From Dudresnaya verticillata (Eukaryota): a stretch of DNA of 64,000 nt. Under the pieces are notes generated by a model. That model ran no database searches and was not told the origin of the DNA. It worked only from the letters and a program-made list of their open reading frames with translations. Shown here in pieces: positions 1-64,000 of this stretch. The stretch is taken from the NCBI GenBank assembly GCA_977862235.1, contig OZ374565.1:992001-1056000 (forward strand). The letters run 5' to 3'. Each line of letters opens with the position of its first letter. Position 1 is the stretch's first letter. The translations under genes were made by a program, and so were the position numbers.

Positions 1-2870
1 CTTACACCGCATCTCGCGGGGACGCTTCGCTGGCGGCGCCAGGTTGGCCTCCGTATCTTCCTCTTTGGCCGTACTCTCCTCCAAGTCGGGAATATCCTCA
101 CCATATACCCTTGCGGTAATCATGGTGAGTCTCCTGCCGGTGTCTGCCATGCGTCGACGCAAAGCGCGAATGGTACGCCTTAGGCGCGCCAGGCGCCCGA
201 CCCACAGCACGGCGGTGTTAATGGCTTCGTTCTCCGACGCTGGAAGGGGCATGCCCGCGTCTCTACACCCCTTGCGGAGTCGCTGCAGGGCAGCCCCATC
301 TACGCGCAACTCCGCTTCGGTCCAACTCGGCATCTCCCTCGGGGCATTCTCCTCTTGTTTCACCACCACGAGGTCGATATGATGGGGTGGCCCTCCACCT
401 GGACCCGCAGCAGCCACAAACGTCACGGAGTCACTCGACGCGGGCGACACCGGCTTGGCAACTTCACCCCGCTTCGGTGTAGTGGTCTTCACTGCTACTC
501 CAGGCCGTGTGGTCGCGAGTTCCTCCACTTGGTCGGTCCCCACTGGTGTAGCGTCCTCTTCCATCTCGCAGTCGTCGTGCTCCCCGACAGGACCGAACTT
601 AGCCGCGGTTGCCGCCACTATCGTGGGTTTCCCTACCGCTACGGTATTCGCCGCCTTGTCCAACTTGGTGTTCGCGTTGACCCCCGGCGAGACAGCCGGT
701 TTCGAAGCCCCGATTGGTGTAGATGCTGCGGCCACCCCCGACAAACCCCCCTGCGCCTCGATCTCCGCTCCTACAGGAGGAGACTCCGTTACGGTCTTCT
801 TGGGTGACGAAGTCGTGCGGTCGCCCCACACCTTTATGGCTTCTCCACCAGGGGATTCTCTTGGCACAAGGACCCTTGGGTCCCCGCGCCCCTTCTCAAT
901 CTCGTCAACCCCCACCTGTGTAATCTCGTCTGCAGACGGACTGTCGAGGCGTCCCTGTGGATACGGCACACCGGATGGAGTACCCCACTCACGTGATGGC
1001 GGAGCCCTCGATGGCCCCTCCGTCATGGGGTAGAACCTGGAGCGGGCGCGCATCGCGTGCCAGTTTGACATCTTCTCGTCGATCAACTACGCCGGCTCGG
1101 GGTCTTCTTCCGATAGGAAATACGCCATACCACACCCGGAGTTTTGCGGTGGCACCGACAACACGCGGTCGTCATTCCAATGATAACCGATTAACCCTGG
1201 CGTTCGCTCCCAATTGGTGTCTGCGTGAACCGTGAGGAGGCGTTCCACACGCGCCAAGGGGTATTCGGTCCCCTCAACCAACCGGTCTACTCCAACTTGG
1301 TGTATAAGGGTAACCACCGGCCCTGGTAGCTTGAATATGCGCCCGCACTCGCCACCTTCCGGATCCGTTCTGCTCCGCGGGTACGCCCTCCAGTCGGTCA
1401 TCTTGGTATTGGCTCTTACACCCCTGTAGGTGACCTGTAGCCAGGAGAAGAGGACTAACATGGCCCATTCCGCTTGGAGTATCCGACCCAACACCGTCAT
1501 CAGCGGATGGTCGATTGACTTCTCTCCGCCTGGGTGTGCAGCTTGCCAGTCGCGATGCTGAATGAACCGGTTGGAGAAGTACGCCACCACCGTCGGCGTT
1601 GGCACTGACAACCAACGGGTGACTTCATACTCAGCCCACCAATCCGGAGCGGTGCAGTACAAGCGACGGTGCGCTCCCGGCGGCACCTGAAAGAATTCGT
1701 TGGTGCTCCAAGTGTGGAGTATCGCCCTTCCGAGACGGCGTCCATCTCTACTCCGCAACCGGAGTCGATGCTCTTTCGCTGCATCGTCGGCCCACCGTCG
1801 CGGATTCGCAAACCAGTGAACCCCTTGGTCATACGGCTTCTCGTAGCACAGGAACTCGACACCAACCGGATGCTCTCTCAGTCGATGAGCCATGGCCAAC
1901 AAGCGGCACACCTTATCGGGATAGCCTTCTTCTTCCTGACACCTCAGCCACACGATGTCACACCCGGTTGGAGTTCGCACTCTGCAGTTTGAGTGAATCC
2001 ACCTGGCTCTCCACATCTCCTCACGCCGATTCGGAAATGGCTTGTTGTTGATTAACCCACCGGCGTCAGTAACATCACTGTATCGACGCCCCTCGAGGGT
2101 GCCACCATAGTTGGAAACGAACACCGAAACGGGCATGGGGAGACGCACCATATCGCGCTCCTCCTCGGTACGCTGCCGCCTCCCGGTGCGGTGATCGTAT
2201 TCCCGGCCAGGCCAAGTTCCCTCATCGGTGTAACCTGTCGAGCCCACGCGCCCATGGCAATTCCCCTGCATCCCCGGCGCGTACGGCATTGAACCCGACA
2301 GCGTGCCGCCAACACCCATGTGGAGTGGGGTGAGGTCACGCCACCTCCCACCTGACCAACCTGGAGACCCTGCGCGTACGCCTCATATCGCCCATGCGGA
2401 GTTGCACGACGATATCTCCCAAGCTCCATCTCGGCGTTGGCTTTGGAAGAACCGGGTCGTTGTGCCCCCGGCCCAACCTGTCGATCCGGAAGCAGAGTCG
2501 GCGCCTGTCGAGCCTCGCCGTCATCGCGCCGTCGCGGCACCCTCGGGCTGCCCGCGCGTGCTGTCAGCGTCGGCGTTGTGCCCGCTGCCGCCGCAACTCC
2601 CGCTATGGTGTCCGCGATTCGGCCGCCTTCTTCCTCTTCTGCCTCCGGCGCCGGAGCCGCCCCCACCGACGATGCACGCCGTGTCGGTTGGAAGGGGCTC
2701 CGTGCGTGGTCGGTGTTCCCGCCCGCCATTGCTAGCGGTACACCGGTTTGGACCTGTCCGTTGGTTGACCTGCCTGAAGTGGAGTGTACCGATGAGGCTC
2801 TCTCCGTTGTTGGGTACACCTGAGTGGAGTCGTAGAAGATGTGCTGTGGCGCACGAGGACGTGTCGCCAT
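1..2870 (-). pseudogene. Long antisense accessory ORF of element A (over 900 codons, disrupted), unknown function
   Basis: ORF 2870-2052 appears to frameshift into ORF 2319-1087. After one in-frame stop (1087-1089) the same frame stays open to the window edge (LIDEKMSNW...AELRVDGAALQRLRKGC...ITARVYGEDIPDLEE). Core motifs: TAPDWWAEY...VPTPTVVAYF, LQAEWAMLVLFSWL, RIFKLPGPVV. Confidence 0.7.
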
Positions 2871-2872
2871 TT

Positions 2873-2883
2873 AAGGAGGGGGG
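2873..2883 (+). promoter_or_regulatory. Polypurine tract of element A
   Basis: AAGGAGGGGGG lies 2 nt before the TG start of the LTR. Confidence 0.75.
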
Positions 2884-2885
2884 TC

Positions 2886-3560
2886 TGTGGTGAAGCGGCC
2901 GTTTCGGAGTGCGGGCGACGGTTGAACCGACCCGCTCCCGGCGCACTGGTGAGCTGGCGTCAAAAGCCGAAGCGGAGTGCAGTGACACAGTAGCACTGTA
3001 TGCCCTGCTGGAGTCTGCGCGCACCACCAATAGGAGTCGAGTAGTTGATTTATTTGTAATTAGGTAATTATAATCATGCTGTACAGTACGTAGTGTCAGC
3101 CGGCCAATAAGAATGCCGAGCATGTCCGCAACGGTGACCGGGACCAGTAGGGCCGGACCCACCTGGTGGACCAGACCCATTGGGGTCTGGCCCACACGGA
3201 CCGGGCCGCGGGGCGTATCTCCTAGTATATTAATGGGTGGCCACCGCCAGTCCTACAGTAAACTGGTACGCAACCCTGGGCAAAGTGACTTACCCTAAGC
3301 CTTACCCTCATACTCCTTTACGGTTTCCCCTCGCCAGCCCCGTGCACGGAATCCTCTTACCTCCGTCCCGGTGTAGCTGTCCTGGCACTGTACCGTCCCC
3401 CTTGTCTGTTGCGTCCCTTTACTCCTTACAGGTGTTGCCGCTCGAGGTACTCCCTTCGGTCTACGAACTAAGCTCTACCACCCCGGTGCCGTGTGAGATC
3501 ACTCCGTATTGGGATTGCCTGATCAGCTCTCCTTACAGGTGTGCCTTTCACTTCACCACA
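2886..3560 (+). repeat. 3' LTR of element A (675 bp)
   Basis: TG...CA ends with a perfect 10-bp terminal inverted repeat (TGTGGTGAAG/CTTCACCACA), an adjacent PPT and a TATA-like TATATTAA near 3226. Confidence 0.75.
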
Positions 3561-3690
3561 CGTCCGTACGCCGTTGAGCCGACCGTCCTTGACGTGTCCG
3601 CGCGCTCCAGCGTCGGTTACGATTACCGGTTGGTAGACCTCTTGTGGCACGCTCCGAGCGGAAAAAGGGGCTCACCCCCCTTGCACCACA
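3561..3690 (-). repeat. Remnant of the 3' LTR of - strand element B, interrupted by element A
   Basis: The - strand reads GGAGGAGGG-TCG-TGTGGTGCAAG (PPT 3702-3694, LTR start 3690), the same PPT/LTR geometry as element A. The remnant abuts LTR A at 3560. Confidence 0.6.
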
Positions 3691-4253
3691 CGACCCTCCT
3701 CCAAAAATCGAACATATGTCCGACCCTCAACCTGCTGCCTTGCGCACTCCCGCTTCGTCCTTTCCCGCTCTTGCGCCTTCGCGTCTTGTCTTGGTGCGCC
3801 CGCGTGTGCGTTGCGACCTCGGTCGTGCCGTAAAAGCTCCGCTTTTTTTGCGTGCGGTGCCCGTGCTTCTGCACCTGCGCTGCCCCGACATCACCGCCTG
3901 TGACACATCACGGTCCCCGTCGTTGACGTAGTTCAGATTCCCTCGCTTCTGGCGTTGCGACTCAATAGTCATCGACGTTTTTCTCTTTGTGTATCGCCTT
4001 TGGCGTGGCAACTGAACGTCGTTGACGCGGATTTCTTTTCCTCGCCTGGGGCGTTGCAACAGAACGTCGTTGAGGTACGTTTGTAAGACGTTCGCGAGTG
4101 GGGCAGGTTGGTTTGGATCGCCTGTGGCGTTGAACAGTAATCGTCTTCGACGCACGCTTCGTGAAGTTTTCGCCAGTGGCTCAGGACACTAGTCGTCTTT
4201 GACGTTTTTGCATTCATCTCCAGCGGCGGGAACATATTTTCGTCTTCGACGTT

Positions 4254-5823
4254 ATGCCAACATTCAATGGTATGCAAGTGGGGGCTCCCTCGGCCGCGCC
4301 GGTGTACGCGTCGCCTGTCTACTTTTTCGGGAATAATCCTCTCGATCACGCGCATTTCTTCGCGCGGGCCTCTTGGTTCGACCAGGAGGCTTTGCGCGAT
4401 GAAGCATTGGTCGCTCTTTACGTTACTAGCGGGTTCTTGCCAGGGGGCCTGCCCCTAGGCGTCGTCTGGACGTTTGAGTGGAAGCTGCGCTGTGCCGTTC
4501 CTCCGGAATAGCTTTCGGTGCGAGCTGGACAATCGCGTGCGGATGTCCACGCTCAGTTCGTCTCAGACGTCTATCGGCGCTTCACGCGTTACCCCGGGTT
4601 GGCATTAACGCCGACCATCTTCAACTTTGACGCGGGGCAATATTGGACTGCCGGCGAGGCCGAATATGGTGCTCGTCTTGGGACGTTATCGTTGAAACCC
4701 GTGAGTGTGTCAATCGAGCCTCGCATTTTGGAAGAGGCTTACCTCTTAGGTGTACGCTTAAAAGCGGATTTTCGTTATCTGCAACGGACCGGGACGTTCT
4801 TCTGGGAGCGTTTTATCCGTTGGGAATGTGAAAAGCGTCGCCGAAAGGGCGTGTTTGTCCGTACCGGGACATGCAGGTCGACCGCATTGAGCGAAGTAAG
4901 TTACCCCACTGTTTTGTGAAGGTGCCGCTTGTGTGGCGTGAGTTCAAGATATGCGAAGATTTCGCAGCAGAGCTCCCCCGCGTGTCACGTATCTTGGTTC
5001 CGAGCTGATGAACGGTCCGTATTCGAGATATTGGGTCACGTTGTATATCGAGTGGGTGGCCAACGTAGCATACACGTGGTTATGGGAGGTGAATGACACC
5101 TTCCGTATGTACCACGTGCCGTCGCGTGTGGTCGCCCTTCTTGGCGGCCTCGACTTAGTGGAAATGCTCGGTGGTTCACGAAACTGCCAGGAGTTCTGGA
5201 ACTTGCGCGCTGTTGTGGATATTATTGATTGGAACGACCGAGTTGCCCTTCCGTTAGCCAACAACCGCTGTAAGGCGAATTGTCTGCGTTACGCGATGAG
5301 TCGTACTCATTCCGTCTGTGGCGATTGGATTTGGTTCAACCCTTGGACAAAGCGTCGTACGACGAAGAACATTGCGGAACGCCATCGCAAGACCGATCGC
5401 TTCACGCCGGGTAATCACCCGCGCGGTTTGTGTAAGACCTGTGACTTTGTCGGTGACTTCCCTCCTCATTTCAGCGCCTTGAAGGCGGAAGAGGGCGCTT
5501 TTCACGCCAACGGCGGGCCAGATGACTCGTCTGGGACGGCTATTGCTACGCCTATGGCGGTTGAGTTTTCCGCTGGAGCGGCTGTTCCGTCTACGACGTT
5601 GCCCATGGAGTCTCTTCCGTCGAGTGCGATGCCGACTGGCGTACCAGCGATTGCGCCCTTGGACCTTGGGGCGCCCGTCGCCGACGATAAGGGTGACATC
5701 ATTATTCTTGCGAGTTTACCGTCGACAACGAAGGACGACCTCTATGAAGAGGCGTTGCGCGAGTCCGCCGAGAGCGCTGCTGAGGTTGTGCCAGCCAGCT
5801 TCTTTGCGAAGAAAGAATCTTGA
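4254..5823 (+). pseudogene. Antisense accessory ORF of element B (disrupted), unknown function
   Basis: ORFs 4254-4511 and 4518-4919 share a frame. A short segment in another frame (LPHCFVKVPLVWREFKICEDFAAELP, about 4900-4980) leads into ORF 4951-5823 (PRVTYLGS...LYIEWVANVAYTWLWEVNDTFRMYHVP). It lies between integrase and PPT, antisense to pol. Confidence 0.65.
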
Positions 5824-7210
5824 TGTCGGCTCAGAAACGGATAGCGGATGCGAGAGTGCGTATTGAGATGCCCTTCGGCCCCTCTTCGGGGTCGATGAGC
5901 GGGGGAATTCCCATTCGTCTTTGACGAGGAATGTAGCTGTAGTGGTCGTTAGCTAGGGCGAGGGATTGTCCCCATTTTTTAGCCCAGTAAACTCGGCCGT
6001 TGTCAACATTTTTCCGTGTCGCGTTTCGCGTTGGGGTTGGATTGGTCCCACTTCGACTTTGCGCCGTTTCCTTGATTTCCGCTGCAGTAGCGTTGGCGTT
6101 TGATGCCATTAGTTTCAGCCGCGCGTTGCGCTTCGGTTGCGTTTCGTTGGTAGTGTCCGCTGTAGTAGCGTTTTTCTTCGTTTTGCAAGTGCGGCGTTTG
6201 GCGCATCTTGCTTCTCGTTGTGAAACGTTATTGTCTTGATCGTCGGGAGACGCTGTTCGGGAAGACCCGGTTACGATGACTTAGCGCTTTTGTAGTGCGT
6301 GTGTCGCACTGCGCCTTGGGCGTGTTTGCGTGTAGATGGGGCTGGGTTGAGTCCCTATGCCCCTCACGTTGTCGCTATTACAGCGTATTGTTTTGTGCGG
6401 CGTCAGGGACGAAGATCGCGAATGCGGTGAGGTAGGTGCCTCGACGCCTTGGCGTTGCTGCTCCTTTCGTCTCTGACGTTCCTCTTTGGGGTAGGGAATG
6501 GTCTCCATCGCTTGACTGTGGCCGCGACGGCCGCAGCCAGCGGCGGAGACATTGCGCGATTTGTTGGAGTGTCGTGCACGGAACCCGCGAGAACTGCGTC
6601 TTCAACTACCTTCCCTCCCTTGTCGGTGGGTTCGTCGGTGCGCCCCTTCTTGGCGAGCTACGTTGGAGACGTTCAATGTGTGCTTTCTTGCGCAGCCGTG
6701 GCCGGAAGGGTGACGGTGCCAGGGACTTGGCCGCGGGGCGCGTGGTCACCTCGACGTCGGAGACGGTTGTTGCGCGCTGCCACCTGTCGTTGCTGGTGCT
6801 CGTAGCACCTGCTCAGCCACTTAGCATGAGTGTGTTTGTCGCTCGTTGATTGCTGGGCAGTGCACCCTGCCGTATTTGCCAATCAAAAATTGTCCAATTA
6901 CGCTTTGCTCCTATTACCCGATGGGCACGGGCGGCGGATGTCGATTTGTGATCTGGATCCACTGTCAGACACACACACATCTAGGGTTCCTGTGTGGTGG
7001 CCTCTGCGAGGTGCCCAATAGCGTGGATGTCTATGACGCAACGACTTGCGTCCACGTCCGTCCGTGACGCGCACACGTGTTTGTCGCTACAGCGGGTGCG
7101 GCAGCGTCCTCATGCCACGGGTTGGGCGTACACGCCTTTGGAGACCGTAACTCGAGCACGCGGTCTCGATCGTCCGTCCATTCGCTTCCCGAGGTGTTTC
7201 TGGATTAGGG

Positions 7211-9250
7211 TTAGCCGCGCTGCGCGTCGTCGATGTTTAGCGGCAGGCGCGTGCGTTTTCGGCGGTGGTACCGTGTGACGTGTGATCGCGGCAAATTGGA
7301 GACGGGCGCCCAGGTTTTCGCTGAAGCTGGTTATCCAAATCACTTGACGCGGTAGAGGATCGTATCATCATCCGCGTACGCGTGCAACTCGATGCGTTCA
7401 ATAACGTATTCTTTCCCGATCACAGCGATCAGCTTGGACTGGTTCCCTTCCAGCGCCTTTGGCGGTTCGTCTCGTTGCATGATGGGCGTCTGTACCGGTT
7501 CGGCGAAGCGTACCCGACGGGTTGATTGCCGGAGGTGCTGGGCTTTGGCCTCGGACGCTCGTTCAGCGGTCGCTGTTTTGCTGCATCTTGGGGCGATTCC
7601 ACCGCTTGCAACGACTTGCTTCGTGCTTGCAAGGTTAAATTCTTCGTTATCTGACTTGTCAATCGGTGGTGCCGTAGCGACGTGTTCCAAACGGGTGCGA
7701 ACCCCTGGGGTACTGTCGACGTCGGAGACGGATTACGATGCGCGGTCGTCGGGGTCGGCAGCAAAGGGCGAAAGCTCTGCCAACCCACGACTGCGTGACG
7801 TTGCAATCGTACGCTCTTGCGGATCTCCCGCAGTACACGAAGTCTCTGTGTCACCCTCCGGGTCCGCGGGTGGCATATCTAGGGTATTCGTCCCTTCTTC
7901 TTGTGCCGCGGGGGCGGTTGCGTCTTGCACCTCAGGCGGGCCTGGTGGTACGACGATTGGAGGGCCCGCCTGATCCAGTGGGGTCGGTGCCCATACCACG
8001 CGGTCTCGGGACAAACGTTCCCGCTCTTCACGTCCTTTATCGACGGTCACTGTCTCGTTATCAACGTTAGTTACCCGATATGGTCCGTCCGCCACTGGCG
8101 CCAACTTATGTTTCCGCTCCGCGCGATCAGTGCTCCCGCCTCGGGCGAAGTATTCTTTTCGTACGAATGCGAAGTAGCCTACGGCGATTGCTTCCTTCTA
8201 TTTCCTTAACCATGTATCGAAGTTCCGTTTGTAATGTGCTTGAGTTTTCTCCAACGACGCTTTAGCGGTTCCCATCAGTGCGGGCAGCCAGGTTCGCCAA
8301 TTGGTGTAGTATTGCCCCGCGGTGGGTACGCTTTCGAGCGACGGTTCCGCTTCGAGCGACAATGGCCGTGGTGTCTTAGACAGCACCAGTTCAAACGGAG
8401 CGAGATGCGTAGACGAATGCAACTGTGTGTTGTATGCGAATGTCAAGGTATCCATGAACAGGTCCCAGTCTCTCGGCGGATCCGCACCGTAGTGGCGCAG
8501 CGAGCCCAGGATAGTGTGATTGAATCGTTCTACCTGTCCATTGCATTGCGAATGGTACGTCGTGGTGAAGAGATGCTCCGCCCCCAAAAGACGGCAGATA
8601 TCCTGAAACAACTTAGCCACAAACTGTGGTCCGCAGTCGGACAACAGTTTCTTGGGGGCCGTACACGAAGAACCAATGTCGTACAAACGCCTTAGCGATT
8701 TCCAATGCCGTAATACTACGTAGTGGGACCGTCCGGACCAGTTTCGAGAAGCGGTCCACAATGACGAGTAGGAACTTGTTTCCTCGCTTCGTGCGTATGC
8801 GTTCGCCCAGAATGTCGATCGATACGAACTCGAGAGGCTCGGTTGCCGGGGAACAACTTCATTTGCTTGGTGTTCTTTCGCAACAATATGCGATTCTTAG
8901 CGCAGGTTGCGCAGCTGCGGACGGTCGCATAGTAGTCAACTGGCATCGATGGCCAATAATATTCGCATCGAAGCGTATGATACAACTTACGCCCCCTGGG
9001 TGCCCTGCCAACTTGGCGTGGTGCCGGAGGTGGAGTAAGCGAGCACATAACGCGGAGGGTACGACCACTTGCGGACGTACTTCCACTGTTCGGACCAACA
9101 GGCCCTGTTCATCCTTTGCGAACGGTAAGGAGCTTCCATTATCCAGACGTTTCCTGATTTCGATACAGTATTGGTCATTGCCTTGAGCGTGTACCAAATC
9201 TTCATACATCACTTGACGTAGGATTACCTCATCCGCCTGTGGCGTGTTGT
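7211..9250 (-). pseudogene. Gypsy integrase (HHCC, DDE core, GPY/F) with C-terminal chromodomain
   Basis: Motifs: HHAKLAGHPG...YYWP...CATC; LLSDCGPQF; YHSQCNGQVERFN; LTFAYNT; DGPYRV; chromodomain EYVIERI...YRVK*FG*PASAKTWAPVSNLP; stop at 7211-7213. Confidence 0.92.
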
Positions 9251-9253
9251 TGA

Positions 9254-9651
9254 TCAACACTTGGTCGAACTCTTCAAAGTCTCGTTCGGAGATGTAGACC
9301 TCGCCTTCGGCGTCTGACAGATCGTCTTCTGACTTTTGATGTCCGTCTTCGACGTAGCTTCCGTGATAGCATGGTACATCATCGTCAATGGGTTCGACGG
9401 TTTCCCCTTCTTCTGTACACGCGAAAGGGAATCTGTCTGAGTATTCAGGTACCCCTTTTTGTATTTCACGACGAAGTCGAACTCGGAAAGGCGAATTCGC
9501 CACTGCATTAACCGTCCAGAGGGGTCGCTGATTTCCATCAGCCACCTCAACGATGAATGGTCCGTATGAACGGTGAATGACTCCATCTGGAGGTAGGGTC
9601 GCAACTTCATGACGGACCATACTACTGCGAGGCACTCCTTTTCGGAGACCG
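9254..9651 (-). pseudogene. Gypsy RNase H, C-terminal half (left of the CACTA insertion)
   Basis: VSEKECLAVVWSVMKLRPYLQMESFTVHTDHSSLRWL...GRLMQWRIRLSEFDF is a typical Ty3 RNase H sequence. Confidence 0.92.
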
Positions 9652-9664
9652 CACTACGAGGTCA
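9652..9664 (+). repeat. Left TIR of the CACTA-like element
   Basis: CACTACGAGGTCA. The subterminal CAGAAATGAC at 9729-9738 also occurs at the right end (28201-28210). Confidence 0.9.
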
Positions 9665-10218
9665 CGTTTATTTTCAGCACCAATTTTCAACGTTCCTGAT
9701 CAGGAAAAATCGTTGCTTAAAATTGCCACAGAAATGACACGTCTATAGGTACCAGAAACACTGCTTCGGACCAAACACATTGCCTCCATTTCGCATTAAC
9801 TGTTTACATTCATTGTCCGTTGCTTTCCGGGATGGCAATCAAGACATGTTCCTGGATCCAGTTATTAAGTTAGGTTGGATAAGTCCGATTCGAGGCCCCC
9901 TCACCGGTGATTTCCCGGGACCTGAGACGCTCATCGAGGCGCGGGCCCTAGGTATACCGCGAGGGAATGAAATGCGTTTCTCATATACCCGTATGGGCAT
10001 GCGTGTCGGCCAAAGAGACGCGTCGCGACTCCCCCGCTTGTTTGTTTGCGCCACTAGCCGACATCTATCGACGGTTGTCTACGCAGATATTGCAGTGCAG
10101 TAAACGTTATCGCGCGAGCGCCTGCATCGTGCGGACTCTGAAAGGAGTCCCCCGCTCTCATCCAGGGATACAAGGTATCCTTGCGACGCCAAGTTCAAGC
10201 ACCTCTAGGTATCCTTTA

Positions 10219-11852
10219 CTAATCATCTGGTAAATTACCATTGCCTCTAGTCGATCGACTGAAGCACATCGCTACTCTCTCGAGTACATCTTCGTTCGCT
10301 AAATGTGCAAGCTCCCCACAGAGTTGCTTTCCGCGAGCCTGTACAAAGGGCAGACTAAGGTCCAGGGTTCCAAGATTGGACGTTTCTCGAGCGAGACGGT
10401 TGGACCACATCTTTGTGCTTAACTTCGTCGTTCGACGCCAAGTCAGAACAATTTGTTGGAAAGAGCGACTTTCCGATTCGTGGGGATCTTGTATACACGC
10501 TTTCCTCTGTGTAAGTTTCAAGCGACTGTGATACCTACCATCCACGACGTCGAAAATTCTTGTCCTCCGCGTTATTACTACTGTACGACCCACGTTCCGA
10601 TGACAGCACGATTCCGTGGATCCACGCCCGTGAGCCTTCGGGCAGAAGACGGCGCTGTGTCTAATAAACAGATGGGCAGGAGCTTCATCATTCTTTTCAT
10701 CATAGACGTATCCGCCGAGAATATGAAGAAGATCTTCATTCGCTCCTGACCCACACTTTCGCATCATATCCATTCTATCTGTTACACGAGGTATGTCAAG
10801 GTGCGTACATAGATCGTCGAACGACGCGAAGACTATCTGAAATCGGGGACAGTCTTGCGCTGGGGATTGTGTGTGGCTGAAGCCTGGATAGAAGAAAACC
10901 CTGTCCCTTGTTCGTACATCGGCTCCTATCCATCGCGCGCTGCTTTCAAACTCACCCAGCCCGCAGTCGACAGTGGTTCGCATAACGAAGTAAGCTAGTT
11001 TGTCCTTCCGAGGGACTAAGGTGATACAATCCATTCCCTGGCGCTTGCTCCTGTCTTGAGTCATGTGCACAGTTGTTTTCAGCGCCGCTTGCAACCGTAC
11101 AGCTAGACGTGTTTGCAGGCATGACATAACTCGCTCGAGGCATTGTTGGTCATGGTTGGGACGGTCTCCCTCTTCCAGCCTAGAAATCCTGCGTTCGAAG
11201 AAACTTTTGTGGCCGAGGAGCTCTACTCTCACTTCTGCGTAGTTGTCACGGAGCCGTTGTATTTCCTCCATGCAGTTTCAAATATGACCTTTAGTAGATG
11301 TTCTCATCCGTTTAGAGACTGGCTCCCTCCACTCCTCGTCGTCGTCGGATACTTTTTCATTCTGACGATCGTCTCTAGCAGCAAAACGCCAAGATGGTTT
11401 CGGGTTTCCTTTGCTTCCATCTCTGAAATTATCAAGGTCATTCGCAACGTCTTCATCTAGAGGAGCCTCGTCTTGACATGACAGTAGATACCCTGAGTAG
11501 AACAAAACTTTATCGACCTGCGCAGGGTAATCATTTTCAGAAAGATAGTGGATGACTCCAGTGCCCACCTCCCTGTCCGATAAGTGGCTCCACAAGCAGG
11601 CCATCCGCTGTACACCACACATCAGGGCAGTCTGGATAGTGGTCCATTGTCCATAGGACCTGTATCAATGCAGCAAGTGGCGGCAAGTCCGATCGCGCCC
11701 TCGTAATGCGCCCACCCCCCATGATCACACGGTACAGAAAATACCTCTTGTTCACATCCAGACCCACGCAGCAGTTCCTCTAGATCCGTCCCGTTGGTAG
11801 CAAGAAATGTGGTAAAACCTTGAAGAACAAAAGATTTCCAATGACCGGCCAA
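10219..11852 (-). pseudogene. CACTA cargo ORF 1 (disrupted), unknown protein
   Basis: The 350-aa ORF 11271-10219 is in frame with 11622-11278 across one stop, with frameshifted pieces further upstream. No recognisable domain. Confidence 0.6.
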
Positions 11853-12920
11853 GATCTACCTACTTGTTTCCACACGAAAAATAATCTTGTGTTCTTACGT
11901 ATGCCGTGGGGAGGTACTTCAGGCCTGACGCGCGTCAAAGACAAGTTCGAGAGTGCTCCAGTTCCGAAACTGCATCCGGCGTAGCCGCAGGAAAGGGGAG
12001 TTCTTATGCTACGTGCGTTCGATGCTCAGAGATACAGTGCTGTTGAAGTACAGGGCGGTGTCGGAATGGAACGGGGACTCCGGAGGGTGCAGAATGTACC
12101 GTAGACCGATGGGCTGCCTACACGTTTGTACAAAAATCATCCCCGCTACGATTGGTTGCAAATAAAGGTATTGATGTAGTTGTGGCGCCACGATTACCGT
12201 TCATTGAGCTCATTCTTACGGGCTGGCCCAGTCACTTGCTCCATTTCTCCTATACAACAGGGATATGATTTGACGCGATGAATTTCTCGTGTAAGAGGTG
12301 TAGGTATTACTTCTCTTGATCAGAAACAGTCCTCAATAGCTCTTGCCTGGGCTCATACTGTGACGGACGTCCGTAGCTGAAGATAACTTCGAGCGTAATT
12401 GATGATCTACAGACTGCTGACGCGCGTCGCTGCTCCATTTACCTGTTCGTCTCGAAATGGGCGGGAACTTCTAACCATGGGAACCATGCTGTTCACAGCG
12501 TCTGCATACATGTCTACTCAAGTGCGGGTGGCTCATCGCACTATCGAAACCATAACAATGTTTGCCGCGAAAAAAGGCTCCGCCGATGCTCACCGCAGCA
12601 TGAGGACGGCCAGTCAATACCGCGTGTTACGAAATTGTGGGGCCACATTCTATTCTTTGCAATGAACATACGTTATTTAAGTGAGCAAACAACAGCTTCC
12701 TCCGCAATACGAGACGATCTTTTTCGCGCGAAATAATAGCTCATGTTGGCACCGAAACGATAACAGGATAGTCTGTGGTGATGTGGGAATCCCACATTGG
12801 CGTTGTGTAGAAGATATGACATCATCGACCGCAAACAGGACATTGATCGAGGAATCTTGAAGCCGGTTTGGCGGCATCCACCTCCCAGTATAAATTCCCA
12901 CTTTTGTTAACCAACCCCTC

Positions 12921-15592
12921 ATGAACCGTACGGTCGCACCCCCGGAACACTTCTCCCTTCTCTTCTGGGCACGACGTGCAGCTTCCCTAGAACGAGGGGA
13001 TTCCGTAATGGCTCCAGCAAGGCAGAAGCAATCCGCCCGGCAGCGCGGGCGACCCAAGAACACTTCGCGAAAGCTTGCGAAGTTCCGTGAGGATTTCGAG
13101 GCGCAAGAGCTTGCAAGCGGAAAGACTACTAAGGGCAGTCAGCCGAGTTCTGGGAAGGAAACTCCGTTACCAAATGCGAGGAGGGGAACCAGACAATCTC
13201 CGTCGAGTTCCGGCGGCTCAGTCAATCCGCGAAGAAAATATATCCTGGACTCAATTGATGACGCAACCGACATCCCACGCACAACAAAATATTTATCACT
13301 ACGGAAGAGGCGTGTGCAAGCACCCAGAGTCCCACCAGTATCTGGTAAAAAGCGCTTTCTACCTGTTTCAACAGGTCATGAGGACGATCTTGCCGACTCG
13401 GATCACAGCAGGTTACGCAACAATGGAGAAGAGTGCACGCAATCGATGGACAAGGAGTTGACACGCCCATCGAAGAAAAGAAAGGAATATCTCACACCCG
13501 AACGCAGGAGTAATTCCCCTCTTAATTCGAGATTAATGTCCGGTAGCGCTACGAATTCAGATCGGCGACCAGGAGTTGGTGTTGAAGGTGCTCCTCGCGA
13601 AGACTGCTGTTAAGGGGAGGAAGCAGGGGAACAATACCCAGCCTTTTTGATGAAGATGAAGATGTTCGTGCTAGTTCAGTACCAGGATCAGCCATGAGGA
13701 CACGTAGAGGTGATGTCATAGAGATGCCTCTTGCCAAAGGTAGCATTCTGCACGCTTGTTCCCGCGATGATGGTTTCGTCGGTGAAGAAATTGAGCCTCT
13801 CATCACCACCGATGCTTGTCCACCTCCTCGGACTCCTACAGGTACCGAGTTTCTGTCCAGGCTTATATCCTCTGTGGCAAGAGATATATCTCGACAAAAT
13901 GAAGATCTTCACAAGGCATGTTTGACAGCAATCAGGGTGTTTGAAAGCAAACTCTCCGCGGAGATGAAGACGCTTCGAGAGGCGATTGCTGATATGGTTG
14001 TCTCGATGCTTAAGGTCGGAGTCCTCGTGGACTTGCGCAAGTCAAGAATGAGTTTAAAACCATTTTGGGACAATGGGAAAAATTGAATGACCTCACCCCT
14101 TTCAAAAACCTTGTGTTCTGCTCGTCCGTTTTTTCGCGAGTACTCGTCTATAATGTCCCTCTTATCATTGTGCAGATCTGCAAGGAGTTGCGTACTGGGT
14201 TATCCAGAGCGAGCGGTAAACGGGAGGCCGTTCTTCAGAATGCTTCAGAGGCGTTGTCCACACTGATGTTCAGTCTTATGCCTAACAAATCTCGTAAGAA
14301 ATTCGGAGAAGGTATTGGGAAGAGGCACGGGAACTCCAGGTTTACAGTTATGCAAAATTCTTTCTATAATATCCAACGAGACAGATTTGGCTTCTTCAAG
14401 AAATCAGGCAGTGGTTCTTCACCTGGAACCAGTTGACATACGCCGAAGTCGACAACCGATGGCCCCGTCGACCAACCTATGTGGACTAAGCCCGGTTACG
14501 TCACTTTGAATTCATTACACGCCGCTCGGCAACAACTGGAACAGAAGAAGGACACTCGTAAGACGAGAGTGAAGGACATTCCAGCCAAATCAGATGTGGC
14601 TAGACATGGATCCATGAAAGGATTTCGTTATCTTATCTCGCATCTTCATGACGGACGCGAGAGGATCCGTTCTATGTTTTTCCAAGATCTTGGATATCTT
14701 CTCGTGAACTGGAATGAGTTTGTCCCAGATTTGGACCAGCGGAATCTCAAGCTGAGCTGGATGCATCAAGGCACAGTCGATTTGGATATGGAGAGAAGAT
14801 ATCTGTCGCTCGACGATGTTCCGGAAATGAATGTGCACCGTGGAGGCCCAACCACAGAAACAGATGCTAAGAACAAAGCAGAGTTGGAGGACTTCTTTTC
14901 TGAATGCCCGGAGATGACGCTTGTCGCTGAGCATGAAGTTTTTTCTGTCCGGTACTCCCAATACGTCAAGACAGAGGAAAGATTCTGGTGGTGAGAAGAA
15001 GGTAATTCGCCGTAAGATCAATCTTATTGGCGTATCCTGGAACTTTATCAGCGACTATACGAAGGCTGAAGATGGATGGGCTTTCTTTCGAGCACAAGCG
15101 TTATCCTTGAAGAGCATTTAGGCGATCGCAATGGTTCTGAGAGAGCTGGTAGACGGAAACAACGTCTCCTCGGTAGGCGGATATAATGTAATACGCCCAG
15201 GGAATGCTGTTCAAGCTCTTGTACTTCCAGGAGAGACGACTAATAAGATTTTTTGTTGCACTTCCAAGAATGGTGCCCAATTGCAACAATATGTTGTCAT
15301 CGGGATGGCTCAGATTGGACATGGTGATAGCTGGATTCTGGTGCAGCGCTGCATAAAGGAGTGCAACATGATTATGATGGAAAAGCCGCTAAGTTCGGCT
15401 GCGGCCCAATGGATGAAAATGGGTGATAGCGTTAGAAGAATATCAATATATCACGACTGCAGATCTGAAGACGGCAAGTTATGTCCTTTCGATCGAAATA
15501 CGGGTAAGGTTATACATCTTGGTAGCATTCTAAGAGGTTCCAAGATGAGATTTCAAGGCAGATCAGAGGGATTCCCGCCAAGAATGGGGTAG
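12921..15592 (+). pseudogene. CACTA cargo ORF 2 (about 880 codons, disrupted), convergent with the transposase; unknown, possibly a TnpA-role accessory protein
   Basis: Chain of + ORFs: 12921-13613, 13694-14086, 14065-14436, 14479-14994, 14921-15121 and 15131-15592. The N-terminus is basic/disordered with RGRPK and KKRK motifs; the C-terminus is YHDC...C...H...GFPPRMG, followed by AATAAA near 15612. Confidence 0.65.
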
Positions 15593-16236
15593 TGTGTATT
15601 GCAATGTAACTAATAAAACGCAGCATATCTGGATACCCGCATTGATATTATTACCTGCGCTGAGTTGAGGGTGGCCTCCCAACGCGCTATGACGCATGGC
15701 ATGCGCATGCAATACTCCAGCACACCATCTCCATGCTGCAGCACTCAATGCTAGCACTAGCTACAGCAGCTGCATGCAGTGCACCATTTCACACGCAATA
15801 GCATCGCGATCACGAGTTCCGCCGTGCCCCGGGGCACTTGTGGATGGTATTGCCCGCTGGAGTAGGAGTCGAATCAGTAACGCTTACCAATTCACATTTT
15901 CATTGCTGGAAAGTGAGCGCTTGCACGGTCATTGGTTCGAAGTAATCTCGATCGAGATTTCCCACCCTCGTCCTAGCGTTTCACAATTGATTGCTATTCT
16001 CTGGTCAATACCCGCAATGTATCACCTCCTACAGTAACAACAGCAGAAAGACTCGGTAGAAGGTCAAATATCCGTGCGGGACATCATCACTGAACCAGCA
16101 AGCTCGCACGTTCCCAACTATTCTTCGCAAACGCTCGTTTTCAGCCAGAAGCCGGGCTCCAGCTAGGAGACGAAAACGGCTCATCTTTCATGGAAACCAA
16201 TACCCTTTTATTGCTTTGAGACGCATCATTCATTAT

Positions 16237-19200
16237 TCAGACAACGCTGCACAAACCTACGCTGTTGAACACATGTATGCGTACAGGCATGCCTGCATGG
16301 ATACGAATTTTTATCATCTCGCGATACATATATATCTCGTTGTGCTTGCAGAAACTTAGTTTGATTGCTCTATGACTCGTCTGATCAAGGGAGCCCAGTG
16401 GCGCCACTGCATTTAGTGCCGAGGAGTTTAACCCATATCGCAAGTGCAACAACACCCACGTCGTCCGAAACCTCAATCATTGCGTCATCCCTTTCATCCT
16501 CAAGGGGACTTTCCTCATTCTCGTTTCGATCGAACATGGGCTGGTGTAGGGCAACGAACTCTGCCTCCGTCAATCGGATACAACGACTCCCTATGAGCGT
16601 TCCCTGAGTTCCTCTGCCGGGCATGAGCAAGGCTATGCTAGTGGGTCCTATCTCGATCGATTCTAACTTTGGACGAATTCCAGTGCTCGGGTCGAGCGAC
16701 CGGATGTAAGTATCTACTGGATCCGACTGGACTCATTTACAAGTATTAAACAGCGTCAGCTCCGATTGCACAACTTTTGAATTGTAGGGTACCACTCTCG
16801 ACGGCAAGAGATGCAGCTTTCAACGATAGAATTCACTTCCTCCCGTCGATCGACAATATATGTAGAATCAGTATTCCTTTGGTTGATGCATTTCCATACA
16901 GTAGCATTCGGAGATGAGAAGTTGGACATTAGTGACCTTCCCTTCAAGAGCCTCTTGACTGGTGCAGAAAGTTGATCATTGAGGCAGTTGTCAATTTTCG
17001 CAATTATGGAATGATGCTCATCTTCCACCAGTCCTTCTACTACTGTCCCCAACATGAACTTCCGTATTTCTCGTCGAGCGACCTGATTGTTACTGCCTTC
17101 TTCAGATGTTAACTGCCTGAAGACATTGGCGAGACGACCTTGCCAGTCATTTCCAATGCAGTGCTCAACTGCAGAGATATGTGCCTTGCGGTAGTTCGAT
17201 CGAGCGATACATCTCTTTAATGTCTGATGAGCATGTTCAAATACAAGCTCGGTAAATTCTCGGACGTGCCCCATGATAGGGATGGAATGGAAAAGGAGCT
17301 CCAGGAGCCTGTGTAGATTCGGTTTGTCGAGAAAACCCTTTATGCCAGGAAACTTCGAGCACACACGATTCACTGATGATACGTAATCCTTCTCCATTGC
17401 CTGTAGCTCCTGGTGGTATATTGAGCGACCAGCGCCACACACGAAACTCACAGCTCTTAGACCATCAACGTCTTCTTCAGGCCACCATTACGTATAACCT
17501 CATATTTTCTGAAGCTTCTGAAGTATTTGCACGAGTCGATGTGCAAGAGACGTTGCGTTTGTCGAGCGACTTCGTAAGGGTAGCATTATGGCCATCACTT
17601 GTGAAGCGACGCAGACGACACAAAATGGACTGGACAGGCTCATGCTGTTCATCTTCTTTGACGCAGGGTTGTACACTCTCTTCTGCTTGAGCCAGCCGTT
17701 TTCGGACAAGGCGTGAACTATATACCTGTTGGAAACGAGCCGTAACCCTTTCGGAAATGCATAGAATATTGCATCCATTATATTGTTGGCCAAACCGGAC
17801 AAAAGGTGATCAGGGGCGACAAAGTTCGAGCGATATGCATCAAATACTCCTGGAACAACGGGGCTCCCCGAAATGGACCTTTGAACGAGATGTTGTACCT
17901 CCTCGATTCATTTCTGTATAATATCAACGGGCAGCTGTCGTCATCCACTCTGGCTGCTTGTTTCATGCCCAGTGTATTAGCATTTCTGTCACTCAGACCA
18001 GCATCTCAGAGTGCTCCTTGTCTCTCTCCTGTTCCAGCGAAAGCAGAGTTCTGGCAATGTATCAGAGTGGTGTATCCATTTTGTGTCGATTCGTCGTAAT
18101 TTTGATTCTCCTTCCTGAATGTCCACATAGTACACGGCGTTTTCGCAATGTGTCCTAGTAGATCTACGACATGAGCTGATGCAGGATAGTCTCCTATAAA
18201 ACCAACCATATCAATGAATATCCTGACGTCTTCACCACTCGGCGTTTTTCCCCGTATTCCATCTATCATGGATTTCACGAGATCATCAACAACAAAGTGC
18301 AATACCTTATTAGTAGAAACGCCCGGTGGAGTGAGAGAAATAATACGAACTGCCGAAGTGCTTCGACGAGATTCAGCTGCAAGCCCGATTGGGAGCATGT
18401 AGCAGCCTCCGGCAGACCCTTGGGGAAACAATGAGGAACCCGGCTTACAGTCGTCACAATAAAGTAGAATTCTATATACAACGTACTTGGTACCATCTTG
18501 AAGGATCCCTTTGTTAGGCTCTGTGGGCTCCGAATCAGACAAGTGATGAGGCTCCTCTTCGCTCGACAGGTGTCGTAGTTTTCGAACAACTTGTCTGAAT
18601 ATCGGCTGAAAGACTCCCTCTTCTTTTTTCTTGGTTGCCCAAAGCAGGGATAGTGAAGGGATGCTGTCAGTTTCTCTCATGAATGCATGAACGATTATTA
18701 TATAGGTTCTGGAGGGGGTTTGTTCCCTCGGTATCAACAAAGTACACTGATCTCCAGGAAACAAGGAAAGGATGCGCTCCATAGCAGTAAGGTGTCCCTT
18801 TTCAATTACAGAACCTGAAAACAGTTTGACGATCGTCTTCTCATCCGTTGTCAATTGGCCCAGGGATAGGGCTTCCTTAAGGCTTCTAGTGTTTTCCCCT
18901 GGTTTCCAACGCACCATACGCAGAGTATCTTAGCACTAATACGAAAAGAGCTTGAGGCCGTTGAAGTGTCGTAGCTGTGGTCCAGGTCTGGCACTTGGCC
19001 TGCGACAGTTAACTCGAGGTGACATCCCGGACCTGCTTGCTTCAGGAACCCTGAAGCATCTTCTACAAAAATATTTTGCCCCTGTAACAGGACTTTCTTC
19101 CGAGACTTGACTAGCGCTGAGCTCTCAAACGTCCTCTTAAACGCTCTAGTGCCAGAAAGTCGCCGCTGACCGATTTGTGCGTACAGTTGGTCGTAAACAC

Positions 19201-20293
19201 TACTTGTTGCAATATCTAGAAGCGCCCATGAAGACGGCAACACAATACGCACCTCGGCACTTCCGGGTCCCGTCTGGCTAGCAACCTCATCCCCTTGTTC
19301 ACGCGCGTGACGAGAGCTGGCTCTACATGACTGCCTACTCGAAGGGGTAAGCTCCATATGAGGACTCTGAATAAACTGTACTTCTGTATGTTCGACCTGT
19401 TCTTTAAGCAGGTTGTTCATGAATTGTATATCTTCTAACCGGAACACCTTAATTACGCTCTTTGGGAATACCTTCCGAAGGAGCCTGTCATAGAACCTTT
19501 TCACTGCTTTATAGGAATGAAGAGCTTCCTCATGGGCCATACTGTTCACAATTGATCTGACAACATCAAATTGTTCATCCGAAAATATCCCACTGCCAGT
19601 TACCATTAACGTAGAAAGTAATCATTTCCTGTTAGACCACTTCTTAAGTTCCCTTTCCAGAATACGTTCCAGAATGCGTAGTTCTGTCGATCGACACGAT
19701 GCTCCCACACCTGCCACTTCTGATGAGTTTCCAAGCTCCTTGTGCGTATCTCATTCATCGTCTATTAGATATAGGATCTCATCTTCCTCATCACTGCTCC
19801 GATGCTCATCACGTCCTGTTGTTTCCTCAAGTTCCGAGCTGAAAGGTAGAAACTCTCCCCCGGCCTCCCTGTCTCGTTGCTCGCCTCTCAGTTGCTCCAA
19901 CATCACTTCCGCTGCTAGTGCTGTTGAAACTTGAGGCCGTCGACCGCTGGATCCAACTCCATCATTTCTTTCTTCGTCTAAAAATCGTTTCTGTAACTGG
20001 TCAGTATCCCTGTTCGCAAATGTGCCTGTTGCAGATGGGGATCTCCTGTCTTGAAGTAAATCGGAACCTTCACGCTCGTGTCCGTTGTCATGATCTATTT
20101 TCTCGTCGCTTTCTGCGGACCGCCATGGCGATGCCTCAGGGATTTCTTCCATGCGATCTTCAAAATCCGTATCGTTCAATTCGACGGCTCGCTGATCGAC
20201 ACCTCTTCTCGCCCGATATGGGTCGAATCTATTTTTTGCAAGAGTCTGGAGCCATGTTGAGTTCTCAGAATCCCTCCTCCGCTTCCGAGGCAT
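16237..20293 (-). pseudogene. CACTA/EnSpm-type (TnpD/Plavaka-like) DDE transposase, disrupted
   Basis: Motifs: YRILLYCDD (D1), GGCYMLP, FIGDYPA (D2), GHIAKTPCT, APDHLLSG, KPNLHRLLE and ELVFEHAHQTLKR (E). Probable start MPRKRRR at 20293. Several frameshifts; the 3' end is approximate. Confidence 0.85.
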
Positions 20294-20507
20294 GACCGAA
20301 GAGCTCTTGAGCTGTTGAGCTACTTGAAAATAGAATGCAATGACTTGAGTCAATGTTCACGGAATCCACTGATGTTGCAGAGCTCTGCAACAATTTTTAC
20401 TTAGGCAGTTCAGATAAAGTGGTAGTGAGATCGCTCGATCCGTATGATTAATTGTGAGCTCAGCCCTAGGGTTGCATGGCCAACAGTAAACGTCCTAGGG
20501 CAAGCCA

Positions 20508-20573
20508 ACAATTACATTGTTCGCCAGAGGAACCGTGCACACAATGACATTGTTCGCCAGGCGAGCCGTGCAC
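20508..20573 (+). repeat. Two-copy 33-bp tandem repeat upstream of the transposase
   Basis: ACAATTACATTGTTCGCCAGAGGAACCGTGCAC / ACAATGACATTGTTCGCCAGGCGAGCCGTGCAC. Confidence 0.8.
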
Positions 20574-21519
20574 AATTGCCTTGTTTTGTGAAGCTACTCG
20601 CGCGTCATTGGCGCTTCATTGTCGATCTGGGCCATTGCAATTCAGCCAGCAGAATTTCAATGGCCCAGATCGCGAAGCTTGTGTCGGCACTGTATGTGCG
20701 CATATGCAGCGCTGGCATATATGTCGCTGGGACATGTGTCATATGCTGGTGCCAGGCTCCAACTGTACACAATGTTATAACATTCCACAACCTCAGCAAA
20801 CAGCTCAAAACCGGAGGGTCCCTTTTCGGGACACCTTATAGCTTGTGTGCGAGGTTGGGTGTCTTTATATCGCACATTTTACATCCAACCATCTATATAC
20901 AATATTGGTCGGTGCGTAAGTAGAGAAACGTGATTGATAGTACTTAATGTAGTAAATGACGATCGTAGAGATAAATATGAACGTAGAATTGTGAACTAGG
21001 TTAACCTGATCGATTGTTAGCATCGACAATTGTAGGGTTACTTATGTTCTTGGATTAAAGCAAGAACAACAAGTAGCAAAGAAGTGAGAAGTGACACTTG
21101 AATAACTCATCCAAAAGATAACTACCATGGTGCCCGAGGAGGCGAGCAAAGGGATGAAATCGTTCCAATATCTGTATACCAGCCCTGGAGCTACCAGACC
21201 ACAGAGAAGGGAAACTAGCAATACCCATGGGCCATCGTCGCCCGCACAAGACCACCCTAAGGAACCATTAAAATCAAACATCACTTGTTTCCTTCATACC
21301 TCTGTGTTGAGAAAATATGCCGGCCAGCCCGGGGTGTTCCAAGGATATTAAAGTAGCTACTTGTAACTCCTCTCTGACTCGAACGAAATGACACCTGAAT
21401 GCCAATTAGCATTGGCATTTGGAAACTTAATTGAGTTGAACTTAAGTTAACAACAGAAATAAATAAAGTCTCAGACAAGAAAATAAACGTGCATCATGAT
21501 GACTTGTGCACAACCTGTA

Positions 21520-22760
21520 ACACCAGCGCAATAGCGCGCGTGAACTCATCGATCGACATTGAAACTTTAGAAGTGTCTTATACATGCAGCCGCAGCTATA
21601 AAACAAAAGTGAGGGGGCCGTTTTATGTAGGTGTACACAGTAGCTACTCATAGGATTACATAGTGTTATAGACGTAGGCAATAAGAACACTTTGCTTGTC
21701 GGGGCTCCCCTATTCCTGCACGGGAGTGGCTCGTGTGAGGTGGTGGAATTGCGCACACCATAAGTAGTACAATAGAAGTCGCAATTACAGTTATGTGAGT
21801 AGATTTTGAGGAGGAACGTCTATGACAATTGCTTAAGCACCCCAGCACGGTAAGCGCTAGTCTCCCTCATGAGGTTAATGATCAGGTCTCTTTGCTTAAC
21901 TGCAATTGTACATAGCTTTCGTTTAAACACGTTCAAACAAAATCTATGTACAATTGCGCTAGTGTAGCGCACATTCGTGCGCATTTTCCCATACAATACC
22001 CAATTAAATAAATGAAAGTCAGAGTTAATATCACCAGCTGCTGGCACTAGTGCACTACTCAAACATGCTTGAATGGCGAGTGCTCACGCGCTACCAAGCG
22101 CTTAAGCGCTTGACAAGCAATTGGGTGTCACGCGCGTGAATTGGTCGTTCGACATTGAAATCTCAATGTCGTTAGCCGAGAAGCTGCCGTAGGACAGTTT
22201 GAATAATAAGTAGGCTTATGTAGGCCTACTCCGGATTGCAAGGCCTAGAAACGTCTACCGATAGATAGATAGAACGCTCGTTACCATATGCGATATCAAT
22301 ATCGAGAAGCTCCGCGATGCTGTTAAGAGGTAAAACGTAAGTACTTGTGAATAGCTCTCGTTTTGTGAGCAATTGCGCACACAGTAAACTATAGTTTCAA
22401 CTACAAAAAAAGCACAGTTACCTTCGTGTGTATAGAACTATTAAGCTAGAGCCTGACGAGGAATTTGGACCTCAAACACGCGTGGGTTAACCCAGAGCAC
22501 TAGACGCTAGCCTCACCAGGTTAATGAACAGGTCTCTTTGCAAAGTGCAATGCTTGCACACAGCCTTTTTAGTGCTAGCACTTGAGCAGAATATACAATA
22601 CGCCACTACATTATCAAAAGACGGCGTCATTCTGAGCAGTGTCTGACTCGCGAGTCACGCAGGTGACTCGGTACCTCGATCGACGTCGATCGACAATAAA
22701 ACGTTAGCAGCGTCGACTATCGTTAGCACCGAGAAGCTTCTCGATGTTAGCGATGGTGCA
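21520..22760 (+). repeat. Degenerate tandem duplication of about 600-650 bp in the non-coding core of the CACTA element (2 copies plus a partial third)
   Basis: Collinear anchors: CGCGCGTGAA...CGACATTGAAA at 21535 and 22131; AATTGCGCACAC at about 21747 and 22371; AGGTTAATGA-CAGGTCTCTTTGC at 21872 and 22518. Confidence 0.65.
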
Positions 22761-23184
22761 AAAAACTCGCCTGTCGCCTCCACGTGGAGGCGACAGGTTA
22801 CCTTCCTCACCATGGGATTGGGAACGACGAATATCTCCTAGGAGATATTTTACTTTCTTGGCCTTCAGATCTGCTAAAATCTAATAATAGAATAGAGCAC
22901 GCCACTTTTACCAAGGAATCCAATACAGCCATGACCGGACCAATAATAATTTCGAAGGGGGTGAGCACTGTACGTACATAAGGCGGCGCCCGCGGGCGGC
23001 GGCGGCAGCTGCCGGCTGCAGCGAGCTGCAGTTTGGCAGTGGCCTTTTCACTGCACAGGTCTTCACTCCGAGTCGATCAGCCACCCCAGCCTCCCCAGCC
23101 CCACCAGCCTCCCCCAACCTACCTGTTTCAGCTCCAAAAGTTTTCGCGGTACCGCGCAACCACGCGCGTGCACAACACGCTGCC

Positions 23185-25110
23185 ATGACGGCCCGCATGA
23201 CCACGGCTTCCGCCACCACGCCTGCTCCCGTTACACAGACGCTCGTCTCTGCGCCGACTTCCGCCGCCGCGCCTGCTCCACCAAGTCAAGTTGATTCGCC
23301 TGCTCCCTCTGTGATGTCTGCTGCGCGGGCTTCATCCGCCGCGCCCGCTCCCCCACTTTTGCCGACGCTCGTCCCTACGCCGGCCGCCCCGCTTGCTTCT
23401 ACCGCTACTCCAAGGGCTCATGCCGCTACTGACGATTCAAGACTAGTTGATGCGCCGGCTTCCGTCGCCCCGCCTGCTAATGGAGCTGTGCCTTCTTTCT
23501 CCACCGCCGAACCGTCTTCCGGAGTGGCGCCAACAGCGGCTCCCTCCACATACCTGCCTGCCCGACCTTACACAGCCATTGCACCAGTTCCCGAGAGCCT
23601 ACCGGCAGGTTTCATTAGCTCACGTGGAGCCACGGATGCAGTCGATCCTGCCGCCATTTCAGATCCTCATCACCTCAAGCGAACTAGAGATGTGCAGCAG
23701 CCGTCGTCTGTTCTGCAGTACGCCATTGAGGTCGGCATTGAGCAGGCCCGTTCGTCTAAGTTTGGAAGCAGCGTGCAGCAGTCGGTTCCCCTGTCAAAGG
23801 GCATCGCGCCATATCCAGGTACTCGCGCGACAAACGTTCTTTATCAAGAGAGAAGAAGGCCCCCGTCAATGCTGAATCATATTCGACTGCAGGGTGTGCA
23901 TCAGTGGTCCTATGAGCCTGTGCAAAGGCTCTCCTATAAGACCTATGTTGTTGAGAACGACAACCCACGAGCTGACATAGTTCGACTCAAGTATCTCGCG
24001 TCGCTCGACACTCGGTGTGCACGGGTATCGCTATAAACATGGCAGGAGTATTGCGAGGAGCCTTGTCATCGTATACCGTTCACGCTGTATTGCGAGCGTA
24101 CTTTTTGTCGTGACGGATTCGAGGCGTACTACGTCTATGCCATGGATATCTTGCTGAGCAATGATGAGCTGGAGATCACAATGGAAAACCTGCCGCTGTT
24201 GAAGGACAGAGTGACCGACAGAAGGTGATTTTCATTTGCCGATCGGCCCGTACTCTTCCGGGAACTTCACAACTGGATTATACACAACGTTTGGATTGCG
24301 TCGGATAGCTGCACGAGCCGCGAAATCGACACTCTCCCTCTATCTACTCTGCAGGATGACTTCCCAACACCTCCGAAATGGCTCGAGCAGTTCCACCAGC
24401 CGGCCGGACTCCCGTTACCGACTCCTTTGGTTCTGTACTACTATCATAGGGAGCCTCGTTCGCAAGATGACGCTCGTCGTACGAAGAGGATGGATAAGCT
24501 GCAGAAGGCCTTGAAGCTGGAATACGTCGTTATGTTTGTGGCTGCGTGGTTCTTGGAAGCTTCTTTAGGGTCCAGGCAATTCATTGTCCCGTTTGAAACC
24601 ATTGAGGAGCTCGGAAAAATAATTGGGGATGTGACGATCGTCAAGAATGTCTCCAACGCGTATATTCTGTCCTTGATGCGCCTCGCCGCTGTGTCGGATT
24701 CCAAGCTGTACAACGGCTTCCACTTCTTGCGTTACTCGTGGATGATGGCTCAAAATGTTCTCGACACAAAGCCGCCGGTTCCGGACAGCATCTTCTTGTG
24801 GGCGAAGAAAGATACAGGAATCATGGACACGCAGGAGCCTTCCGGGAAGTTATGCTTTGCCTCTTTGTGGACGAGGAATATGTCGGGAGCCGTGAAGACT
24901 GCGAAAAGGTGCGAAGAAGATTGGAAGTCTGCTCTTGACACAGTACTGCGTGCAGAAGACTACGACAGGGTGCCAGGTTTAAAGACTCTAATTCGCTCTC
25001 GGGTTGGGATCAGTCGAGCGACCTTACTGTTGGAGATATTTCAAGAATCTCCTCGGGGTTCACAAGCACTCTTTGAACACGTCCATGCGAACTGCGAATA
25101 TGTACAATGA
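23185..25110 (+). pseudogene. CACTA cargo ORF 3 (about 640 codons, two nonsense stops), sharing motifs with the Gypsy antisense ORFs
   Basis: A single frame runs 23185-25110 with only TAA 24034-24036 and TGA 24226-24228. A Pro/Ala/Ser-rich N-terminus precedes TPPKWLEQF...LPTPLVLYY and LKLEYVVMFVAAWFLE...RQFIVP. An overlapping ORF to 25624 may be a frameshifted tail. Confidence 0.72.
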
Positions 25111-28100
25111 AGATCGTCAACAGCAAGGCTATGGTGATGATGAATACTATGACCGTGATCAGAAGCGCAGGTTGGGGGTTGGGCATCGTGATGCTGATTA
25201 TGGAAATACGGGCAATGACGTTTACAGTTCCCAGCGCCATCGTATTTCGTACGATGGATGGGACAATGCCGTGGATGGGAGAACTCGTCGTACTTCGGAT
25301 GCCAGGAGTTGTTATGACTCTCGCTACAACCAAGAGTTCACTTCCTGGCGTCAGAATCTAAGCAGTCCTTATCATGGTTTGGAAGGACATCGAAGCATCG
25401 GAGCCGGCTACTATGACGAGCGTCGTGCCGAGGGACGCCCCAGTACTGGGGCAATTGCTCCAGCGCCGTTGGAAGATGAACCGCGGCCGAGGCCGGGCAC
25501 TCCAGCACAAGTTGTTGACTGCACTGCTGCACGGGTAGACCGCAGCCGCAGCCGAGATCCGACGATGATGGAGAATAGGCATCCAAGCAGCTTCCGTGAC
25601 TACTTTGCCAACTATGACAAGTAGTTACCAATTTAGCATGGCCTGATGTAGAGCTACATTAGACATCAACTGCAGTTCGCATTCCAAACAAGAAAAGGGC
25701 GCCTGAACATCTTCATGAACAACATGACCCGTTTGTACTAAGGTATGGCTCGAGCATCTGACCTTGTCCCACCTGTCCAGCAAGTCCCTCCTTAAGCACG
25801 TATTTTGCACGCGCGCAAATATTGCCCGAACTCGCAATGCGGTGACAAGCCGTATTCTACCACTCCCACGCTCTCTCACTGCTCTTTCAGCAGCAGCGGC
25901 AACCGGACATGCTCGTTACAGGAGACCAGCAAGCTCTAATGTTTAAATATCTGTGCTGGTAACGACAACGCCGCCGAACCAAATGGTCGGAACCGCATCC
26001 CCCGAGTCATCGTAAATATCCGGAGCTTAATACCGGCAATCCCATTGTCCGCGAGGTTAATGAGCAGCACATCTTCGGCGGCGGCGGCAGCCTTTTCCCA
26101 TTCTTCTGCGTACCTGCTATTTGCCGTGCTCTACTGCAGTTGGCAATGCGGGCTCATGCAAGCAACTCACACAAGACGGGCGGCGCTCCAAGGTGGTCTC
26201 TGCAGAGCTCTCGGCCGTCTCATTCTCATCTGACCGTATAGGCGACGCGGCGGTAGTCGGGAGTGGGGAGACCACACGCAGCTCGCTAATGCGAATGAGC
26301 ACGGGCTGTCGGTGGCCGAGCCAGTAATGAATCGTGAGCGGGGTGGAGCACGGGGTGGTGACGTCGGCGCCCTCAACACGCAGAAAGCCGCTCCAGCGGC
26401 CATTCGTGAGGGCCAGCGCCTGGCCACGCAGAAAGTCCATGGCGAGCAGGCCCGCCCGGGCGCATTGCGGGTAGGTATGGGTGTGGGGCTCCCATTGCCA
26501 TTTACCTTATAGTAAGTTGATAGCAATAATAATTATTGCACGGTCGACCGTCGACAGTGCTCGCTCGACATTGCACAATGATAGGAGCCTGCAGTTGTGC
26601 AGATGTGAGAAAAGCTTTGATTCTGATGCCCCCGGTGCCGCGGCCCAAATCAACCACATTGTTGGCATTGTTTGCGATTGCGGCAGATCACCACTTGGGG
26701 CGCTACATTTCGTGCAGCGATCAAAAAACGCTGCTGGAAAGAATCACAGGGGGTGGATTTCAAATCAATGGCTGCTGTTCGGGGTCACAGTATGGGTTGC
26801 AAATTTGGAGTCAGCCATTGGTTGCACGTGATCGAAAGGGGAGGTGCAAGGCCACTTGTAATAGCTTTCCATAGATTTTAGGCGGACTTTGTATGGACAT
26901 AACCGACGAGTTTCGGGCTGGAATGGGATTTCTGGCATTCGAGCCTGGTCGGAAGCCTCCATCCTTGATCAAGTAAACTTTAACAACATAACGCCCATGC
27001 GTCGAATATGCAGATCCGCCGCAGCCCAATTCGACAAGTACACTTGCGCAGCTTCGAGACAAGAGACGAGCGTTGGACGTGACTGGCACGTAAAGTGCAT
27101 GGCAAAGAAACGAGGTGATATTACGGTCACCTGGATCGCTCGAGATCTCGAGGCGCTCGCCTTCATCGCATCGCCGCAGTGACCGGGAAACTTTGCCGGT
27201 ACCTTTAAGGTGCTAACAACAAATTGGGCAGGAATACCGCCGCTGGCGAGTCTCAGTGAGTAATGTACCCATCAATCCCACTAACACGATCTCATGAAAT
27301 CACTCGGAAGTCGCAGGGGGGAATACATGTCCCGTATTCTCGCACAATTACAGGTGCACCTGGAAATGACATTCAAGGCAGTGATGAAGATCTTCAATGC
27401 GTACTGGTGGATGACTGCAGCAGTCTTCAGTAGTTGACTAACACTTTGTTCGTATTCAGACTTTCCCTTCACCTTATGGAATACGCAGACCGGCACTGGA
27501 TACCCGCATTGTCTAACTTTCGCTGTACTCATCGCTCTTTCGCATTTCAAGTTGACGAGAATTCTGTCGAGCGATATTGTCTTGTAATGGAACAAGGAAT
27601 TTAATGGCGAACGACCTTGTCAAGTGTAAGTGCTCACTGACCTTTCGTATTTAACATTCTATGGAGCGCTGTACTACGCAACGGCCGTCAAGCTGGGTAT
27701 CCAGCGCCGAACACACGCGCGTGTGATGTTTTGGTTCCAGTTTCCGTATGTACTTGTTCGATTTCAACTGGTGTCGTGCGACGGGGCGAGGGGCGGTGAA
27801 GGAGCAATGATGGTAAGGTCCCAAGGTAATGCCGAGCTGCGTTTCCGCCATGACGCGCGTCATACTGCAAACCGATTCAGAGCAGGGCTCCAGAAGCGAG
27901 CTCTGTATATCATCGCAGACAGACAGTCCAATGATCGCAATCAAATGCGTAGTTTGAATAGGGGCAAGCGATTCATGCGCTGTGGTTGTGATTTATGGAA
28001 TCAATTCAAACGATGGGTGTCATCATCCGCTCCCCATTGATCTCATGGGCTTGCCAGTCAAAATTTACCTGTCATTTTATCAATAATAGAATGCTGGAAA

Positions 28101-28206
28101 TTAGGCGCGCAAAGGCCTGTACCGACAAATTTGATTGCCCCTATTTCGCACCAAATGGCGCGGGCCAATGCAGCACGTCTTTTAATTTATTGATTTCGGT
28201 CAGAAA

Positions 28207-28219
28207 TGACCTCTTAGTG
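28207..28219 (-). repeat. Right TIR of the CACTA-like element
   Basis: TGACCTCTTAGTG is the reverse complement of CACTAAGAGGTCA and is followed by the CG TSD. Confidence 0.9.
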
Positions 28220-28221
28220 CG

Positions 28222-29491
28222 AGTAGTTACGCTCTGGAGCGGTGAGCGAGCGAGACCAGAAGCCGAGTGGCTTCCGCTCTCCGTCGGGCTGCATTTGAAA
28301 GACAGCGCAGCCGACTTGATACTCGCTAGCGTCGCAATCGACGGATTATGGTAGGCCCTGCTGTGGTAACGCCAGGATGGGCGGGTTGGTCACAGCCTTG
28401 ATGAGTGTTCTGAATGCCTTGGCTTGTGCCTCACCGAACGGGGACAACCGGAAGTCTTGATCCTTCCCCAAAAACGTGTTGAGGGGTGCAGCGACGTGCG
28501 CGTATCGCGACACAAGCCGTCTGTAGACGTTATACAGACCGAGGAAGCTCCGTAGCTTTTTCTGATCCCGTGGATGCTTGGCTTCGCGTAACGCGGCGGT
28601 GACAGTTCGATCGACTTCTATCCGTCCTGGATGTATGGCATGACCCAAGTAGTTGACCGTCGGGGTGAAGAAGTCACACTTGGGCAACTTCAGGGTCACC
28701 CCGGCTCGGTGTAGGGTCGATAGGATCTCGTCAATGTGACGGAAATAGCTATCGATGTCACTTCAGAAGATTATTACGTCGTCGAGGTAGAAGAGGCATG
28801 AACGCCACTTGTAACCAGCGATCAGAATGCCAAGCGTTTGTTGAAACGTAGCGGGTGCGTTCGTGAGACCGAAAGGCATATTGTTGCGGTCCCGCGGATT
28901 GATCGGCACCTGCTAGTACCCACTGTTACAGTCTCGGTGGTGAAGACGTTTTCCTCCCCTAGACTATCAATGCACTCGTCAATACGCGGAAGCTGGCACG
29001 TATCCCGTATGGTTACTGCGTTCAAACGGCGGTACTCTACACAAAAGCGCAGGTTCCCGTCCCTCTTGGGGGCAAAGACCACTGGTGACGCCCACGGCGA
29101 TTGTGCAGGTTCGATGAACCCTTGACGCAGCATGCGGTCCACTTCTGCTTGAGCGAGGTGTCTTTACTTCGGCGCCCCACTCGGTAAGGCGGGGACGATA
29201 TCGGTCTAGAGCCGGGAAGCAAGTCGATGTAGTGTTCCGCGGTTGAGATTTCTCCCAACGAACCGTCCCACATAGAAGAATACTTGCGTAACATCTCCTT
29301 AAACCGGCCTTGATGCCCGGAAGGGACATATCCCAGGTCCAAATCTTCCACTGACGTAGTCTTGGCAGTGGTTGCCTCGATCGACTTCGTGAAAGTATCC
29401 AGTTGTGCCGCAATATCATCGTTCGTTTGAAAACGGAAATATTGGTTTGCCTTCTCCTCCCCTGTCTGTTCCTCTGTGAGGCCCAAAACAT
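28222..29491 (-). pseudogene. Gypsy reverse transcriptase plus N-terminal half of RNase H
   Basis: Motifs: SPWASPVVFAPKRDGNLRFCVEYRRLN, LPRIDECIDSL, MPFGL, CLFYLDD (about 28777-28797), KCDFF...YLGH, LRSFLGL, GFWSRSLTAPERNYS. Confidence 0.93.
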
Positions 29492-29614
29492 CGTCTAGCC
29501 ATACGTGACTGGGTAACACTGCTTTCGGATGTGGCAATGCCGTCGCGACGACTTGGCCCTTGGCCAGCGCCTGCGGGCGAGGGGATAAGTTGGCAACCAA
29601 AATGCGAAACTCTT

Positions 29615-30250
29615 TTAGCGGCTCCACTTGAGTGATCCCGTTCGAAACGACCAGAGCTTGCTTGTGGTACAGTGTTCCGAACGGTTGAATTGTACTGACG
29701 CCGGCGCGTTCGGTGGCCACCGATATCCATTGCTGCGCTTTAGGCGGGATGATCGCACGCTCAGTTGCTCGTATCTTGGGCGGCGTCCTTCCTTCGGCCT
29801 TGCCGTATTCCTGTTCCGTTGTAAAAGGAGGATAAGATGGGGTCGGTGCAGGGGGCGGCGCGTTATAGGGACACGAGTCCCGTCGTCTAATTCAACCTCG
29901 CGACTTCGCGGATAAATCGCTTTGAGAAAGCGGTCGCAAAAGTCGCAACCGAGTATAACCGGCGCAGCGAGCCGATCACAAACGATCAGTTCCAACTTGA
30001 CGACCCACTGTCCCAGACGAACGACCAGATAGATGGTACCTCTTGTCTGCATCGCCTTTTTCTTGGCGTCGGCTATGACGGGGAGGCTTCTTTCCACAAT
30101 GCGTGATCGCGGTTCCAGTGGAATTTCGTCAATACGAATGAAATTCGGACCAGCCCCCGTGTCGAGGACAGTGCGTTTATGCGCCAAGGTACTAACGGTT
30201 GCCCCCAAGCCGGCGTACACCTTGTAGTTCCTCTTGGTCATTACGAACAA
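29615..30250 (-). pseudogene. Gypsy aspartic protease
   Basis: VLDTGAGPNFI active-site motif and ILGCDFC. Confidence 0.9.
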
Positions 30251-30409
30251 CTGTCCCCACGCCTGGGGCTGGTACCTTCGCCATGGGGTTTTAATGACGT
30301 CTGAGACGACTCTATCCGCCCGTTGGCGTCGTTAGTAACCAACTTCGGGCCCTCCTTCCGTGTCGGCACCCAAGGTCTAGGCCTCTCTTCACGGTGCGAC
30401 ACCCCAGTG

Positions 30410-32651
30410 TCAGGATTCGGTGCCCGAGTTATTTTTCGCCTCCGGCGGTGGTTGTGGCGCTACGTAGCGATTGGTCATCGTCGGGTGACGTTCTGCCGCG
30501 TGCGGTATGAGTCCGCCTCTTGACGATTGCGGCCGTGCAGCACGACAGGCAGCGTCGCGGGTCGCGCGTTCCTTGCAACGGACATACGCATCAGCGGGGA
30601 CACCAGCCTCCTCGGCCTCGGTTAGTCCTTCATAGTTGGTAATAGCCTTCATGAAGTCGCTCATGCGGAGGAAGCAGTCCGGGGCGATATGTCCGCGAGC
30701 GTAACATTGATGGCATACCAGCTGCCGACGCGCGTCTTGACGGGGCGGACCTCTGTCCTGCCATCCGGGCCTTGCCCGGTGAACGTGTAGGCCATACTCG
30801 GAATATGGAACGCGTGGTGCAGGTGCAGGTACGACCGAGCGCCCAAAGGCGAGAGCAGGGTTCATGCCCCTTTTTTATTCGTCTTAGACGTAGCTGTCCG
30901 TCAGTAAACCCGAAGTTGGCACCGACGCTTGCTCGTCTGCAAAGTATAGATCGCCATCGGCGTTTGTTTCCATGTCATCGACAGGGCGGTTAACGTCTCG
31001 GAACTCGAGGGAGGACTCCGCTATCATAGCGCGCGCTCCAGGCTTTGCGCCTCTCGTCTGGGGACGCAGGAAGCCTCGGGCATCGCCGATGGCGGGGCGC
31101 GACGCGCGTGCGGCTTGAGCCGGTATCAGTATGTCTCGTCTTGCTGACGCAGAGCCGATCCTGCCGTGTCGGGCGCGGTTGGCGTCCCCTTCGTCCTGTG
31201 TGAAGTGGACCAGCCGCTCAAATGACAATTCCGCCCTTGGCATTTCTTCTCGAAAGCAAGCCACGAGTGACCTGATCGACGGGTCCAACCCGTCGATGTA
31301 CAGTGTCATCTTCTCCCAGTCGGGATAAACGTTACCGCAACGAATACATTCCCCGGACAGCCGCATCCAATTGGTCGTCTCGTCTTCGCCTTGCTTCTGG
31401 ACGGTCGAACGTAGGGCGAAGACAGCGTCCCGAATCGCCGCTGGCGTAGCGTAGGTACGGAGGAAGTACTGTACCGCCTCCGGATACGAGGACACCCCGC
31501 CGCGATGGCGTGAAGACGTAGACTTGACGGAGCGGAATTCCGTGGCTGCCGTACCTCGCAAGAAGTACGGCAGTGCGACAAACGCTTGGGCTTCGCTCAT
31601 TTCCAGCGTGTCTGCTTCATCCGCGAATCGGGTTAGGAATTCTAGGACCATGACGGGGTCGCTGCCGTTCAAGGCGGCGTCCTTCATGGTCAGCTCCAGG
31701 CGCTTAATATGGACCTTGACCTTACCCGTGTCGCGCTCTGAGCGTTTTTGCCCTACGTCTTTGAGACGGTAAGTCCTGTACGATAATATCTGATCGAAAA
31801 GGAGTTGGAGGGGCGTAGTTACTTCAACCCTTTGTACCGCTTTCCGCGAGGCCTTGCGGCACTGCCGAGAGCCGGGAAGTCGTCGTCGTCAGACGAAGAG
31901 TCGGATGACTCTCCGTCACTTGATGAGTCCGAAGAGGACGAGGACGAGTCCCCACATCGATGACGGTTCTTCTTCCGCCTATGACGCAGCTTGCGGCGGC
32001 GTCTCTTCCGATCCTTGCGTCTGTGACGTTCTTCGCACGAGCTCTCGTCACCCGACGGTGGACCGTTGCGCCACTTGGCGGTTTCGAGACGCTCTAAGCG
32101 AGTCGCCAGTCGCTGAAAGCGTTCGCGTGAGTTAAGCTCAGAGTGCGAATGAACCGTTACTGCCGGCAATGGTTGGGTACCTATACCTTGGCCTGCTTTT
32201 TGGTTCGTCAATAGACGGTCGAGATCGTAGCGAATCCCTTGTAGGGAGCCGTCCCAATCTTCTTCCAACGTCTGTAGACGACTTGTTATTCCTCCGACGC
32301 TGTCGTCTAGCAAACCGGTGAACCTTGCGAGCAAAGCATCGTCTTGCAAGGCGCATACCTCTCGGATCCGATCGCGTGGTATCGTTAAATTACTCACGCG
32401 GACGCCCGAGGGTGATGCCGTTGGCGGTTGGCTTTCGAGGGTTGACCGGTTGGGGGTTCCTCCAGCTCTTTGGCTTGGCGACTTCGGCTTAGCCGGAGAA
32501 CAATCGGCACTGCCGTGGGGTTTGGGGCAGTACGCCCCAGGTGGCAATGGGTCTTTAGCGATGTTGCTCTCCGCGGAGCGCTCCTGATCGTCGTTGACGG
32601 GGATAGTTGGTGGACCCGGAAGTTCCGGTTGTTCCTCGACGATTTCGGCAC
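30410..32651 (-). pseudogene. Gypsy gag (disrupted) with a CCHC zinc knuckle
   Basis: ORFs 32547-31819, 31687-30884 (retrotransposon gag-like FLTRF...YFLRTY...TVQKQGEDE) and 30865-30410 (CHQCYARGHIAPDC). Confidence 0.85.
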
Positions 32652-33690
32652 GTATTCCGTCTACGGCGCGCTGTTGCTCTTCTCGTACTGTATCAGCCGA
32701 TTCAACGTATGAGCGGTAGGTGCGGAGGGTCGATCCCTCGGGGACTGAGGTGCGGACGACAACAGGGAGGCACGTCGGCGGGGGAGGTCACAATCTTGGC
32801 GGTGTGGCCATTGCACACCTACTGCTGCTTTCCCCGCTTCCTTATGTCATCTAGACGATAGAAGGGGTAGTCAATTGCCTGAGAGAATTCGGGGACCAAT
32901 TTGCTCAACGGCTCGACGCCCGTCATTAACGGTCCCTGGTGTCAACAGTCTGACACCAAACCTTCTCGTGGTGAGGGGCTAGAAACCACCACGGCTCTGC
33001 CCCCATCGAGGGTGCGTTGAAGTCTCTTAGAGTTGACCCAGTAGAAGGGTTTGTCGTCTCTTTTCGGGCGAGAAGACCGTTGCCCACTCCTAGGAGGGGA
33101 GGGTGGTGGTGAAAAGGGTGTTCGCTGAGCATGACGCTCAGAGAGGAGTGCCGCGGCCAGTTCGCGAACTTATCCGCTTGAGACGGAAATCGCGGATGAC
33201 GGCTACGCAGCGGCGACGGTCTGAAATTCCACTGTTTGTGCCGCGCCGGTGCGTACTTAATCAACTCGACGCGTTTACGTAGCTCATCTAGCAGCCGTTG
33301 CGCTGGGGCTAAGCCGTCCTTGACGAACGACAGAGTTACACGTCGAAGAGACTCTAGGTCACGATGACCTTGAGACCAGGCTTTTGCGACTGAGGTCAAA
33401 AATATGTCGTACAATTCCGAGAACGAGACCATCGTCTCCTCGTAGAGTAGTTTGAGTTATTCTTTCGAGATCACTGTACCTTCTAGGGCCTTGGCAATAA
33501 CCGCCCTGCTCTCGACGCGCTGTTTCTTTAGAGGAGCCCCTAACACGCCGGCGTTACTGAGTAAGGAAGTGCGTCGACGGCCAACTTCACCCGACCCAGC
33601 GGCTGCCGAACCGGCAGCGGTCGAAATAGGTAGCAGCGGGATTCCTGACTTCCCTCGAGATGACGCGAGAAGTGGTGGGGTCTTCTGCAA

Positions 33691-33709
33691 CTTCTTGGTC
33701 CGGAGACCA
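33691..33709 (-). promoter_or_regulatory. Primer-binding site (TGGTCTCCGGACC...)
   Basis: On the - strand, the LTR end ...CACA is followed by 1 nt and then TGG, complementary to a tRNA CCA end. Confidence 0.7.
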
Positions 33710-33710
33710 G

Positions 33711-34541
33711 TGTGGCATAGATGTCAGGTCGAACTGGACACCAATGCTTACTGGTCGATCAGTCGCACCCAGACGAAAGGTGATAGGTAGCTATGGTAGA
33801 GCGGGGTGTCGGCCGCGCGCGCCGTCGATGGTGGCGGGTCTGACGGTATCGAAGCCTCAGCGCGCACAGGGTGTACCAAACGCGTGTGGCAGTGGCCGGA
33901 CTACAGCGTCCCCGTCGTAGGGAGGCACGAAGCCGACGGTCGAAAAGGAGAAGGGGAAAGTCTAGGCAGCCAGGGAAAAGAGGAAAAGCCGTATGGAAAA
34001 GGGAAAGGGAAAGAACCCGAAGAAGGAAAAGGCAAGCTCCACCGTAAGCGGGTGCTTGTTGTCCTTACTTACGCATGGCCGGCGAATATCCGTAGATAGG
34101 GTAACTACACACCGCGGCGACACCAACACAGGCGGTGCGCCAGCGCGCCTGGACACGTGTCCACGAATAAGGGTAACGGCTAACGGTGGCACGCGCAGGC
34201 GTAACGGACCTCCGCTCACTCAACGGCTCAAAGCCGGAGTGCGCGTGCGCCTTTCGCTGCACGGCGCGCGGGACAGCAAGGCGTTCGACCGCCGTTTGAA
34301 TTACACTACACTGTACACGCAAAAAGTAAACGTAAAAATGACATGGGCGTGTTAGTGCCACACGTTACGCGTGGGTGCCACAGCCCACTTGCTTACAGCC
34401 TCAGCAGGGACGCGACGCGACCGGCTGACAATATGCCCGCAGCATGGCCAACGGGGCGCAGCTGGTCTTACAGCTGCGCATGCGTGACACGCTGTGCACA
34501 CACTGTCAGCCGGTAGTATCTGGTGTTACAGCTATGCCACA
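33711..34541 (-). repeat. 5' LTR (831 bp)
   Basis: Perfect 10-bp inverted ends TGTGGCATAG...CTATGCCACA, an adjacent PBS, and collinear similarity to 35599-36433. Confidence 0.88.
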
Positions 34542-35598
34542 GTCAGAAACCGTCCCAAGAAGTGCAGAACCGACGAAGCCACCCACTCAGTCGACCGCGA
34601 CAACGACGCGGCTTCTCTGCCGCATTACCCACCCTCTGGTATCACCAACCACCCAGAGAAGAACTAGTTTCCGCGCCTCCCTGTCAGAAATTACCAACAT
34701 CTGCGTCCCGTGCTTGTTCTCACCGGAAACAATCCCCTACTCTCTGTGCCCGTACTGTCCTTCCCCGACACCAGCCACCCTATCTTCCCCAAATTCCAGA
34801 ATCCGTAGCCCCACGTGCTCTACCTGCTGCTCTTGGATCTCTGGAGCGACCCTGACATGCATCCTTGACATAGCGAATGCCCTCCGTGAAACTGCTCTCA
34901 ACATGGCAAAGCCCCAGTTGCTCACAAAACCGACTCGTGGATCACCTCATCCCGTCTCGCTTTTGGAAGAAGGACTGCTCCAACGCATTGACGGCACACT
35001 TTGTGGGCAGAAAAGTTGACTCAGGAAGACACAATTCAGCGTGGAAGAGATCAGCGTGATACATAGAGCTCGGATGTCGGAAATCGAGAGCAACATCGCA
35101 GACACGCGTTAAAGGTTAACATCTCACATCGATTTCCATTTCGAGGAGAGTCAACCCTTGGCGCGGGAACTAGCCGAATAAAAAACCCAAACGACTCACC
35201 TCCTTATTCCAAGGGCACGGAAAAGACATGAAAGTGCGCGCAAAATCCTCTACAGAAGCGCCAATCCCAAGGCAAAAATGAATAGCTACATCCCAGAGCT
35301 CTGAACCATTCAAAATCTGTCTTACACCCTTCCGAGATGCCGCTACAAAACCCTCGATACCTGCGACCCGCGATGGCCCCAGGCCATGTAAGGTAGATAA
35401 TGTTCAAAAAGATACGCGGATGACTGCCGCCCAGCTCTATCCCACTACGAAACGATGAGCACATTAACCGTCGCCTACTACTCATAGTCCACGAGGATCC
35501 CGGTGGGAAAGCTTAGTCGCTGCATACCGCAAGATATTTTGAACGCGAATCGGCGAGCGATTTGAGGAATATCCTACCACAGATCCTGCTCTCCCTAC

Positions 35599-36433
35599 TG
35601 TGGCATAGACGTCAGGTCGACTGACGTCTACCGCAGCTGGTCTCGTCGTCGCACCCAGGCCCGTCGAAGGGTGGTAACGGTAGTGGTAGAGCGGTGGTGT
35701 CGGCCGCGCGCGCCGTCGACGGTCGCGGACCAACGGCGTCGAAGCCTGAGCGCGCACGGGGCGTACCGTACGCGGGCGGCAGCGGCCGGGTCCCTGTGTC
35801 CCCGTCGTGGGGCGGGACGAAGCCGACGGTAGGGAAAAGAAAACGAAAGCCTAGGCGGCTAGGGAAAGAGGGAAGCCGTAGGGCGAAGGACTGGGAAAGA
35901 AACCCAAAGCAGAAAGGGGCAAGCCCGGCGTCGGCTGGATTGCCTTGTTTACTCAAGCCCGGAGGGGCGACTAATAAATAGACTACAGGGCCTGCGGCGG
36001 CACCAACCCGAGAGGTGCGCCGGCGCGCCCCGACACGTGTCGACGCGTACGGGTAACGGTAACCCGGGGGCGCGCGCGGGCGAAACGGTCCACAAGTACT
36101 CAACGGCTCGACGCCGGAGTACGCGCGCGCGTGTCACGCATTCAACGGCTCTACGCCGGAGTGCGCGCGCACGGCGCGCGGGACAACAGGGCGTTCGATC
36201 GCCGCTTACACTAGACAGTGCTGTACACTACAAAAAATAAACGTAGAAATTACATGGGAGTTTCAATGTCACACGCGTACACGTGCATGCGCGGGCCCCA
36301 CTGCGCACTTCCTTACAGTTCAGCGGGGCTTCGGCGCCACCGGCTGACAGCGTGTGCACAGCGGTGCACACGTGGCGCAGCTGGTCTTACAGCTGCGCGT
36401 GCGTGGCACAGCTGGTCTTACAGCTATGCCACA
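35599..36433 (-). repeat. Solo LTR (835 bp) of the same family, with 5-bp TSD CCTAC
   Basis: TGTGGCATAG...CTATGCCACA flanked by CCTAC at 35594-35598 and 36434-36438; a diverged homolog of 33711-34541. Confidence 0.92.
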
Positions 36434-38329
36434 CCTACGTCGTTGAAGTATTTTTCGAGGAGGATATGCACAACATTGCTGCCTCCAAATTGGAACGTTT
36501 CATGACCCCAGTACCCACCGACTTTGATCCCGTGTTCCCCCTGCTTACAAACACCAACAAGAAATCCTGCTTGCCGCCGGTACAGGATGGTGGCGCGACG
36601 GAAAACGCACTCCACAACGCCCGACAGCGCAACTATACCAGCATCGGCTTGGAACCCTAGCAGTAATTCACTCCGAGATCAGTGCCCTCATCCAACGAGT
36701 ACGCCGTCGTGGTACACATGACGTTGGGCTTACAGAAGTGGGCACTCTCCCGGGTGTACGCGCCGAAATAGCGTTACGCACGGGTCTGCAGCAGGGAGAA
36801 GACCAGCTGTCCATGATTTGTCAAAATGTTACCCTGGAGGTCAGTAGCTTAATATCTGCTTGTATCGCTAACGATACGGCGTGTACATAGCCTAGAATGT
36901 GTCATGTTACCCGAGCCACGGAGTACCATATAAGGGTATCTCCTGTAGTATCTCGAAAGGCACCGCCGAGTGCGACACCGAAACGAGACCCCAAGAGGGC
37001 CAGAAAGACCGAGTGGATTTCGTGTAGGACTGGCCGAATGCAAAACGGACCTGCGCGCCGGTAGCAAGCGTGGTAGAGCGGGAGCGCGCGGACGAAGTCG
37101 TGGCCAAAACACGGGATGGGAGCAGTAGAAGGGCCAAGTTGGAGAAAGGTTGCAAACCTTTACTCCCAACCTCTGGCGGGACGGCTTCGTACCCATTCTG
37201 GCCGAGCCGTAGTGTGTGGCCGTCTAAGTAGACCCAAAATCGGCCGTGTAAGCTAATCTAGAGCTATTCTATAGTTAATGGCCGAGGTTACTCCCCGTCG
37301 GCCATACTATCTACTTGTGTTCCGGCGTCAGGCCAATATAGTGCCCTTGCGAGACTAAACCAAGTACTCGCGCGTTAGTGATTGGTCATGCGAGTTAGAT
37401 TTTCCCTTGATTTTTCCACTGCCTTCCCCTTCATTTCGTTTGCGGCCAAATCCAATTTCTTTTTGCGCCCGGCTTCAAATCAGATTATACGTGTACAACA
37501 TGCCACGTGGTGCGCATCGGTGTTGTAGGTGGCCTCGTGTGACACACTTGTAAACTCGGTGGACAAGTGTTATCCAGGTGCGCGTTCACTGTCGTCCGCG
37601 CGTCAGTGTTGTGGCCCTTTTTCCAACTGTCGATTTTTGGTTGGGCTGATCGTCCCATTTGGCCCGGCCTTCTGCATCCATTCCAGTGGCCTCCTCGCCG
37701 TTGTACCACATCTCCCAGAGCGGTCATTGCACAGTAAACTTCGACGCCCGTGCCCAGTTAACCGCCCGCCGCGTAAACTATGTTTAGTACCGTGCCACAC
37801 CTCCATTTAGGTTACAACCATTCGTCCACCCTCTGGGTTACTTCCACTCTACCACCGCTACCAGGTACCAGCTCTATGGCCATCTCATTGAGTGCAGTCC
37901 GTGAGTCCCCAAAAGACCTAAAAGGTACTTCCTTACAGCGAGCATTGGGGGTCCACAGCCGCCCCTGAACGCCTATAATTATCCTTGGGTTCCCGATGCG
38001 CAGCCAGGGAGTCCAGCTAAGTCCCTTTCTGAGCGGAATACAGTATTTGAAGGCGCGCGCGCAGTAACTGCGCGCCCGTCTTCAAAGAAACCCCACCCGA
38101 CACGCTGCAACCGCCTGTACCTCAACATGCCTCCATTTGCTACTTTCCCCGCGCGACCAGGGCCAAACGACATACAGGAAGAATGTTGATCTGGACATAG
38201 AATTTCGCAAACCTGCGACACACGGTACAAGATATTATGAATGTCTTCTCAACAACCCTGGAGCCCCGGTCTTCACGGCTGTCCACCTTTCCCCTTACAC
38301 AACACGCACTCTCACGAACTACGCTTAAT

Positions 38330-38743
38330 CCCCCGCGACGCCTGATAGAGCGACAGGCCCATTTCTCGGCGGCATCTGAATCTACATCAACCCCTCACGG
38401 CGGGCATGGAAGAGATAATCGCCCCAACCCGACCCACCAAGCCAAACATCCCTCTTTCAAACATTTTGCATCCATATCGAGGGTATAAGAGATATCGTGG
38501 GAATATGTATCAGCCCCTCCGCTACCAGCGACCACGTCGTGGTTCTCCCAATGCAGGAAAGAATCGGATTCATGGACCCACGGTTATCATGGGAGACTTC
38601 AACGCCCGAAGCACGAGATAGTGCTTCGCATCCAACCAAAGAGGTAACTCCCTGATCTCATGGTTAGCGAATACCCGCTTTGAAGCATTTTTGCCCGCCT
38701 TACCTAGTTTACGATGCCACAATGGAAGCGGCGGCTTAATTAC
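38330..38743 (+). pseudogene. Non-LTR retrotransposon (LINE) APE-endonuclease fragment; repeated every 4402 bp
   Basis: DIVGICISP followed by HGPTVIMGDFNARSTR*CFASNQRGNSL, the GDFN motif of APE endonucleases. Truncated at an LTR fragment. Confidence 0.75.
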
Positions 38744-38880
38744 TGTAGCGTAACTGTAAGACCAGATATGCCACGCATGCGTTGCTATAAGACCAGCTGC
38801 GCCACGGGTACCATGCTGTGCGCACACTGCAGTGTGACCGGCTGAAATGTCAGCCGGTCGAGTCACATCCCTGCTGAGGC
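38744..38880 (+). repeat. 5' fragment of an LTR related to the 33711/35599 family, in opposite orientation; repeated every 4402 bp
   Basis: TGTAGCGTAACTGTAAGACCAG...TAAGACCAGCTGCGCC...TGTCAGCCGGTCG...CCCTGCTGAGGC matches the reverse complement of about 34397-34541. Confidence 0.8.
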
Positions 38881-40384
38881 CATATCCCAACCGAATTCAG
38901 CAGGATGTTCGATGATATCGGCCGGTTCAGTAGTCGAAATTCGTACAACGCATTTTTCGTTTCCACCTAACAGGCGACGATTAGTGCGATGAACATGTCA
39001 CGAGACTGATGCGTAAGAAATGCGTGAAGTGGGATAACCTGTATATCTAGCCCGTCCCAACCGAGGACATTAAAGCGGCCAATGGGCTTAATCTTCTGGG
39101 ACTCGCGAACAGCATTGAGATACACTGTTAGAGCAGAAGTGCCTGGTTCAGACTCAGGGACAGGTGCGGCAGATGGTGCAGATGAGTCAGCTGGGGCCGA
39201 CGGAGGGACAGAATGTGAGACAGAATGACCAGCAGTAGAAACGGATACAGGCACAGAGAGGTTGAGAAATACACGGAGAAGATATTTAAAGTGCAAATTG
39301 TGGTCAAATATCGAGATAAGAGCCTTAACGCTCGGAGGTCAGCAATCTGGAGAAGGAAGCTGTTTAAGGCATTTTAATTTGCGAGATGCGACACGGAACC
39401 CAAATAAGGAGACGGATAGTGCAATAGAAATCCAAGATTACATGTGTAAGAGAGACGAAGGCATCTTGCTGGACATCTTTGAGCGAACGACGCGTAGGAT
39501 TAGCTGAAGGCATGCCTAAACAGAAGAGAGATCAGGAGGGAAACGACAGTGGAGACAGCGACAACGAGTGGAAGCAAACAGGGTTGAGAGGAAAACGAGA
39601 GAAGCAAAGACCAGGAAAGTCAAGAGGCCCCCCGCGAGCTGCCGACACAAGTACGGCAGCGCGGCGGGTGCAAAGCTCGGCACAGACGCGCTAGGAGGAG
39701 CGTAAGCAGTCGAGACGAAACAGCCACGGAAACAAGCCGGGATCCTTCACAAACAAGGAGAAGAGGAAATTTTTCGCGACGTTTATCGATGAGAAAGGAA
39801 AATGTGTATGAACTACAGCAGGAAGCAAACCTTTCTCCAACTCGACAAGTTTAGGCTTTTACATCTTTCTGTTGGACGTGCCCGAGTTGCACCGCGTGTA
39901 CTGTTGGCGGTACGGGGACTACAATAGAATAGAAAGATGGGGAAGACGGTGGAGGGGATGAATGTGGTGTTCAGCGGGTTAAGTATCCCGCAGGAATCGG
40001 TCACGTCGTGCAGACGGACGTCGGCTATCATCTAGGGTTACATTACCTATTTACAGTGTCTTGCATTTCCCCTTCTCCTTGTTTGGAGAGAAGCCTTTCA
40101 CTTCATTTCCTCCTTGCTTCCAAACATGCACACGAGGTCTCCGAAAAGGGAGGGGCGGTGTCCGCATTGGGCGGAAGCGGGCGACTCCAAGCAATGTGCT
40201 AAATCGGAAATACCGACCGGAAACATTCGCGTGGGGTCTGGCACAATAAATCAGCTAACATTCAGAGGTTATCGAACAATCAGATTTGAATGAATAGGCC
40301 CGCGGTTCTTCGGCGGAAGCGCGACGGGCCTCTGGCCGGGCGTTCAGCCAACCATTAACGCCCTGGGGATATATAAGCTACCAG

Positions 40385-41455
40385 GTGTACCTTGCTACCC
40401 TTACCCTGCTCTGGTCACGAACTATCCTGATCGGGAAGTACCCCAAGGTCGCCTGGTTCGCTTGTGGACTTGTCTTCACTCAAATGGTAGCTTGCTACAA
40501 CTCTTTCTTGTCGATTGACCCACGCGGTGAGCTACAAGACGCCTATTTTGTGTCGGTCCGCAGTTTCGCGGTCAACCTTGCGGAGAAACTGTAGTGCAAA
40601 CGGTGGGGCAGTGGTTGTTCGCTCTGAGCTTGTTTTGGCATCGTCACCCGACGGAAATCGCCAGCGGAGCGCTGACCCGCCGTTGGCACAAACACGTCAA
40701 AGACGTATGCCACTGGGCGCTCCTGGGCCATAACGGCTCACATGCGTACGGACATCGCGTTTGGTGCATTGCGCGCACACGCGATGGTACTGTACTGCGG
40801 CACACGTGGCCTCTGGGGCACTGTGTGCCAGCCATGGTACGAATCCGGATGGACATCGGGAACAACAGTGGTACGAGCCTGTAAAGATGGCCCGGATCCA
40901 AATCGGATCCGGATTTTTGTTATCGAGATCGGGCATCGGGATCCGTGCTGATATAAGGCGTGCGCCTGTAATGCTGGCGCGTCCGTAATGCTGGGACGAG
41001 TGAGGATCAGAGTCGGGATTGCACGCGCAGCGACGTGAAAGCGCCTGAAAGCGGCGCGAGACCACGAGTGTGTGTAAGTGCGCGTAATATGATGCGCGCG
41101 GCAAACCTGTCAGACGCACAGGGAGGTCGCGGCCTGGTCCGAAGCGGGTTTGCGCGTGGACGTCGTCGCACTACAGAAACTCCGCGATGGCTGTGGAGAG
41201 GCTGGCCTTCCATTACGCAAGTCGGTTAATGAGGCCATTACCTTTGTGGTGACATTGGTTGGGCGTCTTGCGCGCCTTCAACGCACGATTTGCGCCTTGC
41301 GTCGTTGCATAACCGACACCGGCAGGACGCCCACCATGCTGACGGCCAGGGTGGTGTATGGCGAAGATATCCCTGATCTGGAGTCTGACACCGCGAAGGA
41401 TGAGGAAATGGAAGTCGACCCCGCACCTTCTATGAAGCGTCAGCTCTACGCATAA
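40385..41455 (+). pseudogene. Internally deleted homolog of the element A antisense ORF; repeated every 4402 bp
   Basis: RVDVVALQKLRDGC...VGRLARLQRTICALRRCITDTGR...TARVVYGEDIPDLE aligns closely with the 310-60 (-) translation RVDGAALQRLRKGC...VGRLARLRRTIRALRRRMADTGR...TARVYGEDIPDLE. There is weaker similarity upstream (HP, HW, RxRDG...HTW). Confidence 0.8.
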
Positions 41456-41789
41456 TCCCGATCGGTGCCACTTGTAAATGAGCCTAGTGACTTGATGGAG
41501 CCCCCTTCCACTGGCGGAGCGAGAGTATAATTTCCTCACCAATTCGGAGTGGGCCCCGTGGGTAAGCATTCGTTGCCACTTCCTGCAACATTTAGGCCTA
41601 ATTACGAGAATTCTTCGAGGCCATGAACGCCAGGGGTACTTGCACCCCGCGTTTAGACAGTTACCGATATGGAGTAGAGTCTCTTGGGCAAGGGCTCAGT
41701 GGCCTTGATTCCGGAGGTCATGCCCGTTTTTGCGAAATAGGACGGGAGCTCACGCGATTAACCGCGGGAGCTTCTTCAACGGCGTCGCG

Positions 41790-42338
41790 TAGACGATGCT
41801 GCTGTACTTTTTCTATTGCAATATCGGTGGATGAAATTCTGTCGCAACTCCTCCGCGGGCTCATAGGTGTCCTTGGCTGGCGGGTAGCCGTACCAGCGCA
41901 CTTTGTAAGTCATGCCCGTCGGCTCCTCGCGGTGTCCCCGATTTGGTAAATCATATACTCCTTATCGGCGTCAATGGGTTCCAATGACACCTGCTGGTTG
42001 CGAGATAATAGTCGTCTCGACTGAGGGTTGTCGTACCATATCTCCGCCATTGGGGTGTGGGGCAACCGGCAGCGCTACGAGTGGGGCCGGTTGCACTGGT
42101 GCTCCAATTTGAACTTTGGTGATGCGATCGATACTGATAGGAATCAGCACGTCATCCTTCTTGATGGTGGCGACAGACTCCGTTGCGGTGTGTACCTCAT
42201 ATGGGCCCGTCGATCGATCGAGGTAGTAGCTTTTTCATCTGCTCCGCGAAATCGCCGACATGGTCAGCGCTTTGCCCCATTCTGTCGCGTTCTTTCCGTT
42301 CGATGGGCCGCAAGTTTCGTGGCGGGCGATCTACGTAG
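41790..42338 (-). pseudogene. C-terminal fragment of a Gypsy integrase (GPY/F plus chromodomain); repeated every 4402 bp
   Basis: The - strand reads YVDRPP...KKLLPRS..GPYEV...ISIDRIT and EYMI...GHREEPTGMTYKVRWYGYPPAKDTYEPAEEL. It is cut off at the unit boundary. Confidence 0.85.
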
Positions 42339-45300
42339 AGCGAGCATTGGGGGTCCACAGCCGCCCCTGAACGCCTATAATTATCCTTGGGTTCCCGATG
42401 CGCAGCCAGGGAGTCCAGCTAAGTCCCTTTCTGAGCGGAATACAGTATTTGAAGGCGCGCGCGCAGTAACTGCGCGCCCGTCTTCAAAGAAACCCCACCC
42501 GACACGCTGCAACCGCCTGTACCTCAACATGCCTCCATTTGCTACTTTCCCCGCGCGACCAGGGCCAAACGACATACAGGAAGAATGTTGATCTGGACAT
42601 AGAATTTCGCAAACCTGCGACACACGGTACAAGATATTATGAATGTCTTCTCAACAACCCTGGAGCCCCGGTCTTCACGGCTGTCCACCTTTCCCCTTAC
42701 ACAACACGCACTCTCACGAACTACGCTTAATCCCCCGCGACGCCTGATAGAGCGACAGGCCCATTTCTCGGCGGCATCTGAATCTACATCAACCCCTCAC
42801 GGCGGGCATGGAAGAGATAATCGCCCCAACCCGACCCACCAAGCCAAACATCCCTCTTTCAAACATTTTGCATCCATATCGAGGGTATAAGAGATATCGT
42901 GGGAATATGTATCAGCCCCTCCGCTACCAGCGACCACGTCGTGGTTCTCCCAATGCAGGAAAGAATCGGATTCATGGACCCACGGTTATCATGGGAGACT
43001 TCAACGCCCGAAGCACGAGATAGTGCTTCGCATCCAACCAAAGAGGTAACTCCCTGATCTCATGGTTAGCGAATACCCGCTTTGAAGCATTTTTGCCCGC
43101 CTTACCTAGTTTACGATGCCACAATGGAAGCGGCGGCTTAATTACTGTAGCGTAACTGTAAGACCAGATATGCCACGCATGCGTTGCTATAAGACCAGCT
43201 GCGCCACGGGTACCATGCTGTGCGCACACTGCAGTGTGACCGGCTGAAATGTCAGCCGGTCGAGTCACATCCCTGCTGAGGCCATATCCCAACCGAATTC
43301 AGCAGGATGTTCGATGATATCGGCCGGTTCAGTAGTCGAAATTCGTACACCGCATTTTTCGTTTCCACCTAACAGGCGACGATTAGTGCGATGAACATGT
43401 CACGAGACTGATGCGTAAGAAATGCGTGAAGTGGGATAACCTGTATATCTAGCCCGTCCCAACCGAGGACATTAAAGCGGCCAATGGGCTTAATCTTCTG
43501 GGACTCGCGAACAGCATTGAGATACACTGTTAGAGCAGAAGTGCCTGGTTCAGACTCAGGGACAGGTGCGGCAGATGGTGCAGATGAGTCAGCTGGGGCC
43601 GACGGAGGGACAGAATGTGAGACAGAATGACCAGCAGTAGAAACGGATACAGGCACAGAGAGGTTGAGAAATACACGGAGAAGATATTTAAAGTGCAAAT
43701 TGTGGTCAAATATCGAGATAAGAGCCTTAACGCTCGGAGGTCAGCAATCTGGAGAAGGAAGCTGTTTAAGGCATTTTAATTTGCGAGATGCGACACGGAA
43801 CCCAAATAAGGAGACGGATAGTGCAATAGAAATCCAAGATTACATGTGTAAGAGAGACGAAGGCATCTTGCTGGACATCTTTGAGCGAACGACGCGTAGG
43901 ATTAGCTGAAGGCATGCCTAAACAGAAGAGAGATCAGGAGGGAAACGACAGTGGAGACAGCGACAACGAGTGGAAGCAAACAGGGTTGAGAGGAAAACGA
44001 GAGAAGCAAAGACCAGGAAAGTCAAGAGGCCCCCCGCGAGCTGCCGACACAAGTACGGCAGCGCGGCGGGTGCAAAGCTCGGCACAGACGCGCTAGGAGG
44101 AGCGTAAGCAGTCGAGACGAAACAGCCACGGAAACAAGCCGGGATCCTTCACAAACAAGGAGAAGAGGAAATTTTTCGCGACGTTTATCGATGAGAAAGG
44201 AAAATGTGTATGAACTACAGCAGGAAGCAAACCTTTCTCCAACTCGACAAGTTTAGGCTTTTACATCTTTCTGTTGGACGTGCCCGAGTTGCACCGCGTG
44301 TACTGTTGGCGGTACGGGGACTACAATAGAATAGAAAGATGGGGAAGACGGTGGAGGGGATGAATGTGGTGTTCAGCGGGTTAAGTATCCCGCAGGAATC
44401 GGTCACGTCGTGCAGACGGACGTCGGCTATCATCTAGGGTTACATTACCTATTTACAGTGTCTTGCATTTCCCCTTCTCCTTGTTTGGAGAGAAGCCTTT
44501 CACTTCATTTCCTCCTTGCTTCCAAACATGCACACGAGGTCTCCGAAAAGGGAGGGGCGGTGTCCGCATTGGGCGGAAGCGGGCGACTCCAAGCAATGTG
44601 CTAAATCGGAAATACCGACCGGAAACATTCGCGTGGGGTCTGGCACAATAAATCAGCTAACATTCAGAGGTTATCGAACAATCAGATTTGAATGAATAGG
44701 CCCGCGGTTCTTCGGCGGAAGCGCGACGGGCCTCTGGCCGGGCGTTCAGCCAACCATTAACGCCCTGGGGATATATAAGCTACCAGGTGTACCTTGCTAC
44801 CCTTACCCTGCTCTGGTCACGAACTATCCTGATCGGGAAGTACCCCAAGGTCGCCTGGTTCGCTTGTGGACTTGTCTTCACTCAAATGGTAGCTTGCTAC
44901 AACTCTTTCTTGTCGATTGACCCACGCGGTGAGCTACAAGACGCCTATTTTGTGTCGGTCCGCAGTTTCGCGGTCAACCTTGCGGAGAAACTGTAGTGCA
45001 AACGGTGGGGCAGTGGTTGTTCGCTCTGAGCTTGTTTTGGCATCGTCACCCGACGGAAATCGCCAGCGGAGCGCTGACCCGCCGTTGGCACAAACACGTC
45101 AAAGACGTATGCCACTGGGCGCTCCTGGGCCATAACGGCTCACATGCGTACGGACATCGCGTTTGGTGCATTGCGCGCACACGCGATGGTACTGTACTGC
45201 GGCACACGTGGCCTCTGGGGCACTGTGTGCCAGCCATGGTACGAATCCGGATGGACATCGGGAACAACAGTGGTACGAGCCTGTAAAGATGGCCCGGATC

Positions 45301-48300
45301 CAAATCGGATCCGGATTTTTGTTATCGAGATCGGGCATCGGGATCCGTGCTGATATAAGGCGTGCGCCTGTAATGCTGGCGCGTCCGTAATGCTGGGACG
45401 AGTGAGGATCAGAGTCGGGATTGCACGCGCAGCGACGTGAAAGCGCCTGAAAGCGGCGCGAGACCACGAGTGTGTGTAAGTGCGCGTAATATGATGCGCG
45501 CGGCAAACCTGTCAGACGCACAGGGAGGTCGCGGCCTGGTCCGAAGCGGGTTTGCGCGTGGACGTCGTCGCACTACAGAAACTCCGCGATGGCTGTGGAG
45601 AGGCTGGCCTTCCATTACGCAAGTCGGTTAATGAGGCCATTACCTTTGTGGTGACATTGGTTGGGCGTCTTGCGCGCCTTCAACGCACGATTTGCGCCTT
45701 GCGTCGTTGCATAACCGACACCGGCAGGACGCCCACCATGCTGACGGCCAGGGTGGTGTATGGCGAAGATATCCCTGATCTGGAGTCTGACACCGCGAAG
45801 GATGAGGAAATGGAAGTCGACCCCGCACCTTCTATGAAGCGTCAGCTCTACGCATAATCCCGATCGGTGCCACTTGTAAATGAGCCTAGTGACTTGATGG
45901 AGCCCCCTTCCACTGGCGGAGCGAGAGTATAATTTCCTCACCAATTCGGAGTGGGCCCCGTGGGTAAGCATTCGTTGCCACTTCCTGCAACATTTAGGCC
46001 TAATTACGAGAATTCTTCGAGGCCATGAACGCCAGGGGTACTTGCACCCCGCGTTTAGACAGTTACCGATATGGAGTAGAGTCTCTTGGGCAAGGGCTCA
46101 GTGGCCTTGATTCCGGAGGTCATGCCCGTTTTTGCGAAATAGGACGGGAGCTCACGCGATTAACCGCGGGAGCTTCTTCAACGGCGTCGCGTAGACGATG
46201 CTGCTGTACTTTTTCTATTGCAATATCGGTGGATGAAATTCTGTCGCAACTCCTCCGCGGGCTCATAGGTGTCCTTGGCTGGCGGGTAGCCGTACCAGCG
46301 CACTTTGTAAGTCATGCCCGTCGGCTCCTCGCGGTGTCCCCGATTTGGTAAATCATATACTCCTTATCGGCGTCAATGGGTTCCAATGACACCTGCTGGT
46401 TGCGAGATAATAGTCGTCTCGACTGAGGGTTGTCGTACCATATCTCCGCCATTGGGGTGTGGGGCAACCGGCAGCGCTACGAGTGGGGCCGGTTGCACTG
46501 GTGCTCCAATTTGAACTTTGGTGATGCGATCGATACTGATAGGAATCAGCACGTCATCCTTCTTGATGGTGGCGACAGACTCCGTTGCGGTGTGTACCTC
46601 ATATGGGCCCGTCGATCGATCGAGGTAGTAGCTTTTTCATCTGCTCCGCGAAATCGCCGACATGGTCAGCGCTTTGCCCCATTCTGTCGCGTTCTTTCCG
46701 TTCGATGGGCCGCAAGTTTCGTGGCGGGCGATCTACGTAGAGCGAGCATTGGGGGTCCACAGCCGCCCCTGAACGCCTATAATTATCCTTGGGTTCCCGA
46801 TGCGCAGCCAGGGAGTCCAGCTAAGTCCCTTTCTGAGCGGAATACAGTATTTGAAGGCGCGCGCGCAGTAACTGCGCGCCCGTCTTCAAAGAAACCCCAC
46901 CCGACACGCTGCAACCGCCTGTACCTCAACATGCCTCCATTTGCTACTTTCCCCGCGCGACCAGGGCCAAACGACATACAGGAAGAATGTTGATCTGGAC
47001 ATAGAATTTCGCAAACCTGCGACACACGGTACAAGATATTATGAATGTCTTCTCAACAACCCTGGAGCCCCGGTCTTCACGGCTGTCCACCTTTCCCCTT
47101 ACACAACACGCACTCTCACGAACTACGCTTAATCCCCCGCGACGCCTGATAGAGCGACAGGCCCATTTCTCGGCGGCATCTGAATCTACATCAACCCCTC
47201 ACGGCGGGCATGGAAGAGATAATCGCCCCAACCCGACCCACCAAGCCAAACATCCCTCTTTCAAACATTTTGCATCCATATCGAGGGTATAAGAGATATC
47301 GTGGGAATATGTATCAGCCCCTCCGCTACCAGCGACCACGTCGTGGTTCTCCCAATGCAGGAAAGAATCGGATTCATGGACCCACGGTTATCATGGGAGA
47401 CTTCAACGCCCGAAGCACGAGATAGTGCTTCGCATCCAACCAAAGAGGTAACTCCCTGATCTCATGGTTAGCGAATACCCGCTTTGAAGCATTTTTGCCC
47501 GCCTTACCTAGTTTACGATGCCACAATGGAAGCGGCGGCTTAATTACTGTAGCGTAACTGTAAGACCAGATATGCCACGCATGCGTTGCTATAAGACCAG
47601 CTGCGCCACGGGTACCATGCTGTGCGCACACTGCAGTGTGACCGGCTGAAATGTCAGCCGGTCGAGTCACATCCCTGCTGAGGCCATATCCCAACCGAAT
47701 TCAGCAGGATGTTCGATGATATCGGCCGGTTCAGTAGTCGAAATTCGTACACCGCATTTTTCGTTTCCACCTAACAGGCGACGATTAGTGCGATGAACAT
47801 GTCACGAGACTGATGCGTAAGAAATGCGTGAAGTGGGATAACCTGTATATCTAGCCCGTCCCAACCGAGGACATTAAAGCGGCCAATGGGCTTAATCTTC
47901 TGGGACTCGCGAACAGCATTGAGATACACTGTTAGAGCAGAAGTGCCTGGTTCAGACTCAGGGACAGGTGCGGCAGATGGTGCAGATGAGTCAGCTGGGG
48001 CCGACGGAGGGACAGAATGTGAGACAGAATGACCAGCAGTAGAAACGGATACAGGCACAGAGAGGTTGAGAAATACACGGAGAAGATATTTAAAGTGCAA
48101 ATTGTGGTCAAATATCGAGATAAGAGCCTTAACGCTCGGAGGTCAGCAATCTGGAGAAGGAAGCTGTTTAAGGCATTTTAATTTGCGAGATGCGACACGG
48201 AACCCAAATAAGGAGACGGATAGTGCAATAGAAATCCAAGATTACATGTGTAAGAGAGACGAAGGCATCTTGCTGGACATCTTTGAGCGAACGACGCGTA

Positions 48301-51300
48301 GGATTAGCTGAAGGCATGCCTAAACAGAAGAGAGATCAGGAGGGAAACGACAGTGGAGACAGCGACAACGAGTGGAAGCAAACAGGGTTGAGAGGAAAAC
48401 GAGAGAAGCAAAGACCAGGAAAGTCAAGAGGCCCCCCGCGAGCTGCCGACACAAGTACGGCAGCGCGGCGGGTGCAAAGCTCGGCACAGACGCGCTAGGA
48501 GGAGCGTAAGCAGTCGAGACGAAACAGCCACGGAAACAAGCCGGGATCCTTCACAAACAAGGAGAAGAGGAAATTTTTCGCGACGTTTATCGATGAGAAA
48601 GGAAAATGTGTATGAACTACAGCAGGAAGCAAACCTTTCTCCAACTCGACAAGTTTAGGCTTTTACATCTTTCTGTTGGACGTGCCCGAGTTGCACCGCG
48701 TGTACTGTTGGCGGTACGGGGACTACAATAGAATAGAAAGATGGGGAAGACGGTGGAGGGGATGAATGTGGTGTTCAGCGGGTTAAGTATCCCGCAGGAA
48801 TCGGTCACGTCGTGCAGACGGACGTCGGCTATCATCTAGGGTTACATTACCTATTTACAGTGTCTTGCATTTCCCCTTCTCCTTGTTTGGAGAGAAGCCT
48901 TTCACTTCATTTCCTCCTTGCTTCCAAACATGCACACGAGGTCTCCGAAAAGGGAGGGGCGGTGTCCGCATTGGGCGGAAGCGGGCGACTCCAAGCAATG
49001 TGCTAAATCGGAAATACCGACCGGAAACATTCGCGTGGGGTCTGGCACAATAAATCAGCTAACATTCAGAGGTTATCGAACAATCAGATTTGAATGAATA
49101 GGCCCGCGGTTCTTCGGCGGAAGCGCGACGGGCCTCTGGCCGGGCGTTCAGCCAACCATTAACGCCCTGGGGATATATAAGCTACCAGGTGTACCTTGCT
49201 ACCCTTACCCTGCTCTGGTCACGAACTATCCTGATCGGGAAGTACCCCAAGGTCGCCTGGTTCGCTTGTGGACTTGTCTTCACTCAAATGGTAGCTTGCT
49301 ACAACTCTTTCTTGTCGATTGACCCACGCGGTGAGCTACAAGACGCCTATTTTGTGTCGGTCCGCAGTTTCGCGGTCAACCTTGCGGAGAAACTGTAGTG
49401 CAAACGGTGGGGCAGTGGTTGTTCGCTCTGAGCTTGTTTTGGCATCGTCACCCGACGGAAATCGCCAGCGGAGCGCTGACCCGCCGTTGGCACAAACACG
49501 TCAAAGACGTATGCCACTGGGCGCTCCTGGGCCATAACGGCTCACATGCGTACGGACATCGCGTTTGGTGCATTGCGCGCACACGCGATGGTACTGTACT
49601 GCGGCACACGTGGCCTCTGGGGCACTGTGTGCCAGCCATGGTACGAATCCGGATGGACATCGGGAACAACAGTGGTACGAGCCTGTAAAGATGGCCCGGA
49701 TCCAAATCGGATCCGGATTTTTGTTATCGAGATCGGGCATCGGGATCCGTGCTGATATAAGGCGTGCGCCTGTAATGCTGGCGCGTCCGTAATGCTGGGA
49801 CGAGTGAGGATCAGAGTCGGGATTGCACGCGCAGCGACGTGAAAGCGCCTGAAAGCGGCGCGAGACCACGAGTGTGTGTAAGTGCGCGTAATATGATGCG
49901 CGCGGCAAACCTGTCAGACGCACAGGGAGGTCGCGGCCTGGTCCGAAGCGGGTTTGCGCGTGGACGTCGTCGCACTACAGAAACTCCGCGATGGCTGTGG
50001 AGAGGCTGGCCTTCCATTACGCAAGTCGGTTAATGAGGCCATTACCTTTGTGGTGACATTGGTTGGGCGTCTTGCGCGCCTTCAACGCACGATTTGCGCC
50101 TTGCGTCGTTGCATAACCGACACCGGCAGGACGCCCACCATGCTGACGGCCAGGGTGGTGTATGGCGAAGATATCCCTGATCTGGAGTCTGACACCGCGA
50201 AGGATGAGGAAATGGAAGTCGACCCCGCACCTTCTATGAAGCGTCAGCTCTACGCATAATCCCGATCGGTGCCACTTGTAAATGAGCCTAGTGACTTGAT
50301 GGAGCCCCCTTCCACTGGCGGAGCGAGAGTATAATTTCCTCACCAATTCGGAGTGGGCCCCGTGGGTAAGCATTCGTTGCCACTTCCTGCAACATTTAGG
50401 CCTAATTACGAGAATTCTTCGAGGCCATGAACGCCAGGGGTACTTGCACCCCGCGTTTAGACAGTTACCGATATGGAGTAGAGTCTCTTGGGCAAGGGCT
50501 CAGTGGCCTTGATTCCGGAGGTCATGCCCGTTTTTGCGAAATAGGACGGGAGCTCACGCGATTAACCGCGGGAGCTTCTTCAACGGCGTCGCGTAGACGA
50601 TGCTGCTGTACTTTTTCTATTGCAATATCGGTGGATGAAATTCTGTCGCAACTCCTCCGCGGGCTCATAGGTGTCCTTGGCTGGCGGGTAGCCGTACCAG
50701 CGCACTTTGTAAGTCATGCCCGTCGGCTCCTCGCGGTGTCCCCGATTTGGTAAATCATATACTCCTTATCGGCGTCAATGGGTTCCAATGACACCTGCTG
50801 GTTGCGAGATAATAGTCGTCTCGACTGAGGGTTGTCGTACCATATCTCCGCCATTGGGGTGTGGGGCAACCGGCAGCGCTACGAGTGGGGCCGGTTGCAC
50901 TGGTGCTCCAATTTGAACTTTGGTGATGCGATCGATACTGATAGGAATCAGCACGTCATCCTTCTTGATGGTGGCGACAGACTCCGTTGCGGTGTGTACC
51001 TCATATGGGCCCGTCGATCGATCGAGGTAGTAGCTTTTTCATCTGCTCCGCGAAATCGCCGACATGGTCAGCGCTTTGCCCCATTCTGTCGCGTTCTTTC
51101 CGTTCGATGGGCCGCAAGTTTCGTGGCGGGCGATCTACGTAGAGCGAGCATTGGGGGTCCACAGCCGCCCCTGAACGCCTATAATTATCCTTGGGTTCCC
51201 GATGCGCAGCCAGGGAGTCCAGCTAAGTCCCTTTCTGAGCGGAATACAGTATTTGAAGGCGCGCGCGCAGTAACTGCGCGCCCGTCTTCAAAGAAACCCC

Positions 51301-54300
51301 ACCCGACACGCTGCAACCGCCTGTACCTCAACATGCCTCCATTTGCTACTTTCCCCGCGCGACCAGGGCCAAACGACATACAGGAAGAATGTTGATCTGG
51401 ACATAGAATTTCGCAAACCTGCGACACACGGTACAAGATATTATGAATGTCTTCTCAACAACCCTGGAGCCCCGGTCTTCACGGCTGTCCACCTTTCCCC
51501 TTACACAACACGCACTCTCACGAACTACGCTTAATCCCCCGCGACGCCTGATAGAGCGACAGGCCCATTTCTCGGCGGCATCTGAATCTACATCAACCCC
51601 TCACGGCGGGCATGGAAGAGATAATCGCCCCAACCCGACCCACCAAGCCAAACATCCCTCTTTCAAACATTTTGCATCCATATCGAGGGTATAAGAGATA
51701 TCGTGGGAATATGTATCAGCCCCTCCGCTACCAGCGACCACGTCGTGGTTCTCCCAATGCAGGAAAGAATCGGATTCATGGACCCACGGTTATCATGGGA
51801 GACTTCAACGCCCGAAGCACGAGATAGTGCTTCGCATCCAACCAAAGAGGTAACTCCCTGATCTCATGGTTAGCGAATACCCGCTTTGAAGCATTTTTGC
51901 CCGCCTTACCTAGTTTACGATGCCACAATGGAAGCGGCGGCTTAATTACTGTAGCGTAACTGTAAGACCAGATATGCCACGCATGCGTTGCTATAAGACC
52001 AGCTGCGCCACGGGTACCATGCTGTGCGCACACTGCAGTGTGACCGGCTGAAATGTCAGCCGGTCGAGTCACATCCCTGCTGAGGCCATATCCCAACCGA
52101 ATTCAGCAGGATGTTCGATGATATCGGCCGGTTCAGTAGTCGAAATTCGTACACCGCATTTTTCGTTTCCACCTAACAGGCGACGATTAGTGCGATGAAC
52201 ATGTCACGAGACTGATGCGTAAGAAATGCGTGAAGTGGGATAACCTGTATATCTAGCCCGTCCCAACCGAGGACATTAAAGCGGCCAATGGGCTTAATCT
52301 TCTGGGACTCGCGAACAGCATTGAGATACACTGTTAGAGCAGAAGTGCCTGGTTCAGACTCAGGGACAGGTGCGGCAGATGGTGCAGATGAGTCAGCTGG
52401 GGCCGACGGAGGGACAGAATGTGAGACAGAATGACCAGCAGTAGAAACGGATACAGGCACAGAGAGGTTGAGAAATACACGGAGAAGATATTTAAAGTGC
52501 AAATTGTGGTCAAATATCGAGATAAGAGCCTTAACGCTCGGAGGTCAGCAATCTGGAGAAGGAAGCTGTTTAAGGCATTTTAATTTGCGAGATGCGACAC
52601 GGAACCCAAATAAGGAGACGGATAGTGCAATAGAAATCCAAGATTACATGTGTAAGAGAGACGAAGGCATCTTGCTGGACATCTTTGAGCGAACGACGCG
52701 TAGGATTAGCTGAAGGCATGCCTAAACAGAAGAGAGATCAGGAGGGAAACGACAGTGGAGACAGCGACAACGAGTGGAAGCAAACAGGGTTGAGAGGAAA
52801 ACGAGAGAAGCAAAGACCAGGAAAGTCAAGAGGCCCCCCGCGAGCTGCCGACACAAGTACGGCAGCGCGGCGGGTGCAAAGCTCGGCACAGACGCGCTAG
52901 GAGGAGCGTAAGCAGTCGAGACGAAACAGCCACGGAAACAAGCCGGGATCCTTCACAAACAAGGAGAAGAGGAAATTTTTCGCGACGTTTATCGATGAGA
53001 AAGGAAAATGTGTATGAACTACAGCAGGAAGCAAACCTTTCTCCAACTCGACAAGTTTAGGCTTTTACATCTTTCTGTTGGACGTGCCCGAGTTGCACCG
53101 CGTGTACTGTTGGCGGTACGGGGACTACAATAGAATAGAAAGATGGGGAAGACGGTGGAGGGGATGAATGTGGTGTTCAGCGGGTTAAGTATCCCGCAGG
53201 AATCGGTCACGTCGTGCAGACGGACGTCGGCTATCATCTAGGGTTACATTACCTATTTACAGTGTCTTGCATTTCCCCTTCTCCTTGTTTGGAGAGAAGC
53301 CTTTCACTTCATTTCCTCCTTGCTTCCAAACATGCACACGAGGTCTCCGAAAAGGGAGGGGCGGTGTCCGCATTGGGCGGAAGCGGGCGACTCCAAGCAA
53401 TGTGCTAAATCGGAAATACCGACCGGAAACATTCGCGTGGGGTCTGGCACAATAAATCAGCTAACATTCAGAGGTTATCGAACAATCAGATTTGAATGAA
53501 TAGGCCCGCGGTTCTTCGGCGGAAGCGCGACGGGCCTCTGGCCGGGCGTTCAGCCAACCATTAACGCCCTGGGGATATATAAGCTACCAGGTGTACCTTG
53601 CTACCCTTACCCTGCTCTGGTCACGAACTATCCTGATCGGGAAGTACCCCAAGGTCGCCTGGTTCGCTTGTGGACTTGTCTTCACTCAAATGGTAGCTTG
53701 CTACAACTCTTTCTTGTCGATTGACCCACGCGGTGAGCTACAAGACGCCTATTTTGTGTCGGTCCGCAGTTTCGCGGTCAACCTTGCGGAGAAACTGTAG
53801 TGCAAACGGTGGGGCAGTGGTTGTTCGCTCTGAGCTTGTTTTGGCATCGTCACCCGACGGAAATCGCCAGCGGAGCGCTGACCCGCCGTTGGCACAAACA
53901 CGTCAAAGACGTATGCCACTGGGCGCTCCTGGGCCATAACGGCTCACATGCGTACGGACATCGCGTTTGGTGCATTGCGCGCACACGCGATGGTACTGTA
54001 CTGCGGCACACGTGGCCTCTGGGGCACTGTGTGCCAGCCATGGTACGAATCCGGATGGACATCGGGAACAACAGTGGTACGAGCCTGTAAAGATGGCCCG
54101 GATCCAAATCGGATCCGGATTTTTGTTATCGAGATCGGGCATCGGGATCCGTGCTGATATAAGGCGTGCGCCTGTAATGCTGGCGCGTCCGTAATGCTGG
54201 GACGAGTGAGGATCAGAGTCGGGATTGCACGCGCAGCGACGTGAAAGCGCCTGAAAGCGGCGCGAGACCACGAGTGTGTGTAAGTGCGCGTAATATGATG

Positions 54301-57300
54301 CGCGCGGCAAACCTGTCAGACGCACAGGGAGGTCGCGGCCTGGTCCGAAGCGGGTTTGCGCGTGGACGTCGTCGCACTACAGAAACTCCGCGATGGCTGT
54401 GGAGAGGCTGGCCTTCCATTACGCAAGTCGGTTAATGAGGCCATTACCTTTGTGGTGACATTGGTTGGGCGTCTTGCGCGCCTTCAACGCACGATTTGCG
54501 CCTTGCGTCGTTGCATAACCGACACCGGCAGGACGCCCACCATGCTGACGGCCAGGGTGGTGTATGGCGAAGATATCCCTGATCTGGAGTCTGACACCGC
54601 GAAGGATGAGGAAATGGAAGTCGACCCCGCACCTTCTATGAAGCGTCAGCTCTACGCATAATCCCGATCGGTGCCACTTGTAAATGAGCCTAGTGACTTG
54701 ATGGAGCCCCCTTCCACTGGCGGAGCGAGAGTATAATTTCCTCACCAATTCGGAGTGGGCCCCGTGGGTAAGCATTCGTTGCCACTTCCTGCAACATTTA
54801 GGCCTAATTACGAGAATTCTTCGAGGCCATGAACGCCAGGGGTACTTGCACCCCGCGTTTAGACAGTTACCGATATGGAGTAGAGTCTCTTGGGCAAGGG
54901 CTCAGTGGCCTTGATTCCGGAGGTCATGCCCGTTTTTGCGAAATAGGACGGGAGCTCACGCGATTAACCGCGGGAGCTTCTTCAACGGCGTCGCGTAGAC
55001 GATGCTGCTGTACTTTTTCTATTGCAATATCGGTGGATGAAATTCTGTCGCAACTCCTCCGCGGGCTCATAGGTGTCCTTGGCTGGCGGGTAGCCGTACC
55101 AGCGCACTTTGTAAGTCATGCCCGTCGGCTCCTCGCGGTGTCCCCGATTTGGTAAATCATATACTCCTTATCGGCGTCAATGGGTTCCAATGACACCTGC
55201 TGGTTGCGAGATAATAGTCGTCTCGACTGAGGGTTGTCGTACCATATCTCCGCCATTGGGGTGTGGGGCAACCGGCAGCGCTACGAGTGGGGCCGGTTGC
55301 ACTGGTGCTCCAATTTGAACTTTGGTGATGCGATCGATACTGATAGGAATCAGCACGTCATCCTTCTTGATGGTGGCGACAGACTCCGTTGCGGTGTGTA
55401 CCTCATATGGGCCCGTCGATCGATCGAGGTAGTAGCTTTTTCATCTGCTCCGCGAAATCGCCGACATGGTCAGCGCTTTGCCCCATTCTGTCGCGTTCTT
55501 TCCGTTCGATGGGCCGCAAGTTTCGTGGCGGGCGATCTACGTAGAGCGAGCATTGGGGGTCCACAGCCGCCCCTGAACGCCTATAATTATCCTTGGGTTC
55601 CCGATGCGCAGCCAGGGAGTCCAGCTAAGTCCCTTTCTGAGCGGAATACAGTATTTGAAGGCGCGCGCGCAGTAACTGCGCGCCCGTCTTCAAAGAAACC
55701 CCACCCGACACGCTGCAACCGCCTGTACCTCAACATGCCTCCATTTGCTACTTTCCCCGCGCGACCAGGGCCAAACGACATACAGGAAGAATGTTGATCT
55801 GGACATAGAATTTCGCAAACCTGCGACACACGGTACAAGATATTATGAATGTCTTCTCAACAACCCTGGAGCCCCGGTCTTCACGGCTGTCCACCTTTCC
55901 CCTTACACAACACGCACTCTCACGAACTACGCTTAATCCCCCGCGACGCCTGATAGAGCGACAGGCCCATTTCTCGGCGGCATCTGAATCTACATCAACC
56001 CCTCACGGCGGGCATGGAAGAGATAATCGCCCCAACCCGACCCACCAAGCCAAACATCCCTCTTTCAAACATTTTGCATCCATATCGAGGGTATAAGAGA
56101 TATCGTGGGAATATGTATCAGCCCCTCCGCTACCAGCGACCACGTCGTGGTTCTCCCAATGCAGGAAAGAATCGGATTCATGGACCCACGGTTATCATGG
56201 GAGACTTCAACGCCCGAAGCACGAGATAGTGCTTCGCATCCAACCAAAGAGGTAACTCCCTGATCTCATGGTTAGCGAATACCCGCTTTGAAGCATTTTT
56301 GCCCGCCTTACCTAGTTTACGATGCCACAATGGAAGCGGCGGCTTAATTACTGTAGCGTAACTGTAAGACCAGATATGCCACGCATGCGTTGCTATAAGA
56401 CCAGCTGCGCCACGGGTACCATGCTGTGCGCACACTGCAGTGTGACCGGCTGAAATGTCAGCCGGTCGAGTCACATCCCTGCTGAGGCCATATCCCAACC
56501 GAATTCAGCAGGATGTTCGATGATATCGGCCGGTTCAGTAGTCGAAATTCGTACACCGCATTTTTCGTTTCCACCTAACAGGCGACGATTAGTGCGATGA
56601 ACATGTCACGAGACTGATGCGTAAGAAATGCGTGAAGTGGGATAACCTGTATATCTAGCCCGTCCCAACCGAGGACATTAAAGCGGCCAATGGGCTTAAT
56701 CTTCTGGGACTCGCGAACAGCATTGAGATACACTGTTAGAGCAGAAGTGCCTGGTTCAGACTCAGGGACAGGTGCGGCAGATGGTGCAGATGAGTCAGCT
56801 GGGGCCGACGGAGGGACAGAATGTGAGACAGAATGACCAGCAGTAGAAACGGATACAGGCACAGAGAGGTTGAGAAATACACGGAGAAGATATTTAAAGT
56901 GCAAATTGTGGTCAAATATCGAGATAAGAGCCTTAACGCTCGGAGGTCAGCAATCTGGAGAAGGAAGCTGTTTAAGGCATTTTAATTTGCGAGATGCGAC
57001 ACGGAACCCAAATAAGGAGACGGATAGTGCAATAGAAATCCAAGATTACATGTGTAAGAGAGACGAAGGCATCTTGCTGGACATCTTTGAGCGAACGACG
57101 CGTAGGATTAGCTGAAGGCATGCCTAAACAGAAGAGAGATCAGGAGGGAAACGACAGTGGAGACAGCGACAACGAGTGGAAGCAAACAGGGTTGAGAGGA
57201 AAACGAGAGAAGCAAAGACCAGGAAAGTCAAGAGGCCCCCCGCGAGCTGCCGACACAAGTACGGCAGCGCGGCGGGTGCAAAGCTCGGCACAGACGCGCT

Positions 57301-60300
57301 AGGAGGAGCGTAAGCAGTCGAGACGAAACAGCCACGGAAACAAGCCGGGATCCTTCACAAACAAGGAGAAGAGGAAATTTTTCGCGACGTTTATCGATGA
57401 GAAAGGAAAATGTGTATGAACTACAGCAGGAAGCAAACCTTTCTCCAACTCGACAAGTTTAGGCTTTTACATCTTTCTGTTGGACGTGCCCGAGTTGCAC
57501 CGCGTGTACTGTTGGCGGTACGGGGACTACAATAGAATAGAAAGATGGGGAAGACGGTGGAGGGGATGAATGTGGTGTTCAGCGGGTTAAGTATCCCGCA
57601 GGAATCGGTCACGTCGTGCAGACGGACGTCGGCTATCATCTAGGGTTACATTACCTATTTACAGTGTCTTGCATTTCCCCTTCTCCTTGTTTGGAGAGAA
57701 GCCTTTCACTTCATTTCCTCCTTGCTTCCAAACATGCACACGAGGTCTCCGAAAAGGGAGGGGCGGTGTCCGCATTGGGCGGAAGCGGGCGACTCCAAGC
57801 AATGTGCTAAATCGGAAATACCGACCGGAAACATTCGCGTGGGGTCTGGCACAATAAATCAGCTAACATTCAGAGGTTATCGAACAATCAGATTTGAATG
57901 AATAGGCCCGCGGTTCTTCGGCGGAAGCGCGACGGGCCTCTGGCCGGGCGTTCAGCCAACCATTAACGCCCTGGGGATATATAAGCTACCAGGTGTACCT
58001 TGCTACCCTTACCCTGCTCTGGTCACGAACTATCCTGATCGGGAAGTACCCCAAGGTCGCCTGGTTCGCTTGTGGACTTGTCTTCACTCAAATGGTAGCT
58101 TGCTACAACTCTTTCTTGTCGATTGACCCACGCGGTGAGCTACAAGACGCCTATTTTGTGTCGGTCCGCAGTTTCGCGGTCAACCTTGCGGAGAAACTGT
58201 AGTGCAAACGGTGGGGCAGTGGTTGTTCGCTCTGAGCTTGTTTTGGCATCGTCACCCGACGGAAATCGCCAGCGGAGCGCTGACCCGCCGTTGGCACAAA
58301 CACGTCAAAGACGTATGCCACTGGGCGCTCCTGGGCCATAACGGCTCACATGCGTACGGACATCGCGTTTGGTGCATTGCGCGCACACGCGATGGTACTG
58401 TACTGCGGCACACGTGGCCTCTGGGGCACTGTGTGCCAGCCATGGTACGAATCCGGATGGACATCGGGAACAACAGTGGTACGAGCCTGTAAAGATGGCC
58501 CGGATCCAAATCGGATCCGGATTTTTGTTATCGAGATCGGGCATCGGGATCCGTGCTGATATAAGGCGTGCGCCTGTAATGCTGGCGCGTCCGTAATGCT
58601 GGGACGAGTGAGGATCAGAGTCGGGATTGCACGCGCAGCGACGTGAAAGCGCCTGAAAGCGGCGCGAGACCACGAGTGTGTGTAAGTGCGCGTAATATGA
58701 TGCGCGCGGCAAACCTGTCAGACGCACAGGGAGGTCGCGGCCTGGTCCGAAGCGGGTTTGCGCGTGGACGTCGTCGCACTACAGAAACTCCGCGATGGCT
58801 GTGGAGAGGCTGGCCTTCCATTACGCAAGTCGGTTAATGAGGCCATTACCTTTGTGGTGACATTGGTTGGGCGTCTTGCGCGCCTTCAACGCACGATTTG
58901 CGCCTTGCGTCGTTGCATAACCGACACCGGCAGGACGCCCACCATGCTGACGGCCAGGGTGGTGTATGGCGAAGATATCCCTGATCTGGAGTCTGACACC
59001 GCGAAGGATGAGGAAATGGAAGTCGACCCCGCACCTTCTATGAAGCGTCAGCTCTACGCATAATCCCGATCGGTGCCACTTGTAAATGAGCCTAGTGACT
59101 TGATGGAGCCCCCTTCCACTGGCGGAGCGAGAGTATAATTTCCTCACCAATTCGGAGTGGGCCCCGTGGGTAAGCATTCGTTGCCACTTCCTGCAACATT
59201 TAGGCCTAATTACGAGAATTCTTCGAGGCCATGAACGCCAGGGGTACTTGCACCCCGCGTTTAGACAGTTACCGATATGGAGTAGAGTCTCTTGGGCAAG
59301 GGCTCAGTGGCCTTGATTCCGGAGGTCATGCCCGTTTTTGCGAAATAGGACGGGAGCTCACGCGATTAACCGCGGGAGCTTCTTCAACGGCGTCGCGTAG
59401 ACGATGCTGCTGTACTTTTTCTATTGCAATATCGGTGGATGAAATTCTGTCGCAACTCCTCCGCGGGCTCATAGGTGTCCTTGGCTGGCGGGTAGCCGTA
59501 CCAGCGCACTTTGTAAGTCATGCCCGTCGGCTCCTCGCGGTGTCCCCGATTTGGTAAATCATATACTCCTTATCGGCGTCAATGGGTTCCAATGACACCT
59601 GCTGGTTGCGAGATAATAGTCGTCTCGACTGAGGGTTGTCGTACCATATCTCCGCCATTGGGGTGTGGGGCAACCGGCAGCGCTACGAGTGGGGCCGGTT
59701 GCACTGGTGCTCCAATTTGAACTTTGGTGATGCGATCGATACTGATAGGAATCAGCACGTCATCCTTCTTGATGGTGGCGACAGACTCCGTTGCGGTGTG
59801 TACCTCATATGGGCCCGTCGATCGATCGAGGTAGTAGCTTTTTCATCTGCTCCGCGAAATCGCCGACATGGTCAGCGCTTTGCCCCATTCTGTCGCGTTC
59901 TTTCCGTTCGATGGGCCGCAAGTTTCGTGGCGGGCGATCTACGTAGAGCGAGCATTGGGGGTCCACAGCCGCCCCTGAACGCCTATAATTATCCTTGGGT
60001 TCCCGATGCGCAGCCAGGGAGTCCAGCTAAGTCCCTTTCTGAGCGGAATACAGTATTTGAAGGCGCGCGCGCAGTAACTGCGCGCCCGTCTTCAAAGAAA
60101 CCCCACCCGACACGCTGCAACCGCCTGTACCTCAACATGCCTCCATTTGCTACTTTCCCCGCGCGACCAGGGCCAAACGACATACAGGAAGAATGTTGAT
60201 CTGGACATAGAATTTCGCAAACCTGCGACACACGGTACAAGATATTATGAATGTCTTCTCAACAACCCTGGAGCCCCGGTCTTCACGGCTGTCCACCTTT

Positions 60301-63300
60301 CCCCTTACACAACACGCACTCTCACGAACTACGCTTAATCCCCCGCGACGCCTGATAGAGCGACAGGCCCATTTCTCGGCGGCATCTGAATCTACATCAA
60401 CCCCTCACGGCGGGCATGGAAGAGATAATCGCCCCAACCCGACCCACCAAGCCAAACATCCCTCTTTCAAACATTTTGCATCCATATCGAGGGTATAAGA
60501 GATATCGTGGGAATATGTATCAGCCCCTCCGCTACCAGCGACCACGTCGTGGTTCTCCCAATGCAGGAAAGAATCGGATTCATGGACCCACGGTTATCAT
60601 GGGAGACTTCAACGCCCGAAGCACGAGATAGTGCTTCGCATCCAACCAAAGAGGTAACTCCCTGATCTCATGGTTAGCGAATACCCGCTTTGAAGCATTT
60701 TTGCCCGCCTTACCTAGTTTACGATGCCACAATGGAAGCGGCGGCTTAATTACTGTAGCGTAACTGTAAGACCAGATATGCCACGCATGCGTTGCTATAA
60801 GACCAGCTGCGCCACGGGTACCATGCTGTGCGCACACTGCAGTGTGACCGGCTGAAATGTCAGCCGGTCGAGTCACATCCCTGCTGAGGCCATATCCCAA
60901 CCGAATTCAGCAGGATGTTCGATGATATCGGCCGGTTCAGTAGTCGAAATTCGTACACCGCATTTTTCGTTTCCACCTAACAGGCGACGATTAGTGCGAT
61001 GAACATGTCACGAGACTGATGCGTAAGAAATGCGTGAAGTGGGATAACCTGTATATCTAGCCCGTCCCAACCGAGGACATTAAAGCGGCCAATGGGCTTA
61101 ATCTTCTGGGACTCGCGAACAGCATTGAGATACACTGTTAGAGCAGAAGTGCCTGGTTCAGACTCAGGGACAGGTGCGGCAGATGGTGCAGATGAGTCAG
61201 CTGGGGCCGACGGAGGGACAGAATGTGAGACAGAATGACCAGCAGTAGAAACGGATACAGGCACAGAGAGGTTGAGAAATACACGGAGAAGATATTTAAA
61301 GTGCAAATTGTGGTCAAATATCGAGATAAGAGCCTTAACGCTCGGAGGTCAGCAATCTGGAGAAGGAAGCTGTTTAAGGCATTTTAATTTGCGAGATGCG
61401 ACACGGAACCCAAATAAGGAGACGGATAGTGCAATAGAAATCCAAGATTACATGTGTAAGAGAGACGAAGGCATCTTGCTGGACATCTTTGAGCGAACGA
61501 CGCGTAGGATTAGCTGAAGGCATGCCTAAACAGAAGAGAGATCAGGAGGGAAACGACAGTGGAGACAGCGACAACGAGTGGAAGCAAACAGGGTTGAGAG
61601 GAAAACGAGAGAAGCAAAGACCAGGAAAGTCAAGAGGCCCCCCGCGAGCTGCCGACACAAGTACGGCAGCGCGGCGGGTGCAAAGCTCGGCACAGACGCG
61701 CTAGGAGGAGCGTAAGCAGTCGAGACGAAACAGCCACGGAAACAAGCCGGGATCCTTCACAAACAAGGAGAAGAGGAAATTTTTCGCGACGTTTATCGAT
61801 GAGAAAGGAAAATGTGTATGAACTACAGCAGGAAGCAAACCTTTCTCCAACTCGACAAGTTTAGGCTTTTACATCTTTCTGTTGGACGTGCCCGAGTTGC
61901 ACCGCGTGTACTGTTGGCGGTACGGGGACTACAATAGAATAGAAAGATGGGGAAGACGGTGGAGGGGATGAATGTGGTGTTCAGCGGGTTAAGTATCCCG
62001 CAGGAATCGGTCACGTCGTGCAGACGGACGTCGGCTATCATCTAGGGTTACATTACCTATTTACAGTGTCTTGCATTTCCCCTTCTCCTTGTTTGGAGAG
62101 AAGCCTTTCACTTCATTTCCTCCTTGCTTCCAAACATGCACACGAGGTCTCCGAAAAGGGAGGGGCGGTGTCCGCATTGGGCGGAAGCGGGCGACTCCAA
62201 GCAATGTGCTAAATCGGAAATACCGACCGGAAACATTCGCGTGGGGTCTGGCACAATAAATCAGCTAACATTCAGAGGTTATCGAACAATCAGATTTGAA
62301 TGAATAGGCCCGCGGTTCTTCGGCGGAAGCGCGACGGGCCTCTGGCCGGGCGTTCAGCCAACCATTAACGCCCTGGGGATATATAAGCTACCAGGTGTAC
62401 CTTGCTACCCTTACCCTGCTCTGGTCACGAACTATCCTGATCGGGAAGTACCCCAAGGTCGCCTGGTTCGCTTGTGGACTTGTCTTCACTCAAATGGTAG
62501 CTTGCTACAACTCTTTCTTGTCGATTGACCCACGCGGTGAGCTACAAGACGCCTATTTTGTGTCGGTCCGCAGTTTCGCGGTCAACCTTGCGGAGAAACT
62601 GTAGTGCAAACGGTGGGGCAGTGGTTGTTCGCTCTGAGCTTGTTTTGGCATCGTCACCCGACGGAAATCGCCAGCGGAGCGCTGACCCGCCGTTGGCACA
62701 AACACGTCAAAGACGTATGCCACTGGGCGCTCCTGGGCCATAACGGCTCACATGCGTACGGACATCGCGTTTGGTGCATTGCGCGCACACGCGATGGTAC
62801 TGTACTGCGGCACACGTGGCCTCTGGGGCACTGTGTGCCAGCCATGGTACGAATCCGGATGGACATCGGGAACAACAGTGGTACGAGCCTGTAAAGATGG
62901 CCCGGATCCAAATCGGATCCGGATTTTTGTTATCGAGATCGGGCATCGGGATCCGTGCTGATATAAGGCGTGCGCCTGTAATGCTGGCGCGTCCGTAATG
63001 CTGGGACGAGTGAGGATCAGAGTCGGGATTGCACGCGCAGCGACGTGAAAGCGCCTGAAAGCGGCGCGAGACCACGAGTGTGTGTAAGTGCGCGTAATAT
63101 GATGCGCGCGGCAAACCTGTCAGACGCACAGGGAGGTCGCGGCCTGGTCCGAAGCGGGTTTGCGCGTGGACGTCGTCGCACTACAGAAACTCCGCGATGG
63201 CTGTGGAGAGGCTGGCCTTCCATTACGCAAGTCGGTTAATGAGGCCATTACCTTTGTGGTGACATTGGTTGGGCGTCTTGCGCGCCTTCAACGCACGATT

Positions 63301-64000
63301 TGCGCCTTGCGTCGTTGCATAACCGACACCGGCAGGACGCCCACCATGCTGACGGCCAGGGTGGTGTATGGCGAAGATATCCCTGATCTGGAGTCTGACA
63401 CCGCGAAGGATGAGGAAATGGAAGTCGACCCCGCACCTTCTATGAAGCGTCAGCTCTACGCATAATCCCGATCGGTGCCACTTGTAAATGAGCCTAGTGA
63501 CTTGATGGAGCCCCCTTCCACTGGCGGAGCGAGAGTATAATTTCCTCACCAATTCGGAGTGGGCCCCGTGGGTAAGCATTCGTTGCCACTTCCTGCAACA
63601 TTTAGGCCTAATTACGAGAATTCTTCGAGGCCATGAACGCCAGGGGTACTTGCACCCCGCGTTTAGACAGTTACCGATATGGAGTAGAGTCTCTTGGGCA
63701 AGGGCTCAGTGGCCTTGATTCCGGAGGTCATGCCCGTTTTTGCGAAATAGGACGGGAGCTCACGCGATTAACCGCGGGAGCTTCTTCAACGGCGTCGCGT
63801 AGACGATGCTGCTGTACTTTTTCTATTGCAATATCGGTGGATGAAATTCTGTCGCAACTCCTCCGCGGGCTCATAGGTGTCCTTGGCTGGCGGGTAGCCG
63901 TACCAGCGCACTTTGTAAGTCATGCCCGTCGGCTCCTCGCGGTGTCCCCGATTTGGTAAATCATATACTCCTTATCGGCGTCAATGGGTTCCAATGACAC

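Follow-up and report, generated by a model that had tools for sequence, protein, structure and literature searches.

A protein family encoded antisense to Gypsy pol and its likely divergent member in the cargo of a giant EnSpm/CACTA transposon

Accessory genes of described transposons

For plant and fungal Gypsy retrotransposons (Grande gene23, RIRE2, Retand TRP28/PF04195, Boty), additional open reading frames (ORFs) situated after pol and before the 3′ LTR, on the opposite strand, are described in the sections of two reports devoted to them (PMC7264820, PMC11963269). The plant proteins were nuclear where this was tested, and the nuclear location of Grande GENE23 was shown, according to the same sections (PMC7264820, PMC11963269). 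The plant mobile domain (PMD; MAIN/MAIL1) is common to Gypsy retrotransposons and the class II MULEs, and its use by transposons for anti-silencing has been speculated upon in the pertinent parts of PMC5418596 and PMC8616336. VANC, which is dicot-specific, is presented there and in part of a further report as structurally related to MAIN (PMC8616336, PMC13547354).

In red algae, giant Plavaka elements (EnSpm/CACTA) of 17.4-19.1 kb carry the cargo genes PAG1-3, and the accessory genes of Plavaka are mobile among TE families (bioRxiv 10.1101/2025.02.11.637652). In the sections of that preprint dealing with cargo, PAG1 has no detectable domain, PAG2 combines an adenine methylase with SET, and the repeat arrays are assigned, in this Bostrychia study, to the ParB-like PAG3 (bioRxiv 10.1101/2025.02.11.637652). 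The En/Spm elements of C. crispus measure 16-20 kb and have 4-5 ORFs, as given in the relevant part of PMC6431247. Also, in bdelloid rotifers, different classes of retroelements have ORF3 types in common, as stated in the passages of PMC5408684 on these genes.

Each ingredient of the locus presented here has a precedent, namely antisense Gypsy ORFs, giant Plavaka cargo genes and the PMD shared by Gypsy and MULE elements. Our search of the literature, which covered sources other than Repbase Reports, subscription journals and preprint supplements, found no description of the protein family reported below, or of a link between Gypsy antisense ORFs and red-algal CACTA (Plavaka) cargo.

Gypsy elements of the window and their antisense protein family

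The window, that is the whole 64,000-nucleotide stretch of Dudresnaya verticillata DNA that was analyzed, consists of nested, decayed transposons. At its left edge lies the antisense ORF of element A (positions 1 to 2322, minus strand), which runs past the window edge. Its conserved domain occupies 1144-2205 and is followed by a stop at 1087-1089, then by a low-complexity linker, a small helical motif and a basic tail. A polypurine tract (2873-2883, plus strand, within 2873..3257) and a TG...CA LTR-like stretch (2886-3257, plus strand) were read from the sequence; the second LTR would lie beyond the window. Based on these two signals, and on a close relative that faces a chromodomain in the tandem unit described below, element A is probably a Gypsy element of which the window holds the 3′ end, without gag-pol.

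Element B is more complete. Its antisense ORF (4512..5823, plus strand) belongs to a short-form subfamily and bears two frameshifts, near 4870 and 4978. The 3′ part of its pol (7340..9651, minus strand) comprises the RNase H end, integrase and chromodomain; Pfam recognized RT_RNaseH, Integrase_H2C2 and rve, and the chromodomain was found by tblastn at E 1e-6. Gag, protease, RT and the RNase H start (28220..32787, minus strand, by-eye reading of translations) are located on the far side of a CACTA insertion. A search for the second LTR of element B did not find it. Additional antisense ORFs of this type (aORF-3R) are placed between pol and the 3′ LTR on the opposite strand, and this is the arrangement in element B, where pol ends at 7340 on the minus strand and the ORF occupies 4512-5823 on the plus strand; for element A, the side of the polypurine tract and LTR alone falls within the window.

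A stretch of the 4402-bp tandem unit carries a copy of the C-terminal tail of element A (41120-41455, plus strand, 70% identical to the tail of A), faced by a chromodomain (41812-41937, minus strand, sequence comparison). This stretch, 41120..41937, is the remnant of a third element of chromovirus type.

The antisense ORF of element A has 112 relatives at E<=0.001, 30 of them at E<=1e-10, among 1.84 billion protein representatives searched with phmmer, the relatives being clusters at 50% identity. A word-indexed protein search with the same ORF gave no match, and it was the unindexed HMMER search which revealed the family; with the family alignment, the word-indexed search returned 3 proteins. 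When 22 database proteins were looked up, an organism was named in one cluster, the red alga Gracilariopsis chorda, for hypothetical proteins, so that the host is probably red-algal. The name of ubiquitin hydrolase attached to two short members of one cluster was not trusted, as these are fragments of 48-56 aa. No relatives of the element A ORF were found in viral contigs or plasmids.

The family alignment, built from A and 85 of the 112 relatives (27 short or weakly matching ones were left out), defines a conserved domain of ~330 residues. The core had no Pfam match in the 86 aligned sequences, and the few matches obtained were to coiled-coil families in single members. For TRP28/Transposase_28 (PF04195), none of the 86 sequences matched at E<=0.01, and this family was absent among the matches listed (25 of 67 families at E<=10); the plant mobile domain was likewise matched by 0/86 at E<=0.01. 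AlphaFold2 modelled the domain as a mostly helical structure with good scores (pLDDT 89.8, pTM 0.91). Foldseek found no match for this model at E<=0.001 in the PDB or among viral structures, VIA-align gave a best Z of 3.9 (89 residues, 4.2 A) and none at Z>=5 over 48,161 solved chains, a sequence search of the PDB returned nothing below E 0.3, and a family member in the Atlas yielded no usable match. This suggests that the modelled fold is of an unsolved type, an absence of matches falling short of proof.

After the domain, long members continue with low-complexity sequence, the small helical motif and often a basic end. The helical motif was recovered in 24 of 135 proteins by a self-inclusive iteration, hence with inflated E-values. 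It contains a Cys, precedes a coiled coil and is present in A, in the tandem unit and in long members, where it belongs to the tail; element B and the CACTA gene treated below lack it. An NLS-like basic pattern was present in the last 40 residues of 13/29 members of at least 450 aa, versus 7/217 internal windows. Judging from these basic C-terminal motifs and from the coiled-coil tails, the Gypsy-encoded proteins may be nuclear and oligomerising.

The sequence-only reading had proposed a dN/dS comparison between copies. A value of ~0.20 was obtained over 87 codons between the C-terminal tail of A and its tandem-unit copy, and thus bears on the tail, not on the shared domain. Conservation across 112 clusters, together with this tail dN/dS, shows the conservation and purifying selection that are expected of an aORF-3R.

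The ORF of element B, read with X at the two frameshifts, scored 29.8 bits against the whole-family profile; with a profile of 14 short-form members the score was 49 bits. Four of its six blocks were significant. In a tree of 60 database rows plus the three window sequences, it fell inside the short-form clade with support 1.00. The short-form alignment found nothing in viral or genome contigs and two loci in a metagenome scan. At one of them (L001), an ORF with a Pfam Chromo match (E 7e-11) lies on the strand opposite to the homolog and faces it, as in element B; the other (L002) has no visible neighbour, so that context comes from one of the two outside loci. The family is thus encoded antisense to a chromodomain-ending pol in element B and in an independent contig.

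Position, orientation and a long protein with coiled-coil parts make these genes similar to the plant and fungal Gypsy antisense ORFs, as described in the sections cited above (PMC7264820, PMC11963269). They differ in that the family core has no match to PF04195 or to any Pfam family, and in having a relative in a DNA transposon. Also, pol terminates with a chromodomain in the present host Gypsy elements, whereas Retand is non-chromoviral in these sources (PMC7264820, PMC11963269).

ORF3 of the CACTA element

The RNase H of element B is split cleanly by a transposon of 18,568 bp (9652..28219, minus strand), read from the sequence at both junctions. Its termini are 13-bp TIRs that start with CACTA and match at 12 of 13 positions, and the target duplication is the 2-bp CG. 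With short TIRs from CACTA and a short target duplication, this 18.6-kb element belongs to the EnSpm/CACTA superfamily. It contains a degenerate transposase-like ORF (16385..20293, minus strand), with 4 stops and 3 frame changes by a by-eye count and without any Pfam match; its layout, read by eye from known motifs, may be of the DDE type, which would make it a putative EnSpm- or Plavaka-type transposase. ORF3 (23185..25110, plus strand, 641 codons) is a cargo ORF with in-frame stops at 24034 and 24226 and no frameshift, whose first ~225 aa are rich in Ala, Pro and Ser. Transposase and ORF3 stand head to head across a non-coding stretch (20508..22797) of degenerate ~540-650-bp repeats in 2-3 copies, with hairpins and palindromes. 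Hairpin arms of 24-27 nt are found at 20623, 21902 and 22716, and positions 22770-22797 form a perfect palindrome of 28 bp.

The sequence-only reading had proposed, from two ungapped blocks, a domain shared between ORF3 and the antisense ORFs of A and B. All the quoted blocks were found in the window (ORF3 at 24367 and 24511, plus strand; A at 1653, 1479 and 1341, minus strand; B at 4919, 4978, 5041 and 5104, plus strand), and recomputing the identities gave the same 9/26 and 8/27. In pairwise comparison, ORF3 and A reached a score of 59 (z 5.2-5.8, none of 300 shuffles as high); the z was 1.3-1.5 for ORF3 and B and 0.1 for A and B.

Stronger evidence came from profiles built from all 112 database relatives with no window row, searched against 336 chunks from six frames of positions 1-42400. 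After A, the best match was ORF3 at 24319-24570 (plus strand; profile positions 163-242), with 25.5-26.6 bits and E 4e-8 to 1e-7 for 336 chunks. A third profile gave 26.3 bits. The highest decoy scores were 9.5 bits for reversed or 20x shuffled chunks and 10.5 bits for 3000 shuffles of ORF3. The ~26 bits of ORF3 are significant in the search space of the window or of a genome, not in that of a whole protein library. When ORF3 was divided into blocks, two of six were significant, and these are adjacent (positions 161-210, 0/2000 shuffles as high; 211-245, 1/2000); the three N-terminal blocks and the C-terminal block had no significant family match in the same 2000-shuffle test. ORF3 keeps 9 of 14 central conserved positions, two being absent outright and three replaced, and its best identity to any family member in the matched part is 26%. 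It lacks the C-terminal helical motif and the C-terminal basic motif. Thus, the profile comparison shows significant similarity between ORF3 and the Gypsy antisense ORFs, and the homology is supported; the extent of the shared domain narrows to the central ~85 of ~330 residues.

Other elements of the proposed domain fared less well. An AY motif had been said to recur upstream of the blocks in all three proteins. The string QDAYFV attributed to A is not in its ORF; it sits only in the 4402-bp tandem unit (at 40535 and in five repeats), 39 kb away, and the tandem-unit frames that contain it have no match to the family profile. In ORF3, the block with FEAYYV is not significant (753/2000 shuffles as high), and the stretch of B that aligns with the family motif is 'EAEY' instead of EEAYLL. 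The low-complexity tails are real, with a different location from the flanking one described, as they belong to the N-terminal part of ORF3 and to the C-terminal parts of the A and B proteins.

ORF3 resembles the long form, with 26.8 bits against the long-form profile versus 7.5 against the short-form one. In the tree it sits on a long branch with weak support, and we therefore name no donor. No relatives of ORF3 were found by word-indexed protein search, nor in metagenome, viral or prokaryote genome contigs, so that one copy of ORF3 is known, and an exact look-up in the protein collection found none of 8 window proteins. Single-sequence AlphaFold of ORF3 gave a pLDDT of 36. An Atlas suggestion of DUF6698 for ORF3 (score 0.95) was rejected on account of low recognition (1291), a shared-feature count <170 and the lack of such a Pfam match. 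Introns behind the two stops were set aside, as the spacing to the family requires none. Beside ORF3, an Arg/Asp/Tyr-rich ORF of 174 aa (25100-25624, plus strand) overlaps its end in another frame; it may be a gene of its own or belong to ORF3 as a low-complexity tail.

Two stops in 641 codons, where hand arithmetic expects ~30 for a random frame, at ~25% identity to the family, indicate that ORF3 is not the product of neutral decay. Its lesion density is 1.0 per kb, and the transposase has 7 lesions in 3.9 kb by the by-eye count; from this likeness, ORF3 was probably intact when this CACTA copy died. The flanks of ORF3 (20400-23184 and 25100-28219) have no match above chance level to Pfam, to the gag-pol of element B, to chromodomains or to LTR-side DNA, and no remnant of a target duplication lies beside it; one match at chance level (E 0.02) is inside ORF3 itself. 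The absence of adjacent Gypsy remnants, and an intactness about equal to that of the transposase, suggest that ORF3 is probably real cargo. The possibility that it is a one-off nested Gypsy fragment, which the sequence-only reading had named as fatal to its proposal, is disfavoured by these same features, judged in a single CACTA copy.

Alternatively, an intact antisense gene may have been captured recently, and once only, from an unsampled Gypsy lineage; as ORF3 it would be of no use to the CACTA element and absent from most of its copies. The single known copy of ORF3 and a window full of nested insertions agree with this. So does composition, since the ORF3 core has a GC3 of 0.59, in the range of the Gypsy ORFs (0.58-0.67) and above that of the CACTA ORFs (0.43-0.53), and its codon usage (-0.023 bits per codon) is between those of the CACTA ORFs (+0.07 to +0.23) and of the Gypsy ORFs (-0.06 to -0.17), so that a recent capture also fits. 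However, the N-terminal part of ORF3 is CACTA-like in codon usage (+0.070), the ORF3 architecture is unlike that of the Gypsy members, no pol, chromodomain, LTR or target-duplication remnant adjoins it, and the length of the element fits the described giant EnSpm families only if the ORF3 region is counted. We thus regard a one-off capture as unlikely, and consider with reasonable though far from full confidence, from the one copy examined, that ORF3 is native cargo of this CACTA family.

Comparison with described elements and possible role

The element is similar to the giant Plavaka as portrayed in the sections cited (bioRxiv 10.1101/2025.02.11.637652) in its 18.6 kb, its several cargo ORFs, its repeat array with inverted repeats and its occurrence as a degenerate copy. 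ORF3 is also like PAG1 in having no detectable domain (bioRxiv 10.1101/2025.02.11.637652), and may be an unannotated PAG1 of red-algal Plavaka. The sequence-only reading would also have been refuted by a TE family described before; Pfam has none that matches, and PAG1 would be a candidate for such a family. As for PAG2, read-through frames had no PF01555 or PF00856 match, in a copy that is degenerate and whose minus frames at 12900-16300 were covered as single ORFs. A difference lies in the Gypsy relatives, as none of the PAGs is linked to LTR retrotransposons in these sections of the preprint (bioRxiv 10.1101/2025.02.11.637652).

Like PMD, the family places one domain in Gypsy and class II elements (PMC5418596, PMC8616336). 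According to the parts of these reports on its distribution, PMD is confined to angiosperms, is fused to MULE transposases and arrived through host genes (PMC5418596, PMC8616336); in the present case, the DNA transposon with the gene is EnSpm/CACTA, the gene is a free-standing ORF without a Pfam match to PMD, and copies of it among host genes are not known. The bdelloid ORF3 types are similarly accessory genes common to distant transposon groups, but in the passages cited they are known enzymes whose sharing stays within retroelements (PMC5408684). Taken together, our data suggest an accessory protein common to both transposon classes.

The explanation that we prefer, with confidence only slightly on its side, is that ORF3 is a divergent member of the family, likely kept as working CACTA cargo, with a putative nuclear role on the element's own chromatin or transcription. 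Gypsy retrotransposons encode this unnamed family on the strand opposite to pol, between it and the 3′ LTR, and a giant EnSpm/CACTA transposon would likely have kept the divergent member ORF3 as working cargo. The protein would likely act in the nucleus, on the chromatin or transcription of its own element. It may bind that element, the repeat array that adjoins ORF3 being one putative site, and the bound protein would keep the element transcribed against host silencing. A self-directed chromatin or transcription factor is favoured because staying transcribed in host chromatin is what retrotransposons and cut-and-paste transposons have in common in their life cycles. VANC binds tandem motifs. 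Also, as with VANC of VANDAL elements (MuDR), at least in the parts of the reports that describe it, ORF3 is a stand-alone accessory ORF of a DNA transposon located beside non-coding repeats (PMC8616336, PMC13547354). For the VANC/MAIN fold itself, the family model had no match at Z>=5 in 48,161 chains, a set that may lack the VANC21 chain. An anti-silencing mechanism is put forward tentatively, favoured over a transposition cofactor.

Such a cofactor would make the gene shared and functional, with a role in transposition itself that may resemble the one of retroviral accessory proteins, for example in bringing the integration complex into the nucleus or in tethering it to a target. Integrase and the CACTA transposase, each a DDE enzyme, must both reach the nucleus. 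The basic C-terminal motifs and coiled coils of the family agree with such a cofactor, and for plant antisense ORFs a role of this kind is put forward in the section of PMC7264820 on their function. However, the chromodomain already provides targeting in these elements and ORF3 has no C-terminal basic motif, and we hold this role to be rather improbable. Very improbable is a convergent or chance likeness of ORF3, made of a Pro/Trp/Tyr-rich linker and an amphipathic helix with only A and B homologous, for although the match spans ~85 residues at ~25% identity, with an HH-suite probability of 83% (E 9e-6) and a best reciprocal match of 11.5 bits, ORF3 scores 15 bits above the best of ~10,000 decoys, three differently built profiles concur, and two blocks keep the right order and spacing with 9/14 conserved positions.

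Returning to the preferred reading of ORF3 as working cargo, its broadest form is speculative and doubtful. The family would be a putative counter-silencing protein of red seaweeds, of unsolved fold, passed between chromodomain Gypsy and giant EnSpm/Plavaka elements, a functional counterpart of plant PMD/VANC which might explain PAG1. The Bostrychia preprint names as an open question transposon silencing in red seaweeds, together with its evasion by giant Plavaka elements (bioRxiv 10.1101/2025.02.11.637652). A conserved and well-modelled domain without known fold, found in both transposon classes, provides a concrete candidate protein for this question. Even without a function, the family is a new TE protein family for the annotation of red-algal genomes. 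It also bears on the origin of antisense ORFs, which are noted as having no similarity to other TEs in the part of PMC7264820 that treats them.

Other features of the window deserve mention. The CACTA element contains two further cargo ORFs. The first (10219-11900, minus strand) has a beta-rich stretch which, by eye, we presume to resemble the H...R end of PhyH-like 2-oxoglutarate oxygenases, and is a candidate PAG3-like gene. The resemblance had no support from Pfam or from a sequence search of the PDB. The second (12894-15592, plus strand), broken and of ~900 codons, has no Pfam match, converges on the transposase and is a second PAG1 candidate. Positions 37934-64000 consist of at least 5.9 head-to-tail copies of the 4402-bp unit, each differing at 2 positions from the first copy, and this array is either a very recent amplification or an assembly artefact. 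Finally, 33711-34494 and 35599-36414 are non-coding copies, 72% identical, to which a stretch of the tandem unit (38744-38880) is related in inverted orientation, and these copies are probably the ends of another mobile element.
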